DNA from: Dictyostelium discoideum
Taxonomy: Eukaryota
DNA: 64,000 nucleotides
Direction of reading: 5' to 3'
Assembly: GCA_000004695.1 (NCBI GenBank)
Contig: CM000151.3
Location: 7,072,001 to 7,136,000 of the forward strand
Below are positions 1-64,000 of this stretch, one piece after another. The translations under genes were made by a program, and so were the position numbers. Numbering within the stretch: position 1 is the stretch's first letter; each line of letters opens with the position of its first letter. The notes under the pieces were generated by a model. That model ran no database searches, was not told the DNA's origin, and was given only the letters and a program-made list of their open reading frames with translations.

Positions 1-163
1 AAAAATAAATAAAAATAAAAAAAAAAAAAATAATTAAAAATAAAAAATCTGGTAAAAAAAAAAAAACTATAAATATTTTTTTTTTTTTTTTTATATAAAG
101 CATTAAACAAATCGAAAAAAACTAAATTTTTAACTATAAAAAAAATTAAATTTAAAAAAAAAA

Positions 164-186
164 ATGTTAGCAAGTAAGTGTCTAAA

Positions 187-225
<39 letters not shown>

Positions 226-417
226 AATCTAACTTTATCCTTTTTTTAATTAGAATCATTAATCTTCTCTAAAAACTCATCAAAGGCAGACAAAATTTTT
301 TCAAATGATAAATTGACTGTTACTTCTTTTTCTTTAAATGCCACTTGCGAAAAAATTTCAGCTTCAACTACAACTTCTACCTCTATTTTTACAAGACCAA
401 ATTTCTTGAACTACTAA
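164..417 (+). CDS. micro-gene family copy A. Exon 1 at 164–173 (atgttagcaa|gtaagt), exon 2 at 254–417. Product is 57 aa: MLAKSLIFSKNSSKADKIFSNDKLTVTSFSLNATCEKISASTTTSTSIFTRPNFLNY.
   Basis: ATG plus 7 nt ends in phase 1, followed by a GTAAGT donor. An AT-rich intron ends in ...aattag, after which exon 2 stays open to TAA. The architecture and termini are shared with nine other copies. Confidence 0.55.
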
Positions 418-783
418 AAAAAATATATAAATAAACTAAATATATTGGCCGACTATAAATTTAAAATTCTAATTTTAATTGTTTGTTTGTTTTTTTTTTT
501 TAATAAATTTACCAATAATTTTATTAATTTAAATGATTTTATTAATTTAAATGATTTTCCTTTTAAAATTAAAAAAAAAACAATTTCATTTCTAATTAAT
601 TTTTTTTATTAATTTTTTTTTTTCAAACCCTCCATTACCTTTTACTAAAAAAAAAAAAAAAAAAAAATTATCTTATTTTGGTTTTAATATATGTACATGT
701 TTTTTTATTATTTATTTAAATATACAGTTTTTATATCAAGTATTTGTCGGCCTTGATATTTTATATTATTTTTTTATAAAATT

Positions 784-1031
784 TTAAAAATTTAAAAAAT
801 TTGGTCTTGTAAAAAAAGAAGTTGCGTTCTTAATTGAAACAATTTCATTTTTTGAAAAGTTATTTAAAGGTGTTTCACTATGGATACAGTTTAATGAAGA
901 TGAGTTTGTTTTGTTTGAAATTGAAATTAATGATTCTAAAATAATAATAAAAAAAAAATTAGAAATTATGTTTTGGAAAAAAGAAAAAAAATTGTTTTAA
1001 TATTCATTGCATTATACATACTTAATAACAT
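784..1031 (-). CDS. micro-gene family copy J. Exon 1 at 1031–1022 (atgttattaa|gtatgt), exon 2 at 935–784. Product: MLLKSLISISNKTNSSSLNCIHSETPLNNFSKNEIVSIKNATSFFTRPNFLNF.
   Basis: Reverse strand. Same exon and phase structure as the other copies, with the conserved exon-2 start aatcattaatttc and the C-terminus FFTRPNFLNF followed by a stop. Confidence 0.5.
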
Positions 1032-1555
1032 TTTATTATTTTTTTATATAGTTTTTTTATTTATTTCTAAATTTAGAATTTTTGTTTTATTTAAAATGAT
1101 TTTTTAATTAATAATGAATTATTTTTTTTAAACTATTTATATTTTTTTTTTTTTTTTAAGTAAAAGTATTCAAAAACCACTTTTATCTGTTAAATAATAA
1201 AATTTAAAAAATAATTGAACAGATGTTGTCGACATACACACACTCTCAATATAAAAATAGTGTTATCACAAACTTTAAAAGAAGTATGTGCGAATAGATT
1301 TTATTTAATATAGAATCATAAAACCAAAATGATATTTTTTATATATTGATTTTAAAAATAAAAAAAGCAATTTATTATTTTTAATAAATGAAGAAATAAA
1401 TTTAATTAATAAATAAATAATTTAAAAGGGTTGGTTTAAAAAATAAAATAATTATTTAATATGAACCAAAATTAAAAAATGAATTAATTTTGAATTTTTA
1501 TTGGAATAATTGAGTATACATATATTTTTAATTGAATATTAATAAAAGTGAAAAT

Positions 1556-1655
1556 NNNNNNNNNNNNNNNNNNNNNNNNNNNNNNNNNNNNNNNNNNNNN
1601 NNNNNNNNNNNNNNNNNNNNNNNNNNNNNNNNNNNNNNNNNNNNNNNNNNNNNNN
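1556..1655. other. assembly gap (100 N)
   Basis: Run of N characters; it lies inside the repetitive micro-gene cluster. Confidence 0.99.
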
Positions 1656-1789
1656 ATGTCATCATTTGTATTTTTAATTTATAGTGTCATTTTTAGATAT
1701 TCTTTTTTTTTTTTTTCAATTAAAACTGAAATTGTATGTTTATATATATCAGTGTTTTATTTGAAATAAAAAAATAATAATAATAAATG

Positions 1790-2257
1790 AAGTAAAAATA
1801 TTCAAACCACTTGTTGATGATATCCATTATTTAAGTAATCATTGTTGAAAACATATATTTGATATTGTTGTTGTCAAAAAAAAAATTAATATGATTTCAA
1901 CAAGATTAATAAAATAGTTTAAATTATATTATTATTCTTGTTGATATCATTATCCTTGTTTTTTTGTTTTTAAAAACAATTGTCTTTACTTGTATGTCAA
2001 CATAATATTTTTACAAAATTTAAACAATTAATAAAATTGTGTGTTTATTAAATAGTGGTGGTGGTAGGAAGTGGTTGGGGTGGGGTGGTGGGAAGTGGTT
2101 AAATTTTACTTAAAATAATTATTTCGATTTAAAAAATAAAATAGAATTTAAAAAAAAGTATAAATACTTTTTTTTAATTTTATTTTTTATATCAAACAAA
2201 CATTAAATTAAAAACAAAACAAAAACATTAATTAAAAACTATGAAACTATAAATAAA
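1790..2257 (+). promoter_or_regulatory. conserved promoter module of copy B: two TTGTTGATATC-type blocks (1808–1830, 1938–1950), a G-rich box (2055–2098), TATAAATA (2159–2166)
   Basis: The same elements occur in the same order upstream of copy E (5120–5583) and, mirrored, upstream of copy C (3190–3480). The G-rich box (GGTGGTGGTAGGAAGTGGTTGGGGTGGGGTGGTGGG) is highly unusual in DNA that is about 90% AT. Confidence 0.5.
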
Positions 2258-2497
2258 ATGTTATTCAGTATGTATTTTTAATAAAAAAAACAATGAAAAT
2301 ATCAATGAATATAATATTAATTTAATATTTTTTTTTTAAATTTAGAATCATTAATTTCATTATCAAATAAAAATACCACCTTAAATTCATCTTTAATTTC
2401 AAATCAAACAAACAATGATTGTAATGAATTTAAAAATGAAATTACAAACAAAAGTTCTACTGCATTCTTTACAAGACCAAACTTTGTAAACTATTAA
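2258..2497 (+). CDS. micro-gene family copy B. Exon 1 at 2258–2267 (atgttattca|gtatgt), exon 2 at 2346–2497. Product is 53 aa: MLFKSLISLSNKNTTLNSSLISNQTNNDCNEFKNEITNKSSTAFFTRPNFVNY.
   Basis: Canonical GTATGT donor, tttag acceptor, and an in-frame join. TATAAATA lies at about −99 and a G-rich box at about −200. Confidence 0.6.
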
Positions 2498-2584
2498 AAA
2501 AAAATATTATGATAAAAACAATTCCGATAAAAAACTTGTACAAACAATAAAATCTATTTATTTATTTATTTATTTATTTTAAAA

Positions 2585-2632
<48 letters not shown>

Positions 2633-2944
2633 CCTTGAGTGATTTTTAAAGTTGGTTTTAAATTAATTTTTTAAAACTATTGATTTTTTGATATTTTATC
2701 TTTATTAATATGTCTCCTTTGGATTTTATTATTTGCCCACTTTTTCATTTATAAAAGTAATTCGTTTTTTTATCAAATTTTACATAATTTTAAAATTTTT
2801 TTTTTTGTCAAACTTTTCCACAAATAAATAAAGAAAAAACAGAAAAATTATTTTTTAATTTTAAATAAATATATAAATATATTTTTTTTTTTAAATGTAC
2901 AATTTGTTTATCGGTATTAAAATTTTTTTTTTTTTTTTTTTTTT

Positions 2945-3189
2945 TTAATAGTTTATAAAGTTTGGTCTAGTAAAGAATGCAGTAGAACTTATGTTTGTAA
3001 TTTCATTTTTTAATTGATTACAATCATTGTTTGGTTGATAAGAAATTAAAGATGATTTTGAGGTGGTATTTTTATTTGATAATAAAATTAATGATTCTAA
3101 AAAAAAAAAAAAAAAATTCAAAATTAAAATCAACTTCATTATAATATATTTTTAATTATAATTTTTAAAATATACCTACTGAATAACAT
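2945..3189 (-). CDS. micro-gene family copy C. Exon 1 at 3189–3180 (atgttattca|gtaggt), exon 2 at 3096–2945. Product: MLFKSLILLSNKNTTSKSSLISYQPNNDCNQLKNEITNISSTAFFTRPNFINY.
   Basis: The ORF track (2945..3139, minus) covers exon 2. Exon 1 and its donor are found upstream on the minus strand. The promoter is a mirror image of the copy B promoter. Confidence 0.6.
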
Positions 3190-3480
3190 TTTTTATTTTT
3201 ATAGTTTTATATTTAGTTTTTTAAGATTTTATAATGTTAACTTTGTTCGATATAATAAATTAAAAAAAAAAAAAAGTATTTATACTGTTTTTTAAATCGA
3301 AATAATTAAGTAAAATTTAGATAAACACCCACAACCACCACCACTATAGCACATTTTTTTAAAAATTATGTAAAATGATTATGTTGATATACAAGTAAAC
3401 AGTAAAAAAAAAACAAGTATAATGATATCAACAAGAATAATAGTTTAATTTATTAACAACATTTTAAAAATATGTTTCCA
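3190..3480 (-). promoter_or_regulatory. conserved promoter module of copy C: TATAAATA at 3277–3286, a C-rich run on the plus strand (G-box in gene sense) at 3326–3345, ATGATATCAACAAG at 3422–3435
   Basis: It is the reverse complement of the copy B and copy E promoter architecture. Confidence 0.45.
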
Positions 3481-3705
3481 ACATCCATTTTTTTAAAAAA
3501 GGACTTAAAATTTTATTTAATTAATTAAAAAAATAATACAATAAAATTGTTTACAACAAAATTTAATTTTAATTTTTATGATTATTTAAAAAAGAAAAAA
3601 ATAAATGATAATTTGTAAAAAAAAAAATAAAAAATTAATTCTAATTATCTAGAATAATTTATTTTACAATAGTTTTTTTAATAAAAAAAGTTATTTGGTT
3701 GTTTT

Positions 3706-3745
<40 letters not shown>

Positions 3746-3948
3746 AAGCTAAATTGAATTATTTATTTAAAAACCTTTTTTGAACTAATTATAATAATAA
3801 AAATCAAAATAGCTAAACTATTTCACTCAAAAAAAAAAAAAAATGAAAATAATTTTTAAATTTTTTAAATAAATAAATAAATAGTTTTTTATTTGTACAA
3901 GTTTTTGTCGGCAATATAATTTTTTCAATAATTTTTTTAATAGTTTAC

Positions 3949-4085
3949 AAAGTTTGGTCTTGTAAAAAATGCAGTAGAACTTTTACTTGCAATTTCATTT
4001 TTGAATTCAATGCAATTATTATTTAATTGATTTGAAATTAATGATTTTGAGGTGGTGTTGTTATTTGATAATGAAATTAATGATT
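3949..4085 (-). CDS. micro-gene family copy D (partial). Exon 2 at 4085–3949 encodes ...SLISLSNNNTTSKSLISNQLNNNCIEFKNEIASKSSTAFFTRPNFVNY. Exon 1 is lost in the N gap.
   Basis: The exon-2 acceptor (ttag|aatcattaatttc) and the conserved C-terminus are present. Upstream sequence is the gap at 4130–4219. Confidence 0.45.
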
Positions 4086-4129
4086 CTAATAAATAAAAAA
4101 AAAAAAAAAAATAAGTATANNNNNNNNNN

Positions 4130-4219
4130 NNNNNNNNNNNNNNNNNNNNNNNNNNNNNNNNNNNNNNNNNNNNNNNNNNNNNNNNNNNNNNNNNNNNNNN
4201 NNNNNNNNNNNNNNNNNNN
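4130..4219. other. assembly gap (90 N)
   Basis: Run of N. The predicted exon 1 and promoter of micro-gene copy D would fall inside this gap. Confidence 0.99.
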
Positions 4220-5119
4220 ATAAATCATTTTATTTCATATTTATGTTTAAAATATGTACATGAAATCACAATAAACAAAACAACACCTATGTTTAATGAT
4301 TGTTTAAAAATTGTTGATTTAAGAAATGATTTGTATTGATTCTAATAAATTAAAATTTTAACCACAAAATAAAATCCTACCACAATTTATTCTTCCATTC
4401 CTTCTACTATACCCTAACCTATTTAATTATATATTCTAGAATTTGAATTTATTGTAAAATAGTGTTTATACTCCACCAACAAAAAGGATTTAAAAACTAT
4501 TTTAAAAATCATAAAGCTTTAAAACAAAATGTTTGAAATTATTATTTTAAAAGGTTTGGAAAAAAAAGAAAAGAAAAGAAAAAAGAAAATGATATTATTT
4601 ATTAAAAAGAAAAAAACAAAAAAACAAAAAAAGAAACAAACTAAATCAAAATAAACCAATTTAGAATATAATTAATTTCTTGTTTTTCTTTTTTTTTTCC
4701 AAACTTTTAAATTTAGAAAATAATTGATTTCTTGTTTTTCTTTTTTTTTTTAGAATCGCTGGTGTATTTATTTTTTTAATTATTTTATTTTTTGATTTTG
4801 TTTTAATTTATTTCTCTTTAATTTTACTTTTTTTTCGAGTTGCTGATAGCTATGCTATTTATTTTTATTTTATTTTACTTTTACCATTTCTCTTTTATTT
4901 TGTTCTTTTTTTTTTTTAATGAATTTTTTTTTTTTCATTGTTTTAAAAACTTTTAAAAATGAAAAAAAGTATAGGAAAAATGAGAATCATAAAAAACAGG
5001 ATGATGAATAAGTTTTGATCACTTATATTTTTTAAAATATAGTGCATTTTTACATGACATATTATTATATTTTTTAAATTTGAATTGAAAAATTATATAA
5101 ATGAAGAAAAAAAATGAAA

Positions 5120-5583
5120 ATTAATTAATGATGATATCAATTTTAAAACAATGATTGTTGAAAACATACAATATTTATGATTTTTATATGGTAGTTGAAG
5201 AAAATTATTGATTAAAAAAATTATTATCTATTAATAAAAAGGTTTTAAATTATATTATTATTCTTGTTGATATCATTTTGCTTGGCTTAATTTTATATTA
5301 ACATTTAACTTTACTTGTATGTCAACATAATATTTTTACAAATTTTAATTTATTTAATTTATTAAATAATTGTGTGTTTATTAAGTAGTGGTGGAGGGGG
5401 GTGGGTGGTTGTGAGTGTGTGATTAAATTAATTATAACTAAAAATTATTTCGATTTTAAAATTAAAAAAAAAAACAGTATAAATACTTTTTTTAATTTTA
5501 ATTTTTTATATCAAACAAAAATCATTAATTAAAAACTAAAGTTAAATAAATTAAAAACTATAAAAAAAAAATATATTTATAAA
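5120..5583 (+). promoter_or_regulatory. conserved promoter module of copy E: TTGTTGATATCAT at 5275–5287, G-rich box at 5387–5424, TATAAATA at 5479–5486
   Basis: It aligns with 1790–2257. The G-box variant is GTGGTGGAGGGGGGGTGGGTGGTTGTGAGTGTGTG. Confidence 0.5.
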
Positions 5584-5839
5584 ATGTTATTCAGTATGTA
5601 TTTTTTTTTTTATTTTTTTATTAGAATTATTTTTTAAAAATATCAATGAATTTAATATTAATTTAATATTTTTTTTTTTAAATTTAGAATCATTAATTTC
5701 ATTATCAAATAAAAATACCACCTTAAATTCATCTTTAATTTCAAATCAAACAAACAATGATTGTAATGAATTTAAAAATGAAATTACAAACAAAAGTTCT
5801 ACTGCATTCTTTACAAGACCAAACTTTGTAAACTATTAA
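5584..5839 (+). CDS. micro-gene family copy E. Exon 1 at 5584–5593, exon 2 at 5688–5839. The coding sequence is identical to copy B.
   Basis: Exon 2 matches B over all 152 nt. About 460 bp of upstream sequence is also highly similar to B (5120–5583 versus 1790–2257), which points to a recent duplication about 3.34 kb away. Confidence 0.6.
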
Positions 5840-6493
5840 AAAAAAAAATAATATGATATAAACAATGCCGATAAAAAACTTGTATATTTAATAAAAAAAA
5901 TTAATTATTTATTTATTTATTTATTTAAAAATAAAACCAAATTTTTTATTTTTTTATTTTTTTTTTTTTATTTTTTTTTTTATTTTTTTGAACATTTTCT
6001 ATCCTGACCCTGCAAATATAGCACCAAAAAAAAAAATTTAATTCAAAAAAAATAAATTTAAATAAAATTAAATGTTTTTTGAACTTCGTTTTTTTTTTTA
6101 TTTTATATAAATTTTTTTTTTTTTTGGGTACTTTTGTTCACTTTTTTCTTTTTATTTTTATACTTAAAATCTTTCAAAAAAAAAAGAAAAAACAAAAATT
6201 GATCAAATAATGAACTTAATATATTTCTTACCAAAAAATAAATAATAATAATAATAATAACGATAAAAATAATACTCAGTTCTTATTTTACATATGTAAC
6301 CTTTTTATTTTTTTAGATAATTTGTCATAATTATTATTTTTATTATTATTATTTAAAGTTTAAAAAAAAAAAAAGAAAAAAAAAAAAAATTTTAGTTTTT
6401 TTAATTAAGTTTTGTTTATTAATTTTAATTTATTTTACAAGTAAAGTTCGGCCATGTAAATTTATATATATATATAAAGTTTTTCGTTTTTTT

Positions 6494-6736
6494 TTAATAA
6501 TTTACAAAATTTGGTCTTGTGAAAAAGGCAGTTGGACTCTTCATTGTAATAGAATTATTTGTAGTACTAATTGAATTTATATTATTAGATTCAATTGAAC
6601 TTGATAATGATGATGAATTTTTGTTTGATAATGAAAGTAAAGATTCTATTTAAAAAAAAAAAAGTAAATTAATTAATACAATGACTTTAAAAATTTTTTT
6701 TTTTTTTTTTTTTTTTTTCAACTTACTGAATAACAT
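6494..6736 (-). CDS. micro-gene family copy F. Exon 1 at 6736–6727 (atgttattca|gtaagt), exon 2 at 6645–6494. Product: MLFKSLLSLSNKNSSSLSSSIESNNINSISTTNNSITMKSPTAFFTRPNFVNY.
   Basis: Reverse strand, same architecture. The promoter has TATAAATA at about −100, a G-run, and the GATGTTGTCGACATACA element. Confidence 0.55.
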
Positions 6737-6925
6737 TTTAAATTATAGTATATTAATATAGTTTTTATATTTGTTTTTTTATTTATTTAATTAATAAAAT
6801 TTTTTTTTAATGATTAAAATAATTTTTTTTTTTTTTATTTATACTTTTTTTTTTATTTTTAGTTTAAACATTTAATATAACCCCCAAAAAACCACTTAAT
6901 AACACTAATAACAAATTTGTAAAAT

Positions 6926-6946
6926 AGATGTTGTCGACATACATGT
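6926..6946. promoter_or_regulatory. conserved element GATGTTGTCGACATACA(T/C), followed by a CA run, about 190 bp upstream of minus-strand copy F. An identical element lies at 1218–1240, about 190 bp upstream of copy J.
   Basis: Two copies of an exact 17-mer containing a GTCGAC core, each flanked by (CA)n or ACACAC. Both sit at the same distance from the ATG of a minus-strand micro-gene. Confidence 0.4.
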
Positions 6947-7601
6947 GTTTTAAAAATTAAAAGGTTTTTTTGATAAACACACACACATTAAAAGAAGAGA
7001 TTTTATTATTTTAATTAAAAGATAATTTTAAAAAATGTAGATATGGTATCAACATCATTTTCTTTTTGACAAAAATAAAAATAATTATTTTAAATTTTAA
7101 TTTTTAATGATTATATAATTATTTACCCGCTCATTGATCACTATTTTTTTCCAAATAATTGTTATCATCATTTTTAAAATCAATTTTCTTCTTTTATAAG
7201 TTTTTTATTTTATTTTTATAATAATTTTAATTTTCTTAAGGAGTATTAATATGGATATAATAACAATATAATTGATTTTTAAAGTAAATCAAGTAAAATA
7301 AAAATAACAAAATTTCTTCATTTACTTTATTTATTTTAAAAATAAAAAGGTTTTTTATTTAATTTTAAAAAATTATAACATCATCCTTTTTTAAAATAAA
7401 AGAAGATAAAAATGATGAAATTATTTTATTATTTTTTACTTAATGATGTATTATCTTAGGGGACATCAAATTGAGAAAAAAAAAAAAAAATTATTTAAAT
7501 TAAAAATTTTATTCTTTTTTTTTTTTTTTTTTTTTTCTTTCCTTAAATTTATATAAAAACTTAAAAACTAGAACTTCTAAAAATAAATAAAAGAAATTAA
7601 A

Positions 7602-7843
7602 ATGCTATTTGGTATGTTAAAATTAATTTTATATAATTGGTTGATATTTATTTATTAATATTTTAAATTTTAGAATCAATTAAATTAAACATAAAAATAA
7701 ATAATTCTTTAAATGAATGTTCAAATTTATTAATTAGTGAAAATAATAAACATTCATTATATATTAATTCATTAAATACAATTACAACTAGAAATCAAAC
7801 TAGTAGCTTTTTTTTTTCTAGACCAAATTTCCAATGTTTTTAA
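7602..7843 (+). CDS. micro-gene family copy G (divergent). Exon 1 at 7602–7611 (atgctatttg|gtatgt), exon 2 at 7674–7843. Product is 60 aa: MLFESIKLNIKINNSLNECSNLLISENNKHSLYINSLNTITTRNQTSSFFFSRPNFQCF.
   Basis: Same exon and phase structure. The C-terminal motif is the variant FFFSRPNFQCF. Confidence 0.5.
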
Positions 7844-8309
7844 AAATAGATAACTAATTGTTAATTTACATTAAGAATAATTGTTCGAATAACTCAATAT
7901 TTAATTATTATTATGAATTAAATCATTTTTAATTTTAGAAAAAATAATAATTTATAAAAAAAATAGTAAAAATAAAAAATAAATTATTATTATTAAATTT
8001 CCAAAATCATACTTCATTTTTTTGATAATAACAATAATAATTATTTTGACAAAAAAAAAAAAAAAAAAATTGATAATTATTTCTTTTTGATAAACAAAAA
8101 TTAAAGTTGATATCAATAAATTTATTAGCCGGACAATTATTCAATATATTTTAAAAAATCAAATATCTAAAATATAAATCTTGATTTTAATAAATGTTGA
8201 TATCATACATATTATTTCTGCTTCTCATATAAATTTAAAAATAGCAACATATTCAATTTACAAATATATTTTATTTTTCAATCTATAGATTTATCAATTT
8301 TTTATTTTT

Positions 8310-8349
<40 letters not shown>

Positions 8350-8606
8350 ACCCATAGTAAAGAAGGGGTCAATTTTTAATTATCAAGTTATACGATTATT
8401 TCTATTTTAATTTTTATTTTATTTTTATTTTTATTTATTATTTTACTTTAATCAAAAAAAAAAAAAAAAAAAAAGTAAATATAAATAGTATTTTTTTTTT
8501 TTAAAAAAATAAATACTTAAAAATAAATCACAAATCAAAACATTAATTAATATAAATTATTAAAAAAAAAAAAAGAAAAATATTAAAAAAATAAATATAT
8601 TTTAAA

Positions 8607-8847
8607 ATGTTATTCAGTATGTATTTTAAATTAATTTTATTTCATTGTAAATTATAAATAATAAATATTAATTATTTTTATTTTTTTTTTTAAAATAGAA
8701 TCATTAATTTCATTATCAAACAATGTTTCAAAAGTTTCAACATTAATTTCAGTTGAAAACAATGAAAATTCTATAAATACTACAACAAATACTATAACAT
8801 TAAGAAGCACAGTCTTCTTTACAAGACCAAATTTTATTAATTATTAA
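8607..8847 (+). CDS. micro-gene family copy H. Exon 1 at 8607–8616, exon 2 at 8699–8847. Product: MLFKSLISLSNNVSKVSTLISVENNENSINTTTNTITLRSTVFFTRPNFINY.
   Basis: Exon 1 is atgttattca|gtatgt, the acceptor is aaaatag, and the conserved termini are present. Confidence 0.55.
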
Positions 8848-9016
8848 TTAAAAAAATAATTTATATATAAAAACAAAACATGGCCGAAATTTACATGTTT
8901 TAAAAAAAGTTAACGAAATAAAATCCTTTTGATTATAAAAAAAAAAATAAAAAAAAAAATTATATGTTTTCTTTGTATTTTTATTTTTTATTTTTTATTT
9001 TATTATTTTATTATTT

Positions 9017-12000
9017 TTAACTATCTTTTTTAAAAGTTAAAAATTTTTCAAAAGAAAATTTGTTTGTACCAAATATTGATAATAAAACTGGTAATAAGAC
9101 TAAACCATGAACAGCTGCTAATAAACAAATACTTATATACATTTTGAAATAGTATATGATAAAGATTTCTGATTTTGAAAAAGCTAAAACTACACAACCT
9201 AAAAGTTTTGTGATAAAGATACCACTAAATATGTTTGCACCCATTTCTGATATTGCAAATTTAACCTTTTCATCTCTTGAATAATGTTTTGGTGATCTGA
9301 TGAATGTACTTGCAATATGAACGCAAAATTCTATTGATATACCAACAGCCATAATTAAATTTACGACAGAGATTGCATTCAAAGATATATCCCATAATGT
9401 CATGACGGCCAAAAGGTCAACAACCGTCATACCAACACAAAGTACAACCAATATTGAAACCAATGGATTCATTAATATAGCTAGTGATACGAAAAATACA
9501 CTTCCCAATGCCAATAAAATACCTTTTAATGCCACTTGTTTTATGGTTAAATAAGCTTCAAAGTAACAATAGAAAATACTATAAGTGAAAACTTGAGCAT
9601 CTGAATGGTCAGCCAAATAATAACTTGTGGCAAGTGCATTGATGAAATCATTTTGAGTTCTTAGAGTTGTATGATAAGCATCGAAACGAGTTGCTGCAAT
9701 ACTACCATCACTATTGAATTTTACATCACCAGTATATGCTAAACCTGCCAATGGACATTGATCTGTATTTGTGAAATTTAAAAATGCAGGTAAATACTTT
9801 TTAAATAGTGATGGATCGGGTCTACCAGATTTTTCCAATGGGAAACATTGTTGATCACAACCAGGTTCATCACTATTACAATAGGTACCATTATCGAATG
9901 CTGTACAACAACCGACAGTATTACTCCATTGTAACATATCATCTAACCATGATGAAATTCCAGGTGAAATGAATGGTGCATTATCAAATGTATTTATAAC
10001 TGAATTATTATTACAACCACCTACTGTACAAAATTGATTTTGAATTGATGGTATGGAGAAATCATAATTTCCTTTTACAACTATATACATTGGTGGTCCA
10101 ACCTCTAAGAATTGATTCATATTTGTGAAATAAGCTTGAAGATAAGAGTTTCTTGGTAGTGCAACCTTTTGATCTAAACCAATTGGAATTTGATATGCAT
10201 AATTTATTGAAAACAATAACATTGCAATAAAGAATATTATAATTAATAATTTTGAAATTGGATGAACTAAAAATGGAGCATAATATTTTGTAAATAATTC
10301 CTTTAATAATGTTGTTTTCTTTTTTGATTTCTTTTTTAACATTCTCTTTTTTGATAATGGTGATGATTCTTCATTATTAATATTTAAACCATCAACAACA
10401 TTTAATGCATCAACATCATAATTAAAATTATGAGCATTATCATTTCTATCATCATCTTCACCATTAATTAAAAGTGGTTCATTTTCAATTTCTTCTTGAT
10501 TATTATTATTATTGTTATCATTGTTATTAAGATTATTATTATTATTATTATTATTACTATTTAATTGTTGATCAATATTATCAAATGGATCATCTTCTAA
10601 ATCTGAATTATCACCATTTAATGATAAGCATGGTAAACAATCAACTCTTCTTGATTGTAAACGTTTTGTATCTAAAACTAATAAACAAGCGAATGCACTA
10701 ATTTGTAATAGGAAGTCAAAGAAAACTGCAATTGAAGCATAGAATGAAAATGCTTTTACTGCTGGCATTTTAGTTAAGGAACCTAATAGGAAAGCAAATG
10801 ATTCACTTAATGATGCTAATGCAATTGATGGACCAACCTTTGCAAGTGTACGAGCAAATGATTCTTCTGGTGTTGGCATTTGATGATGATTTTGATTAAA
10901 ACCACTAATTGATGATGATGATGATGATGATGCAACATGTAAAGATTCAAAAGTATTTACTAAAATGAATATATTATCAACACCAATGGCTAACACTAAG
11001 AATGGTATAACTTCACTAATGATTAGAGTTGCTTTTATACGTAGAATTGAACAAATACCAACAGAGATTATAATTGAACATGCAACTATACAAATACCAG
11101 ATAGACCCAATGCAAATCTTGAACGAATGAAAAATGAATTGAATCTTCTTGGAAATGGGTAATAACTACCTAAACTAAGGGAGATATATAAAAACATAAC
11201 GAAATAACTAACGATAATCGTTGGTATATCTGCATTACCTTCTCTTGCCAATTCATCTTGTACTGATCTTTGAGCATTGAATGATATTTCGAATGGACAT
11301 GAAGGATCATTTGAAATCTCTTGAATTTTATTTAACCAAACTTGTTCCCACATCATTGATCTATCAATCATTGAATCTGGATTATTCAATAGGAAAGTGG
11401 TGACAAATGCTTTTGCCAACGTTGAATTATCATTCCAACCACCCAATACTATCTTTGGATTTACAGGTACACCAGTTGAATCCATACATTCTGGTGAAAG
11501 TAATTGTGATTTACATTGTTCAAACCAACCAATTACATTATCCTTTTGTTGATTTAATTTATTTTGATCACGTTGAAAAATACCTGTTATACTCTCAACC
11601 AAACAACCACGTTTAGTAGGTTCAAAACATAATTGATCCAATGTTATAATCCTATTTGAACCATCATTAAGCTTTACACTTGTATTCTTCATTAGTTGTG
11701 TCTCTATATCAATTAATGATTTAAATAAATCATAATTGAAAATCGTTGATAAATTCTTTTGTTTTGGTATTAAAATTAATTGTTCAACACGATAGAATGG
11801 ACCGAAATGATCATCGAAATATTGTTTCTCAATTGCTGATCTACTATCTGGTGATACCCATAATTTTACTGGATCAGTTTCAATCTCTAATGAAATAATA
11901 CCAATACCAATACCAATTGTAAATAGTAAACAACATATTAAAACTATTATTGGTCTTTTTGTAATATTAATTCCATACCAATAAAATACTTTTTGAAAAA

Positions 12001-13437
12001 TATTTGAATAATTGCTACCACTATTATTGTTATTATTTCTATTATTATTGGTATTTTGAATTTCATCATTATTAACTTGTTGATTAATTATACCACCACT
12101 AATACCAAGTATTCTTCTTGAATTTCTATTTGAAGCTGTTTTATCAACAATTATACAAGCTAAAATTACTATTGATAATAACAATAATGTTATCATTATA
12201 TAAATGGATACACCCATTGCAAATGAACAATTCCATTCTTTTCCATCATCTAATTTCCACATACAACTTGCTGTTTTACCATCTATCATTTGATGAGTAG
12301 TTACAAATGGTATCAATACTGTACAAATGAATAAAATACCCAATATTATCATCATTACTGTTTTAAACTTTTTACCCTTAAAATATCTAATCTTTGATGA
12401 ATATTTAAATATTAACCAAATGCTAAATCCAAATAATAATGATAATAAAAATAATAAAAATGACCAAACTATCCAAATTGTTAAATGTGGTACTCTTAAA
12501 AAAAAAAAAAAAAAAAAACCAAAATATTAATATATATATTTAAAATATATAATAAATAATAATAATAATATTATAAATTTACTTACTCTATTAATAAATG
12601 AGTTTGAATGATTGTATCATTTAATAAACCAATATCTTTATAGGAAGGGGGAGGTAAACAAGCATCACGACATTGATCACAAGAACAACCTTCAGAACAT
12701 GGTACGATTGCATCATTATAACCTTCATTATTAAAAACCCAATTTAATTCTTTGAATGTTGGATTCACTGCAGAGAAAACACCAGTGAAGAACAATTGTG
12801 CAGTTGGAAACATTACACCAAATGGTTGAGCACCATTGGCATGTACATCTCTACATGAATTATATAAACCATTGGCGAAATCTGGATGTAAAACGAAATC
12901 GATGCTAATGATTTGGTCAGTTTTATTATCAACTTTAGTTGGTACCATAAATGATTTCTGATAGGGTGAACATGACGATGCACACCATAGATTATAAAGA
13001 TTAACCATACAACTACTACATCTACCAAATATACCACCCGCTACCAACATATTGGTTTGTAAGATTAAAGTTTGATTATAATTACAACATGATTCAATTG
13101 AATATTCTGGATGTGTTAATTGACATGTATTTGGTGCGATTTCCGTATTATTCTGAAATTTTAATATTAAAAAAAAAAAAATAATAAAAACATAAAAAAT
13201 AAAAAAAAAAAAAAAATAAAAAAAAAAAATAATTAATTTTTCATAGAAAATAAATATTTTTATTTTTATTAATAATAAAAAACTTACTAATGGTGGAAAA
13301 TCTTTTGCTTCAACAAATGAAGATGAAACGCCATACATTGAACAACCTAATGTTGTATTATAAGGGTAAGGTGATTGACATTGTATTATATTTATAATCG
13401 ATAAAAAAAAGATTAAAAAAACTATTATTTTATTCAT
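9017..13437 (-). CDS. Niemann-Pick C1-like protein (NPC1/Patched family with sterol-sensing domain), about 1,397 aa. Exons at about 13437–13288, 13152–12587 and 12494–9017.
   Basis: The N-terminal Cys-rich NPC1 NTD motif CCNYNQTLILQTNMLVAGGIFGRCSSCMVNLYNLWCASSCSPYQKSF is present. The SSD segment GLSGICIVACSIIISVGICSILRIKATLIISEVIPFLVLAIGVDNIFIL is present. There are 13 predicted TM helices and a signal peptide. Donors are GTAAGT, the acceptors are tttcag and tttaag, and the phases are consistent (0, 2). Confidence 0.8.
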
Positions 13438-14305
13438 ATTGAATGAATTTTATTTTTATTTTATTATTTTAAAATTATTATTATTATTCTATTTCATTAA
13501 AATAAAAATTTATTTTTTATATTTTTTTTTTTTTTTTTATTTTTTATTTTATTTTTTTTTTTAGTGTGTGTGATTGGCAATTATTATTTATTTATTTTTT
13601 TCAACCTACAAAAAAAATTAATTATTGAAGGTATTGAAATTTTATTATAATAAATGAATTGGAACACTAGGATGTAATAATTGGTAAATAAAAAATAAAA
13701 AAAAAAATAAAAAAATTAATATAATAAATAAAAAAAAAAATAAAAAAAAAAAATAAAAAAAAAAAAAAATAAAAAAAACCAATATTATTTGAACAACCCC
13801 ACAACACACAAAAATTTTGCATTAAACAACGGGTGTTTATTTTTAGTAATAATAAAAAAAATAATAAAAAAAATTAAAAAAATTAAAAAAAAAAAAATAT
13901 TTCTATATATATTTTCAATCATTTGAAATATATTGAATTCATCCTAATTTGATTATTATTTAAATCATGTCCGAAATATAGACATATGGTATTTGGAATA
14001 ATGGTTTTTTTTTTTTTTTTTTTTTTTGAGATATTTTGATTATAATATAAAAAAAAAAAAGTGAAGTTTCAAAAAAAAGATTTTTTGTTGGCTTGGAGAG
14101 ATTGAAAAAAAAAAAAGAAGATTTTTTTTTTTTTAAGAAATAATTTTTTAAGAAATAATTTTTTCATTAGAAAAAGAATTAATTAAAAAAAATTGGAAAC
14201 AGAGATAAATTCTGAATACTAATACTAATATTTTCAATATTTAAGAATCTAAATTTGGATTTGATTTTTTTATTTTTGAAAAGTTTTGTTTTTATTTTCT
14301 AGCCG

Positions 14306-14338
<33 letters not shown>

Positions 14339-14502
14339 TTCTTTAGTTTTCAAGAAAATATCTGTTGTTTTTTTTTCTTCATTTTTTAAAAATTTTACGA
14401 ATAACAACTCTTAAGAAATTTTAATTTTTTTTTTTTTTTTTCTGTACAAAAAATAAAGAAATTTTTTTTTTTTTTAAATTAAAAAATTTCTAAACTCAAA
14501 CA

Positions 14503-16710
<2,208 letters not shown>

Positions 16711-16763
16711 ATTAAAGAATTCAAAAAATAAAATAAATAAATTATTATTATTATTATTATTTA

Positions 16764-17506
16764 TTAATTTGCCCAAGAATAATATTTTAAAGTAGTTGGT
16801 GGATTGAAATAATTTGATTTACCACAATCATAACAAGTTTTTGATATAATATTTGCGATTGGATTGAATTGACCAGTTGAAAGTGTTAAAAGTTTGTCAC
16901 TTGATTTAATGGCATTTATTAATTGATCAGTTGGTATCGATTTAATTTGAGTTGTATTTTGAGTTATAAAAGATAGATGATAAAATTTATTAACCAATAA
17001 TAAATCCAATAGTAATTGATAAGAGTGTATTGGTGATTTAAAATTTGTAAATGTTAATTGTAGATCCAATGAAGTTATCTTTGAATTTTCATTACAAAAT
17101 ACTTTCATTAAATCGGTATCATTTGTATCGGTTTCACCTTCCAATGATAAAAATTCTAATGTTGGATGAAATTTATTAAGGAATGCTATTAAATCAATTG
17201 ATGTGAATTTAAAACCAATTAATATCAATTCTACAATTGATTTACTCTTTCCAATCATTTCATAGAATTTATTTGTTATTGGTCTTGATTCATAATCACT
17301 TGAAATCTTTAATCTAACCAAATTTATTAAAACATTCATACAACCATCAACTAAGATATCAATATCATCAACCTCTGTAAATTTTATCTCTAATGATCTT
17401 AGATTTTTAAATTCAATATCTCTTAAAACTGGTAATGATAAAATTGGAAATAATGTCATTAATGATAATTGTTCAATATTACAAATTAGTTTTTCATCTT
17501 TTTTTA

Positions 17507-17589
<83 letters not shown>

Positions 17590-18818
17590 TCATTATCATT
17601 ATTCCAAATAAAATTATCTAAATTTTGTTGAATTTGAGATGGTGGTGGTGGTGGTGGTGATGATGTTTTATCTGAATCACTTGTAATTGTTCTTAATAAA
17701 ACAACTTTTTCAATATTATTTGATAAATTTGTTAAAAATGATTGAACTTTTGAAACTGTAATTGAAGGTGAATCTCTTGGTGTAATTGAAGGTGAATCAT
17801 TATAATATTTTAATTTATTAAAAGAGTTATTAATTGCATCTAATATTAAATTTGAATCAATACCAGTACAATTTTTAATTTCTAATTTTTCTAATTTACA
17901 AGTTGAAGTTTCTTTTGTTGCTGTTGTTGGTGTTTTTGAAGAAGAAGGAGATGATGATGATGATGATGATGAAATTAAATCAACTAATTGATTACAATTA
18001 ACTTCTTTACATGAATAAATTGCTAATGATGTTAATTGTTTACAAAGTAAAGAATTTTTAAAACCAGTTAAACCATTTGGACCACTATCCATAATGAATA
18101 ATTTTGAAAGGTTTATTAAACCACCCAATTTAATAGTTTCATTAAAACATGTTAAATCAACTAACGGTATTTGATTTTGTTTAATTGCAGAGAATCTTAA
18201 ACTTAGTATTTCAATATTGGCACCAACGACTTGATATTGATCACCAGTTTTAATTGGTTTAATTAATTCAATAAATTCATACCAATGTTGTGGTATATCG
18301 AATTGCATGAATAATTTTGTAATATTTTGGAAAAGTGGTAACCTAATCGAATGAAAATCGCAGTCTTTATAAGATGATGATTCATTATCAATGGTTAAAG
18401 AGACGATATTTTTTGAATATTTTAATAAACGATTTTTATTAATTTTTACAATTGGATTTGTAAAAACGGCTAGTTCAACAATTTGTGGTTGAGTATCCAA
18501 TGTTCTACTTGACACTGCTAAGAATTTATATTGTTTTGATAATAGTTGTTGAAACCATGGTAATCTAAATTTACTAAAATCACTATGTGCTTTAAATTCT
18601 GGTAAATACAATAACGAATCTGTTACCCAACTATAATACCATTCCCTATTAACCAACATTAATCTCTTTATATTTTCACCGATTAATGACTTTAAATAAT
18701 TTGGACCACTACCATTTGGTATACAATATTTTAAAAATTCTAAAACATATCCAATAATTTTTTTATATAAATAATTTGGTAATTTCTTTATAATTATAAT
18801 TTCTTCTTTATTATTCAT
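16764..18818 (-). CDS. F-box-like / leucine-rich-repeat protein, 684 aa, with poly-N, poly-S and poly-P tracts
   Basis: Single long ORF. The N-terminal segment LPNYLYKKIIGYVLEFL resembles an F-box. The C-terminal half has LRR-like LxxLxL periodicity. Confidence 0.45.
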
Positions 18819-19220
18819 TATGTTTATTTTATTTTATTTTATTTGTTGTTTTTTTTTTTTTTTTTTTTTTATTCAAAAGCATTTGTATGTGTGATATTTA
18901 TTGGGGATTTTTTAAAAAAATTAAAAAATAAAAAATTAAAAATTAAAAAAAAATAAATAAAAAAATAAAATAGAAGATTCAATGAAAATAACTAGAATAA
19001 TCCAAATTTTGTTTTAATATTTTTTGAAAATAAAAGAAAAAAATAAATAATTTTAAAATTAATTGAAAATAACTAGAATAATCCAAATTAATTTAATTTT
19101 TTTTTAATTTTTAATTTTCAATTAATGAGTTTATAAAAAAAAAAAAAAAAAAAAAAAAGGTTTTTAACATATTTATTTTATTTTTTTTATTTTTTTTAAT
19201 TTTTAATTTTTAATTTTTTT

Positions 19221-20051
19221 TTAAATTGATTTAACTTTACAAGTACCATCAGTTTGACCGAAATAAGCAATTTTAGTCATATTTACAAATAAACCTGTTT
19301 CAACAACACCTGGAATCATTTTAATATCAATTGCTAATTGTGGAATATTTGATAGTGGTTTTGAGAATTGAGCATCGATTATGAAATTACCATTATCAGT
19401 TACAACTGGACCAGCTTTATTTACGGCCATACGTAATTTTGGAGTCAATGAAAATGATGAACTTTCTAATTTCTTCATTACAGGTACGTAAGCCATTGGT
19501 ACCACTTCAATTGGGATACCTTTTTTCCAATTTTCACCCAACTCTGTTGATTCCTTTGTATGATCTGCAACAATAACTAATTTCTTTGAAGAGTATGCAA
19601 CGATCTTCTCTTGTAATTGACAACCACCACCACCTTTAATTAAATTAAAATCCTTATCCACTTCATCTGCACCATCGATTGTAATATCCAATTCTGGTGT
19701 ACGTGATAAATCTGATAACTCTAATCCTGCTTCAACAATTAATTGAGTAGATTGAAATGATGTTGGTACACAAATTACATTCTTTAATCCTAATTCTTTA
19801 ATTCTATCAACTGCATACTTTATTGTACTACCACTACCAATACCAATTTTACAACCATCTTTAACAAAATCATCAACTGCTTTATATGCTGCTACTTTTT
19901 TACAATTATCTAATGACATTTTATTATAATTATTATTATTATAGTTTCTAATTGAAAATCTAATTAAATTATTATTTATATTATTATTTATATTATTTTG
20001 TTGTATTAATTTTGAACTTAAATAAATGATTTTATTTTTAGAGTTGAACAT
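19221..20051 (-). CDS. rpiA: ribose-5-phosphate isomerase A, 276 aa including an N-rich N-terminal extension. An alternative start is at the internal Met near 19919.
   Basis: Diagnostic RpiA motifs are present: GIGSGST, DGADEVD and KGGGG. They are followed by the conserved C-terminal domain GIPIEVVPMAYVPV...GVVETGLF. Confidence 0.85.
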   Translation of the reverse strand: MFNSKNKIIYLSSKLIQQNNINNNINNNLIRFSIRNYNNNNYNKMSLDNCKKVAAYKAVDDFVKDGCKIGIGSGSTIKYAVDRIKELGLKNVICVPTSFQSTQLIVEAGLELSDLSRTPELDITIDGADEVDKDFNLIKGGGGCQLQEKIVAYSSKKLVIVADHTKESTELGENWKKGIPIEVVPMAYVPVMKKLESSSFSLTPKLRMAVNKAGPVVTDNGNFIIDAQFSKPLSNIPQLAIDIKMIPGVVETGLFVNMTKIAYFGQTDGTCKVKSI

Positions 20052-20336
20052 GAAAAAAACAAAATAAAAAATAAAATAAAAAAAAAATAAAATAAAAAAA
20101 AATAAAAAAAAAAAGTAAAAAATAAAAAATAAAAAAAAATTAAAATTAAATTAAAATTGAAATTTACTTTAAAAAGTGTAGAAACATTTTATTTATTTTT
20201 ATTTTTAGAAACATTTCTACACTTTTTAAATAATTTAATTTTTAATTTTGATTTTTAATTTTTTTTTTTTTTTCAATTTTTTTTTTATTTAACTCGTTGT
20301 ATTTTTTTAATTTTTTTTTTATTTAACTCTCTTATT

Positions 20337-20369
<33 letters not shown>

Positions 20370-21015
20370 CAAAGAGGAAGAAAATATAGAAAATTATAAA
20401 ATTGTAATTTTTTATTGACCACAGCCCACGAAATGACCAATATTGTGGAGTTATCAAATTTATCTTTTGAAAATAGTAAATTTATATTTGAAAGATGAAT
20501 TTGGTTATTTCTAATTTTGATCATTTCGTGCACTATGGAGAATAATAAATCACTATTAAATAATTATCTATGATTTTCATTCCATTCAATCTGTAAGGAT
20601 TTGCAAAATAAAAAAATATTTATTATTAATTATTTCTAAAAAAAGAAATTCAAAAAAAAAAAAAAAATAAAAAAAAAAAAAAGAAAAAACAAAAAAAAAA
20701 AAAAGATTGTTTAAATCAGGGTGTGGTGGGACGGTAAAATCGTTTTTATCATTCAGGTAAAATTTAAAAAGACTGAATTGTTTTTCAGTTTATTTCTCAT
20801 TTTCAACAGTGGTGAATGTGGTCAGTCTACACACTAATAAAAAAAAAAAAAAAAATTAAATCAAAATAAATAAAATTTAAATAGGTTACCCCACACACAA
20901 TTATTATTTGAAATGATTAAAATTTTTAAATTTAATAAAAAAAAAAAACACCCCATTATTTCAGTAAAAAAAAAAAAAAAAAAAATTATTTCTATTAAAT
21001 TTATAAAATTAAAAA

Positions 21016-21303
21016 ATGAACAAGTATACATTGTTGCTATTACTTTTAAATACATTTTTTATTTCAAATACTAAGTCTCAATCCTACAATGCAAATTGGA
21101 CAGGTATAAAATAAATGTTTTTATAAAAAAAATAAAAATAAAAAGTTATCGATTATTAATTTTTTTTTTTTTTGAATAGATTTAAATTCAAGACCAAATC
21201 CTGGATGGGTAGGTATTAACAAATCTTTTTTAAATTATTTTATTTGAAAAAAAAATATAAATTTATTTATTTATATTTTTATATTTACACATTGACAACT
21301 ACA

Positions 21304-21346
<43 letters not shown>

Positions 21347-22693
21347 GTATGATCAAGTTAAATTTGGAATTTTTATACATTTTGGAGTTTATAGTGTTCC
21401 AGCATTTGCAACCCATGATTATGCAGAATGGTATTGGTATAATTTAGTAAATGATAATGGTACAACTCAAAAATGGCAAGACCAACATTTTGGTGAACAC
21501 TTTCAATATCAAGATTTTGCACCAATGTTTAATTGTAGATTATTCAATCCAGATGAATGGGCATCAATATTTCAAAAATCTGGTGCGAAATATGTTGTAC
21601 TAACATCAAAACATCATGAAGGTTATACACTTTGGAAAAGTGATCAATCATGGAGTTGGAATTCTGTTGAAAATGGTCCTGGAATTGATATTGTAGGTAA
21701 ATTAACCAATTCTGTTAAAGCTCAAGGTCTTCATATGGGTTTATATCATTCATTATATGAGTGGTTTAACCCATTATACTTGGCCGATAAAAAGAGTGGT
21801 AACCCACCAACTCAAAACACCTATGTTAAAGAAGTTTTATTAAATCAATTAAGAGATATAGTTTTAAAATATGAACCTGATATAGTATGGGCTGATGGTG
21901 AATGGGAGGTAAATATATAAATATTAATAATAATTAAATACATAGAATTTTAATATTAGTTTATATTAATTTTATTTTTTTAAAAAAAAAAAAGCAATAT
22001 TCAGATTATTGGGGTTCAAAAGAATTTTTAAGTTGGTTATATAGTGACAGTCCAGTTAAAGAAACAGTTGTAGTAAATGATAGATGGGGTAAAGAGACAA
22101 GAGGAGTTGATGGTGGGTTTTATACGGGTGGTGATAATTGGCAGCCTGGTCATTTGGTTACACATAAATGGGAGAATTGTCAAACTATTGGTAGTTCATA
22201 TGGTTATAATGAAAATGAACCAGCAGAGGCATACCAAGATTCAACTATTTTAATTCAAGAATTTGTTGAAACAGTTGCATGTGGTGGTAATTTCCTTTTA
22301 GATGTTGGACCAAATGCTGAAGGTGTAATTCCAAATAACATGGTGGATCGTTTGTATGATATTGGTAAATTCTTATCAATTAATGGAGAATCAATTTATG
22401 GTAGTTCTCCCTGGAGAATTCAAAATCAAACTCAATCAATTTGGTTCACTACAAATACTACGACAGGTGCAATCTATGCTTTCAGTTATTATTTTCCAGA
22501 AGATGGTGTATTTAATTTTAATGAAATCATTGGTTCGAAATCTACAATTGTTGAATTATTCGGTTATAAAAGTAAAAATCCAATTACAATTGAAACTTAT
22601 CAACCAAAAGGAATTAACATAACTGTACCATTTGTATCACCATCAGACTATCCACCATTTATTTATGTTTTTAAATTTATAAATGCTTATTAA
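21016..22693 (+). CDS. alfA: alpha-L-fucosidase (glycoside hydrolase family 29), about 460 aa. It has 4 exons at about 21016–21103, 21180–21208, 21348–21908 and 21996–22693.
   Basis: Signal peptide is present. The segment RPNPGW|YDQVKFGIFIHFGVYSVPAF matches the human FUCA1 segment [24 protein letters not shown]. The HHEGYTLW and DIVWADGEWE catalytic-region motifs are present. Donors are GTATAA, GTAGGT and GTAAAT, and the phases close. The symbol alfA is given from memory of the Dictyostelium fucosidase gene name. Confidence 0.75.
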
Positions 22694-22730
22694 AAAAAAT
22701 AAAAAATAAAAAACAAAATAATATGTAAAC

Positions 22731-22781
<51 letters not shown>

Positions 22782-22812
22782 TATTATTTTTTTATTTAAA
22801 AAAATGATATTA

Positions 22813-25800
22813 CTAAATTTTCTTTAAATTAATTAATGGTATATTACCACTAGCATTACCAACAACATCATCAAAATCATTATCAATATTTGTTGTTGTT
22901 GTTGTTAAAATTGAATTATTTTGAATTTGTTTGTTAAATATAACATTATTTGAACTATTATTAATTGAACGAGATTTTGAAAGTTCTTTACTTCTTTTTG
23001 ATTGTCTTAATAAGAAAAGATGATGTTCAACAGCATCATTAATTGTCCAAAAGAAATGATCGGCACCATAATGATCGACTACACCACCTCTTTTCATACT
23101 ATCTCTAACGTAACCTTTTACTGATGCAAAATAAATTACCAATTGTCTCTTTCTAAAATCTGATACTAATTCCTTCAACATACGAATACCAGTTGAATCT
23201 ATATCATTCACAGAACTGAAATCAATGATAATTGCACCAATAATCTTATGACCATCGATATCAACTTCAATTGGTTCATCATCATCAATGTAAGCATTTT
23301 CAGCCTCACTATCTGTCATGAAAGAAATGATATCCTCTTGACTACCATGATTTTGGTCACCACTCTTTAAAGAGAATGGTTCGTGATGTCTTAGTTTTTT
23401 CTTTATAAACATACAATTTGCGAAATAAATTGAACCATCAATACGAACGATACGGACACCTTTGAAAGTTTCAGCTTTTGGTACACGTTTAATGTTTTTA
23501 TAGATCTCTGTTCCAGGTAAACGACCCAATACTGCAAATGGTGGATAAGCACTACGATAGATAATCATTAATAAAGAGGCGATTGCACCAATTAATATAC
23601 CTTGTAAAATTCCAAGTATTGTAGTTGAAAGGAATGAAATACCAAATAGGAGTAAATCTTTTCTATGAACTTTCCAAAGATCAAATACCATCTGATATTC
23701 AACCAAATCAATGATTGCAACGATTACAATCGATGATAGAACTGCCCTTGGTAAGAAGTACACCACTGGTGTTAAAAAGAAAACACTAATTACAATGATA
23801 ACCGTGCAAATGAATGACGAAACTTGTGATACTGCACCATTCTGTGCGTTTACTGCTGTTCTTGATAATGATGCACCCACTGGGAACGATAAAAAGAAGG
23901 CACCAAAGAAATCACTGGCGCCCAATGCAAAAAGTTCTTGATTAGGCTCAACTATGTAATTATATTTCTCACCAAATTTAGAACCAATTGAAATACTACT
24001 TATAAATCCAACCAATGTTAATACCAATGAGCCTGGTATCAATTGAATTAAAACACTAAACCAATTGGTATTGGGTGGTAGTGGTAACCCGTCCACACCT
24101 TCATTCTGACTATACAATGATTGATTATAACGTACCAATGGGAATGATGGTGATGGAAACCCGGATGGAATTTCACCAACCACCTTTATATGTGCTCTTT
24201 GCTCTAGTTTTAAAATAAATGAAAAGAATGTGAAAACTACAACAACCAACAATGGTCCTGGTATCTTTAATTTAAATCTTGCATTCAACTTTTTAATACC
24301 CAATAAAAATACAACACCAATTATACCCAATAAAAATGACCACCAATTTGTTTTTGCAATATCTTTTAAATATCTAATTACTAATAATAATAAAAAATTG
24401 GTTTCTTCAACACCATATCCAAATATATGTTTTAATTGACTACTACCAATAACTTTTTTTTAAAATAATAATAATAATAAAAACAATAATAATAATAATA
24501 ATAATAATATTAGTATTAAAATTATTATTATTATTTCTTTATTTTATTTTATTACTACTTACTTAAAGCACAACCACTTGTAAAACCAGTACGAACTGGA
24601 TCAGATAAAAAATTTGCAACGAAACCAAACCTTATTAAACCTAAAAACATTTGCATAGCACCACATACTAAAGCCAATAGTATAGCTACACTAACATGAT
24701 AAACTTCATCAGTATTACCAGCACCAACAACACCTGTAACTGTTTCTGATACCAACAATGAAATGATTGCAAATGGTCCCATTGATAATTGTTTTGATGT
24801 TCCAAATATACAATATGCTAATACTGGTAAAATAGATGAATATAAACCATAAATTGGTGGTAATTTTGCAACCAATGCATAAGCCATACCTTGTGGAATA
24901 AGCTATAAATAAAAAAAAAAATAAAAAAAAAAATTAATTAATTTTTATTTTAATTAAAATTAAAATTATTATTATTAATTAAAATTTTAATATTTTACCA
25001 TTACACCAACAGTTATACCAGATATTAAATCACCTTTCCAATCAGATTTCCAATTATATTTTGGTAACCAATCAATGATTGGAACTAAATTATATAAATA
25101 TCTTTGTAATTTTTTTTTATGTTTTTTTTCAAATTTAAATGTTCTAATTTGTTTAATTGTATTCATAAAGTTAATAGTATCATAATCTTCTTTATTTTTA
25201 ATATGTTGTGCTTTCATTTCTTCAACTGTTATTGACTCATCATTATTATTATTATTTTTATTGTTATTTGGTTGTTGTTGTTGTTGTTGATAATGATTAT
25301 CCAAACTTAATGGTGGAAAACCATTACTATTATTATTACTGCTTATATAAATATCACTACTACTATTCATTAAATTTGAATGGGAGTTTGTTAAAATATT
25401 AATTGGTGAACTTGAATTATTGGTTAATTTTGGTGAATTGGTTGATATTAACATAGGTGTATTTGATTTACTACCAATATTACTACTAGCATTACTACTA
25501 GCATTACTACCACCTGCACCATTACTATTTAATGATTGATGTAATAGTGTTGAAGGTGAGCTATCACCTGGTAATGATATCTTTTTAGGTGGTAAATAAT
25601 AAAGCTCTGGGCTTCTTACTGATGTTAAAATATTTTGTGGTCTTTGAATATTAGTATTACTATTATTTAAAATTCTTCCTTCCTCATTATGATTATCTTC
25701 ATTATTATTATTATCAATATTATTATTATTACTATTATTATTATTATTACTATTATTATTATTTAAATTATTTTCTTCATTTAAATTATTATTATTAGTT

Positions 25801-25850
25801 TGCTGATTTTCATCATCTTGTTTATCGTCACCAAGTTGTTTGTATCTAGT

Positions 25851-25853
<3 letters not shown>
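22813..25853 (-). CDS. SLC26/SulP-family anion (sulfate) transporter with a C-terminal STAS domain, about 944 aa. It has 3 exons at 25853–24999, 24902–24563 and 24452–22813.
   Basis: The N-terminal low-complexity N/S region is followed by WLPKY...DLISGITVGVM|LIPQGMAYALVAKLPPIYGLYSS, the SulP signature. Donors are GTAAAA and GTAAGT, acceptors are tatag and aaaaag, and the phases 0, 1 and 2 close exactly (2,835 nt). The C-terminal STAS-like region is present. Confidence 0.8.
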
Positions 25854-25887
<34 letters not shown>

Positions 25888-26031
25888 TATAAAAAAAAAA
25901 ATTAACTATTTATTATATATTCAAAACACATACAAATAAAAATAAATTATATAAATAAATAAATTCTATCTATATAAAAAAATTAAAAAATAAAAAATAA
26001 AAAAAAAATTAAAAAATAACAGATATTGAAA

Positions 26032-26068
<37 letters not shown>

Positions 26069-27203
26069 TTTTTTTATTTTTTTTAAATTCAATTTAAAAA
26101 AACGTTTAAAATACACACTTTTTTGGTGTGATTAGTTATGAAAAGGTGAAAATTTTAAAAATTGCCCACGTTGCACTGTGTGCACCAATGAAATCATAAA
26201 ATTCCCCAGCCACACCATTTTTTTTTTTTTTTGTAGAAATTTTGACTGGTGTGAATTGGGGGTTTTTTTTTTTTTTTTTTTTTTTTAAAGGTGATTGATA
26301 CTGGTTGGTAAATCATTTTTCAAAAGTTTATTTATATTTATGAAGGGTATTAGTTTAAAAAAATAATAAATATTATTTTAATTGGTTTTTTTTTTTTTTT
26401 TTTTTTTTTATTATTTAGGTTATTAAAATTAATTGATATTGGTTAACCGTTTTTTTTTTTTTTTTTTGAAAGGTTTATTTAGATTTAAATTATGAAGGGT
26501 AATAGTTTAATAAATAATAAATATTATTTTAATTTTTTTTTTTTTTTTATAATCAAAAGTTCTTTTTTTTTTTATTTTTTTTTTTTTTATTTTCAACCAT
26601 TAGAATTCATTAAATAAAATTTTTAATGAATTACTTTAAATTTATTTTTAACCAATTCATTTTTCTTATGAAAACATACCAACATTAATAACCCAAAAAA
26701 ATTTGGGTTTTTTTTTTTATGTGTTTTATTTAAAAATTCTTGAGCTTTCCAAAAATTTATTTTGTGTTATAATAAAGGTAATAACCTTTTTTTTAGATAT
26801 TAAAAAATTATAATTTTTTTTTTTATTGTTTACACCCCTTTTTTTTTAAAGTTTTAAAATTTTTATTTTGGATTAAAAATAATTTTTTTTTTTTTTTTTT
26901 TTTTTTGTTGTTTGTTTTAGAATTAATTTCAAAGATCGCACAATTGTCTGTTAATAAAAATTCCAAATTCAGAAAAATAATTATCTGAAAACATCAAAAT
27001 TTATATCCATGTGCCCCATGGTTGTAAATGACAAACCCCAAACAAAAAAAAGTTTTAGAAATTATTTTTTTTCTTTTAATGGGTGTGTTTTTAAATAAAA
27101 TAAAAAATAAAAAAAAAAATAAAAAAATAATTATAAAAATAATTAAAAAAAACTATTAAATTTTAATAAAAAAAGATAGTATAAATATTCGCATGGGTTG
27201 TTT

Positions 27204-27234
<31 letters not shown>

Positions 27235-27273
27235 AAATTATATTTAAATAATAATAATAATTAATTATAAAAG

Positions 27274-27486
27274 ATGTCCCTTACAGGTGGAGATGCAACT
27301 TTTTTTGATTTTAGCAAACCAATTGATAGTCCAGCACTAAAAGAAAAGCTTTATGGGGTAAAACATAACTATCATCCTCAAGTACATTGTTTTTCAACCT
27401 TTAATGTTGATAACACAATTCCAGATGGTTGTTTTAGAGCTATTATTGTCAACCAAAAAAAGTTGGGAGAAGTATGGTATCCTTAA
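27274..27486 (+). CDS. small hypothetical protein of 70 aa (MSLTGGDATFFDFSKPIDSPALKEKLYGVKHNYHPQVHCFSTFNVDNTIPDGCFRAIIVNQKKLGEVWYP)
   Basis: The amino-acid composition is non-repetitive in otherwise low-complexity DNA. No homolog is recognised. It may be linked to the downstream fragment at 27640–27800. Confidence 0.3.
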   Translation: MSLTGGDATFFDFSKPIDSPALKEKLYGVKHNYHPQVHCFSTFNVDNTIPDGCFRAIIVNQKKLGEVWYP

Positions 27487-27559
27487 GTTGTATACAAAAA
27501 TATTTATAATAATTAATATTTTTTTTTTTCTTTAATAGAGCTGTAAGAATTTATGATAA

Positions 27560-28435
27560 ATCTGATTCCATGGCATAAAATGTGGTGATATTTCTGGTAA
27601 GGTATGTAAAAAGAATCCAAATCTTAAATATGATTCTACACTTATTAAGTTGTCCAAGGAAACAGTATTCAACTTGGAATGTGGAAACCAGGAACATTTG
27701 GTGTTTGGGGTGAAATGTATTCTGTTATTCTCAAAAAAGAAGACTGGGCAGCACATCATCACCTTAGAAATGTTTACTTTTTCTTTGATAATGATGGTGA
27801 TAAATATTGAAATGATGCTAATAGATTAGATTTTTTAGATATGACTTAAATCTAAACTTCTAAATCAAACTTTTAAAAATAAATTTAATTTTACTTTTAT
27901 ATTCTTGAGTCTATCAATTCGAGAGGATATTTTTTTTTTATTTTTTAAAAGTTTAAAAATTTTGGTCCTGAAAAAGTGATTTTCTTTAAAAAATACAATT
28001 CCATTATAATTTGAATAATTAAATCAATTTTTAATTGACTAACCACCACCCGAATATTAAAATCATTTATTAAGATCCAATTCTTAAATTTGATACTCAA
28101 ATTGTAAAGTAACAGTATTCAACTAGGGATGTGGAAACCAGGAATATTTGGTGTTTGGGGTGAGATGTTCTCATAAAAGAAGACTGGGCATCTCGACACA
28201 ATCGTGTAAATTTTTACTTTTTCTTTGATAATGATGGTGATAATTATTTCAATTTAGATGCTAACAGATTGGAGTTTAACTTTCAATCAAACATCATCAT
28301 CAAACATATTTAAAAAAAAATTATGGAATAAATTTAATTGTTTAAATTAATTTTTATCAATTTATATATATTTATATTTTTTATTTGATTTTTATATTTA
28401 ATTTTATATTATTAAGTCGACCAATTCGAGAGGAT

Positions 28436-28472
<37 letters not shown>

Positions 28473-28520
28473 TTAAAAAATTTGGTCTTGTAAAAGTGCA
28501 ACTCTTTAAACTTATACAAT
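27560..28520. repeat. tandem segmental duplication, two units of about 470 bp (27560–28000 and 28040–28520)
   Basis: Both units carry ...cagtattcaact(t/a)gg(a/g)atgtggaaaccaggaa(c/t)atttggtgtttggggtga(a/g)atgt...gaagactgggca...tttttctttgataatgatggtgataa... Both also carry ...caattcgagaggat(a/g)tttttt...aaaagtttaaaaa(t)tttggtc(c/t)tg. Unit 1 has an open frame (…MWKPGTFGVWGEMYSVILKKEDWAAHHHLRNVYFFFDNDGDKY). Unit 2 has an internal deletion and stops. Confidence 0.7.
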
Positions 28521-28695
28521 TAATTGTTTTGTTGGGAATTTCATTATTGTTTGAATTTATTTTTGATCTTTCCATAGTAATTTTAAGTGAAAAAATAAAC
28601 GATTCTATTATTTATTATTTTAAATATAAATATTAGTTTTTTTATTTTTTTTATTTAATTCTATTCTCTAATATATAAAACTTACTAAATATCAT
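28465..28695 (-). CDS. micro-gene family copy I (dispersed copy). Exon 1 at 28695–28686 (atgatattta|gtaagt), exon 2 at 28604–28465. Product: MIFKSFIFSLKITMERSKINSNNNEIPNKTINCISLKSCTFTRPNFLNF.
   Basis: Same architecture about 20 kb from the main cluster. It is embedded in a ~470-bp tandem duplication whose first unit at 27940–28000 carries only a truncated relic. Confidence 0.45.
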
Positions 28696-29218
28696 TCTTT
28701 TTTTAATTGATTATTATTATTTTTTTTTTTATTTATAAATATAATTTTTTTTTTATTTTTTATTGAATTAAAAAAAAAAAAAGTATTCATAACCCACCTG
28801 AAACAAATAAATTTTTTTAATATATAAAATCTGATAAAAAATGTTATCGAAGATTTGTAAAATGGGTGATGATGTTATATCTCTTTTTCATTTTAATTTT
28901 TTAAAAAAAAAAAAAACAATTAAATTTTAAACGAATATATGAAAATGTGAGTTGTAAATGAAAATTAAAAATTTTTATTTTTATTATAAAAAAAAATAAT
29001 AATCTTCCAATTGATTCTATTATTAAAAAAAAAAAAATATCTTATTCCATTGATAAAAATTTTAAAAAAAAAAATATCAAAAGAACTTTATGGTGAAAAA
29101 TAAAAAAAATATCTGATGATGATTTTGTTTTAATTTAAAAAATCAAAAAAAATAATTTTATTTTACATTTTTAAATTAAATTTTTTTATTTTAGTTTGTT
29201 TTATTTTTTTATTTTAAA

Positions 29219-30214
29219 ATGTTTGTAAAATTAATATTTAAATTGTTTTTAATTATATTTTTAATTAGTTTTATTGATTGTTCAAATCAATTAATTTATT
29301 CAATATCTTCGAATTTGAATCCATCAGTTGGTCAAATTATTTATGTAATTAATCCAATAAATAATGAACTATTATCCAATTCAACTACAATTTTAGATTG
29401 TACAATTAATGGAATTGTCTCAATTGATGAAAATCAAATGAATGCAAAAGTATTATGTGGATTTAAAAGCCTAATTTCAATTGATATAAAAAGTGGTGAA
29501 TTTCAAATACTTGGTACAAGTGATTCAATATTACCAACATTTACAACAAAAGCTCAACAATTATTTTATAATAATAATAATAATAATATTTATATGTCTG
29601 TATCAACCAATAAATATAAATCAATTACATTTTTTGATTACAATTTCAATACAAACTTTACAACCATAAATTCACTCCCAACATATGATTATAACTATAT
29701 GATTGACGATACATCAATTTATTCATTTGATTATAGTTTTAATAAAATGTATATTTTATATTCAAGTGAAAGTAATCCAAATAATTGTAATTTACTTTCA
29801 TTCAATGTTAATAATATTCAAAATTCATTAGAAACATTTAAATCAATTAATAATTTAGAGAATGCATTTTCACAACTATTATTTACAAATGACCAAGGAG
29901 AATTATTTTTACTTTATGGTAACCCTGAAACAGACACTTTTGACATTTGTCAATTTTCATTCCAAGAAAATAGCAATGATTGTGAGAATGTTTTATCAAT
30001 TCCTGTTACTCAACTATACCCAAATTTTAACTACTTATTATCTTATTTAAATGATGAAAACCAACATTTTACTATTGTTTTATTATCTGGTGATAATGTA
30101 TCTGTTCAATTTACTACATACTATATTACAAATTTCACTGTTGCTTACCAGTATACTTTAAATAACATTTGGGATAATGGAAATAAACAACAAACTACTT
30201 ATTTTTATTCTTAA
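29219..30214 (+). CDS. secreted hypothetical protein, 331 aa, with a signal peptide and N-glycosylation sites
   Basis: Single ORF with a hydrophobic N-terminus (MFVKLIFKLFLIIFLISFIDC), many NxS/T sites and several Cys. Confidence 0.6.
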   Translation: MFVKLIFKLFLIIFLISFIDCSNQLIYSISSNLNPSVGQIIYVINPINNELLSNSTTILDCTINGIVSIDENQMNAKVLCGFKSLISIDIKSGEFQILGTSDSILPTFTTKAQQLFYNNNNNNIYMSVSTNKYKSITFFDYNFNTNFTTINSLPTYDYNYMIDDTSIYSFDYSFNKMYILYSSESNPNNCNLLSFNVNNIQNSLETFKSINNLENAFSQLLFTNDQGELFLLYGNPETDTFDICQFSFQENSNDCENVLSIPVTQLYPNFNYLLSYLNDENQHFTIVLLSGDNVSVQFTTYYITNFTVAYQYTLNNIWDNGNKQQTTYFYS

Positions 30215-30351
30215 TAAAATTAATAAATAAATAAAAAAAAAAAAAAAAAAAGAAAAAGACCTGGGGGTCAATTTTGTTGTTTTATTTCTTATTTTATTTA
30301 TTATGTTTTTTTATTTTTTATTTTTTTAATATATTTTTTTTATTTATTTAT

Positions 30352-31289
30352 TTATAATTGACTACAACGACAATCACATGAAGTAACTGGACAAATTGAA
30401 TGATCTTTAAACCAATCTAAAATATGTTGAGAATGACCACCATGTCTACAAGTTTGACACCAAGTGAACCAATCTTCAAAAGGTTCAGAACCATTTGACC
30501 AAAGTTGTGAATCATTTGGATTATTAATACTACCACTATTATTTATACCACCACTACTTGCAATACTACCACCACCACTACCAATTGTAGTATTTGATTT
30601 TTTAAATTCAGGTGTTGGTACCATACAATTCAATGGTAATAAACAAAGACAACAACGTGGTAATGACTGTTTACAATGTGGACAAAATGGTACTTTTGCT
30701 TTGAAATTTGGTTTACTACTTGCATTTCTTCCAACGATTGAACTTGCACTAATTGATTCAAAAGCAAAAGAATTTTGACAGAAACCACATTTTGCAAAGA
30801 TTTGTGGAGTTGGTGGTTGATCGATACCACTAATTCTAGTTTGAATATCGAGTATTGCACGTTCATGCCATAATTCCCATTGATCCAATAGATCACTATA
30901 GATGGAAGACCATTTTGAAACTCTTTTATCTCTAAAGAATTTTGGTACAACCAAACTAATTGCTAAAACTGCCGTTTGAATATCACAAGTTCTATCGATA
31001 TAATTTGATAATAAATCTACACCTCTACCTGTTAAACCAGTTAATAATACACCCTTTAAATTACCACATTCTATAACTCGAATTGTATTTCTTTCAACAA
31101 AATGAATTAAATCTTGATAGTCTAAATATTTACAAGAGAAAGCTATCTTATCATCTAAATTAATTCTAGAATCTTCAATGATTGAATAAATATCCTTTGA
31201 ATCTGAATTTGATGCTAAAAATTCTAAACATGTTTTTAAATATGGATTTATAAATGATTTTGCTGTTGATTTACAAGTTTCTTTCCAAA

Positions 31290-31328
<39 letters not shown>

Positions 31329-31699
31329 TTGTTGAACTACCATCAAAACCTGCTAAAGCAATTGATAAAAGTTTTAAACTAAATTCACGATCTTGTCTCA
31401 TTAAATGACCATGATGATTAGTTTGAGTTACTGGATGAATATTATAAGTTGCATTTGTTACTACTAAAATCGCTCTTTTTATATCTAAATGAAATACAGC
31501 AATTGCTGCAGCTCTCTCATATTCTCCACTCTTTTCTAATCTTGATAATATATTCTCCAATGGTAAACTTTGATTAAATCCCCAACCACAAATTGATAAA
31601 CATAAATTTCTATTTGGTGATTTATATATTACAAATCCATTTGATGATTCAACCGTTGAAATATCTTTTTCAATTAAAATATTATAAATTCCATTATAT

Positions 31700-31791
<92 letters not shown>

Positions 31792-31813
31792 ATTATTAAT
31801 ATTATTATTAATA

Positions 31814-31845
<32 letters not shown>

Positions 31846-33764
31846 TATTATTGTTTTTGTTGTTGCTGATGGTGTTATTGGTCCACCTGGTGTTGTAGTT
31901 GAAATACTTGGAGTTGATATTAATGATGATTCTCTCTTAAAATTTTGAATTTGTATTGGAACTTTTTGAATCCATTTCCATAAAAAGTTTATATTTTCAT
32001 CATTAATTTTATTTGCTAAATTTATATTCTCTTCAACATTTGCACTATATCCAAAAATTGCTCTCTCTTTAATTTTTGATGATATATCTTTTTCATATCT
32101 ACCATCATTAATTAAACTAAATAAAATAAAATTTATTAATAATCATTATAATTTAATTATATTATTATTATTATTAATTATTATATACTTTTTATAATTT
32201 AAAATATTTGGTTCTAAAGTTTCACCTTTAGTTGGACCTTCTAAAACATTATTACCAAATGAAAAACAAATACCACCATGTGGTGACCAAGAGATTGGAA
32301 TATTTTCATTTAAAGAAACTACATCAATAACGCCAGAATAGGATACAGTTAACATACGACATTCATTTGTTGGATGCCAAGAGAAAGATGAAACTACATC
32401 GGATGAATGATGAATTTTAGTTGGTTTTGAAATTGTATTGATTGGATCTTGGCTATTATTATTATTACTTGTTGAACGTTTATTTAAATTATTTGATGTA
32501 TTACTACCACTACCACCACCACCAGTACTCAATGTGGTGGATTCCAATTTTGGTGATTTTGAAAATTCAATTGGTGCTTTAATATCCCATAGTTTAATGG
32601 ATGATTTATCCTTACCAACACTTGCCAATACACCTGATCTAGTTGGACACCAATCGATTTGTTGAATGGATTTACAATTACTATTTACAATTATAAGTGG
32701 ATCATCTAAATTTCTAAGATCCCATACTTTTATATGACTATCTTCACTCATCGTTGCTATCCTATTGAAATCGAATGGATCAACACAAACTCCATTCACT
32801 GATTTTTGATGTGCCATTACTGATTGTGAACTATTTACATCTCTAATATCATAAAGTTTTAACCATTTTGATCCTGTACCTACTAATAAACATGATGGAT
32901 TATCTTTTTTTTTTTTTTTTTTTAATAATAACAATTATTAGTTAAAATATATTAAATTATTATTATTATTATTATTATTAATTTTTTATATATTATATAT
33001 ATATTTATATTTACTTGGCAACCATGCTAATGCTAATGTTGCTTCAGATTGTGTAAATTCTGAAATTGGTTGATAAATTGTATCTGTATAATCTGTTGAT
33101 GTACTAAAACTATTATCTGAAATTTGTGATCTAAAAAATATAAAAATGTAAATAAAACTATAATAATAACTTTTAAAAAGAATATAAATAAATATATTTA
33201 CATTATATATGGTTGGTCAATATTATTTTGTTGTTGTTGTAGTTTTGAAATATAATTATTATTATTTTTATGAAGATGATTATTTAAAGTTGTTGATTGT
33301 AAATAATTTATATCCCAAATTAAAGTTGAAGAATCACCTCTTACTTTATCTAAACCAACTGCTAATTGATTTGTATAGATTGGATTCCATGAGATTGCAT
33401 TACATGAACGTGTATGTTTTGGTACTAATTCTTTTAAAATTCTATTTACTGATGAAAAACTTGTTAAAATTGCACGACCACTTGTTAAACCACATGCAAT
33501 TAAATTAGTATCTGATTCGTCTGGACACCATGCCATACATTTCATTAATTGAACATCTGAATTAACTGACATTAATGATATTGTTTTCTTTTCTTGTGGT
33601 ACCCAATCTTTAAAATCAATAATAATAATAATAATAATAATAAAGTTAGTTTAATAATGAGAGGAATAAAATGTTAGAATAACTTACCATCAGGTGGATA
33701 TTCTATATCAAAATTATAAGTTTCCATATATTTTGATGTTATAGATTTTGGTGAATATATATCA

Positions 33765-33843
<79 letters not shown>

Positions 33844-34045
33844 GCTGCTGTATTTGTTGTTGTTGTTGTTGTTGATTATTCTGATTATATTGATTACTAT
33901 TATTTATATTATTTTCATTCTTTTTTTCATTTTTATCTTTAAATTTAAAATTATATAATCTTAAATCATTTGAACCAACAATAAATGAACTTTTATTATG
34001 TGGACTCCATTGAATCAATCTTTTTCTTGTCGATGATTGACTCAT
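30352..34045 (-). CDS. MIOS (GATOR2 complex WD40/RING-like subunit) ortholog, about 1,119 aa. It has 5 exons at 34045–33688, 33607–33202, 33130–33015, 32903–32189 and 32116–30352.
   Basis: Segment-by-segment similarity to human MIOS (recalled from memory). WSPHNKSSFIVGSNDLRLY matches WAPHHVDRFVVCDSELSLY. MKCMAWCPDESDTNLIACGLTSGRAILTS...FVPKHTRSCNAISWNPIYTNQLAVGLDKVRGDSSTLIWDI matches YMKCVAWY...GRVVLTS...FVPKHARQCNTLAWNP...AAGLDKHRADFSVLIWDI. WCPTRSGVLAS, LCGWGFNQSLPLENILSRLEKSGEYERAAAIAVFHLDIKRAI and the C-terminal zinc motif WFTWCQTCRHGGHSQHILDWFKDHSICPVTSCDCRC are present. Donors are GTAAGT, GTAAAT, GTAAAT and GTATAT, and the phases 1, 2, 1, 2 close exactly (3,360 nt). Confidence 0.8.
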
Positions 34046-34515
34046 TTTATGTCTTTTTATGTGTTTTACCTATCTAAAAAAAAAAAAAATATAGATAATT
34101 TATTTAATATATATACAATCACACACAATTTCACACCCGAAAAAAAAAAATTTTAAAATTAAAAAAAAAAAAATCTTTGTTACAATTTTTGAAAAAAAAA
34201 AAAATTAAAAAAAAAAAAAAATTAAAAAAAAAAAAAAAAAATTAAAAAAATTAAAAATACACAGTTAAATAATTATGTGAATCTTTGACCATGATAACAA
34301 GAAATGATTTTAACATAATATCAAAGAAATTAAGTGACAAAGATGATGTAACTTATTTAAAAACACAGTATCCAGAGTAAGTTTTTTTTATTATTATAAT
34401 ATTATTATTATTATTATGATTTTTTTTTTTTTTTATTATTATTATTATAATATATTAACTTATAATAAAAAGTATCTCATATTCAACCTTAATTGCTATA
34501 TTTTCACAAAAAAGA

Positions 34516-35426
34516 ATGAAAATTTATAGACAAATTTGTTATAAGAAAACACCAAATATTAGGCAGTACTATTTATCATTTATGAATAATGGATCAACAT
34601 TTTTAGAATTATCAAGTCAATTAGGATTATCATCAAGTATCTTTGCTAAACAATTACTATCACATATTATTGAAAATGACCAAGATTATCTATTTACCGA
34701 TAATAGCAATAGTATTAGTGGTAGTGGTAGTAGTGGTGGTGAAATCAATGATTCAAAGAAAACAGAAACTGATCTATATAAATTATTAACAGAAATTAAT
34801 GATACTTCCATAATCATTAAAAAGATTTTTAAGAATCCAAATTTAATTGAAAATTTAAAATTAAGGAAAAATATTTATCAGTCAATTTATAATGATGATA
34901 ATTGTTCACCATTGATTAACCAAATTAGATCGTATGTATAATTATAATAATAATAAAATAATTCTAATTCTAATTTTTTTCTTTTTTTTTTTTTTTTTTT
35001 TTTAATTTTTTTTTTTTAATTTTTTTTTATTTTATTTTATTATTATTATAAAATAATATATATAGATCAACAGGATCAGAATATGAATATTTATTACAAG
35101 AAAAATTATTTAAATTGAATATACCATATTTAACAGAGAGTCAATTAAGGAAGGATGGGTATCCAAAAACACCAGATATTAAATTAGAGATTCCAATCTC
35201 TTTTAAAGGATTTGTAATTAATTGGATTGAAAGTAAAGCTTCATTTTGTGATGATAATAATTTAAAAATAACCAGGGATCAAATAATTGGTTATAGAAAT
35301 AGATATGGACCTGGTTTGGCAATTTATTGGTTTGGTTACATTGACGATTTAAATAATTTGCAAGATGATGGTGTGTATATTACTGATAAATTTCCTGAAA
35401 TGGAAGATATCGAAATTCTATATTAG
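34516..35426 (+). CDS. hypothetical protein, at least 2 exons (about 34516–34931 and 35066–35426). A possible additional 5' exon lies at about 34291–34377.
   Basis: The ORF-track segments join through an AGATC|GTATGT donor and a tatatag acceptor with phase 2, giving ...NQIR-S-TGSEYEYLLQEKLFKLNIPY... The upstream exon ATGATAACAAG...CCAGAG|GTAAGT could join at the cag acceptor near 34563 in frame. No family is recognised. Confidence 0.4.
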
Positions 35427-35803
35427 GGGGGGAAAAAAAAAAAAAAAAAAAAAAAAGGGAAAAAATTGGAATTTCCTATTTCCTGGAATATATTTAAAAA
35501 AAAATAAAAAAAATAAAAAAAAATAAAAAAAAAAAAAAAAATTCATTTTTAAAACTTTTTTTTTTTTGTTTTCAATTCATTCCTTTAAAAATTAAAAATA
35601 AATATGTCATAAAAGAAATGAAGTAAGTCTATCTCTTTTTTTTTTTTTTATTTATTTTACTTTTTTTTTTATTTTACTTTTTTTTTTATTTTATTTTATT
35701 TTATTTTTTTTTCGACAATACTGTTTTCCCACCATTTCAATTTAAAAATTTATTCAAATAATACTAACAATAATCCCCCACTCTTTTTACGCCATAAAAA
35801 GAA

Positions 35804-38920
<3,117 letters not shown>

Positions 38921-39034
38921 GGAACCAATGGTTTTATTTTATTTTTTTATTTTTTGGAAGAAAAAAAAATGGAAAAATAAGAGTATGAAAAAAGAAACAC
39001 CCTTTGCTTTTCTCACCTTTCTAGTAAAAAGAAA

Positions 39035-39071
<37 letters not shown>

Positions 39072-39082
39072 GAAAGATAGGT

Positions 39083-39105
39083 TTTGCCTATCAGGCAAAG
39101 CTTTT
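39083..39105 (+). terminator. GC-containing hairpin (ttttgcct-atc-aggcaaag) about 160 nt downstream of the stop at 38920
   Basis: An 8-bp stem with one mismatch and a 3-nt loop. The flanking DNA is almost pure A/T. Confidence 0.25.
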
Positions 39106-39125
39106 GGTTTCCAGCTTATTTATTG

Positions 39126-39160
<35 letters not shown>

Positions 39161-39695
39161 CCCAGATTTATTAAGAATAAAATCAATAAAAAATATATGT
39201 ACATAAAAAAAAAAAAAAAACTTTAAAAGTAATTATTTAAACATTATTTGTTTTATTTTTTTTATTTATTTTTTATTTTTTCGTTTTATTTTTTTTATTT
39301 ATTTTTTATTTTTTTAGTAATTTTATTTAATATGTTAAATTTGGTTTGATTTAAAAATTCAAATTTCCAATTAGATTTGTTGAACTTCGTAGTGATGGTA
39401 AAATAATTTTTTTTTTTTTTTTTTTTTTTTTTCCAAAAAACTAATAATGAATTATGCCAATAGTGTGAAGAATGAATAAATTTAAATTTAAATCCATCAA
39501 CGTAATATTTACACATTCTTTGTTTTTTCCTTTTTTTTTTTCTTTTTCTTTTTTTCTTTTCTTTTTTTTTTGTTTTTTTTTTTTTTTTTTTAAATTTTAA
39601 TTTTTTAATTTTATTTTTTTTTATTTTTATTTTTTTTTTTTGTTTTCATTTTTTTTTATTTTTTTATTTTTTTATTTTTATTTTTATTTTTATTT

Positions 39696-39741
<46 letters not shown>

Positions 39742-40261
39742 TAATATAAAACGAATTAATAATATTAATTTTTCATAAAATTTTAACATTATTTTTTCAA
39801 TCCATTTTATAAAACAAAAATTAATAGAAGACACCTTATAGTAATTATTAAAATAAATAAAAATAAAAAAACAATTTAGTAGCGCAATAACAGTGTCACA
39901 AACAAATACCAATTAGTTTTTCTTTTCTATTTTTGTTTTTTTTTTTACAAAAAAAAAAAAAAAATAAAAATAAATAAAGAAAATAATAAATAGAAAAAAA
40001 AAAAAAACAAGCAAAAACAAAGAGATTAGAAAAAATCAAATTGAAAAAAAAAAAAAACCAATTAATTTGGACAATGCAATCTTGTATGGGCAATAAATTA
40101 TCAAATATTAGCATAAGTGGAACTTCAACAGTTTGAATTGATAAAGTTTAAATAATTAAAAAATCAAATTCATTCATCCTTTTTCTCATTACCTCATTAT
40201 TTCTCTTAAAAAAAAAAAAAACAAAAAAAAAAAAAAAAAAAAAAAAAAGTTTTATAGTAAT

Positions 40262-40366
40262 CAAAATCATAAAAATCATAGTCATAATCATCATATCATA
40301 ATCATAATAATCATAGTCATAAAATCATATTCATAGTCATAATCATAATAATCATAATCAAAATAG
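40262..40366. repeat. degenerate (ATCATA/GTCATA)n hexamer array of about 105 bp, about 170 bp upstream of the ATG at 40533
   Basis: The array reads atcataaaaatcatagtcataatcatcatatcataatcataataatcatagtcataaaatcatattcatagtcataatcataataatcataatc. Confidence 0.8.
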
Positions 40367-40403
40367 AATAATAATATAAAAAAAAAAAAAAAAAAAAAAA
40401 AAC

Positions 40404-40453
<50 letters not shown>

Positions 40454-40462
40454 AAAATTAAT

Positions 40463-40507
<45 letters not shown>

Positions 40508-40532
40508 TTGTTTCACTTTCAAAGCAAACACA

Positions 40533-40917
40533 ATGAACTTAAGTGATAGTGACAATGATACTTTGATAGCATCGTGTTTTGACTTTATTGATGTCGATGA
40601 AAACTATGATAATTCAGAAGATGAAGATGAACAATATAGCAACTCATCTTATAATTCAATGATCCCATTCTTTAAACCAACAACACCAACATCAGTAATT
40701 CCATCATCATCTTCATCTTCTTCTTCATCATCATCATCATCATCTTCTTCTTCAACAACTGCAACAACTGCAACTGCAACCACAACAACCACAACAACCA
40801 CAACAGCAGCAAACAATGTTGATAAAAATAATAAACAATTGAATAATAGTTTAATAAACAATAATAGCAATAACAACAATAACCATAGCAGCAGCAACAA
40901 CATTAGTAAAAATAATA

Positions 40918-40971
<54 letters not shown>

Positions 40972-43300
40972 TTAATAATAATAATATTAATAATAATAAA
41001 AACAATGATTCTGATGATGATTTATTTCAAAATAGTAGCTCAAATTTTGAAAATAAAAAAAACAGAAGAAGAGAGAGAATTAATAATAATAATAATAATA
41101 ATGAAAGTACTTCCACCACATCAACCACAACCAGCACACTTCCAGTTACAGGAGCAGCAACAGCAACAAAATCAGCGGCAACAACAGGAGCGGTTACACC
41201 AGTTATTCAATCATTACAACAGTTTCAAATTAATAATGATGTTAGCCATTCACCATCCTACCACTTTCAAGATCCACTAAAAATTAGTAAACCAAAGAAA
41301 ACCACCACCACTACTACCACCACCACTACAACCTCCTCTAGCTCAGTTAATTCTTCATCCAACCCTTTAATTTTAACAGCCAATGAGAGAAAATCAAAAA
41401 AAGATCAAAAACCTCAACCTCAACAACAGGTTGCCTCTACAAGTTCAGATGCCTCTGCTTTTAAAATTTTAAAAAGAAATGATGATCCAATTGGTAAGTT
41501 AAATAGAATCAAGTATCATAATACTTTAACCATTAATACTAATCGATTATATTATATAGATCCAGACCAATTAAATAAACTTTTCAAACATGGAAACCAA
41601 TCTTCATCACCAACAATCAACCCAATTTTAAAGCAACAACAACAAACAAATACTAAATCAAATAATGATATTTCAAATACAGGTAATATTAACTATAATA
41701 ACAATGGAAGAAGAGAAAGACAATCAAGAAATAAACCACAAAATAGATTGAATTCAGTAAATAGTAATATTAATAACAACAACAACAATAATAATATTAA
41801 TAATAATATTAATAATAACAATAACAATAACAATAACAATAACAATAACAATAACAATAACAATAACAATAATAATAATAATAATAATAATGATGATGAT
41901 GATGATGGATTATCAAATCAAAACAATGGTATTGATAAAAATGAAAAACTAAAGCAATTTGGTAGAGTTTTTGGAGAATCACCAATTCATTATGATTTAG
42001 ATACGGTTACATTTTTACCATCAAATATATTTCAAAAGGGTGAAGTTGTATTGGTACCAAGATCAAGAGGTGGTTTCACTTATGCAAAAATCTATGAAGC
42101 ATCAGATTCAAATATTTGTCATAATGATCCAACAGTTCATCATCATGTTGTTCAATACCGTGCGGTTTATCCATCAAATGGTAAAAGGGATAATCTTTAC
42201 AAGGATTTATCAGCAATTTACTTGGGTAAATTAATACCAATGGAAAGATTACCACCAAATGTCAAAAAGTATACATTAACCCCTCCAAATGAGAGCTTTT
42301 CAATCATTGGTCAAAAAGCATCGGTAAGAGATTTACAGGGTATTTTATTCTCACCATTTTCAAAGTTTCATATGAATCAAATCGTATTGGTACCAAGAAG
42401 TAAAGGTGGTTTCACTTATGGTTGTATCGTTAAGGAGTGTAGAGTAACTTGTAAAGTCAATGATGTTAAACATGATGTACAAGGTCATCGTGTAGTCGTT
42501 GAGAAGAGTAAAGATCATACCGTTATCAAGGATTTAGCAATTGGTAATCTCGGTAAAATATTTACATCTGTTGAAAATAATCAATCATCACTTAATCCAT
42601 TGAATGGTTTAAATTTAAATAGTAATAATAATAATAGCAATAACAATAGCAATAATAATAATAACAATAATAATAATAATAATACAAATTTAGTTACAAC
42701 AAATTTAAATAATAATAATAATTTTAAAATTAGACATTCAATTAGTAATGATAGATCATCACGTGGTGGCAACAATAATTTACGTAGTGGTGGTGGTGGT
42801 AGCAACAATAGGGATCATAAAAAGCAATCAAAGGAAAAGAGAAAGCAAAATCAATATGATCAATTAGCTGCTGCAATGCTACAAGAAATTGTCGAAAGTA
42901 ATCCAAAAAATATTAATAATAATAATGAGGAAGAGGATGAGGAGGATGAAGAGAATGAGGATGATAATATTCAAGTTAATGAAGAGGAAGATGGTGAATC
43001 ATCTGAGGTGGATGGGCCATTATCATCTGAAAATGAAGAAGAACAAGAAGTTGATGGAGATGATGAAGATGATGGAGATGATGAAGAAGATGATAATGAT
43101 GATGAAGAAAATGATGAGGATAGTGAGAAAGAGTATGAGGTTCAGGATAATCAAGAAAATCATTCAAATGAAATTGAACAAGATTCTGATGATAATGATG
43201 ATGAAGATGATGATGAAGAAGAAGAGGAAATCTTATGGACAGGTCAAAAATTAAATACTCCAGCAGTTTCTTCTGTACCAGTAATTACTTCTCAACCATC

Positions 43301-43390
<90 letters not shown>

Positions 43391-43539
43391 GCAACTTCAA
43401 GCTAAACCCCCTGTTACTCAACAAACATATCAACAACAAAATCGTCAAACAATCCCACCTCAACAACAGGTTTCCCAAACTTTAGCTCAACAACCAAAAC
43501 CACAATCACAACCACAACCACAGCCACAAATATTACAGC

Positions 43540-43574
<35 letters not shown>

Positions 43575-44132
43575 CCAAAAGTTAAAGCAGGAATATTTCA
43601 AATGCCAGTTGATGCAGAAGTATTTACAGGTAAAAAAAAGAAATCATCAAAATCAACATTAATTATTATTGATGGACCAAATGTAGCAAAAAGAAATAAA
43701 TCTAAATCATTTTCAGTTTCATCATTAAAGAAATCATTAGATTATTATATTCTCAGAGGTTATGATGTAGTTGCATTCGTTCCAGAATCATTTGCATCTA
43801 GAAAACCACATAATGATCCAAAAAAGACATTTACTATGTTTGATTACAATGATTTGGCAGATGATTTAGTTGGACTTCAAAAATTGACAGATTCAGGTTA
43901 TGTTTGTTTAACACCAGCTCAAGATTATGACGATAGCTATACCATTCATTATGCTAAAAAGAATGGTGCTTGTATCGTCACCAATGATCGTTACAATGAT
44001 CACATTGAAAAGCAACCAAATGAAATTGAAAAAGCCAAAACTAGAAAATTCATTAGAGATCATTGTATTTCCTTTGCTTTTGTTCGTAATGAATTCCTTC
44101 CAAATCCAGATTTCAAATTTCCAACAACATAA
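40533..44132 (+). CDS. Regnase/ZC3H12-like NYN (PIN-like) ribonuclease-domain protein, 1,199 aa, with a long acidic/S/N/Q-rich N-terminus and two copies of a ~65-aa VLVPRS(R/K)GGFTY module
   Basis: The C-terminal 160 aa read LIIIDGPNVAKRN...YDVVAFVPESF...YDDSYTIHYAKKNGACIVTNDRYNDHIEKQ...ISFAFVRNEFLPNPDF. This matches the Regnase-1 NYN catalytic core IDGSNVA...VFVP...YDD.F...A...GIVVSND.YRD...YSFV.D.FMPPDDP, including the Asp residues. No CCCH finger is seen after it. Confidence 0.7.
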
Positions 44133-44544
44133 ATTTAGAAAATCAATTGAACTTTGATCATTTTTATCTCCACTTTCTCTCAATCAGTCTATTTTTTTTT
44201 TTTCTTCAACTTGTTTGGAAAATGAATGATTTTTTTTTAAAAGTAAAATTTCCCAACTAGCAAAATTTCCTCTTCTCAAAAAAAAAAAAAAAAAAAAAAA
44301 AAAAACAAAAACAAAACAAAAAAACAAAAAAACAAAAAAAAAAGAAAAAAAAAAAAACCAAAACTATTCTATGGCTTACTTTTTATATACAAAAATAAAT
44401 AAATAAATAATCTTGATATATTTTTAAAAATTTTAATATTTTATTTACATGTTCCTAAGTGTACAGGCATTATTTTACAAATGCGAAATTGTTAACTATT
44501 TTAATTTTTTTTTTTTTTTTTTTTTTGGATAAATATTCATTTGT

Positions 44545-45037
44545 TTAAGAAATGATTAAAGGGATTGAAATTGAAATTGGTTTTCTACTAATTGAGTCTT
44601 TGTATTTAAGCTCCAACTCTGCTTGTGTGCTTGAAAGAGGAGTGGATGTTGGCTCATAGTATATATAGAAAAGTTGGTGTTCTTGAGGACTTAATGGAAT
44701 TGTACCTGGTTTACTAGTTTCACATATATTTTGGTCTCCTCTAAGATATGGAATTTTGAAACTTCCACAATCTCCTTTAATCTGTAATTCTAAATCTACC
44801 AAATCTAATCCATTATTTGTAATTGTAATATTTGCTTTATTATTATTCTATTTTATAGAAAAAAAAAAAAAAAATTAATATTAAAAAAAAAGAAAAAAAA
44901 AAAACAAAAAAAAAAAAAAAAAAAGATAATAATTATTTTTTTTTTTATTTATTTTTTTTTATTTTATTTATTTTTTATTTACATACTTGGCTGAAATTTA
45001 ATTTGGTTGGTTCAGCTTGAATTAAAGAATTTTCCAT
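44545..45037 (-). CDS. small hypothetical protein, 117 aa. Exon 1 at 45037–44987 (MENSLIQAEPTKLNFSQ|GTATGT), exon 2 at 44847–44545. A weak resemblance to an MSP/PapD-like beta-sandwich is noted.
   Basis: The ORF-track exon extends upstream in frame to a tatag acceptor. The 17-codon first exon ends at a GTATGT donor, so the phase is 0 and the total is 354 nt. A CACACCCACACCC element lies immediately 5' of the ATG on the gene strand. Confidence 0.5.
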
Positions 45038-45484
45038 TTTGTTTTGATAATTATTAGTAATTGAGGGTGTGGGTGTGTTAAAAAATAAAAAAATAATGAG
45101 GAAAAAGTGTTTATATAAAAATCAATTTAAAAAAAATAAAAATAAAAACAAAAACAAAAATAAAAAAAAAAATAAAAAAAAAAAAATAAAAAATAAAAAA
45201 AAAAAATAAAATTAAAATAAAATTTGTTTTTTATTAATTTTAAAAAAAAAAAAATTATAAAAATGGATTTTGAAATTTACTGTCAATTTATTTTCAAATT
45301 GAGCCATGAATAGAAAAAAAAAAAAAAAAAAAAAAAAATAAAAAAAAAAAAAATAAAAAAAAATTTTAGAAAATTGGTTTTTTTAGTAAACTTGAATATT
45401 TTTTTTTTTTTCTTATGAGTTTTTAAGATAATGTAAAAAAAAAAAAAAAGAAATTATTATTCAAGTTTATTAAAAAATGAATTT

Positions 45485-45519
<35 letters not shown>

Positions 45520-45655
45520 CAAACCCATGGGTTTATAAATTTCGATGATATCTCAAAACAATTTCAATTTTTTATTTATTTTTTTTTATTTTTTATTTTT
45601 TTTTTTTCTTTTTTTTTTCTGTATTTTTTACAAATCTAATTTTTGATCTTTTTCC

Positions 45656-45690
<35 letters not shown>

Positions 45691-45770
45691 CAAAATTATT
45701 TTTTTTTTTTTTTTTTTTTTTTTTATTTTTACAAAAATTTTAAATACACAAAAATTTTAAATAAACAAAA

Positions 45771-46096
45771 ATGTCATTCAGAGGAAGACCAAGTGTAGCT
45801 TCAAGAAGATTTGGTAGAGGTGGCTTCAGCAGACATGGTGTCGCACCAAACCAACAAAAAGATAATGATCAATCATTGGAAAGCATAAATGCTAGTATGG
45901 ATTCAATTAATAATATCAATGATATTAGAGGAATAATTATAAATTCAAAATTAAATATACCACTTTCCAAATTAATTTTAAAATCATCATTCAAAGATGA
46001 ATTTATTGTTTTATTTTTAGTTTTATTAAACACTGTTGGTAAGTTTTTTTTTTTTTATTTTTTATTTTTATTTTTTTTTCATTATTTAAATTAACT

Positions 46097-46135
<39 letters not shown>

Positions 46136-48184
46136 ACAAAAAAAGATTTACATTCAAATGCAAAGATTAATTTTTTAGTATCAACATTTGATCTTAAATT
46201 ATATGATTTATCAAAATCATTATTAGAGACAAATAAATATACATTTATAGAGATTTCAAAATGTTTAAAGATTATGGACTCAAAAAGAATGATTAAAATC
46301 TTAAATAAAAGATTAGAAGAAATTAAAAGTAATCATGAAAGAAAATTAAAAGAGAAAAAGTTAGCAATAGAGAAAAGTTTAGAACAATTGTCAGTGGATG
46401 ATAATGAAATTCAAATGAAGAAAGAAGAGAAAAAACAACAAGAACATAAGAGATATTTAGAGAAAGTTGAGAAAAGAAAGAAAAGAATTGAAGAGTTTAG
46501 TAAAAAAGTTGACCAAACAAAATCAAAAAAACAATATGCTTTAAAAAAAGTTTTAATTAAAATGAAAGAACAAAAGAAAGTAGAGAAAGTCGTAAAGGGT
46601 GATAAGGAGGTGGTTTATAAGAATCGTTATGAAAATGCAGTTAAATCTGTGGAGAATAAAATTAGAGAATTGGTATCCTACCAATACGAATCTGGATTAT
46701 CTGGTAATGTTATAGCCATTTTCAAAAAGTTTTTTAAACAAGTACCACGTTCAACATTGGAATACTTTGCCTATGGCCAACCAAAGGCTACTTGGCGTGA
46801 AATTGCCAGACTGTTACATTTGGGTCCAAAAGATCTTTGTGATGAAATTCCATGGTTCCTTAGTGTTATGTTTGGTGGAAGTGCTCCAGTTGGTACACGT
46901 GTTTATGAATTTGAAAAGGAATTAAAAGATCCATCAAAATTCACTAAAGAAAGAGCCATTGAATTGATTAACCAATTCAAACCAACCTATGCATTCCTTA
47001 GAAAGAATTTACCAGAATCATTATTCGATGGCGAAATGAAAGCAATGGTTGCAGAGTATGAAGAAATCGATGCATTAATTTGGTGGTTAAATGAATTAGG
47101 AAAGGAGGAAAAGGTCATTGAAATTATCATTAAACGTATTACCAGTGGTAAAGAGTCTTTGAAAAATGTTAGCATTGGTACACTATTAGAGAGATCAATG
47201 GGTCTAAGTCAAGATTCGCCATTGTTCAATTGTTTATTCCCAGAGATTTTAAAGAAAATGACTGAACAAAGAGAGAAATTCGTTTTACCACCACCAATTT
47301 CCATTTTTGGTGATAAATCTGGTTCAATGGATGTTGCAATTCGTTTAAGTAATATCATTAGTTTCATTATTTCATCTTTGACACCAGGTGCCGAGTTATC
47401 ATTTTTCGATTGTAAAAATGTTCCATCGCCAATTCCAGTGGATTCTTTAGAGAATCTTTTCAAATTAAAAGACTTGGTCAAAGCATCGGGTGGTACAGAT
47501 CCAGGTGTGTCAATGTATAAACTTTTATCTGAAAAAGTTGTTAAAAACTATATTGTCGTGGTTACCGATGAAGAGGAAAATGGATATAAACATGGTAGAT
47601 TTAGCGAGTTGTTCATTCAATATCGTAAAGAGGTTGCACCAAATTGTAAATTAGTTTTCATTTCATTCATTCCTCAATACTCTGAAGGTCAAATGGTCGG
47701 TGAGTTACGTAGAAAAGGTTTCGATTCTTCAACTTTAATTCAAATTCCTTTCGATGCAACAAATCCTGATGTTTCAAAAATCGATGGTATGCTTTCAAGT
47801 TTATCTTGTGAATCTGAACAATTCAAAGATCAATTGGACCTCCTTGTTACTATTCTTTCAACAGTTGGTTATAAAAATGGTTTTAAATTCATTAATGATA
47901 GAGCACCTCTCTTAATGAGATTCGATTTAAATATTCAATTAGGTATTGAAAATGTTTTATCTATTATTAAAACTAATCCAACTTTAGATAACTATCAATA
48001 TTTAATGGTTAAAAATAATTTAAATCGTTTACTTAAAATCTCTAAAGATAATAATGATTTGGTTTCTCTTGAAACTTTTAATAATATTCATAAAGAATTT
48101 TCAAAATTATCAAAAGATGATGGTATTCAATATCTTTTAAAATCTTTATCAAATTTGCAACCAATTTCTGTTAAAGATAATTAA
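45771..48184 (+). CDS. von Willebrand factor A (MIDAS-containing) domain protein with an RGG-like N-terminus and a coiled-coil region, about 769 aa. It has 2 exons at 45771–46038 and 46146–48184.
   Basis: Exon 1 ends ...AACACTGTTG|GTAAGT in phase 1. The aaaaag acceptor restores the frame into the 636-aa ORF. The segment VLPPPISIFGDKSGSMDVAIRLSNIISFI contains the DxSGS MIDAS motif, and a downstream TD/E segment follows. Confidence 0.65.
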
Positions 48185-48523
48185 AAATTAAAAATAAAAA
48201 ATAAAAAAAATAAACAAATTTGTATTATTAATTTTTCTATACATTTTTTTTTTATTTTTATTTTTATTTTTTTTTTATTAAAAAATTTTTAATTAAATTT
48301 AAAATATATACAAATAATTAAAATGATATAAAATAATTTGTTTTTTTATTTTTTTCCGATTAAAAATTTCATCATTCTCATTTAATTCCCACATTCATGT
48401 GAAAATATTTTTCTTTTTTTTTTTTTATCTTTTTATCATTTTTTTTTTTTTTTTTTTTTTTTTTATATTTTATTTTTAATCAACAAGTAAAAATTACATA
48501 TCAAAGTAATAAAAATAAAAAAA

Positions 48524-49231
48524 ATGTCACAAAATTATACCTATTCAAAATTAAAGAAACCAAGTTATGTATCAGGTTCCAGTAATAAATCATCTTCACA
48601 TACAACATCGTCATCACCTTATAAAAAAAAAGAAATTGAACCAAAAGAAAACTATGAACCAATAACACCTGAAGGAGTTTATTTATATGATAAAGATTAC
48701 ACACATTTTGTAGTTCATTGTAGTAAATCATCATATAATGAATATATTGGTAGATATAATCCAAAATTTCCATCAACAAATAATTATAAATTTGGTAATC
48801 CATTTGTTGTAGGAAAAGATGGTGATCGTAATACAGTAGTTAAAAAATATAGAGATTGGATATTTTCACCAGAACAAAATGATTTATTTAATGCTGCAAA
48901 GGAATTGAAAGGTAAAATACTTGCTTGTTGGTGTTCACCTTTAAATTGCCATGGTTTTGTTTTATCTGAAATTGCCAATTCATCAATTACAAATAAACCA
49001 GAGCAAATATTACAACAATCTGAGGTAATATCTCAACAACCACAACAATCCCAACAACCACAACAAACACAACAAACACAACAAACACAACAAACACAAC
49101 CACAGCAACCACCACAACCAGTACAATCCCAACCAAAAATTCAAACAAGATCCTCTACAATGTCAACGTCAGATTTAAAAAAACCTTTGTTTGATGATAA
49201 GGATTTTCCACCTTTGGGAGGTAAAAAATAA
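48524..49231 (+). CDS. DUF4326-like domain protein, 235 aa, with an S-rich N-terminus and a Q/P-rich C-terminus
   Basis: The core YNPKFPSTNNYKFGNPFVVGKDGDRNTVVKKYRDWIFSPEQNDLFNAAKELKGKILACWCSPLNCHGFVLSEI matches my memory of the DUF4326 signature (GNPF...R...Y..W...L.GK.L.CWC.P..CHG). Confidence 0.5.
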   Translation: MSQNYTYSKLKKPSYVSGSSNKSSSHTTSSSPYKKKEIEPKENYEPITPEGVYLYDKDYTHFVVHCSKSSYNEYIGRYNPKFPSTNNYKFGNPFVVGKDGDRNTVVKKYRDWIFSPEQNDLFNAAKELKGKILACWCSPLNCHGFVLSEIANSSITNKPEQILQQSEVISQQPQQSQQPQQTQQTQQTQQTQPQQPPQPVQSQPKIQTRSSTMSTSDLKKPLFDDKDFPPLGGKK

Positions 49232-49314
49232 ATAAAATTAATTAATTAATCATTCAATAATAAAATTTAAAAAAAGTTTTTAATGTGTGTTTTTGGTATA
49301 AATTTAGTATAACG

Positions 49315-49357
49315 AAAATGAGGTTTTTTATATATAAAATTAAAAAAACCTCATTTT
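49315..49357 (+). terminator. perfect 15-bp inverted repeat (aaaatgaggtttttt – 13-nt loop – aaaaaacctcatttt) about 85 nt downstream of the stop at 49231
   Basis: Exact reverse-complement arms are read directly from the sequence. It is a candidate 3'-end hairpin, or part of the adjacent retroelement's 3' flank. Confidence 0.4.
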
Positions 49358-49479
49358 TAATTTAAACATCTAAATATGTGTCAAATAATCGTTTGTTAAA
49401 TTAATTAATTACGACACCCATTTTGTTGGGTATAAATATTTTATAGGATTTTTTTTTTTTTAATAACATCACTCAATTT

Positions 49480-49500
49480 GAGTGTGTTCTAGGAGAGTTT

Positions 49501-49544
<44 letters not shown>

Positions 49545-50690
49545 CTTGTTATTCTTATTTTTTTTATTATTATTATTATTATTATATTATTATTATTATT
49601 ATATTATTATTATTATATTATTATTATTATATTATTATTATTATTATATTATTATTATTATTATTATTGTTATAATTTTTTTTTTTTTTTTTTTTTTTTT
49701 TTATGAGTAGTTGGTGTTATATGAGCAGTATGGTATGAAGTGTTCCGGGATGTTTATGGTCATGAGTTTCGAGTTCCAGTTGTGGCTGAATTTTTCGAGT
49801 CTTCTTTTTATTGATGCGGTCCGATTGATTGACTCTCGGTTATCAGTGCATCTTAGTTCTTGACGTAGTTGTTTTTCTACTATCTTTCTTGTTCTATCCC
49901 ATTCGGCATCTCTCGCTTTTTTGATTTTATGAATTATTTGGTTCTCTGTTATTATTGTAGTGTTATCGTTGAATTTTATTTGATTTCTTCTGTACCATAT
50001 CGATTCCATAATGGCTCCTATCAGATTTGATGAGAATGGTGTGAGTAGTTTTCCGAGAACTTTTTCGCTCCATGGACCGTGGTAAGTGTTGTTGGAGTCT
50101 TTACAGACCTTTTGATAGATTGAGTCGATATTCTGTTTTATTGATTTGCATTCGAAGAAGATGTGCATAGACGATTCTTCTTCTTTACATGAGTGGCAAT
50201 TCTCCCCATGGTGTTTTGAAAGTGCCTTGAGTAGATATCTCCATGCTAAGTCTCTTCCTTTGATAGTTGTGATTGATCTGGCTTCTCTAAATGGTAGAAT
50301 TGGGTGATTAATGTTCTTTTGAATCAGTTTTTGACCTGTTGTTGGCTGGTGTTTGTTCCATCCCTTGTATTTGATATCCATCATGTTTCTATAGATTACT
50401 TTTAATTTTTGTTTGTTTTCGTATTTGGGTTTGACTTGGTTTAGTTTGAGAGTTATTCGCTCTCTTGGGTGGTGCAACAACTTCCAGGCTTTCCAGCATT
50501 TGATGTGAATCCTTGATAGTGAGTTTTCTTTTTCCGACTTCCAGACTTCCATATGTGGAGGGCAGTTCTGGTCGTCTTTTTCTCTGAGGTATTGTTCGTA
50601 TATCCATGCTTTCTGGGCATTGGATCTGGTTGCCATATTCCAGAGTTCCAGTATTTTATAGGAATTCGAATACGACGTTCTTTATAAAAA
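49480..50690 (-). mobile_element. 5'-truncated tRNA-gene-targeted non-LTR retrotransposon (TRE5/DRE-type): ORF2 C-terminal fragment plus 3' A-rich tail
   Basis: There is an abrupt GC-richer island (about 40% GC) at 49700–50690. The 311-aa minus-strand ORF ends in a Cys/His-rich tail (HSCKEEESSMHIFFECKSIKQNIDSIYQKVCKDSNNTYHGPW), typical of a non-LTR ORF2 C-terminus. On the element strand the stop is followed by oligo(A) and (AAT)n at 49482–49700. The element ends about 48 bp upstream of the tRNA gene at 50699, the characteristic TRE5 integration distance. Confidence 0.6.
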
Positions 50691-50698
50691 TCATCAAA

Positions 50699-50771
50699 GG
50701 GGATGTAGCTCAGATGGTAGAGCGCTCGCTTAGCATGCGAGAGGTAAAGGGATCGATACCCTTCTTCTCCA
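50699..50771 (+). tRNA. tRNA-Ala (anticodon AGC), 73 nt
   Basis: Cloverleaf read by hand: acceptor GGGGATG/CTTCTCC with the G3:U70 Ala identity pair. D-arm GCTC-AGATGGTA-GAGC (A box TAGCTCAGATGG). Anticodon stem CTCGC/GCGAG with loop TTAGCAT. T-arm AAGGG-ATCGATA-CCCTT (B box GGATCGATACC). One T:T mismatch at positions 6:67 and the non-canonical T-loop mean it could be a variant or a pseudogene. Confidence 0.7.
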
Positions 50772-50799
50772 TTAAATTTCTAGAGAAATTAAGATCGCT

Positions 50800-50812
50800 A
50801 GTTCGATTCCAC
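50800..50812 (+). promoter_or_regulatory. external B box (exB) AGTTCGATTCCAC, about 30 nt downstream of the tRNA
   Basis: A second near-consensus B box (GTTCGATTCC) lies outside the tRNA. This is a known feature of Dictyostelium tRNA genes. Confidence 0.6.
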
Positions 50813-51869
50813 TAGGAACTTACACTAAGATATTGAAACTCGGTAAATCACTATATTTGTTATTTAGAATTTATATCCGATTTTTGGGTTGTGTATTTTA
50901 ATGGATAAACGATCAATATTAAAAAAAAAAAAAAAATTTCCTATCCAGAACCCTAGAATAAACAAACATAATGGTTTTAATTTCCAACATCTGGGTTTGG
51001 ATCTGCAATGGACAGTATAGTCACCATCAAGTCTCCTTCGACCAATTTTTTGGGTAGTAACAATTTTATTATTTGATCAATCAACTGGATATTTAAAAAA
51101 AATAATAAAAAAAAAAATTATAATAATAACAGTACTATATTTTAAAATTAAAAGTATCTATTTATTTTAAATGTTTTATAATGTGTTTTATTATTTAAAA
51201 TTTTTTTTTTTATTATTATTGTTTTGCCTTTTATTACTTTCTTTAATTTTTGATTTTTAACCTTGGAAAAAAAAGTGAACAAATTTAATTGGACTAAATT
51301 ATTTGTTACTAAAACTTAAATTACTTTTTTTTTTTTATTATGTAGGACTATTAATTTTGTTTTATTTATTGAAAAAAGTAGCTTTTTCCAAAATTTTTTT
51401 TTTTTTTTTTTAAAAGTCCCAGTGTCATAATTTTTATTTTTTTAAATTTTTTTTTTTTTTTTATTTTTTTTTTTTTTTTTTTGCAAATAGTTATATATCA
51501 TATTACACAAATTGATTTAAAAAAAAAAAAAAAAAAAATTTAAAAAATTAAACACCCCCTATAGTGGTTTTTTTTTTTATTTATTTATTTAATTTTTCAA
51601 TTATTCATATAATTCACTCGATATTGTAACTTTTATTTCATTTTTTCATTTTTTTTTTAAATTTAATTTTTTTTTTTTTTAATAAAATTAATTTTTTATA
51701 TACATTTTAATTTTTTTATTTTTTATTTTTTTATTTTTTTTTTATTCATACCCCTTTATCTAAACGACTCACCCATATACAACAAAATTCATAATAATAA
51801 AAAAAAAAAAAAAAAAAAATAAAATAATAAAAAAAAAAAAAATCAACTTATTAATTGTTATTTTATATT

Positions 51870-54334
<2,465 letters not shown>

Positions 54335-54404
54335 ATAATAAAAAAAAAAAAAAAATTAATGGACATTTAAAATAAAAATATTCAAATACAATCTTTTAAA
54401 AATC

Positions 54405-54708
54405 ATGACTCTCTTTTGTAGGTTTTACTAAATTAAAAAAAAGTTTTTTTTTTTAGAATAATAATTAACAATTTGTATTTTTCTTTATAATTTTAAAATT
54501 AGCATCATTATCATCATTAAGCACTGGTTCTTTGAAATCAAGTGTTTCTTCAATTGAAACTGGTAGTTCAAGTGGTTCATTTGGTTCAAATGAAACATCG
54601 GGATGGGGTCACCATCATTGGAATAGTTGTCATCCATGTCCACCACCACGTCCAATTTGTCGTCCATGTCCACCACCATGTCGTCCAGTACCAAGATGTC
54701 ATCATTAA
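54405..54708 (+). CDS. hssA/2C/7E-family-like small protein, 72 aa. Exon 1 at 54405–54417 (atgactctctttt|gtaggt), exon 2 at 54503–54708. Product: [72 protein letters not shown].
   Basis: A 13-nt first exon ends in phase 1, followed by an intron of about 85 nt. The N-terminus is MTLFSSLSS and the body is S/G-rich with a Cys/Pro/His-rich C-terminus. Family assignment is from memory of hssA/2C/7E proteins. Confidence 0.55.
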
Positions 54709-54988
54709 AGTTTAATTTTAAATAAAATTAATAAATAGACCTTTAAAATGTTTGGAATTTAAATAAATAATTTTTCTTTTTTTAAAAAATATATCCAAAC
54801 ACATTGAATTTGATTTTGGAAAATTTACTACCAATAAAACTAATGATAATAAAATTCTTTTATTAACAAAATTTATTATTAAACAGAAATATAGAATGTA
54901 TTACTGATGCTCAAAAAACTGATGATTTAAAATATGTTAGAGAATGGGTTTATTCCTTTGTGAATCAACGTCCAATACATAATCCAAT

Positions 54989-55026
<38 letters not shown>

Positions 55027-55173
55027 CCTCGTCCTAATTTGGGATGTGCCATTGTGACCACTAAATCCATTTTCAATTTATTTCAACAAAGTTTGCAGGG
55101 TAAATTAAAAAATATAAATTGCATAGGAAGTTTATTTTTAATTAAATTTTTATATTTTTATCAAAAATCTATT

Positions 55174-55459
55174 TTAATATTTATAATGGCATCTTGGTTC
55201 TGGACGGCATGGTGGACATGGACGGCAAATTGGACGTGGTGGTGGACATGGATGACAACTATTCCAATGGTGGTGACCCCATCCAGATGTTTCATTTGAA
55301 CCAAATGAACCACTTGAACTACCAGTTTCAATTGATGAAACACTTGATTTCAAAGAACCAGTGCTTAATGATGATAATGATGCTAATTTTTATAAATTAT
55401 TTATTAATAAATTAAAATTTTTTTTTTTTTTAGGAAAAAAACTTACAAAATAGGGTCAT
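55174..55459 (-). CDS. hssA/2C/7E-family-like small protein, inverted paralog, 73 aa. Exon 1 at 55459–55447 (atgaccctatttt|gtaagt), exon 2 at 55382–55174.
   Basis: On the minus strand the product is [73 protein letters not shown]. It is about 95% identical to the plus-strand copy and the two genes converge. Confidence 0.5.
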
Positions 55460-55885
55460 TTTAAAATTTTAATAGTTTCTTGTTTAAAAATTAGAGTTTG
55501 ATTTAATATTTTTTTTTTCTAATTTGGTTACAATTTATAGTTTTTTTTTTTTCTAAAAAAAAGAATAAAAAAAACAAATAATTTTTTAATTTTATTTTTA
55601 AAATCATACTTTTTGTTTTTTCATTTCTATTTTTTTTATATCAAAAAACTTAAACTCCCCCCCCCCCATTATATTTTTCTATTTGACTTGTTATATTATT
55701 CATATGACTTGTTATAGTAATTATTATTATAAATGGGGCCTTTGGATTTTGAATTATCAAGAATTCTTAAAATAAAAAAGTCTTTAAAAAAAAAAAATAA
55801 AAAAAAAATTATTCATAAAATTAAAAAACTATAAAAACAAAAAATCAATTTTTAAAATATTAATTATAAATCAAAAAATAAAAAC

Positions 55886-56174
55886 ATGAGTATTTTCAGT
55901 AAGTATAATTTTTTTTAGAAATATTGTGTAAAATTTGTCATAAATATTTTAAAAATAATAATAAATAATTAATTACAATTATTCCTACAAAATAAATGTT
56001 TTAATAATTAAACCACTTTGTTGATCCCCCTAACATGGTGAATTTTTTAATTTCGAAATTTTTGCTCAAATTTTCCTGGATTTTACAATATTTAAATAAA
56101 TAAAATAAACTAAATTTAAACCCTTTTTTTAAATAAATATAGGTTCATTATCATCATTATCCACTGGTTCTTAA
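55886..56174 (+). pseudogene. truncated third hssA-like copy. Exon 1 at 55886–55898 (atgagtattttca|gtaagt), exon 2 from 56143. The reading frame stops after [14 protein letters not shown].
   Basis: The exon and phase architecture and the first 10 codons of exon 2 are conserved. Homology is then lost and an in-frame TAA occurs. Confidence 0.45.
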
Positions 56175-56288
56175 TTGGGTGCTTTACATTTTATTTATTT
56201 ATATAACTCTAAAAATAAACCATTTTAAAATTTATTTTTATTATTAATATTTATTTATATTTAAAATTTATTAATATTTAATTTTAAA

Positions 56289-64000
<7,712 letters not shown>

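Follow-up and report, generated by a model that had tools for sequence, protein, structure and literature searches.

Ten FTRPNF micro-genes of Dictyostelium discoideum belong to a lineage-restricted family constrained at the protein level and possibly related to the hssA/sigN class

Results

A cluster of two-exon micro-genes on chromosome 2

The window, namely the whole stretch of 64,000 nucleotides that was analysed, corresponds to D. discoideum AX4 chr2:7,072,001-7,136,000. The initial annotation had described ten paralogous two-exon units of shared architecture (A–J) in this window, and all ten were located, every spliced coding sequence being in frame and giving a product of 49–59 amino acids, where 49–60 had been proposed:

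164-417, + strand: copy A, 57 aa, ending in ...IFTRPNFLNY; product identical to DDB_G0276637
784-1031, − strand: copy J, 53 aa, ending in ...FFTRPNFLNF; product identical to DDB_G0276635; convergent with A
2258-2497, + strand: copy B (DDB_G0276613), 53 aa, ending in ...FFTRPNFVNY; product identical to that of E
2945-3189, − strand: copy C, 53 aa, intact; convergent with B
3937-4085, − strand: copy D, complete exon 2 with stop codon
5584-5839, + strand: copy E (DDB_G0276707), 53 aa
6494-6736, − strand: copy F, 53 aa; product identical to DDB_G0276651; convergent with E
7602-7843, + strand: copy G, 59 aa, divergent tail FFSRPNFQCF; product identical to DDB_G0276653
8607-8847, + strand: copy H, 52 aa; product identical to DDB_G0276655
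28465-28695, − strand: copy I, 49 aa, ending in ...TFTRPNFLNF; solitary and divergent; product identical to DDB_G0276669

In each unit a first exon of ATG plus 7 nt is followed by an AT-rich intron, whose donor is GTATGT, GTAAGT or GTAGGT and whose acceptor is TTAG or ATAG, and then by a second exon opening with AATC; apart from copy G the spliced coding sequences end with F(F)TRPNFxN[YF] and a stop codon. This splice model is the same as that of the existing gene models; the introns of the window copies measured 62–94 nt instead of the 66–80 nt given before. For the family as a whole, the first exon is 10 nt and rarely 7 nt, a single phase-1 intron follows, and the second exon is about 152 nt. 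Each gene is an independent transcription unit: a TATA box of its own lies about 100 nt upstream, and AATAAA is preceded by a conserved 3′ box. The motif ACWAGACCAAAYTT was counted 10 times in the window, where 0.49 occurrences were expected, and at least 10 occurrences were reached in 0 of 100 shuffles. An nhmmer profile of exon 2 recovered the nine cluster copies and no further hidden copies.

Regarding the individual copies, exon 2 of D spans 3937-4085 including the stop codon, slightly more than the 3949-4085 assigned to it earlier, and its exon 1 and the 5′ part of its intron fall in the assembly gap 4130-4219. The coding identity of B and E held, with identical proteins and exon 2 sequences 100% identical, in flanks that are about 79% identical. 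Cys counts per copy were 0, 1 or 2, where a single Cys had been described as usual, and a hydrophobic signal peptide is absent from the products, as had been noted.

The spliced products of eight of the ten units are exactly AX4 gene models named "hypothetical protein", and protein searches returned no protein identical to copy C. The view that the family was undescribed therefore survives in part: no literature description of it was found, a G-quadruplex survey alone listing its gene IDs, as 'hypothetical protein', but eight of the ten are already annotated genes. The FTRPNF products (~53 aa) are basic and rich in Ser, Asn and Thr, and none matched any Pfam domain family above threshold. AlphaFold2 gave models without secondary structure (pLDDT 63, pTM 0.15), by which the products are predicted to be intrinsically disordered. 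The FTRPNF genes are thus an already annotated but never studied tandem cluster of two-exon genes encoding proteins of ~53 residues, predicted to be disordered.

Range, synteny and growth of the family

The first family profile gave 33 matches, and AX4 has about 25 or more members. Searched exhaustively, 1.84 billion proteins yielded 24 representatives, and the named matches were all from Dictyostelium; the one other match (P0032), from a Logan contig, carries the AX4 DDB_G0276379 tail. Syntenic FTRPNF clusters were found in D. citrinum and D. firmibasis, the cluster order adjoining the NPC1-like gene being syntenic in the three species, with copy H the final copy before this gene here and its equivalent likewise in the other two. 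The D. purpureum member, whose source name is 'expressed protein', has an identical exon 1 (ATGTTATTCA, followed by GTAAGT), and one D. firmibasis copy has a 7-nt exon 1. The family is lineage-restricted, occurring in the group-4 species D. discoideum, D. citrinum, D. firmibasis and D. purpureum.

Besides the coding sequence, the duplicated unit of 600–900 bp takes in promoter sequence (about 500 bp) and 3′ flank (about 130 bp). The family has grown by tandem duplication of such units, mostly as convergent gene pairs (A/J, B/C and E/F). The duplications are lineage-specific, with recent homogenisation (B = E). It had been suggested that the assembly gaps hide a higher copy number; the syntenic stretch of D. 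citrinum, which is free of gaps, holds 10 copies versus 9 here, so that the gaps give no reason to suppose that many copies are missing.

Selection on the encoded proteins

In the three species, exon 2 length was 2 mod 3 in 28/28 intact copies despite 10 different lengths, whereas intron lengths were evenly spread over the three residues (10/10/8), and indels in the coding units were multiples of three throughout. Pooled dN/dS between orthologues was 0.02–0.08 for the C-terminal 10 codons (dS 0.23–0.50, which is normal; dN ~0.01–0.03), 0.10–0.40 for the N-terminal 12 codons and 0.34–0.56 for the core (upper confidence limits 0.51–0.86), all being NG86 values, which are rough estimates in a genome this AT-rich. 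Synonymous change is as fast in the tail as in the other regions, and synonymous variants are frequent inside the motif itself (AAT/AAC 16:12, TTT/TTC, ACA/ACT). Constraint is strongest over the C-terminal ~10–18 residues, [IV][ST]x[KR]S[ST][ST]x[FY]FTRPNF[VIL]N[YF]-COOH, and is also strong over the N-terminal M-L-F-K-S-L-I-S-L-S-N-K.

The core between these ends is a low-complexity stretch of 25–35 aa (S 24%, N 18%, T 11%, G ~0%, C 2%; Ser/Asn/Thr 53%). The initial annotation had attributed its hypervariability to diversifying or relaxed selection. Since core dN/dS was 0.34–0.56 with upper limits below 1, the latter half of this proposal stands, as relaxed purifying selection; there is no sign of diversifying selection, orthologous cores being conserved, and the cores are hypervariable solely among old paralogues, for which substitutions are saturated. 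Selection thus acts on the protein, very strongly at the tail, strongly at the N-terminus, and weakly but still in a purifying manner on the spacer.

Promoter boxes and 3′ elements

Four copies carry G/T-rich boxes in their promoters:

2055-2092, + strand: G/T-rich, G-box-like box of B, ~170–200 nt upstream; contains the published G4-forming p12
5389-5413, + strand: G-rich box of E, ~190 nt upstream; contains the published G4-forming p14
3323-3344, − strand (coding strand of C): G/T-rich box of C, ~155 nt upstream
6879-6895, − strand: G/T-rich box of F, ~159 nt upstream, with a second GT run at 6975-6987

These boxes, at −148 to −203, are conserved across the three species and confined to the B/C/E/F clade; G-boxes were absent from the promoters of A, J, G, H and I. 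The G4 paper assigned p12 and p14 to the promoters of these genes on the basis of dictyBase RNA-seq and EST alignments. By analogy with the sigN genes, the B/C/E/F clade is probably developmentally regulated via GBF-type G-boxes.

Downstream, the following 3′ elements were found:

725-762, − strand: 3′ element of J, ATATCAAG-GCCGACAAATA-CTTGATAT, a stable hairpin with the CG-box in its loop, immediately upstream of AATAAA
8872-8909, + strand: 3′ element of H, a AAAACATG-GCCGAAATTTA-CATGTTTT hairpin
2512-2549, + strand: 3′ element of B, a CCGA box followed by CTTGTAC and AATAAA, forming no stable hairpin
437-474 (A), 2889-2926 (C), 3886-3923 (D) and 5856-5893 (E): boxes equivalent to that of B
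6426-6463 (F), 7873-7910 (G) and 28404-28441 (I): further boxes equivalent to that of B

A CG-box or hairpin in the 3′-UTR was conserved in 30/30 copies examined.

Comparison with the hssA/2C/7E/sigN class

The architecture is not unique to these units: it matches the micro-genes of the hssA/2C/7E/sigN class (Vicente et al. 2008, PMC2257962; Kin et al. 2018, PMC6198379; Pfam PF05710 'Coiled'), and the window itself contains two genes of that class. [quoted passage not shown] The two hssA-like genes of the window, whose spliced start is MTLFSSLSSLS, are:

54405-54708, + strand: hssA-like gene
55174-55459, − strand: hssA-like gene

Both groups are dictyostelid-restricted two-exon micro-genes with a tiny first exon and a single short phase-1 intron (62–113 nt in the FTRPNF genes), encode products of <120 aa without a classical signal peptide, and occur in tens of copies as chromosome 2 tandem clusters from opposite-strand pairs, some with G-rich GBF-like promoter boxes. 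Their spliced starts are also alike, M(T)LFSS[IL]SS[IL]S in the hssA/sigN class and MLFKSLISLS here. The hssA-like genes of the window share with the FTRPNF genes the chromosome segment, the micro-gene layout, an intron after the first base following the Leu-Phe codons, and an exon 2 that opens xA TCA TTA ... TCA TTA. On the other hand, an extra Thr codon makes their exon 1 13 nt long, their body is Gly/Ser and their tail Cys/Pro/His-rich, and they lack the CG-box 3′ element. More generally, FTRPNF products are shorter than those of the class (53 aa vs about 64–100 aa), their body is Asn/Ser/Thr-rich instead of Gly/Ser/Cys-rich, and the class has no counterpart of the invariant FFTRPNFxNY C-terminus.

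Sequence searches gave no statistically significant connection between the two. PF05710 (gathering score 21.4 bits) matched 1/27 FTRPNF members with E=7.5 and 0/10 in a separate scan; the hssA-like genes of the window were themselves borderline against the N-terminal part of this profile (20.7 bits, E=7.5e-4). By hhalign, LFKSLISLS aligned with LFSSLSSLS over 9 low-complexity columns at 78% identity (P=0.07, probability 0.8%), and no hssA-type protein came back from the exhaustive search with the FTRPNF profile. Among the 96 genes of the published sigN list, none of the chromosome 2 entries has FTRPNF size or structure, and the lone chromosome 3 FTRPNF member (54 aa) could not be matched to an entry, the nearest being sigN183 (56 aa). 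FTRPNF genes thus have the small products and opposite-strand tandem clusters of the class, and neither a significant match to its profile nor its Ser/Gly/Cys-rich body.

The FTRPNF family may have split off from the hssA/2C/7E/sigN class as a divergent branch, or be its sister; the two would share the N-terminal module and the intron position, with first exons that differ by one codon. We lean towards such common ancestry, while membership at the level of sequence is not demonstrable. A real coding family with no relation to this class, in which the tiny first exon and the Ser/Leu-rich start would be convergent or generic for Dictyostelium micro-genes, is the less probable reading, although it deserves some weight: no profile match is significant, composition and C-terminus are entirely different, and the stretch in common is short and low in complexity. 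It leaves unaccounted for that intron phase and placement with respect to the Leu-Phe codons agree, and that exon 1 differs by exactly one codon. FTRPNF first exons are one or two whole codons shorter than 13 nt with the phase-1 position retained, the sigN list itself includes 10-nt first exons, and the FTRPNF family includes a 7-nt variant. The opposite-strand-pair clustering and the G-box promoters are similar as well.

Discussion

The above results indicate that the FTRPNF units are almost certainly a real gene family constrained at the protein level. As for hssA, it could be argued that the transcripts and not the peptides are the functional products, since PMC6198379 quotes a frame-shifted hssA copy that still suppressed the culmination defect, and conservation of the 3′-UTR CG-box or hairpin in every copy examined would suit such a role. 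Constraint at the amino-acid level, with a tail dS of 0.23–0.50 against a dN of ~0.01–0.03, and indels that are solely multiples of three make this improbable.

Still less probable is that the products are RiPP-like or toxin-like precursors, in which a diversifying bioactive core lies between leader and follower according to the logic of MSDIN (amatoxin) peptides or conotoxins. The invariant termini, the very different paralogue cores and the large, tandemly arrayed family recall the fungal MSDIN precursors, which are likewise small, precursor-sized proteins with many paralogues, conserved at their ends and differing between paralogues in the core, the likeness being a functional analogy only. 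Unlike the MSDIN core, however, the FTRPNF core is long, of low complexity (Ser/Asn/Thr, 0–2 Cys) and under purifying selection between orthologues, where replacement changes are not in excess. The products contain a single invariant Pro and no flanking Pro cleavage sites, and constraint peaks in the tail and not in the flanks of a short core. No peptidase or tailoring enzyme was among the cluster neighbours: in the window these are NPC1-like, MIOS-like and ZFYVE26-like genes, and D. firmibasis has a neighbour with a metallo-beta-lactamase fold. Neither a diversifying short core nor linked enzymes were thus found.

Finally, the reading of the units as non-coding repeats or remnants of mobile or complex repeats with accidental ORFs, which 600–900-bp repeated blocks in an AT-rich region with gaps and the 3′-flank inverted repeats of some units might suggest, can be practically dismissed: frame is kept in all 28 copies despite the 10 exon-2 lengths, dN/dS is far below 1 with normal tail dS, orthologous positions are syntenic in three species with conservation to D. 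purpureum, and a TATA box and splice signals accompany every copy. With fixed syntenic positions, no Pfam domains and purifying selection on a small ORF, a transposon or complex repeat, of which variable insertion sites, terminal repeats and transposase or RT remnants would be expected, is effectively refuted, in agreement with the original proposal of true coding paralogues and not decayed repeats.

Regarding how these constrained proteins might work, the conserved ends would be the working parts. The N-terminal module may be a shared targeting or handling signal, because SigN proteins have been observed in small vesicles; its amphipathicity was not significant, 12% of shuffles doing as well. 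The invariant aromatic C-terminal tail may act as a short linear motif that either docks a conserved partner or is a peptide released from a precursor, and the drifting spacer would need only to stay disordered and in frame. This assignment of a targeting module and a linear motif or peptide to the two ends is tentative, with the odds somewhat against it. The overall explanation, which blends the reality of the genes, hssA/sigN ancestry and function of the ends, appears to us fairly likely. Rather than a new kind of system, the FTRPNF genes represent a solid yet moderately interesting family.

RESULTS

Gene structure and existing models of the ten units

All ten two-exon units proposed in the initial annotation were found in place: nine (A, J, B, C, D, E, F, G and H) cluster at the start of the window, within an extremely AT-rich ~9 kb (14–15% G+C), and one, copy I, lies alone at 28465–28695 (−). 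Exon 1 consists of ATG plus 7 nt and is followed by a GTATGT, GTAAGT or GTAGGT donor; the acceptor is TTAG or ATAG, and exon 2 opens with AATC. The introns are AT-rich as described and span 62–94 nt rather than the 66–80 nt claimed. The in-frame spliced products are indeed small, 49–59 aa (49–60 aa had been given), starting with M-L-F-K-S-L-I-S-L-S-N-K or near variants and ending with F(F)TRPNFxN[YF]. The window holds 10 occurrences of the nucleotide motif ACWAGACCAAAYTT, with 0.49 expected. A nucleotide profile of exon 2 run over the window matched all nine copies of the cluster and revealed no additional ones, and the sole match of an Rfam scan of the window was a tRNA gene at 50699–50771 (+). 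Copy D is partial only in that its exon 1 falls inside the 4130–4219 gap, whereas exon 2 itself (3937–4085) is complete. Copies B and E, as noticed initially, encode the same protein, exon 2 being 100% identical and the surrounding ~900 bp just 79%.

The B/E product was 100% identical to DDB_G0276707 (D. discoideum AX4, 8.48-Mb chromosome 2). Two published G-rich sequences with chromosome 2 coordinates correspond to window positions 2056–2075 and 5389–5409, which locates the window at chr2:7,072,001–7,136,000 and assigns copy B to DDB_G0276613 and copy E to DDB_G0276707. The remaining product identities were as follows.

Annotated AX4 proteins identical to the products of the other units
Copy A: DDB_G0276637
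Copy J: DDB_G0276635
Copy F: DDB_G0276651
Copy G: DDB_G0276653
Copy H: DDB_G0276655
Copy I: DDB_G0276669

By these identities 8 of the 10 units are existing gene models, all named 'hypothetical protein', and the splice model read from the sequence matches them exactly. Protein searches with the copy C product returned no identical protein.

Range of the family and its annotation in relatives

A profile search with the family returned 33 proteins, and 24 were retrieved when 1.84 billion representative proteins were scanned exhaustively with HMMER; every named match belongs to Dictyostelium. About 25 are AX4 genes, mostly on chromosome 2 with one on chromosome 3, and the others come from D. citrinum, D. 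firmibasis, D. cf. discoideum and D. purpureum, the last with one protein, named 'expressed protein' by its source. The tail of AX4 DDB_G0276379 is present in one match from a Logan contig (P0032). In D. purpureum, the gene shares the first exon exactly (ATGTTATTCA followed by GTAAGT), its exon 2 opens with AATCATTAG and its tail reads YFTRPSFVGY. Scanning 10 and 27 family members against Pfam gave nothing meaningful. The initial annotation knew of no described family with this tail, and a full-text literature search for 'FTRPNF' bore this out by returning no paper; about 20 family gene IDs were found in the literature only in a G-quadruplex survey (PMC6511855), and the IDs searched were absent from the supplementary files searched for the transcriptome or proteome papers PMC6198379, PMC12821622 and PMC9117722. 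The family as such appears to be undescribed, though its genes are already annotated.

The same array is present at the syntenic loci L001 (D. firmibasis, 11 copies) and L002 (D. citrinum, 10 copies), where it ends beside an NPC1-like gene as in the window. Only 1 of the 10 D. citrinum copies is annotated (L002 1205–13377). The annotation of the D. firmibasis array (L001 4872–15305) has gaps and errors: in model RB653_002832 (65 aa) the start ATG falls within the intron, in RB653_002817 (101 aa) splicing skips the stop, and the copies at L001 4872–5139 and L001 12486–12725 are uncalled, as is an intact copy at L001 ~8890–9118 (−) with a 7-nt exon 1, ATGTATA before GTAAGT, in phase. A second sub-cluster type was observed in D. 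cf. discoideum (L004 10001–16600), consisting of five tandem same-strand copies of the DDB_G0276591/0276741 type with the tail ...TTFFTRPNFVNY, 3 of the 5 having a GGACCGACCAAAA box ~65–75 nt past the stop.

Selection on the encoded proteins

Among 28 intact models, exon 2 has 10 different lengths (140–173 nt) that are always 2 mod 3, and the intron lengths are spread over the three mod-3 classes (10/10/8). Pooled Nei-Gojobori estimates between orthologues gave dN/dS of 0.02–0.08 for the last 10 codons, 0.10–0.40 for the first 12 codons and 0.34–0.56 for the core (bootstrap upper limits 0.51–0.86). Since dS in the last 10 codons was 0.23–0.50, synonymous sites within the invariant tail evolve at a normal rate; the synonymous alternatives AAT/AAC, TTT/TTC and ACA/ACT are frequent within the motif. 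As judged from these comparisons, purifying selection acts on the protein: very strongly on its C-terminus, strongly on its N-terminus and, though relaxed, still on the spacer. The view that the units form a real coding family agrees with the frame kept across the 28 models, the low dN/dS and the synteny in three species, and the selection and synteny data effectively rule out the rival reading of them as non-coding repeats.

Of the 'diversifying or relaxed selection' suggested initially, the relaxed part held, as purifying selection, and the diversifying part did not: neither the orthologue nor the close-pair dN/dS comparisons gave evidence of diversification. Positive selection among paralogues was considered and rejected. 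Cores of old paralogues are saturated (dS above 1 or undefined), so that no conclusion is possible from comparing them; among close pairs, B–D and C–D gave dN/dS of 0.29, and only B–C exceeded 1, at a value of 1.8 resting on eight changes only (7 versus 1).

Across a compilation of 52 distinct full-length members, a length of 53 aa is the most frequent and net charges fall mostly between +2 and +5. Ser, Asn and Thr make up 53% of the core, and Arg-Pro is invariant (52/52) within the extended tail consensus [IV]-[ST]-x-[KR]-S-[ST]-[ST]-x-[FY]-F-T-R-P-N-F-[VIL]-N-[YF]-COOH. No signal-peptide-type hydrophobic segment was seen in any of the 52, in line with the first reading. The AlphaFold2 prediction made from the family alignment showed neither a fold nor secondary structure (pLDDT 63, pTM 0.15), and a candidate N-terminal amphipathic helix was discarded, its hydrophobic moment not being significant against shuffles.

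A conserved CG-box downstream of the stop codon

CG dinucleotides are scarce in the window DNA. A [CT]CGA box, mostly GGCCGA, lies 20–55 nt past the stop in all 30 copies examined (~75 nt in the D. cf. discoideum locus L004 and the further comparison locus L003), usually followed by (C)TTGTA and AATAAA; D. purpureum has a similar 3' box, TCGATCGAGCTTGTAAATAAA.

CG-box elements
437–474, CG-box
725–762, CG-box
2512–2549, CG-box
2889–2926, CG-box
3886–3923, CG-box
5856–5893, CG-box
6426–6463, CG-box
7873–7910, CG-box
8872–8909, CG-box
28404–28441, CG-box
Beyond the window: in L001, L002 and L004, and at L003 1808–1835

A stable 7–8-bp hairpin, its stem showing compensatory changes (z −2.8 to −5.9), has the box as its loop in J- and H-type copies, and folding gave no stable stem in the B, C, D, E, A and G types. 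Covariation counts had been promising for a universal 3' hairpin, but this was abandoned on the folding results: the CG-box is taken as the conserved part and the hairpin as subfamily-specific. The CG-box may act in 3'-end processing or in regulation.

The duplicated unit and its promoter

The duplicated unit measures 600–900 bp and comprises ~500 bp of promoter, the gene and ~130 bp of 3' flank. Of 28 copies, 21 have the promoter element TATAAATA between −82 and −127. In the B/C/E/F clade of all three species (D. discoideum, D. citrinum and D. firmibasis), a G/T-rich box lies on the coding strand at about −148 to −203, and it is absent from the promoters of A, J, G, H and I.

G/T-rich boxes in the window
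2055–2092, upstream of B, contains the published sequence p12
5389–5413, upstream of E, contains the published sequence p14
3323–3344 (−), upstream of C
6879–6895 (−), upstream of F

Both p12 and p14 form G-quadruplexes in vitro (PMC6511855). The boxes are similar to the G-boxes bound by GBF that have been described in sigN promoters. Additional conserved blocks beyond the TATA box and G-box, CTTGTTGATATCATTAT and TACTTGTATGTCAACATAAT upstream of B, E and C (1940–1965, 5255–5280 and 3415–3440 (−)) and GATGTTGTCGACATACA upstream of J and F (1222–1240 and 6927–6945), may be transcription-factor sites.

Convergent pairs (A/J, B/C and E/F) prevail in the array. The E/F pair is duplicated in D. citrinum, and B and E are homogenised in D. 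discoideum, indicating that the family evolves via tandem duplication with some gene conversion. The D. citrinum counterparts at L002 6874–7120 and 10001–10245 are nearly identical to each other and differ from D. discoideum B/E (2258–2497 and 5584–5839); the likeness of B/E-type copies suggests gene conversion or independent recent duplication inside each species.

Comparison with the hssA/2C/7E/sigN genes

The nearest class known from the literature, hssA/2C/7E/sigN, comprises ~96 genes for proteins of <120 aa, with a first-exon ORF of 13 nt in 89 of 96 and 10 nt in three, one intron of ~66–128 nt and a second exon; they form chromosome 2 clusters apparently derived from duplicated opposite-strand pairs, their promoters carry GBF-like G/C boxes, they are expressed developmentally in prestalk or cup cells, and hssA/sigN proteins have been observed in small vesicles (PMC2257962, PMC6198379). 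The window itself holds two micro-genes of this kind.

hssA-like micro-genes in the window
54405–54708 (+), 13-nt exon 1
55174–55459 (−), 13-nt exon 1

The products of both are rich in Gly and Ser in the middle and in Cys, Pro and His at the tail, and they reached a borderline 20.7 bits against the N-terminal part of PF05710 (cutoff 21.4); a protein search with such a product found a single near-identical paralogue, DDB_G0285567, on a different chromosome. One of the two may be the cup-cell marker beiE (DDB_G0276687).

The 5' ends of the hssA-like and FTRPNF genes (ATG ACT CTC TTT T/gt...ag/CA TCA TTA TCA TCA TTA, giving MTLFSSLSSL, and ATG TTA TTC A/gt...ag/AA TCA TTA ATT TCA TTA, giving MLFKSLISL; slashes mark the splice junctions) have intron phase and position in common, the FTRPNF exon 1 being shorter by one codon. 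On the other hand, the body composition of the FTRPNF proteins is quite unlike that of the known class, the PF05710 profile did not match the family, hhalign of FTRPNF against hssA-like proteins aligned just 9 columns (P=0.07), and the published 96-gene list has no chromosome 2 entry with a 10//152-nt, 53-aa structure. The two families are probably related, though the link falls short of statistical proof.

DISCUSSION

In layout, the FTRPNF genes follow the tiny two-exon pattern familiar from Dictyostelium. The selection pattern suggests that the two ends of the protein do the work and that the middle acts as a spacer. The N-terminal module would be a handling or targeting signal common to hssA/sigN proteins, the invariant aromatic tail at the free C-terminus would serve as a short linear motif, either a docking site or a released peptide, and the G-box-bearing clade (B/C/E/F) would be developmentally regulated. 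A function at the RNA level, as argued for hssA, is disfavoured, and so are RiPP-like precursors under diversification.

On the reading of the tail as a short linear motif, a bolder and improbable extension is that Dictyostelium might release or display the ~10–14 residues after the conserved Lys/Arg (K/SSTAFFTRPNFVNY) as a developmental peptide ligand, with the dozens of genes serving as redundant precursors for a single signal or adhesion motif that an unconventional N-terminal module of the hssA/sigN type would deliver. Some Dictyostelium peptide factors are still without a known gene, and such a ligand, if real, would identify a new Dictyostelium peptide signal at the molecular level; redundant precursors would also account for the absent phenotype in knockouts of sigN-type clusters.

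In newer Dictyostelium genomes automatic annotation misses or mis-splices most copies, so that the family signature can help to re-annotate them. Well over a hundred hssA/sigN-type micro-genes are present in Dictyostelium, some of which rank with the most abundant transcripts of late development, and deletions of their clusters are silent. The FTRPNF family adds ~25–30 more genes with the same layout and a different and far sharper conserved element, a C-terminal decapeptide retained since the split of D. discoideum and D. purpureum. Since this motif is short and invariant, it is experimentally tractable and could open a route to the role of the whole class of tiny proteins.

Follow-up and report, generated by a model that had tools for sequence, protein, structure and literature searches.

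The micro-genes discussed here carry, a few tens of nucleotides after their stop codons, a short GC-containing motif, which is most likely a previously unreported, family-specific candidate element of mRNA control and is well supported as such. In the window, i.e., the 64,000-nt stretch of Dictyostelium discoideum chromosome 2 that was analyzed, the family has 11 copies, including one complete and one truncated copy that were absent from the initial annotation, and in all 11 an NCGA motif, in most cases (G)GCCGA, stands 24–46 nt past the stop codon. The proposal that a CG-core motif follows every micro-gene stop on the sense strand was thereby confirmed, and the shared flanking cttgta/catgt words are likewise real.

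The host genes form a DDB_G0276707-like family of about 53 codons, whose members are annotated solely as hypothetical proteins. They were found to share one layout, namely a 10-nt first-exon ORF (ATGTTATTCA), an intron of 69–86 nt, and a second exon ending in F-[TS]-R-P-N-F-x-x-[YF]-stop. The family was detected in D. discoideum, where at least 35 of its genes are annotated, all hypothetical, and in D. citrinum, D. firmibasis, and D. purpureum. Restricted to its lineage and strongly amplified, the family is unstudied, and the only paper that we found mentions two members, solely with regard to promoter G-quadruplexes. The sigN / hssA-2C-7E families likewise consist of Dictyostelium genes that lie in clusters, encode very small proteins, and have a tiny first-exon ORF, a single short intron, and a second exon, but their first-exon ORF has 13 nt instead of 10, and their proteins, of 87–89 aa, are Gly/Ser/Cys-rich and lack the FTRPNF end (PMC2257962). 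No 3′ element is described in the paper on those families (PMC2257962).

Micro-gene A (DDB_G0276637; 164–417, + strand), with exon 1 ATGTTAGCAA, an intron, and an exon 2 ending FTRPNFLNY*, has the motif ttGGCCGActataaa at 445–459 (+), not at 436–447 as first annotated, with the CG 33 nt past the stop and no stable hairpin. In the complete copy that had been missed, A′ (DDB_G0276635; 784–1031, − strand), the CG lies at +35 and the element (729–762, −) is predicted to fold into the hairpin AUAUCAAG-GCCGACAAAUA-CUUGAUAU, the best among all copies (−7.4 kcal/mol at 37 °C, z-score −6.1). Micro-genes B (DDB_G0276613; 2258–2497, +), C (2945–3189, −), D (3937–4119, −; exon 2 enters an assembly gap and exon 1 is unseen), and E (DDB_G0276707; 5584–5839, +; protein identical to that of B) constitute a subfamily whose elements are acaatTCCGAtaaaaaaCTTGTAcaaacAATAAA (2512–2546, +), aatACCGAtaaacaaATTGTAcattt (2892–2926, −), attGCCGAcaaaaaCTTGTAcAAATAAAA (3890–3923, −), and acaatGCCGAtaaaaaaCTTGTAtatttAATAAA (5856–5890, +), with the CG at +28, +32, +27, and +30, respectively. 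Their hairpin is vestigial, with an unstable stem of at most 4 bp (ACAA/UUGU) in B and a lost stem in C. Over 60 nt of flank, the B–E copies are nearly the same, which agrees with a recent duplication.

Micro-gene F (DDB_G0276651; 6494–6736, −) has its CG at +44, in an element (6430–6463, −) that reads UUUACAUG-GCCGAACUUUA-CUUGUAAA, then AUAAA, and forms a weak hairpin (−2.8 kcal/mol) with a conserved U·U mismatch; the motif itself occupies 6442–6455 instead of 6431–6448. Micro-gene G (DDB_G0276653; 7602–7843, +), with the C-terminus FSRPNFQCF*, has the TCGA variant ttgTTCGAAtaac at 7881–7893 (+), with the CG at +43, and its D. firmibasis orthologue has TTCCGAC at the motif site. Micro-gene H (DDB_G0276655; 8607–8847, +) has its CG at +38, within the hairpin AAAACAUG-GCCGAAAUUUA-CAUGUUUU (8872–8905, +; −6.4 kcal/mol, z-score −2.4), and a second CG motif, ttaaCGAAATAAAa (8910–8922, +), which adjoins AATAAA and has been conserved by the orthologues in D. 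citrinum and D. firmibasis. Micro-gene I (DDB_G0276669; 28465–28695, −) has both motif types adjacent in cTCGAAttgGTCGACtt, at 28414–28430 (−) rather than at about 28405–28425, with CGs at +37 and +46. The truncated copy (27906–27974, also given as 27945–27974; −) consists of no more than the coding-sequence end plus the 3′ flank, with a CG at +24; in it, CTCGAATTG is kept and the GGTCGAC core is lost, now reading GATAGAC. Upstream of start codons, at a distance of about 200 nt, there are further conserved blocks that contain CGA, for example GATGTTGTCGACATACA at 1222–1240 and 6927–6945, and TTATTTCGATTT at 2117–2130 and 5443–5456.

Across 53 copies, taken from D. discoideum strains, D. citrinum, and D. 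firmibasis, the consensus is G-R-C-C-G-A-[C/A/T], with a logo of G39 / R43 / C39, then C, G, A, and [C32, A13, T8]; CGA is on the sense strand in all 53, and the inverted motif in none, counts that come from paralogues and are not independent events. Within positions 1–9000 of the window, both strands considered, the eight CCGA tetramers are all micro-gene motifs in sense orientation. Over 198 kb (the window plus related loci), CCGA occurs 37 times in 5,830 nt of family 3′ flank vs 22 times in 164,640 nt of other AT-rich DNA, an enrichment of about 47-fold. A CG at +16 to +65 was found in none of 23 AT-rich control flanks downstream of ORFs elsewhere in the window, so the motif is specific to the micro-gene family and not general to 3′ flanks, a point that the initial annotation did not recognize. 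The surroundings are less extreme than first described: the flanks are 83–94% AT (mean 86%) instead of about 95%, and CG, said to be extremely rare, occurs 29 times in 8.8 kb, with an observed/expected ratio of about 0.6.

In orthologue trios from D. discoideum, D. citrinum, and D. firmibasis, representing three subfamilies, the element is 79–89% invariant, vs 26–41% for the rest of the 3′ flank and 30–49% for the intron. Some 10 subfamilies have all kept the motif, although their flanks and introns otherwise defy alignment, and a D. purpureum family member has a CGA-containing counterpart, GCCCATCGATCGAGCTTGTAAATAAA, in its 3′ flank. This distribution does not fit a very recent common origin alone, one of the two explanations offered at the outset; the other, a 3′-UTR, polyadenylation, or transcript-end element, is upheld as far as placement in the 3′-UTR goes, because AATAAA lies 10–40 nt downstream of the motif in 42/53 copies (28% in shuffles).

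The distance from the stop, which had been called fixed, varies within the family between 21 and 87 nt (45.6 ± 19.5 nt), and that from the motif to the next AATAAA is 20.7 ± 7.1 nt. UGUA occurs 6–13 nt past the motif in 18 of the 53 copies (B–E and F types) and is absent there from the A′, A, G, and I types, hence it is not the shared feature. Given its position about 20 nt upstream of UGUA/AAUAAA, the motif is most likely transcribed into the family mRNAs of about 300 nt and, judged only by where it stands relative to AATAAA, is probably within the mature mRNA. In subfamily A, AATAAA lies 13–21 nt upstream of the motif, with none close downstream, and the motif could there coincide with the cleavage site or lie past it.

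A short hairpin with covarying pairs occurs in three subfamilies (A′, F, and H), where its loop carries the motif on the 5′ side, and the flanking cttgta/catg words turn out to be the 3′ arm of this hairpin in some subfamilies, a relationship that the initial annotation did not recognize. In the hairpin register, 75.6% of cells are paired over 20 cluster copies, vs 34–46% in slid registers, a value matched by 0 of 500 shuffles; the inner five pairs reach 87%. Two positions switch between AU and UA among subfamilies, a covariation that, in this set of related sequences, represents some two independent events. The inner pairs include four U·G cells and no A·C cells, which favors pairing of the sense strand. 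Folding predictions gave no stable fold for most copies (B, C, D, E, G, A, and I) and, B–E aside, the subfamilies without hairpin have the motif within unstructured A-rich RNA; structure is therefore not a general requirement.

Several known elements invite comparison. The SLBP-bound 3′ stem-loop of histone mRNAs (RF00032) is also a family-specific short hairpin, tens of nucleotides past the stop of small, multi-copy, coexpressed genes, but it has a GC-rich 6-bp stem and a 4-nt loop, as opposed to an AU-rich stem of 5–8 bp and an 11-nt loop starting with GCCGA; moreover, the element described here precedes AAUAAA and does not replace polyadenylation. Rfam gave no match at any element, for RF00032 (gathering score 34 bits) or otherwise, and the sole weak Histone3 match in 1–9000 (6958–7003, 18.1 bits, E = 0.58) is in a promoter region. 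The Smaug/Vts1 recognition element is a 3′-UTR hairpin with the loop CNGG, while the yeast She2p zipcode has an invariant CGA triplet in one loop and a conserved C in a second loop, separated by a helix of 4–5 bp. Both resemble the micro-gene element in presenting a fixed small loop word on a variable, covarying short stem, and differ from it in that most copies here have no stable stem. Smaug/Vts1 was discarded, as the loops read GCCGA(A/C)NNUUA with no CNGG; as for She2p, to our knowledge restricted to fungi, CGA is present in 53/53 copies, and one hairpin loop is predicted and no second. A PUF-binding element (UGUANAUA or a UGUA core) would correspond to the UGUA found after the motif in the 18 copies mentioned. 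The B box of tRNA genes, or an extra TFIIIC site (GGTTCGANNCC, with invariant T54, T55, C56, and A58), was rejected because conservation does not extend to the TT positions; a single copy has the second motif as GTTCGAATCA, and elsewhere it is GAACGAAT, GTACGAAT, or GCTCGAGT.

We tentatively favor, at a little short of even confidence, that the motif is a family-specific 3′-UTR cis-element read on RNA by a sequence-specific protein. The motif stands past the stop codon and a variable A-rich spacer, and is followed some 20 nt on by the UGUA/AAUAAA signals; a sequence-specific RNA-binding protein would read the motif in single-stranded form and treat the micro-gene family as one regulon, acting on stability, translation, or efficiency of 3′-end use. 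Protein binding and any regulatory effect are what we infer from sequence, and the element has no match among known RNA-binding protein motifs. An unlikely alternative is that the motif is an upstream auxiliary polyadenylation element that, with the adjacent UGUA, helps the cleavage machinery to select the correct AAUAAA, which could matter amid chance AAUAAA-like hexamers and on very short transcription units. The motif lies 10–40 nt upstream of AAUAAA as CFIm/U-rich upstream elements do, its distance to AATAAA is far tighter than that to the stop, CGAGCUUGUAAAUAAA is kept in D. purpureum, and the UGUA adjoining it in part of the family fits by position a CFIm-type element, since UGUA elsewhere in eukaryotes is an auxiliary element 20–50 nt before the cleavage site (PMC11529991). 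However, the upstream elements known so far consist of U-rich sequence or UGUA and serve the whole genome, the CG core is not UGUA, a GC-rich upstream element is atypical, and a general processing factor would need no motif confined to one family and absent from the 23 control flanks; in addition, the motif follows the nearest AATAAA in subfamily A, and the tighter spacing may only reflect the instability of the post-stop A-runs (0 to 29 nt). A role at the DNA level, as a site for a transcription factor, a terminator/roadblock, or a boundary protein at the 3′ end of each unit that acts on transcription of these clustered, often convergent genes, seems to us similarly improbable. G-R-CCGAC, compact and GC-containing, is the sort of word that DNA-binding proteins read, the CGA-containing blocks upstream of start codons are also conserved, and duplicated units would show constant orientation anyway, so that an orientation possibly inherited through duplication is compatible with such a role. 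Yet both stem arms vary among subfamilies (CAAG/CUUG vs CAUG/CAUG, with the fifth pair U-A vs A-U), two-sided changes that base pairing explains better than half-site recognition, and the inner stem has U·G without A·C cells and the motif is never inverted.

That the motif is a nonfunctional relic, i.e., either a tandem duplicate of the final 25–30 coding nucleotides that is decaying, or sequence that the copies have in common only because of recent duplication and gene conversion, is quite improbable. The element does resemble the coding-sequence end, with 15/18 identical positions in F (TTTACAtGgCCgAACTTT vs TTTACAaGaCCaAACTTT; p ∼ 0.001 against GC-matched AT-rich windows) and p of 0.01–0.03 for A′, H, and L003-type copies, and the 60-nt near-identity of the B–E flanks is consistent with recent duplication. 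Against decay stand the invariance of the motif relative to its neighboring sequence, its retention among unalignable flanks and, as a CGA-containing motif, in D. purpureum, the maintenance of a GC-rich word inside 86% AT DNA, and the loss of the GGTCGAC core in the one dead copy; a later function is in any case compatible with an origin by duplication. An even more speculative reading, to which we give very little credence, is that the element arose by tandem duplication of the final ∼30 coding nucleotides and was later exapted, yielding a stop-spanning switch. The coding region ends in UUUACAAG-ACCAAAC-UUUGUAAA, which in ...FVNY copies is a small hairpin of its own; two A-to-G changes (AGACCAA to GGCCGAA) would have given the conserved loop word, and the 3′ arm CUUGUA(AA) can pair with either of two partners, the 5′ arm of the element or the end of the coding region, UUUACAAG. 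If true, this switch would couple translation termination on tiny ORFs to 3′-UTR accessibility and mRNA fate.

The result is a well-supported, putative new regulatory motif and no new biological principle. Little was found in the literature on 3′-UTR cis-elements in Dictyostelium, and because short GC-containing words are conspicuous in DNA that is about 86% AT, the approach could be extended genome-wide. For the micro-genes themselves, a family-wide conserved 3′-UTR element would offer a concrete experimental handle on an unstudied family, and with it comes the prediction that a dedicated RNA-binding factor exists and that these very small mRNAs are jointly controlled after transcription in development.

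The window belongs to chromosome 2 of D. discoideum AX4, and the published coordinates of G-quadruplexes put its start near chr2:7,072,003. It holds 10 full copies of the micro-gene and one truncated copy, all located through their C-terminal coding word, which lies at 388 (+), 813 (-), 2468 (+), 2974 (-), 3966 (-), 5810 (+), 6523 (-), 7814 (+), 8818 (+), and 28494 (-) in the full copies and at 27974 (-) in the truncated one. The copies at 813 (-) and 27974 (-) were absent from the initial annotation; the former is A' (DDB_G0276635), a complete copy at 784-1031 (-) with its 3' element at 729-762 (-). The family has a common architecture, in which a first-exon ORF of 10 nt (ATGTTATTCA) is followed by an intron of 69-86 nt and by a second exon terminating in F-[TS]-R-P-N-F-x-x-[YF]-stop, and the proteins are 49-60 aa long, that of copies B and E being 100% identical to DDB_G0276707 and DDB_G0276613. 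An assignment to the sigN/hssA family was ruled out, since its members have a 13-nt first-exon ORF and encode other proteins. In D. discoideum, profile searches returned at least 35 annotated genes of the family, every one labelled hypothetical; outside this species, relatives were confined to D. citrinum, D. firmibasis, and D. purpureum. The look-up of cluster members showed no assembled cDNA, and two Logan contigs, L004 and L005, are unspliced. The assembly has two 100-nt runs of N inside the cluster, at 1556-1655 and 4120-4219, the second of which falls on copy D and removes its exon 1 and intron.

The CG motif that the initial annotation placed after the stop codons is confirmed: every copy in the window carries NCGA on the sense strand, with the CG at +24 to +46 nt from the stop. 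Some coordinates of that annotation required correction (A, 445-459; F, 6442-6455; I, 28414-28430), its flanks of 95% AT measure 83-94% AT, and the CG dinucleotide it called extremely rare is mildly depleted (29 CG in 8.8 kb, observed/expected ~0.6). When both strands of positions 1-9000 are counted, all eight CCGA tetramers are the motifs themselves, in sense orientation. Across 198 kb of AT-rich DNA, comprising the window and the related loci, the family 3' flanks contain 37 CCGA in 5,830 nt, versus 22 in 164,640 nt elsewhere, a density ~47-fold lower. Nor is the motif general to 3' flanks: of the AT-rich flanks downstream of 23 other ORFs in the window, none has a CG at +16 to +65, a control that is rough because some of these ORF ends may be internal exons. 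A complementary partner, UCGG, was sought elsewhere in the cluster, and every TCGG in 1-9000 proved to be a minus-strand copy of the motif. One isolated CCGA, at 13960-13990 (+), lies in AT-rich intergenic DNA with a small inverted repeat (ATGTC-CGAAATATA-GACAT) and has no adjoining family gene.

The comparison was extended to orthologous clusters in D. citrinum (L001) and D. firmibasis (L002), another two clusters from D. discoideum strains (L003 and L006), two more D. firmibasis loci (L007 and L009), the Logan contig L004, and a D. purpureum member (L008). With the window included, 53 of 53 copies carry the motif, and the logo anchored on CGA reads G (39) - G/A (43) - C (39) - C - G - A - [C 32, A 13, T 8], with G following CGA in none of them. 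Subfamilies differ in the variant used, namely GGCCGA(A/C), TGCCGAT, GGGACCGACC, TTGGGCGACTT, GGTCGAC, and TTCGAA, and the D. purpureum member has GCCCATCGATCGAGCTTGTAAATAAA ~65 nt past the stop. Several subfamilies, including the L003 and L006 copies, also contain a second, weaker motif, (A/T)CGAA(A/T), alongside the first; it directly adjoins AATAAA (ACGAAATAAAA) in H (8910-8922, +) and in a divergent D. firmibasis member (L009, ~10285-10300). The interpretation of this second motif as a B-box for TFIIIC was discarded, since conservation is lacking at the TT positions.

The motif stands upstream of the next AATAAA by 20.7 ± 7.1 nt and downstream of the stop by 45.6 ± 19.5 nt, the latter distance being variable largely because A-runs of 0-29 nt start at the stop codon (e.g., 28437-28464 (-) and 2923-2944 (-)). 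AATAAA falls at +10 to +40 from the motif in 42 of the 53 copies, versus 28% in shuffles, and UGUA lies between the two in 18 copies. Subfamily A is the exception, with AATAAA 13-21 nt before the motif and none close after it. The B-E subfamily has a run of ATTTA repeats (CTATTTATTTATTTATTTA) after AATAAA (2554-2580 (+), 5905-5927 (+), and 3866-3884 (-)), kept in D. citrinum and D. firmibasis and resembling an AU-rich element that may be part of the mRNA.

The initial annotation had also offered a very recent common origin of the copies, and this alone does not explain the pattern, given the conservation among subfamilies and species and the loss of the core in a dead copy. The flanks of different subfamilies can be aligned nowhere but at the motif. 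In trios from D. discoideum, D. citrinum, and D. firmibasis, the invariant fraction of a 28-column element was compared with those of the rest of the 3' flank and the intron: 79%, 26%, and 49% for H (element at 8872-8905, +), 89%, 29%, and 43% for F (6430-6463, -), and 79%, 41%, and 30% for A'. The contrast between element and flank is weaker in E (61% and 55%, with 50% in the intron), G (43% and 31%), and A (46% and 22%). The truncated copy (27906-27974, -) is an I-type gene reduced to its last ~30 coding nt plus the 3' flank; there the GGTCGAC core has decayed to GATAGAC, and CTCGAATTG is retained.

An inverted repeat accounts for the words cttgta/catg, noticed earlier beside several motifs: they are its 3' arm. 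The A' element has the most stable predicted hairpin among all copies (AUAUCAAG-GCCGACAAAUA-CUUGAUAU; 8 bp, -7.4 kcal/mol, z-score -6.1), followed here by H (AAAACAUG-GCCGAAAUUUA-CAUGUUUU; -6.4 kcal/mol, z-score -2.4); that of F is weak (-2.8 kcal/mol) with a conserved U.U mismatch, and the remaining seven window copies have no stable fold. A universal hairpin was rejected, since constrained folding of all 53 copies at 22 C, with shuffled flanks as the control, gave clear stability only for types A' and H and a marginal result for F, and structure was therefore dropped as a shared feature. When 20 cluster copies are aligned, 75.6% of the cells in the 8-pair stem are paired; slid registers give 34-46%, and 0 of 500 shuffles attain the 75.6%. 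Pairing rises to 87% in the inner five pairs. At pair 8-30 the copies show AU (13), UA (5), or UG (1), and at pair 11-27 AU (12) or UA (3); among the inner pairs, 4 cells are U.G and 0 are A.C. This covariation amounts to ~2 independent compensatory events among related sequences and is no more than suggestive. A covariance model of the hairpin run over the 198 kb matched only its own 20 training elements, so that it revealed no orphan elements (the isolated CCGA at 13960-13990 was missed), and comparison of 1-9000 with Rfam, under a permissive E-value, returned nothing at the element positions. Because no stable fold exists outside a few subfamilies, the feature common to the whole family is the primary sequence, and the hairpin is a subfamily-level presentation of it.

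As to its origin, the element of F resembles the end of the coding sequence: TTTACAtGgCCgAACTTT and the coding-end TTTACAaGaCCaAACTTT are identical at 15 of 18 positions (p ~0.001 against GC-matched AT-rich windows), or, by coordinates, TTTACATGGCCGAACTTT within 6442-6468 (-) matches TTTACAAGACCAAACTTT within 6494-6523 (-) at 15 of 18. The likeness is weaker, though still of nominal significance, in A' (729-762), H (8872-8905), and the copies of L003 type, whereas B-E, G, and I show none. This resemblance suggests that the element may have arisen when the 3' end of the gene was duplicated in tandem, a post hoc reading of copies that are not independent. The 3' arm CTTGTAAA and the coding word TTTACAAG are also exact complements of each other.

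Conserved blocks also occur upstream of the genes. G-rich tracts lie ~170-200 nt before the starts of B, E, and C (2055-2100 (+), 5386-5421 (+), and 3325-3345 (-)), and two of them are the published G-quadruplex-forming promoter sequences p12 and p14 (PMC6511855); searches by gene ID found no literature on the family except on these promoter G-quadruplexes. One CG-containing block, GATGTTGTCGACATACA, is found ~200 nt upstream of A' and F (1222-1240 and 6927-6945), and reads GTCAAC in B and E, where the CG is lost; another, TTATTTCGATTT, precedes B, E, and C (2117-2130, 5443-5456, and 3290-3303). Together, these promoter blocks make up a large share of the other CG in 1-9000. The L003 cluster of D. 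discoideum has its own conserved promoter block, TGTATCATACTTCCCGAATAAAAT, with a sense CCGA at 1165, 3817, 9736, 13181, and 16765 (+), each time ~430-520 nt before the C-terminal coding word of the copy.

Both strand- and family-specific, the element is under constraint and located directly before the poly(A) signal. The proposal that it is a functional 3' element is upheld in part; that it forms part of the mRNA, and that it has an activity, is what we infer. A family-specific polyadenylation helper, working with the neighbouring UGUA, ranks second and is rather unlikely; it is consistent with the 18 copies that have UGUA between motif and AATAAA, and subfamily A, where AATAAA comes before the motif, fits it poorly. 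A binding site at the DNA level, ranked third, appears similarly improbable; the sense orientation of the motif in all copies may argue against it, though duplicated units would be expected to share an orientation. Least probable of all, and quite doubtful, is a relic devoid of function, a reading for which duplication of the 3' end would provide a source and which the invariance within the trios opposes.

We rank first, tentatively and at somewhat less than even chances, a 3'-UTR RNA element. The element itself is unreported so far, literature searches on Dictyostelium 3'-UTR or poly(A) elements having found nothing relevant, and it would be of a kind already known, the conserved 3'-UTR cis-element. 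Such an element would be read by a sequence-specific protein for which the micro-gene family forms one regulon.

Follow-up and report, generated by a model that had tools for sequence, protein, structure and literature searches.

A conserved series of upstream boxes with a G/T-rich island: the probable developmental promoter of a Dictyostelium discoideum micro-gene family

The window considered here, a stretch of 64,000 nucleotides of Dictyostelium discoideum DNA that was analysed as a whole, contains a family of two-exon micro-genes of which three copies, B, C and E, share a recognisable upstream region.

2258..2497, + strand: micro-gene B (DDB_G0276613), 53 aa; exon 1 2258-2267, intron 2268-2345, exon 2 2346-2497
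2945..3189, - strand: micro-gene C, 53 aa, absent from the protein collection
5584..5839, + strand: micro-gene E (DDB_G0276707); exon 1 5584-5593, exon 2 5688-5839

The proteins of B and E are identical, and the second exons of the two genes are 99% identical. Across the family the first-exon ORF is 10 nt long and the products are of 49-59 aa, lack any richness in Gly or Cys and run between the common ends MLFKSLIS…FFTRPNFVNY. A Pfam scan of the micro-gene products gave zero matches, a profile search of 1.84 billion proteins returned no more than 17 clusters, every one of them of the MLFKSLIS…FFTRPNF type, and a literature search on the other family gene identifiers yielded no papers. The family may be lineage-restricted and peptide-coding. 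Kinship with the sigN/hssA proteins was considered and rejected, since the profile search recovered the family itself only; that type is also defined by a 13-nt first-exon ORF and by Ser/Gly/Cys-rich proteins of 87-89 aa, and sigN is used below as a promoter analogy only.

The same ordered boxes are found upstream of B and E and, mirrored, upstream of C. Their positions, listed below from distal to proximal, come from alignment and motif scanning of the three upstream regions.

1819..1824, + strand: distal GATATC box (palindromic GATA) of promoter B, about -439
5133-5138, + strand: distal GATATC box of promoter E, counterpart of the B box
1837..1854, + strand: far-upstream box AATCATTGTTGAAAACAT of promoter B, cross-species identity 0.6-0.68
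5147-5167: far-upstream box of promoter E, reading AACAATGATTGTTGAAAACAT as in the D. citrinum and D. firmibasis copies
1921..1953, + strand: block 1 of B, TAAATTATATTATTATTCTTGTTGATATCATTA, with the palindromic GATA core TGATATCA, a candidate GtaC site
3419..3451, - strand: block 1 of C, with GATATC at 3424-3429
5247..5279, + strand: block 1 of E, with GATATC at 5269-5274, a candidate GtaC site
1985..2017, + strand: block 2 of B, TTTACTTGTATGTCAACATAATATTTTTACAAA, 97% identical between B and E, cross-species identity 0.8-0.96
3367..3399, - strand: block 2 of C
5310..5342, + strand: block 2 of E
2037..2098, + strand: G/T-rich island of B, TGTGTGT, a 9-nt spacer and TAGTGGTGGTGGTAGGAAGTGGTTGGGGTGGGGTGGTGGGAAGTGG (G-rich part 2055-2098)
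3325..3346, - strand: G/T island of C, short, TAGTGGTGGTGGTTGTGGGTGT in gene sense
5370..5424, + strand: G/T island of E, TGTGTGT, a 9-nt spacer and TAGTGGTGGAGGGGGGTGGGTGGTTGTGAGTGTGTG (G-rich part 5387-5424)
2117..2130, + strand: AATTATTTCGATTT box of B, cross-species identity 0.7, 100% identical between B and E
3294..3307, - strand: AATTATTTCGATTT box of C
5443..5456, + strand: AATTATTTCGATTT box of E
2157..2167, + strand: TATA box AGTATAAATAC of B, with an oligo-dT run after it, cross-species identity 0.83-0.91
3276-3286, - strand: TATA box of C
5476-5486, + strand: TATA box of E
2187..2200, + strand: initiator-like TTATATCAAACAAA of B, about 25-30 nt 3' of the TATA box, cross-species identity about 0.7
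3242-3255, - strand: initiator-like box of C
5506-5519, + strand: initiator-like box of E

The initial annotation of this DNA had proposed three ordered elements, and alignment together with motif scanning places all three where it had put them upstream of B, E and the mirrored C. The first, TAAATTATATTATTATTCTTGTTGATATCATT, corresponds to block 1 in each copy, although the sequence quoted for it is 31 nt long and not the 35 nt claimed; the quoted G islands are exact for B and C but give E one G too many, the run there being of six. The third element, GTATAAATAC, lies at 2158-2167 in B, 5477-5486 in E and 3276-3285 on the minus strand in C. To these can be added a second GATATC box at about -450, which is kept as ATGATGATATCAAT in the D. 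citrinum copies, a near-palindrome AACAATGATTGTT at about -435, the AATTATTTCGATTT box, the initiator-like TTATATCAAACAAA box and, above all, block 2 (TTTACTTGTATGTCAACAT…TTTTACAAA), which was overlooked although it is the most conserved promoter box of all and which reads TGTATGTCGACAACAT in the A2 and F paralogues. The far-upstream AACAATGATTGTTGAAAACAT holds the 13-nt palindrome AACAAT-G-ATTGTT. Judged by the usual Dictyostelium arrangement of TATA box, oligo-dT run and start site, transcription would begin near -72; an earlier survey of G-quadruplexes (Saad 2019, PMC6511855) likewise assigned the G-rich sequence to the promoter and not to the UTR.

That the region is a conserved, shared promoter, as had been suggested, is borne out by the contrast between boxes and spacers. 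Between B and E the boxes are 89-100% identical (97% in block 1), whereas the spacers, at 46-61%, have fallen to background, and in the cross-species alignment identity peaks at 0.8-0.96 in the boxes (0.79-0.86 for block 1) against 0.05-0.5 between them. Ten promoters, drawn from D. discoideum, D. citrinum and D. firmibasis, have this same architecture, as does a second D. discoideum strain, so that the boxes constitute a constrained cis-regulatory module and not just the trace of a recent duplication. In the A2, F and H subfamilies and their orthologues, a GATA(T/C)C box, a CAACAT…TTTACAAA box, a short G run and TATAAATA follow one another in this same order. As for chance, [TG]G[TG]G[TG]G[TG] is matched 16 times in positions 1-9000 of the window, always at 136-245 nt 5' of the ATG of a family gene and with its G strand in gene sense, where composition-matched shuffles give an expectation of 0.41, and all seven TTGATATCA sites in the 64 kb fall in family promoters (0.21 expected in 9 kb). 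Within the island the G density is 11-15 G per 20 nt, a level reached by none of 500 shuffles for each of the 10 B/C/E-type promoters. What is kept across promoters is the position of the island, its G/T composition and its strand, but not its sequence.

GtaC is the only transcription factor for which there is direct evidence on the B and E promoters. Both genes are in the list of 561 direct GtaC targets (Santhanam 2015, PMC4506546, Supplementary Data 2), and in ChIP-seq their late-aggregation binding scores are 5.37 (B) and 4.34 (E), against 0 at earlier stages and 0 at both genes for the mutant in which zinc-finger Cys residues are replaced by Ser. Late aggregation is the one stage at which the rank product drops below 0.005 (0.0011 for B, 0.0006 for E), and the differential-expression scores of the complemented strain against the knockout at that stage are +2.27 and +3.41, respectively, a difference that could be indirect, as the paper concedes, given that gtaC-null cells arrest early (PMC4506546). 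In the same study a GATA-like motif was found only under the peaks of wild-type GtaC. Because B and E are direct GtaC targets, the palindromic GATA box TGATATCA becomes the best-supported element of the promoter, and the GtaC evidence points to block 1 rather than to the G island. The resolution of ChIP is that of a whole promoter, and the sites within it were left unmapped in that work (PMC4506546); the boxes at -315 and -450 are conserved, enriched and confined to family promoters, and the conserved TGATATCA palindromes are proposed here as candidate points of GtaC contact. The in-vitro preference of GtaC has been reported as GATC rather than GATA.

The developmental induction predicted from the promoter is seen for B, the expression of which is not flat: it is classed as UP_Hr10_gradual on filters and, in suspension, as UP_Hr08_rapid after the replacement, at 6 h, of 30 nM pulses by 300 µM cAMP (Rosengarten 2015, RNA-seq). 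The gene is also listed in suspension as DOWN_Hr05_gradual, which sits awkwardly beside UP_Hr08_rapid, and E appears only in a DOWN list (column 13, DOWN_Hr06_gradual, a label read from the pattern of the columns). These counts use uniquely mapping reads only, which penalises B and E with their near-identical second exons.

With regard to the G/T island, the suggestion that it represents a GBF-type G box agrees with the published half-site consensus, (T/G)G(T/G)G(T/G)G(T/G) (Vicente 2008, PMC2257962, quoting Hjorth 1990). Half-sites were scored with a regular expression of the quoted consensus and not with a published matrix, literature searches for GBF half-site or CAE matrices having produced nothing usable. 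There are four matches in B, five in E and two in C, all on the sense strand and 136-220 nt upstream of the ATG, and 9 of the 10 aligned promoters have at least two; in the exception, D. citrinum copy 4925, the G island is present but the half-site in its strict form is not. A search of the accessible literature found no GBF binding data set for these promoters, and binding of GBF to the island is a prediction from the consensus match. The closest parallel is with the sigN clusters (Vicente 2008, PMC2257962), which are similarly composed of clustered inverted and tandem two-exon genes that have a very short first exon and encode tiny proteins, and in which the promoters of paralogues can be aligned with each other, conserved G-rich boxes fitting the consensus lie 100-250 nt upstream and induction takes place at around 8-12 h of development. 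Of these genes, sigN12, sigN103 and sigN107 have been documented as GBF-dependent, the micro-genes being candidates by promoter analogy. Unlike sigN, which encodes unrelated proteins and has fixed pairs of boxes, the micro-genes have one G/T tract of variable length. Other G-box and CA-rich-element promoters that invite comparison are those of the post-aggregative GBF-dependent genes cprB, cotC and lagC.

When these lines are brought together, the best explanation as a whole, and a probable one, is that the ~480 bp upstream of B, C and E act as a compact, selectively maintained developmental promoter in which a GtaC switch is combined with a GBF-type G box. The core would consist of the TATA box GTATAAATAC at about -100 from the ATG, the oligo-dT run and the initiator-like TATATCAAAC. 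Upstream of it would lie (i) one or two palindromic GATA boxes TGATATCA, at -315 and -450, (ii) the 33-nt box TTTACTTGTATGTCAACAT-N7-TTTTACAAA at -273, (iii) the G/T-rich island, C-free on the sense strand, from -200 to -160, and (iv) TTTCGATTT at -136. At late aggregation the cAMP-controlled GATA factor GtaC would occupy the promoter, most plausibly through the GATATC boxes, and switch the genes on, while the island, as a degenerate GBF-type G box, would add a post-aggregative, high-cAMP boost at 8-10 h.

The island is the part of this account on which other readings centre. It may be a genuine cis element whose reader is not GBF but, for instance, another zinc-finger protein, or one that excludes nucleosomes in extremely AT-rich DNA. 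This is unlikely, yet the retention of position, strand and composition without sequence would fit any low-specificity reader of G/T tracts, other subfamilies keep just a GGGG(G) run at the island position, and gene F is already induced at 3-6 h with cAMP pulses, ahead of the classical GBF targets; on the other hand, GBF is the only Dictyostelium factor that was found described in the literature consulted for such G/T boxes, and the 8-10 h induction of B, which follows high cAMP, is consistent with GBF. A somewhat more doubtful proposal is that the island functions as a DNA G-quadruplex, a structural promoter switch tuning transcription, in place of a protein-recognition sequence. The capacity of the G-runs to fold, raised in the initial annotation, had already been established: the oligonucleotides p12 (Chr2 7074056-7074075) and p14 (Chr2 7077389-7077409), taken from the promoters of DDB_G0276613 and DDB_G0276707, form G-quadruplexes in vitro, p12 antiparallel with a Tm of 36 °C and p14 parallel with a Tm of 52 °C, with CD, UV-melting, TDS/IDS and gel data for these and for their RNA versions (Saad 2019, PMC6511855). 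They correspond to window positions 2056-2075, inside the island of B, and 5389-5409, inside that of E, where the run of six G agrees with p14. The same survey found G-quadruplexes enriched in Dictyostelium promoters and reported ligand effects on five other genes, B and E not being among them. G4Hunter gives 2.08 for the island of B and 1.88 for that of E, the two highest peaks in the 64 kb, and three promoters of the second strain score 1.6-2.1. However, only 3 of the 10 aligned promoters reach at least 1.5, with C at 0.96 and the D. citrinum copies at 0.84-1.24; the window has no canonical (G3+N1-7)x4 (Quadparser) motif anywhere; and in the comparison of strains the best G-run block of B has decayed to GGGTTTGTGTG without loss of its G/T richness. 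The low melting temperature of p12 also speaks against a switch of this kind. This oligonucleotide takes in just the weaker 5' portion of the B island, the stronger GGTTGGGGTGGGGTGGTGGG (G4Hunter 2.08) not being the sequence used in the folding experiments. G-quadruplex propensity is not the conserved property of the island. Whereas p12 and p14 were treated as unrelated by Saad 2019 (PMC6511855), they are here seen to be paralogous copies of one promoter element, to which can be added a third copy, in C, and orthologous promoters that keep the island with mostly lower G4 scores.

A further, improbable and rather speculative reading takes the island as a fast-evolving tuning element, at once a degenerate transcription-factor box and a G-quadruplex of variable strength, that would act together with the deeply conserved box TGTATGTC(A/G)ACA…TTTTACAAA, to which an undescribed factor would bind. 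Slippage would alter the length and G-run layout of the island among paralogues, strains and species and would thereby give near-identical copies different levels and timing of expression. The least likely reading is that the shared elements are a residue of recent tandem or inverted duplication and the island a functionless, slippage-prone (GGT)n-like microsatellite. The exon 2 identity of B and E does point to ongoing duplication or gene conversion, TRF classifies the island of B as a degenerate (GTG)12 array, and island length is polymorphic between strains, E having gained (GGA)n. Against this, the spacers have decayed while the boxes hold, the boxes persist in D. citrinum and D. firmibasis, a C-free tract with 39-64% G is present in 10 of 10 promoters where the background is 5-12% G, and independent ChIP and expression evidence is that of active, regulated promoters.

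The finding holds but is for the most part known or ordinary, G-quadruplex folding and GtaC target status both having been published, and the initial interpretation is overall partly supported. Although the GtaC ChIP-seq and the G-quadruplex survey already touch the same DNA, the link between them had not been made. The more than 10 paralogous and orthologous copies amount to a natural promoter-bashing series in which spacers have been randomised and boxes preserved, and thus to a test bed for the use by GtaC of palindromic GATATC sites, for the GBF-type G box and the G-quadruplex as alternative readings of one sequence and for the factor that binds block 2; in other respects the promoter is an ordinary developmental one, and its gene family has been little characterised. 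The island, the absence of which from other strains would have counted against the initial interpretation, is found in the second D. discoideum strain and in the two sister species. For micro-gene D, the sequence past the upstream N gap aligned to the B/E promoter with no convincing match, and its promoter, judging by the second strain, probably lies in the gap.

The first 9 kb of the window (Dictyostelium discoideum AX4 chromosome 2, about 7,072,001-7,136,000, as placed by means of the published coordinates of two oligos) have a G+C content of 13-16% and hold a cluster of two-exon micro-genes which, with one further copy near 28.6 kb, number ten. In these genes a first-exon ORF of 10 nt (ATGTTATTCA) is followed by an intron of 70-100 nt, and the products are 49-59 amino acids long, starting with MLFKSLIS and ending with FFTRPNF(V/I/L)N(Y/F). 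The family, spanning 165-8850 and 28440-28695 and present also in D. citrinum (L001), D. firmibasis (L002) and a gap-free assembly of a second D. discoideum strain (L003), has invariant ends around a variable Asn/Ser/Thr-rich middle. No Pfam domain was found in it, and a search with its profile through 1.84 billion representatives returned only 17 clusters, every one of the same type. That the C-terminal decapeptide is conserved suggests either processing to a peptide or a role in docking. Three copies are central here, of which B and E encode an identical protein:

2258-2497, plus strand: micro-gene B, DDB_G0276613
5584-5839, plus strand: micro-gene E, DDB_G0276707
2945-3189, minus strand: micro-gene C, 83% identity to B/E

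The upstream regions of B and E were aligned with the reverse complement of C to check the ordered promoter elements that the initial annotation had listed, and every element was found at its coordinates. Its description of these elements is right, save that block 1, the box containing GATATC, measures 31 nt as typed and not 35 nt, and that the quoted G-rich island of E, which is present, carries one G in excess. The conserved core of block 1, TGATATCA, is a palindrome of two GATA half-sites. On chromosome 2 the GATATC boxes lie at 7,073,943 and 7,077,269. Family promoters account for each of the seven GATATC sites of the first 9 kb, and likewise for each of the seven TTGATATCA sites across the 64 kb. 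The same alignment contains further boxes that had not been annotated:

B 1985-2017, E 5310-5342, C 3367-3399: block 2, TTTACTTGTATGTCAACATAATATTTTTACAAA, between block 1 and the G island
B/C/E promoters: AATTATTTCGATTT box
about 25-30 nt downstream of the TATA box: initiator-like TTATATCAAACAAA
-450: second GATATC box
-435: palindromic AACAATGATTGTT

The annotation had predicted from these elements that the genes are developmentally induced, and in the per-time-point lists of differentially expressed genes of Rosengarten et al. 2015 (Additional file 7) the family is clearly not flat. B appears on filters in UP_Hr10_gradual, a column whose identity was deduced from the always-empty columns of the list, and in suspension in UP_Hr08_rapid, where Hr08 is the earliest sample following the change at 6 h from 30 nM cAMP pulses to 300 µM cAMP; it is additionally found in suspension DOWN_Hr05_gradual, which is not cleanly reconcilable with UP_Hr08_rapid. 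E occurs in one list only, a DOWN list, and the counting of uniquely mapping reads alone in that study puts both B and E at a disadvantage. F (DDB_G0276651), of another subfamily, has raised expression at 3-6 h under pulses. Overall, B has the profile of a late-aggregation or post-aggregation gene. The UP_Hr08_rapid list also holds the neighbouring tags DDB_G0276705, DDB_G0276697, DDB_G0276693 and DDB_G0276643, which hints that the chromosomal neighbourhood of B is co-regulated.

What, then, acts on these promoters? The best-evidenced regulator is GtaC. Both B and E are among its 561 putative direct targets (Santhanam et al. 2015, PMC4506546, Supplementary Data 2), in late aggregation only, with rank products of 0.0011 (B) and 0.0006 (E), ChIP binding scores of 5.37 and 4.34, and expression scores in the complemented strain relative to the gtaC-null of +2.27 and +3.41. 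Binding is absent in the zinc-finger Cys-to-Ser mutant, a GATA-like motif lies under wild-type GtaC peaks only, and the authors concluded that GtaC binding in late aggregation activates genes (PMC4506546). Within the promoters GtaC most plausibly acts at the GATATC box, an assignment that stays an inference, the ChIP score being given per promoter.

The shared elements could in principle be a non-functional residue of duplication, and B and E are indeed 99% identical over 183 nt of exon 2 and the beginning of the 3' flank (2328-2510 vs 5670-5852). Since their introns and promoter spacers are by comparison only 46-68% identical, this suggests that gene conversion was confined to the coding part. 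Between the two promoters the boxes are 89-100% identical, against 46-61% for the spacers, the background level for such composition. Comparison with the orthologous clusters of D. citrinum and D. firmibasis gave ten alignable B/C/E-type promoters from three species, in which block 2 is the most conserved box, its cross-species pairwise identity of 0.8-0.96 equalling that of the coding exon; the TATA box has 0.83-0.91, block 1 0.79-0.86 and the TTTCGATTT box about 0.7, and spacers and intron are down to 0.05-0.5. The A2, F and H subfamilies and their orthologues, although more distant, keep the same order: GATA(T/C)C box, CAACAT…TTTACAAA box, short G run, TATAAATA. Mere duplication is a very improbable account, and the B/C/E module, 480 bp long in E, is a genuine developmental promoter maintained by selection.

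A2 and F carry, in place of CAACAT…TTTACAAA, an element that includes a perfect 8-bp palindrome, TGTCGACA:

1222-1240 and 6927-6945, minus strand: TGTATGTCGACAACAT of the A2 and F paralogues, also in the L001 and L002 orthologues

A variant of block 2, it lies at about -200, directly flanked on one side by (TG)n or G runs, and suggests a dimeric factor.

The G island is poorly conserved position by position across species. All ten promoters nevertheless have the tract, which is 14-59 nt long, 39-64% G and devoid of C (one C in copy C), and in every case situated between block 2 and TTTCGATTT on the sense strand; it peaks at 11-15 G per 20 nt, against 8-12% G in the rest of the promoters, a peak matched by none of 500 shuffles in each promoter. 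Its absence from other strains had been named as grounds for refutation; in the second strain it persists in the B-, D- and E-like promoters with a run layout unlike that of AX4: the B island, a degenerate (GTG)n array according to TRF, changes from GGGGTGGGGTGGTGGG in AX4 to GGGGTGGGTTTGTGTG, and the E island has gained a (GGA)n stretch. The island evolves via slippage and substitution, with constraint on G/T composition and not on sequence. Copy D lacks exon 1 and promoter in AX4, both falling inside an assembly N gap (4120-4219); its counterpart in L003 (3944-4400) has a full promoter with blocks 1 and 2, island, TTTCGATTT and TATA. As the C-like copy of L003 is an exon-2 relic only, either the strains differ in cluster structure or AX4 is imperfectly assembled at this point.

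The proposals that GBF reads the island and that it may form G-quadruplexes (G4) were both reasonable. The GBF consensus, (T/G)G(T/G)G(T/G)G(T/G) (Vicente et al. 2008, PMC2257962, cited there from Hjorth et al. 1990), has half-site matches in window 1-9000 that number 16 against 0.41 expected, all 16 in gene sense and 136-245 nt 5' of the ATG of a family member. GbfA binds G-rich motifs of cprB and prespore genes and is needed for their induction by cAMP. A close precedent is offered by the sigN clusters, in which genes for small proteins stand in tandem or inverted, their promoters can be aligned and share conserved GBF-like boxes, and sigN12 is GBF-dependent (PMC2257962). The island conforms to the consensus and the timing appears to agree; GBF is a good candidate for the putative reader of the island, and that another factor reads it is unlikely. 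Somewhat less likely again is that the G4 structure is itself the functional entity. With a re-implemented G4Hunter the islands of B (2.08) and E (1.88) are the top two in the 64 kb, and the G4 part of the finding is already in print: Saad et al. 2019 (PMC6511855) described two G4 motifs, p12 (2056-2075) in the promoter of DDB_G0276613 and p14 (5389-5409) in that of DDB_G0276707, and demonstrated their folding in vitro via CD, melting and difference spectra, p12 being antiparallel and unimolecular (Tm 36 °C) and p14 parallel (Tm 52 °C). No canonical G3+ x4 motif occurs in the window, and only three of the ten aligned promoters score at least 1.5, with C at 0.96 and the D. citrinum copies at 0.84-1.24; G4 propensity is not the conserved property of the island. 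A composite model, with GtaC and a G-box acting together, is the account we consider moderately probable.

The strongest G4-prone segment, GGTTGGGGTGGGGTGGTGGG (2075-2094, 2.08), lies in the B island directly 3' of p12, which scores 1.05, and is apparently not the oligo assayed. The window's only other site with an absolute G4Hunter score of at least 1.5 is a C11 homopolymer at 55657-55667 (1.84, minus strand). A textbook G-box, GGGTGTGGGTGTG, is found at 45065-45077; read in the direction of the adjoining minus-strand gene it is a CA-rich element, and an apparent ATG follows about 30 nt downstream, near 45037.

Follow-up and report, generated by a model that had tools for sequence, protein, structure and literature searches.

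The DNA analysed here, hereafter the window, is a stretch of 64,000 nucleotides of Dictyostelium discoideum AX4 chromosome 2, in which window position equals chromosome position minus 7,072,000. Its first 9 kb hold clustered two-exon genes with products of about 53 amino acids (MLFKSLISLSN…FFTRPNFVNY). The genes are tiny, spanning 240-260 bp with their one intron included, and the proteins share conserved, invariant termini (MLFKSLISLSN at the N-terminus and FFTRPNF-x-N-Y/F at the C-terminus), the middle being the variable part. The family is Dictyostelium-restricted and forms an old cluster, of which positions 1-8850 make up the right-hand part. Nine members are visible there and a tenth is hidden in an assembly gap, the order being A, A2, x, B, C, D, E, F, G and H, and one other assembly of the D. 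discoideum clade (L003) has more members upstream. Gene models and protein look-up placed A (DDB_G0276637) at 164-417 on the plus strand, A2 (DDB_G0276635) at 784-1031 on the minus strand, and G (DDB_G0276653) and H (DDB_G0276655) at 7602-7843 and 8607-8847, both on the plus strand; F (DDB_G0276651) lies at 6494-6736 on the minus strand, convergent with E. The conserved right-hand neighbour, DDB_G0276657 (9017-13437, minus strand), is an NPC1/Patched-like gene whose orthologues carry the Pfam domains NPC1_N, Patched and Sterol-sensing, and it served both as synteny anchor and as divergence yardstick.

The dN/dS ratios of 0.12-0.65 across 14 orthologous pairs mark the family members as genuine coding genes. 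Six of them were compared with Pfam-A and gave no match at E<=10, while a profile search of 1.84 billion proteins returned 17 representatives only, of about 41-101 amino acids and ending in the FTRPNF-type motif. The AF2 model of a family protein is unstructured (pLDDT 63, pTM 0.14). A literature search under a candidate family name, 'sigN', retrieved signalling papers only, and a search on eight family gene identifiers found one paper on G-quadruplexes (G4), PMC6511855. The family is an uncharacterised orphan.

Four members, B, C, D and E, carry a common repeat unit of 0.7-0.9 kb that comprises promoter, gene and proximal 3' flank. Unit B (1759-2632, plus strand) was delimited by BLAST against 5078-5986, is homologous to E, C and D, and is the same in an independent assembly, L004. 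Its gene, DDB_G0276613 (2258-2497, plus strand; exon 1 2258-2267, intron 2268-2345, exon 2 2346-2497), encodes a protein of 53 amino acids, MLFKSLISLSNKNTTLNSSLISNQTNNDCNEFKNEITNKSSTAFFTRPNFVNY, which occurs exactly in the protein collection under both DDB_G0276613 and DDB_G0276707. The latter is gene E (5584-5839, plus strand; exon 1 5584-5593, intron 5594-5687, exon 2 5688-5839), whose protein is identical to that of B and whose unit (5078-5986, plus strand) repeats B in direct orientation and C and D in inverted orientation. BLAST located unit C, which is inverted relative to B, at 2822-3452 on the minus strand, with weaker homology continuing to about 3490. Gene C (2945-3189, minus strand) runs from the ATG at 3189 through exon 1 (3189-3180), intron (3179-3097) and exon 2 (3096-2945) to the stop at 2945; its product is MLFKSLILLSNKNTTSKSSLISYQPNNDCNQLKNEITNISSTAFFTRPNFINY, the gene is apparently intact with an identical model in L004, and an exact look-up of its protein in the collection gave no match. 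The visible part of unit D (3829-4119, minus strand) contains exon 2 (4085-3937), a partial intron and 3' flank, and matches B and E at 81-83% by BLAST. Since B and E point rightwards and C and D leftwards, the layout combines two inverted repeats, B/C tail to tail and D/E head to head, with the direct repeat B/E; an assembly gap conceals half of D/E. D (minus strand) and E (plus strand) are divergent with a run of N at 4120-4219 between them, in agreement with a preliminary description of this DNA.

The preliminary description had presented B and C as a long quasi-palindrome, with about 700 bp of homology that includes the promoter and arms about 450 bp apart, and this anatomy was confirmed. 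Self comparison of the locus found the inverted alignment (1920-2613 versus 3452-2822; gapped BLAST, 74.8% identity over 710 columns, 456 bits) with an ungapped core of 198 nt at 89%, while ten dinucleotide shuffles of positions 1-10000 gave best scores of 46-61 bits. By eye, the homology reaches about 1840 and 3490. Aligned on their own, the B and C promoters scored z=31 against shuffles, and exon 2 is identical at 141/152 positions. A distance of 447 bp separates the two stop codons; since homology continues for about 115 nt beyond each stop, the unique AT-rich centre defined by the ends of the alignment measures merely about 208 bp (2614-2821). The stop-to-stop centre (2498-2944) has 12% G+C and no reading frame by eye, and its length is 447 bp in AX4, 455 bp in L003, 447 bp in D. 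firmibasis and 881 bp in D. citrinum. Recombination between inverted arms would flip the spacer, and the D. discoideum and D. firmibasis spacers were compared with this in mind: in reverse complement the alignment extends over the entire spacer (score 142), in the same orientation over only 110 nt (score 125). The comparison is blurred by the D. firmibasis spacer, which is itself palindromic, with a score of 173 when aligned with its reverse complement.

For the single strand of the B/C region, folding gives a long hairpin with imperfect pairing (-189 kcal/mol, z = -17.8). The longest exact complementarity between the arms is 24 bp, however, and such arms are poor substrates for recombination or cruciform formation, so that the role in promoting recombination first ascribed to them is not borne out. 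A fragile palindrome or cruciform was rejected on the same match length, the 74.8% identity of the arms and the 208 bp of unique centre. A transposable element with terminal inverted repeats is not supported either, each arm being a complete promoter plus gene and the centre between the stop codons showing no reading frame by eye.

Two runs of 100 N interrupt the cluster, at 1556-1655 (gap 1; chr2 7,073,556-7,073,655) and 4120-4219 (gap 2; chr2 7,076,120-7,076,219), and both can be filled in the AX4 reference from L004, by 607 bp and 661 bp respectively. The L004 sequence is an independent gap-free contig of 4.9 Mb that matches the window at 99.4-99.8%, or at 98.9-99.8% when taken as three colinear blocks (window 1657-4119 corresponds to L004rc 2086-4535, and 4220-14000 to L004rc 5197-14984) and carries ten genes in the order and orientation of the window. 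Gap 1 contains unique DNA of 16% G+C with a whole family gene, x, which is encoded on the minus strand (MFKIITSIHLHNSIDLKNFNSNLNINPSFNNNKITLKSVSSFFTRPNFVNF) and has an orthologue in the corresponding position in L003, L005, L006, D. citrinum and D. firmibasis. Gap 2 contains the remainder of the D intron, D exon 1 and the D promoter, which completes gene D (MLFKSLISLSNNNTTSKSLISNQLNNNCIEFKNEIASKSSTAFFTRPNFVNY) and brings the copies of the promoter repeat to four, the new one lying in inverted orientation to that of E; with the gap filled, the D/E inverted alignment reaches 77.6% and 655 bits, and the L003 counterpart of this DNA is about 83% identical to the E promoter. Three genes are thus affected: x (whole, in gap 1), D (exon 1 and promoter, in gap 2) and C, which has no match in the collection. 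The idea that the repeats account for the gaps suits gap 2, which lies inside a repeat copy, but not for gap 1, with its unique, AT-rich fill.

The two gaps, one of them within a repeat, would also suit an assembly artefact, that is, a mis-join or a collapse of reads when AX4 chromosome 2 was assembled, with gaps, from Sanger data, and a mis-join had been raised at the outset as a way in which the duplicates could have arisen. The gap-free L004 contig, however, gives the same order, orientation and sequence and so excludes a mis-join, and three further assemblies agree on gene order, which makes an artefact extremely unlikely. The B and E units of L004 show 0 differences from AX4, with the caveat that short-read polishing of L004, if it mis-mapped reads between B and E, could inflate the B/E identity.

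E had been described as a near-identical duplicate of B. It is indeed a direct copy, 3342 bp away, and the exons are identical (exon 1 10/10, exon 2 152/152), but uniform high identity over the whole B/E unit was not found: the BLAST alignment (1759-2632 versus 5078-5986; 762 bits) shows 79.5% identity over 938 columns, 93 of them gap columns. The longest exact match is a tract of 177 bp (2328-2504 = 5670-5846; on the B side on the plus strand) that starts 18 nt before the end of the intron, takes in exon 2 entirely and runs 7 nt into the 3' UTR. Outside it, the introns match at 65/76 positions and the 3' flanks at 150/182. Across the 450-nt promoters, 358/407 aligned columns match, equal to 80% of the length, with 43-50 gap columns; thus 12% of aligned promoter bases differ in AX4, in addition to indels, and the divergence is 10-15% across assemblies. 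An identical run of at least 177 columns did not occur in 200,000 permutations (0/200,000).

The age of the arrangement was assessed in other assemblies, which were reached via a protein from the same 90%-identity sequence cluster and via the neighbouring NPC1-like gene. That gene differs from AX4 by 2.0% in L003, 8% in D. citrinum and 11% in D. firmibasis. Gene order from A to H is identical in the four D. discoideum-clade assemblies (L003-L006), where B, C, D and E are all present, and the orthologous B and E promoters of L003, L005 and L006 are 2-4% from AX4. The C promoter is deleted in L003 only, and one isolate has a retrotransposon insertion. A convergent pair also occupies the B/C position, beside the same NPC1-like gene, in D. 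citrinum and D. firmibasis, and the C promoter groups with that of D. firmibasis c (97-98% bootstrap); a convergent pair at this point is older than the split from D. firmibasis. Gene D was found in the D. discoideum clade only, and D. citrinum has an extra b/f pair. In promoter trees, B, D and E form a D. discoideum-specific clade (100% bootstrap), which traces them to one origin in the stem lineage of D. discoideum; this replaces an earlier reading, drawn from alignment scores, in which B/E was older than the D. citrinum split. B occupies the position of D. citrinum b1 and D. firmibasis b, yet its promoter groups with that of E, a conflict for which an extra, older and longer conversion or replacement must be assumed.

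According to the preliminary description, the cluster is expanding by segmental duplication and inversion. As a recent event, this would mean that a unit of about 0.9 kb was copied 3.3 kb away, that another copy was inverted and that expansion still goes on. Promoter, gene and 3' flank are common to the units, which implies whole-unit duplication at some time; the species-specific promoter clade agrees with this, and D. citrinum b2/b3 are a truly recent tandem copy (promoters 432/443). Duplication and inversion therefore stand as the way in which the units arose, with some lineage-specific gain and loss, but present expansion is not visible. The B/E identity is uneven, complete in the exons but with mismatches and indels in the promoters, and B and E occur in all four D. 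discoideum-clade assemblies with equally diverged promoters, which is at odds with a recent segmental copy. Neither did these four assemblies differ in copy number, so that the variation among isolates envisaged for an expanding cluster was not seen in L003-L006. For B/E and B/C this explanation is contradicted, and we regard it as very improbable.

Promoters and exons tell different histories. The promoter tree separates all B copies from all E copies, each set being a clade of its own with 100% bootstrap, whereas the exon-2 tree has no B/E split and pairs AX4_B with AX4_E at 90%, a neighbour-joining value that rests on few sites as exon 2 has only 152 nt. Calibrated on orthologues, exon 2 evolves at 0.62 x the promoter rate, and from promoter divergences of 10-15% some 10-14 exon-2 differences between B and E would be expected. 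The observed differences were 0 (AX4, where 11.3 were expected), 2, 4 and 7 (Poisson P = 1.2e-5, 0.003, 0.007 and 0.03), counts that are small given the length of the exon. Purifying selection adds to exon similarity, and the rate calibration corrects for it roughly.

That selection alone accounts for the identity, with B and E old, all changes in exon 2 deleterious and no exchange of sequence, is consistent with dN/dS below 1 throughout the family and with the invariant protein termini. The variable part of the family, however, is the protein middle, and orthologous copies of exon 2 do vary, assemblies differing at 1-6 of its 152 nt. The B/E identity also takes in synonymous sites as well as the intron and 3' UTR ends of the tract. 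Codon 25 is ACA (exon-2 site 63 = A) in AX4/L004 only and there in both B and E, being TCA or CCA in the other assemblies, so that a base confined to the AX4 lineage is common to both paralogues. In the tract, moreover, and in the initial 45-120 nt of the 3' flank, AX4_B is E-like and not like its orthologue L3_B (89-94% bootstrap). Selection without exchange is therefore unlikely.

We favour instead a reading in which the old paralogues B, C, D and E evolve in concert and E recently converted B in the AX4 lineage, and give it a probability of roughly 0.8. Non-allelic gene conversion would time and again overwrite exon 2 together with the adjoining 3' end of the intron and the beginning of the 3' UTR, leaving promoters and distal flanks to diverge further. 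Such conversion would occur during repair of DNA breaks with a paralogue as template. The latest event, in the lineage to AX4, would have copied about 200-250 bp from E to B and left the 177-bp identical tract; quartet alignment and 3'-flank trees place its limits between 2293-2328 and 2525-2547. We infer conversion, its direction and the repair mechanism from five assemblies, tract length (about 0.2 kb) and direction being estimates. Two cases in other species appear to reflect the same process: D. firmibasis b and c match at 146/150 positions in exon 2 and at 325/384 in the promoters, and D. citrinum f1 combines a B-type promoter with an F-type coding region. What had been put down to a recent segmental copy would thus be a short conversion tract, flanked by promoters that are diverged in every assembly.

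The promoters also carry G-rich boxes. That of B (2055-2100, plus strand), about 160-205 nt upstream of the ATG, has 25 G and 0 C in 40 nt and contains the element p12 (2056-2075); that of E (5386-5421, plus strand) contains p14 (5389-5409). Both elements fold as G4 in vitro, p12 at chr2 7074056-7074075 in the DDB_G0276613 promoter and p14 at chr2 7077389-7077409 in the DDB_G0276707 promoter (Saad et al., 2019; PMC6511855). The box of C, read from the sequence at 3326-3347 on the minus strand, is accompanied by a G-richest 40-nt window of 14 G at -176 from the ATG. Every promoter of the repeat type in three species has a G-rich box about 160-230 nt upstream of the ATG, and p12 and p14 are paralogues of a single conserved promoter element. 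Regulation by G-box-binding factor, part of Dictyostelium promoter biology, is a possible link for such boxes. One could further imagine that the 53-aa 'FTRPNF' proteins are a rapidly diversifying group-4 family, for instance precursors of signalling or recognition peptides, in which conversion among direct and inverted copies shuffles variants and does not merely homogenise them, and the G4 boxes act as shared developmental control elements or as break-prone starting points of conversion; we hold this to be a long shot. A hint of such shuffling is codon 25, whose three alleles (Thr, Ser and Pro) are spread over both B and E among isolates.

The quasi-palindrome and the 'identical duplicate' together amount to a clean negative, the locus being neither an expansion hot spot nor an assembly error. 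The cluster consists of old, stable paralogues, one short tract of which was probably converted recently, and it behaves as gene families ordinarily do; nothing in it indicates an unusual mechanism.

Long inverted repeats and quasi-palindromes known to be fragile, such as inverted Alu pairs in yeast and palindromic AT-rich repeats, resemble B/C in having two inverted arms, here of about 0.7 kb. Fragility requires near-identical arms and short spacers, whereas the B/C arms are 75% identical with many indels around a centre of 208-447 bp, and the arrangement is stable across species. Among Dictyostelium promoters, the B and E boxes correspond to p12 and p14 and invite comparison with G-box and GT-rich elements, their G4 folding having been seen in vitro. 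The HssA/2C/7E family likewise consists of small, clustered, Dictyostelium-specific genes, and its proteins have a Ser-rich N-terminus that may vaguely resemble that of the 'FTRPNF' family. A close likeness to the proposed history is ectopic gene conversion in clustered families such as globin, histone and heat-shock pairs, inverted ones included. Although B and E are tiny by comparison and the putative conversion is read from sequences alone, the cluster has in common with those systems direct and inverted clustered paralogues, a short and sharply bounded identity over the coding region between diverging flanks, paralogues closer within a lineage than orthologues, and flank and coding trees that disagree.

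The window, which has a G+C content of 22%, holds ten copies of one small two-exon gene family, as identified by scanning for the codons of the conserved C-terminus, nine of them within 1-8850 and one at 28695-28465. The genes share a common plan, with a 10-nt exon 1 (ATGTTATTCA), an intron of 62-94 nt, and an exon 2 of about 150 nt encoding the C-terminal end FFTRPNF-x-N-Y/F. Seven cluster models match annotated AX4 hypothetical proteins exactly, namely A (DDB_G0276637), A2 (DDB_G0276635), B (DDB_G0276613), E (DDB_G0276707), F (DDB_G0276651), G (DDB_G0276653), and H (DDB_G0276655), with B and E encoding the same product, MLFKSLISLSNKNTTLNSSLISNQTNNDCNEFKNEITNKSSTAFFTRPNFVNY. The solitary, more divergent member (MIFKSFIFSLKITMERSK…FTRPNFLNF; 28465-28695, minus strand), located about 20 kb from the cluster, is DDB_G0276669. 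Gene C (3189-2945, minus strand) appears intact, with a start codon (ATG), splice sites (donor GTAGGT, acceptor AG), and an uninterrupted exon 2, and its sequence is identical in L004, the assembly closest to the window; its product had no same-sequence protein in the protein collection by exact look-up, and the gene may be unannotated in AX4. Gene D is represented by exon 2 (4085-3937, minus strand), its exon 1 being lost in an N run. Since dN/dS between orthologues ranges from 0.12 to 0.65, the family consists of real coding genes. It has no Pfam match, and a profile search of 1.84 billion proteins retrieved only 17 representatives, nearly all of about 50-56 aa and bearing the same C-terminal motif; the AF2 model of a family protein is unstructured. 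Three more members lie upstream of A in the D. discoideum-clade assembly L003 (L003 241-2099), and the cluster therefore runs past the left edge of the window. Elsewhere in the window, a tRNA-Ala (AGC) gene occupies 50699-50771 on the plus strand.

Self-BLAST of positions 1-10000 bore out an inverted B/C repeat and a direct B/E repeat, roughly where the preliminary description had placed them. The direct repeat pairs 1759-2632 with 5078-5986 (79.5% over 938 columns, 762 bits) and the inverted one 1920-2613 with 3452-2822 (74.8% over 710 columns, 456 bits), while none of ten dinucleotide shuffles exceeded 61 bits. Between B and C, 141/152 exon-2 positions agree and the promoter alignment reaches z = 31. 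The claim that B and E are near-identical including the promoter proved wrong: exon 1 (10/10) and exon 2 (152/152) are identical, but the promoter matches in 358/407 aligned columns, the intron in 65/76, and the 3' flank in 150/182. The longest exact B/E match spans 177 bp (2328-2504 = 5670-5846).

Further public assemblies were reached through a 90%-identity cluster member and the neighbouring NPC1-like gene DDB_G0276657; from their accession series and locus tags, they appear to be the Nanopore+Illumina set of Holland et al. 2025 (PMC12745789). One of them, L004 (GCA_054883475.1), has no gaps and aligns to the window in three colinear blocks at 99.4-99.8% identity. It carries A, A2, x, B, C, D, E, F, G, and H, none of them moved or inverted, and its B and E units show no differences from AX4. 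A mis-join as the source of the repeats is excluded by this agreement of a gap-free assembly in order, orientation, and sequence. AX4 and L004 differ mostly by indels, which we suspect to be homopolymer length differences; the cluster's 3' flanks and intergenic stretches contain very long homopolymer runs (A44 at 184-227, T45 at 2588-2632, T43 at 3702-3744, and A34 at 8313-8346).

L004 also supplied the content of the two N runs in the cluster. The first (1556-1655) stands for 607 bp of unique DNA with 16% G+C (L004 reverse-complement 1479-2085), containing a whole additional member of the family, the minus-strand gene x; its product is MFKIITSIHLHNSIDLKNFNSNLNINPSFNNNKITLKSVSSFFTRPNFVNF, its exon 1 measures 7 nt against 10 in the other members, and it is conserved at the same spot in every other assembly examined. 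The second (4120-4219) stands for 661 bp comprising the remainder of the D intron, D exon 1, and the D promoter. The repeats had been proposed to explain the gaps, which fits the second, coincident with a repeat copy, but not the first. With the gaps filled, four repeat units are arranged B→ ←C ←D E→, and their pairwise matches score 760 (B/E), 655 (D/E), 572 (B/D), 456 (B/C), 436 (C/E), and 358 bits (C/D).

Gene order is the same as in AX4 in all three of L003, L005, and L006, which bear the label D. discoideum or D. cf. discoideum and whose B and E promoters are 2-4% diverged from their AX4 orthologues. The NPC1-like gene differs from AX4 by 2.0% in L003, 8% in D. citrinum, and 10-12% in D. 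firmibasis. In the latter two species the cluster likewise adjoins this gene and reads a, a2, x, b/c (convergent), b'/f, g, h (lower case denoting counterparts). The two stop codons of the convergent pair are 447 bp apart in both AX4 and D. firmibasis and 455 bp apart in L003. In promoter trees, C groups with D. firmibasis c (97-98% bootstrap), and a clade specific to D. discoideum unites B, D, and E (100%), within which D and E are sisters (94%); D has no counterpart in D. citrinum or D. firmibasis. The repeat units arose by duplication and inversion, as had been proposed, but long ago, and copy number is stable across the D. discoideum-clade assemblies rather than expanding. In D. citrinum, a b/f gene pair has recently been duplicated in tandem (L002 6189-8100 and 9246-11450), with b2 and b3 matching at 432/443 promoter and 153/155 exon-2 positions.

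Within each D. discoideum-clade assembly, the promoter of B diverges from that of E at 10-15% of aligned bases, against 2-4% between orthologues, and the promoter tree places all B copies in one clade and all E copies in another (100% each). This split is absent from the exon-2 tree, where AX4 B pairs with AX4 E (90%). With the exon-2 rate calibrated on orthologues at 0.62 times the promoter rate, 10-14 B/E differences per 152 positions are expected, whereas 0 were observed in AX4 and L004, 2 in L005, 4 in L003, and 7 in L006 (P = 1.2e-5, 0.003, 0.007, and 0.03 for 0, 2, 4, and 7, respectively); an identical run of 177 columns arose in 0/200,000 permutations. In a four-way alignment, AX4 B tracks its L003 orthologue until about 2293, is E-like across exon 2 and 30-50 nt into the 3' UTR, and is again B-type (gtacaaac…) by 2548; trees of the proximal 3' flank place AX4 B with the E copies (89-94% bootstrap). 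We conclude that the B/E coding identity is the product of repeated ectopic gene conversion, which would homogenise the coding part, the latest event probably transferring some 200-250 bp from E into B in the AX4 lineage. Site 63 of exon 2, in codon 25 (window 2408 and 5750), is A only in the AX4 lineage, where both B and E carry it. Codon 25 is ACA (Thr), TCA (Ser), or CCA (Pro) among D. discoideum-clade copies, and these states combine differently over B, E, and C from isolate to isolate, which suggests either exchange between paralogues or a mutable site. The inverted b/c copies of D. firmibasis carry the same signature as B/E (exon 2 146/150, promoters 325/384), and D. citrinum f1 is a chimera of an F-type coding region and a B-type promoter. 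The dS of 0.067 between AX4 B and C, against about 0.26-0.32 between C and its D. citrinum and D. firmibasis counterparts, hints, on few sites, at an older exchange between inverted copies as well.

Inverted-repeat fragility generally requires near-identical arms and short spacers. The B/C arms are 75% identical, with exact complementarity of at most 24 bp and a separation of 208-447 bp, making them a poor substrate, and the arrangement is stable across species; the suggestion that the repeats promote instability is not upheld. Folding of 2300-3140 as single-stranded DNA gives a long imperfect hairpin (-189 kcal/mol, z = -17.8), an outcome unavoidable for any inverted repeat. The structural differences found are of other kinds. 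L003, an isolate labelled D. discoideum, lacks 453 bp between two A-rich tracts (L003 7370-7394 vs window 3131-3583), a deletion that removes C exon 1 and promoter, retained in L005 and L006, and leaves C a truncated pseudogene; L007 (GCA_054859235.1, 'D. cf. discoideum') carries an LTR retrotransposon between the E 3' flank and F (locus 17754-22019), with a 1421-aa gag-protease/RT/RNaseH/integrase ORF. The D. firmibasis b-c spacer (L001 10247-10693) is palindromic along its entire 447 bp, scoring 173 when aligned with its own reverse complement, compared with 49±8 for shuffles. The AX4 spacer aligns better to it in reverse orientation, which could reflect a flip through recombination between the arms, a reading made ambiguous by that palindromy.

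In all three species, every promoter of the B/C/D/E repeat type contains a G-rich box some 160-230 nt before the ATG. These boxes hold up to 25 G per 40 nt, keep a constant spacing to the TATA box and ATG that follow, and are conspicuous against a genome of 22% G+C. The boxes of B (2055-2100, plus strand) and E (5386-5421, plus strand) correspond to p12 and p14, published oligonucleotides that fold into G-quadruplexes in vitro and were handled as two separate hits (PMC6511855); they are paralogous copies of one element. Their published chromosome coordinates also place the window on chromosome 2, a window position being the chr2 position − 7,072,000. The C box lies at 3326-3347 on the minus strand. 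A second promoter type is found in A2 and F, both on the minus strand, which have in common the motif GATGTTGTCGACATACA (1222-1238 and 6927-6943) followed by a CA/GT-rich stretch; the two regions align weakly over about 600 bp (647-1238 vs 6369-6943, 66.8%).

Overall, the preliminary description was largely sound in its observation and partly so in its interpretation. The cluster is an ordinary, old, clustered gene family with concerted evolution, and it adds a new instance of a familiar process, here among uncharacterised orphan genes.

Follow-up and report, generated by a model that had tools for sequence, protein, structure and literature searches.

The window analysed here, a 64-kb stretch of chromosome 2 of Dictyostelium discoideum AX4, contains three small genes at 54–56 kb (hereafter g1, g2 and g3) that resemble members of the hssA/2C/7E family:

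54405–54708, + strand: g1 (DDB_G0276685); exon 1 54405–54417 (13 nt), intron of 85 nt, exon 2 54503–54708; 72-aa product, an exact match to XP_643033
55174–55459, − strand: g2 (DDB_G0276687, beiE); exon 1 55459–55447 (13 nt), intron of 64 nt, exon 2 55382–55174; 73-aa product, an exact match to the annotated protein
55886–56174, + strand: g3, a truncated copy; exon 1 55886–55898 (13 nt), intron of 244 nt, then a 32-nt exon-2 stub at 56143–56174 ending in TAA; 14-aa product

An earlier note on this DNA had described three hssA-like loci at these positions, and all of them were recovered, with the products of g1 and g2 identical to the annotated DDB_G0276685 and DDB_G0276687 proteins. Each opens with the 13-nt phase-1 first exon that had been proposed (ATGACTCTCTTTT, ATGACCCTATTTT and ATGAGTATTTTCA in g1, g2 and g3, respectively, each followed directly by GT), and the g1 product begins with MTLF and continues as SSLSSLS. 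The intron of about 80 nt attributed to every copy fits g1, is a rough approximation for g2 and does not hold for g3. At the nucleotide level, g1 and g2 are 83% identical over 318 nt, and clustering at 90% identity places their products together among ten D. discoideum proteins; when g1 alone was used as the query, the search returned this cluster only. By blastn, the likeness of g3 to g1 and g2 is limited to ~45 nt around the splice acceptor and ends at the stop codon. When g3 was searched against the whole window, AT-rich noise swamped everything except this 45-nt match.

The hssA/2C/7E family comprises about 100 D. discoideum genes, some of which are among the most abundant cup-cell transcripts; knockouts have no phenotype and the family has no established function (PMC2257962, PMC8554618, PMC6198379). 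The published hallmark of the family is a two-exon gene with a 13-nt ORF in its first exon, which 89 of the 96 listed genes have (Vicente et al., 2008; PMC2257962). The same list includes members of 43–56 aa and three genes with a 10-nt exon 1, sigN132 (DDB0216937), sigN176 (DDB0185480) and sigN183 (DDB0218149) (PMC2257962). DDB_G0276687 has been named an 'hssA/7E/2C related gene' within a tight cup-cell clade (Kin et al., 2018; PMC6198379), as the earlier note's assignment to this family would have it. Its late cup-cell expression was documented with a promoter-lacZ fusion and RNA-seq (PMC6198379), and beiE is a published late cup-cell marker (PMC6198379, PMC9117722). In the cup-specific clade to which it belongs, exon 1 measures 13 bp and expression in the cup is very high (PMC6198379); the clade was reported to be D. 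discoideum-specific (PMC6198379).

The N-terminal consensus that the note had given for hssA/2C/7E proteins proved correct, but on profile evidence its description of the 54–56 kb genes as 'bona fide' members overstates the case: where PF05710 has a cut-off of 21.4 bits, g1 reaches 20.7, matched over residues 1–37 only. Aligned with true PF05710 proteins, g1 and g2 retain M1, S9, S11, S30, S33, N34 and C38. The reference proteins used here, P0042 and P0043, are real database matches that were fetched with a probe alignment. Together, g1 and g2 contain 8.3% Gly, 8.3% Cys and 14.5% Pro. The genes g1, g2 and g3 fall in the cup-cell clade already described within the hssA/2C/7E (sigN, Pfam 'Coiled') family, and their hssA-like identity is not new.

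The window also holds ten loci of a second kind, which we call micro-genes, with nine of them clustered at 164–8847 and one at 28465–28695:

164–417, + strand: micro-gene DDB_G0276637; exon 1 164–173, intron 80 nt, exon 2 254–417; 57 aa
784–1031, − strand: micro-gene DDB_G0276635; exon 1 1031–1022, intron 86 nt, exon 2 935–784; 53 aa
2258–2497, + strand: micro-gene (DDB_G0276613/DDB_G0276707); exon 1 2258–2267, intron 78 nt, exon 2 2346–2497; 53 aa, same product as the copy at 5584
2945–3189, − strand: micro-gene; exon 1 3189–3180, intron 83 nt, exon 2 3096–2945; 53 aa
3937–4085, − strand: micro-gene, exon 2 only, with exon 1 in the N gap at 4120–4219; probably DDB_G0276649, which is annotated as 'partial'
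5584–5839, + strand: micro-gene DDB_G0276707; exon 1 5584–5593, intron 94 nt, exon 2 5688–5839; 53 aa
6494–6736, − strand: micro-gene DDB_G0276651; exon 1 6736–6727, intron 81 nt, exon 2 6645–6494; 53 aa
7602–7843, + strand: micro-gene DDB_G0276653, divergent, ending in FSRPNFQCF; exon 1 7602–7611, intron 62 nt, exon 2 7674–7843; 59 aa
8607–8847, + strand: micro-gene DDB_G0276655; exon 1 8607–8616, intron 82 nt, exon 2 8699–8847; 52 aa
28465–28695, − strand: micro-gene DDB_G0276669, isolated; exon 1 28695–28686, intron 81 nt, exon 2 28604–28465; 49 aa

For most of these loci the spliced product matches an annotated protein exactly; the gene at 2945–3189 appears to be unannotated, because its exact product is absent from the protein collection. 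All ten were assigned to what we term the RPNF family on the basis of a 10-nt phase-1 exon 1, a length of 49–60 aa, a C-terminal F-[TS]-R-P-N-F-x-x-[YF] and a profile match. The design that the earlier note had outlined is thus present, with a first exon of ATG plus 7 nt in phase 1 (hidden in one window copy by a 100-N assembly gap) and introns of 62–94 nt. MLFKSLISLS is exact in three window copies, with close variants in the rest, and the ending FTRPNFVNY is exact in four copies, the others fitting only F[TS]RPNF[LIQ][NC][YF].

Counting those in the window, the family numbers at least 24 loci in the D. discoideum genome, on chromosome 2. Synteny of the cluster extends to D. citrinum and D. 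firmibasis, and a homologue is present in D. purpureum. We searched 1.84 billion representative proteins with a micro-family profile and obtained 17 matches at E≤1e-3, sixteen of them 41–59 aa long and one a 101-aa model aligned over residues 1–51 only. Dictyostelium was the source of every match that was looked up, and P0005, P0016, P0017 and P0020 scored E = 4e-16 to 5e-11. With database members added to the spliced copies, the set comprised 36 distinct products. A first exon of 10 nt is found in all nine readable window copies and in 21 more spliced copies from three other species, and the architecture in which ATGTTATTCA is followed by GTA is kept in all four species.

The typical peptide has ~53 residues, is rich in Ser and Asn and is predicted to be disordered. 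Amino acids stay constant while third codon positions vary, and dN/dS is 0.26 at the N-terminus, 0.49 in the middle and 0.06 at the C-terminus. The last ten residues ([FY]F-T-R-P-N-F-x-N-[YF]) are under strong selection and the first ten under moderate selection, whereas the stretch between them is only weakly selected. Could the micro-genes nonetheless be annotation artefacts, that is, non-coding repeats with chance ORFs? Functional, expression or proteomic data were not found for them, either in the literature or in the text of RNA-seq and proteome supplements, and AlphaFold predicts no fold, its models being disordered for this family and for the hssA-like proteins alike (pTM 0.15–0.16). 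Against this, the ORF, the splice sites and the length of 49–60 aa are retained in 30 spliced copies from four species, synonymous wobble lies beside invariant residues under the C-terminal dN/dS given above, and the D. purpureum homologue is labelled 'expressed protein'. We therefore give the artefact explanation almost no credence. A literature search by micro-gene identifier returned only a G-quadruplex paper, and no paper describing the micro-genes as a family was found; they are an annotated but unnamed and uncharacterised family.

The micro-genes have several features of the hssA/2C/7E family of D. discoideum. Genes of both families are tiny and consist of two exons, with a phase-1 intron of 60–120 nt a few codons past the ATG, and they encode Ser-rich products of <120 aa with an N-terminus of the form [LI]-[LF]-x-S-[LI]-x-S-[LI]-S. 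Both families are restricted to Dictyostelium, and their genes, many of which lie on chromosome 2, form tandem or inverted clusters. The 10-nt exon 1 of the micro-genes is shared with the three sigN members listed above, and the cup clade has the N-terminus nearest to theirs (LFSSLSSLS versus LFKSLISLS). However, the micro-genes have neither Thr nor Ser at position 2, and the Gly/Cys-rich body of hssA/2C/7E proteins is missing from them together with the S-x-G-S-N-S..C mid motif and the CGCN-type end; they carry instead their own strongly constrained C-terminus, FFTRPNFxNY. They also differ from the cup clade in particular, which has a 13-nt exon 1 and a C-terminal half rich in His, Trp, Cys and Pro, and which was reported only from D. 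discoideum, whereas the micro-genes reach D. purpureum. Judged by size and chromosome, they are absent from the published 96-gene list (PMC2257962).

The earlier note had held that the micro-genes are not ordinary hssA members, and this is borne out by their composition (0.2% Gly, 1.4% Cys), their F[TS]RPNF end and the outcome of a PF05710 search, in which seven micro products gave no match at E≤10. One way to keep them within the family would be to regard them as full-length but extremely diverged members, homologous along the whole gene, whose Gly/Cys-rich body has been remodelled beyond recognition. The hssA family does tolerate very different bodies, as the cup clade itself shares only residues 1–37 with PF05710 and in D. 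firmibasis an hssA-like gene that has a CGCN end lacks any Pfam match; moreover, Vicente's list already holds members as short as 43–56 aa and members with a 10-nt exon 1 (PMC2257962). But neither the S-x-G-S-N-S..C mid motif nor a Cys-containing end occurs in any of the 36 micro sequences, and the constrained C-terminus of the micro family is absent from hssA proteins. The micro-profile search described above likewise recovered family members only, with no hssA-type protein and no intermediates. We consider whole-gene homology very improbable, and the data show that the hssA-like genes and the micro-genes are two separate Dictyostelium-specific families of tiny two-exon genes.

What the families do share is confined to the start of the gene: behind the ATG come two or three codons and a phase-1 intron, which interrupts the codon that follows Leu-Phe, and x-S-L-x-S-L-S comes next. 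In the 64 kb, scanned on both strands, the pattern ATG-(one optional codon)-[L/I]-[F/L]-N followed by GTA.GT occurs only at eight of the nine readable micro-genes and at the three hssA-like genes; the exception, the micro-gene at 164, has Ala at residue 3. The alignment register that pairs Leu2 of the micro proteins with Leu3 of the hssA-like proteins was chosen by hhalign, hmmsearch and a position-specific scoring matrix (PSSM) alike. In this register, micro residue 2 corresponds to hss residue 3, and therefore both introns fall in one codon and in the same phase. Micro N-termini fit the hssA form M-[TS]-[LI]-[LF]-x-[SA]-[ILF]-x-S-[IL]-S only with its residue 2 deleted. A DNA alignment that ran from exon 1 through the intron into the beginning of exon 2 brought the splice sites into line, and the AT-rich introns held no usable signal.

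Profile comparisons of the two families were not significant, and a lack of significance beyond the first 4–6 residues was an outcome by which the note had said its proposal would be refuted. In addition to the absence of PF05710 matches, hhalign comparisons of the micro and hssA alignments gave P = 0.032 and 0.016 for two alignment pairs (probability 1.6–2.8%), covering 10–20 N-terminal columns only. A micro HMM run with hmmsearch on six hssA-type proteins gave nominal P values of 0.001–0.04, a result that we rejected, as composition-preserving shuffles matched the scores in 0.2–54% of trials. Because shuffles reach these HMM scores, the apparent likeness over residues 12–35 is compositional. 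The same applies to an alignment by eye of P0042 with one micro copy, at 55% identity over 22 residues, which a shuffle test showed to be compositional beyond residue 11.

With a PSSM of the anchored micro N-terminal 9-mer, the cup clade scored 12.9 bits, a value reached by ~1e-4 of 26,302 background 9-mers and by ~0.25% of shuffles. The divergent D. firmibasis hssA-like gene scored 10.7 bits, and canonical PF05710 members scored 4–4.7 bits, at the 1% level only. 9-mers in unrelated ORFs, such as LFKSLIDIE, reached 18.5 bits. We also built chimeras in which the N-terminus of an hssA-like protein was replaced and scored them against PF05710. A first version without Thr2 had low resolution, as HMMER filters hide scores below ~12 bits, and one shuffle reached 11.7 bits; removal of Thr2 from the native protein alone costs 7 bits. 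The test was redesigned with Thr2 restored. In this form, the native N-terminus scored 20.7 bits and MT plus a micro N-terminus gave 17.7, 18.1, 16.2 and 14.8 bits, so that four of four were reported, compared with 3 of 22 composition-matched shuffles, the best of which reached 17.6 bits.

These data bear on the possibility that the two families are unrelated and that their starts are alike by chance or convergence. Dictyostelium proteins are rich in Leu, Ser, Ile and Phe, N-termini that are short, amphipathic and made of Leu and Ser turn up repeatedly, and a tiny first exon followed by a short intron would be a generic layout; indeed, the window contains further candidate tiny first exons, and such exons appear to be common in Dictyostelium. 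The similarity is short and of low complexity, the bodies and C-termini have nothing in common and differ sharply in composition, and the non-significant profile comparisons, the shuffles that attain the HMM scores, the single shuffle at 17.6 versus 17.7 bits and the high-scoring background 9-mers all speak in its favour. Less readily explained by chance is that the peptide register and the position and phase of the intron coincide, though neither forces the other, and that the DNA pattern at the start occurs nowhere else in 128 kb of two-strand sequence. The anchored score at ~1e-4 was obtained at a fixed position, and 19 of the 22 shuffles stayed below the reporting level that all four real micro N-termini exceeded. 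Chance or convergence is a possibility that we regard as somewhat improbable.

The best reading of the link, to which we assign a probability of roughly 55%, is that the families share an ancestral 5' module. A shared origin is plausible yet unproven, because the families are alike at the start but otherwise unrelated. The note's proposal of a sister subfamily survives in part: it lacks profile significance, and it has on its side the common register, which makes the introns agree in codon and phase, as well as the anchored score and the precedent of the three sigN genes with 10-nt first exons. The module most likely goes back to one source in both families, the Thr2 codon having been either lost or gained. 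Its presence in both would date from a very old duplication, or else a partial duplication would have picked it up and become fused to new downstream sequence. The truncated g3 is a copy of the latter, partial kind, and therefore such copies do arise.

Small peptides of the precursor type have conserved ends and a variable middle. The micro-genes resemble them in that the N-terminal decapeptide is constrained and the C-terminal one highly so, with a relaxed middle between the two, and differ from them in lacking a signal peptide, a dibasic processing site and any known receptor. The C-terminal decapeptide is a probable functional determinant, putatively a binding or ligand epitope, and the Leu/Ser N-terminus shared by the two families may act in both as a signal for their handling, be it in expression or in sorting. 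A bolder and rather unlikely proposal is that the RPNF micro-genes of group-4 Dictyostelium encode peptide precursors and form a family not recognised before, born when an hssA-type 5' module was copied and fused to new sequence. FFTRPNFxNY would then be an epitope for signalling or binding, and diversity would come from the many tandem copies, whose middles vary.

The stakes are modest, as they concern one clade and an evolutionary link that is unproven. The micro-genes are nevertheless a candidate lineage-specific peptide family, with a copy number of at least 24 and very strong constraint on the C-terminal decapeptide. Should the 5' module, made up of start codon, phase-1 intron and Leu/Ser decapeptide, be all that a second multi-copy family shares, then what is conserved as a unit of function or evolution may be this module and not the protein bodies.

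The three hssA/2C/7E-like loci at 54-56 kb lie exactly where the earlier note had placed them:

54405-54417 and 54503-54708, + strand: g1 (DDB_G0276685), exons 1 and 2, intron 85 nt, product 72 aa
55459-55447 and 55382-55174, - strand: g2 (DDB_G0276687, beiE), exons 1 and 2, intron 64 nt, product 73 aa
55886-55898 and 56143-56174, + strand: g3, truncated copy, exons 1 and 2, intron 244 nt, 14-residue product, then stop

The 13-nt, phase 1 first exon attributed to them is found in all three, the g1 product beginning MTLF|SSLSSLS; the attributed intron of about 80 nt suits g1, roughly fits g2 and does not hold for g3. g1 and g2 are 83% identical across 318 nt and group, at 90% identity, with other D. 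discoideum proteins in a ten-member cluster from chromosomes 2, 4 and 5. The likeness of g3 to either is limited to ~45 nt around the acceptor and ends at the g3 stop codon; g3 is a partial copy. Placing these genes with hssA/2C/7E is correct and already in the literature: 96 sigN-related genes were defined by Vicente et al. 2008 (PMC2257962), nine such hssA-like genes form a tight, very highly expressed clade, and late cup-cell expression of beiE is known from a promoter-lacZ fusion (Kin et al., PMC6198379). Membership of this cup clade in the family profile PF05710 (Pfam 'Coiled') is borderline: g1 scores 20.7 bits where the cut-off is 21.4, and its match spans no more than residues 1-37. 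M1, S9, S11, S30, S33, N34 and C38 are retained in the clade when it is aligned to true PF05710 proteins. One same column of the table of Kin et al. gives 33338 for beiE and 82 for g1 (PMC6198379). Between beiE and g3 lies a divergent promoter (55460-55885), which holds a C11 run (55657-55667) and two copies of TGACTTGTTATA in direct repeat, at 55684-55695 and at 55705-55716. The g1 ATG lies only ~70 nt past the stop of the upstream gene (54334); this may explain the ~400-fold lower published expression of g1.

The micro-genes form a coherent family, conserved in four species, whose gene models and pattern of selection are directly observed. An RPNF motif scan followed by splice modelling located ten loci, nine of them between 164 and 8847 and the tenth at 28465-28695, with a 10-nt exon 1 (usually ATGTTATTCA), introns of 62-94 nt and products of 49-59 aa. 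Eight are annotated as hypothetical proteins, in one exon 1 is missing because of a 100-N gap, and one, without an exact match, appears to be unannotated in AX4:

2945-3189, - strand: complete micro-gene, 53 aa (MLFKSLILLSNKNTTSKSS...), exact product missing from the protein collection

Assembly gaps of 100 N interrupt the cluster at 1556-1655 and 4120-4219, the latter taking out exon 1 of the copy with exon 2 at 3937-4085 (-), and copy number here may be understated. The window has an A+T content of 78-85%, and spliced products of its genes exactly match D. discoideum AX4 chromosome 2 proteins (8,484,197-bp record); at 36000-42000, GC skew is strongly negative (-0.29 to -0.37) and AT skew positive, overlapping long Gln/Asn-rich ORFs typical of homopolymer-rich coding sequence in this species. 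Across 30 spliced micro-gene copies, invariant residues show synonymous wobble (e.g. TTT/TTC, AAT/AAC, TCA/TCT), and the pooled dN/dS values are 0.26 over codons 2-11, 0.49 in the middle and 0.06 over the last ten codons; on this sequence pattern, the micro-genes are coding genes. AlphaFold modelling predicts disorder (pTM 0.15).

Searching 1.84 billion representative proteins with the micro-family profile (E<=0.001) gave 17 matches, 16 of 41-59 aa and one a 101-aa model aligned only over residues 1-51; all those whose source was checked came from Dictyostelium. Cluster look-ups added DDB_G0276699, 701, 703, 751, 743, 737, 749, 723, 639, 641, 619 and 467, DDB_G0275641, DDB_G0275477 and one D. 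purpureum 'expressed protein', and D. discoideum has at least 24 loci. Synteny of the cluster extends to D. firmibasis and D. citrinum, with at least 12 and at least 11 copies, respectively: an NPC1/Patched-like gene directly adjoins it at about 9000-13000 (-) in the window and at 15444-19754 and 13532-17928 in loci L001 and L002 of those species, so its position is conserved. The D. purpureum micro-gene likewise has the first exon ATGTTATTCA|GTAAGT.

We found no paper on this family in the literature, its sole mention being in work on G-quadruplexes for which two of its promoters were used. G-rich boxes at 2053-2100 and 5386-5412, ~190-200 nt upstream of two identical micro-genes, are the published oligonucleotides p12 and p14 (PMC6511855; chr2 7074056-75 and 7077389-409, window ~2055 and ~5388), which puts the first base of the window close to chr2:7,072,000. 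Comparable boxes precede some of the copies in D. firmibasis and D. citrinum, and others lie near 1010-1100 of the D. purpureum locus L003. In micro-gene promoters, the word ACTTGTATGTCAACAT stands at -203 to -267 in 9/30 copies (D. discoideum, D. firmibasis, D. citrinum), the related TGTATGTCGACAACATC in 5/30, and TTGTTGATATCAT at -243 to -370 in 12/30; positions include 1992-2007, 5317-5332, 1940, 5266 and 3432 (-), and loci L001 and L002. Such conserved words are possible shared regulatory sites.

The earlier note had suggested scoring the micro products with a family profile; with PF05710 as that profile, seven of them gave no match at E<=10. Comparing profiles with hhalign aligned 10 columns with the cup clade (P = 0.032) and 20 with a broader hssA alignment (P = 0.016), at probabilities of 1.6-2.8%. 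The suggestion of a divergent sister or convergent subfamily holds in that these are not ordinary hssA members; significant profile similarity did not emerge. On six hssA-type proteins the micro-family HMM reached nominal P of 0.001-0.04, but composition-preserving shuffles matched these scores in 0.2-54% of trials, so the likeness past residue 11 is compositional. Overall composition differs sharply (micro versus hss-like: Gly 0.2% versus 8.3%, Cys 1.4% versus 8.3%, Pro 2.5% versus 14.5%), and the search of 1.84 billion representatives found no micro-to-hssA intermediate protein.

Evidence in favour of a link comes from the 5' ends. Every method gave the same register, micro L2 to hss L3. Once the sequences are shifted by this single codon, the introns coincide in codon and phase: the micro-genes are interrupted within codon 4 (after nt 10) and the hss genes within codon 5 (after nt 13). 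On an anchored scoring matrix (PSSM) built from micro residues 2-10, the cup-clade LFSSLSSLS scored 12.9 bits, equalled by ~1e-4 of 26,302 background 9-mers and ~0.25% of shuffles; canonical hssA members reached only 4-4.7 bits (~1% level). A divergent hssA-like gene of D. firmibasis, with N-terminus MAILESFYSLS, scored 10.7 bits:

L004 5077-5392, - strand: hssA-like gene, 80 aa, 13-nt exon 1 ATGGCAATTTTAG|GTAAAC, product end CGCN

Its exon 2 opens AATC, like that of micro-genes. No precomputed Pfam match exists for it, so PF05710 misses divergent members. We also exchanged N-termini on the g1 scaffold and scored the chimeras with this family-wide profile:

PF05710 scores of g1 chimeras
Native N-terminus: 20.7 bits
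Native minus Thr2: 13.7 bits
MT plus four different micro N-termini: 17.7, 18.1, 16.2 and 14.8 bits
Composition-matched shuffles: 3/22 reported (17.6, 15.3 and 12.9 bits)
Unrelated N-terminus: not reported

In the window, the pattern ATG-(codon)?-[L/I]-[F/L]-N|GTA.GT occurs only in eight micro-genes and the three hss genes; the copy at 164, with Ala at residue 3, falls outside it. A first exon of 10 nt is also on record for three sigN-like genes (PMC2257962).

Among ~12,500 genes, a peptide match of this kind might by itself turn up by chance. Intron codon and phase agree in the same register and are independent information, which makes chance less likely; very short first exons nevertheless appear to be frequent in D. 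discoideum, with other candidates in the window. We put the probability that the 5' modules of the two families share an origin at about 0.55, hold chance or convergence to be a tenable but less probable account, and leave a small remainder to whole-gene divergence or artefact. Failing three defining hssA-family features, the micro-genes should therefore not be filed as members. The C-terminal decapeptide of micro-peptides may be their functional epitope and the variable middle a disordered linker, while the Leu/Ser decapeptide found at the N-terminus of both families would, together with its intron, be a common expression or sorting module, which partial duplications like g3 may have joined to new coding sequence.
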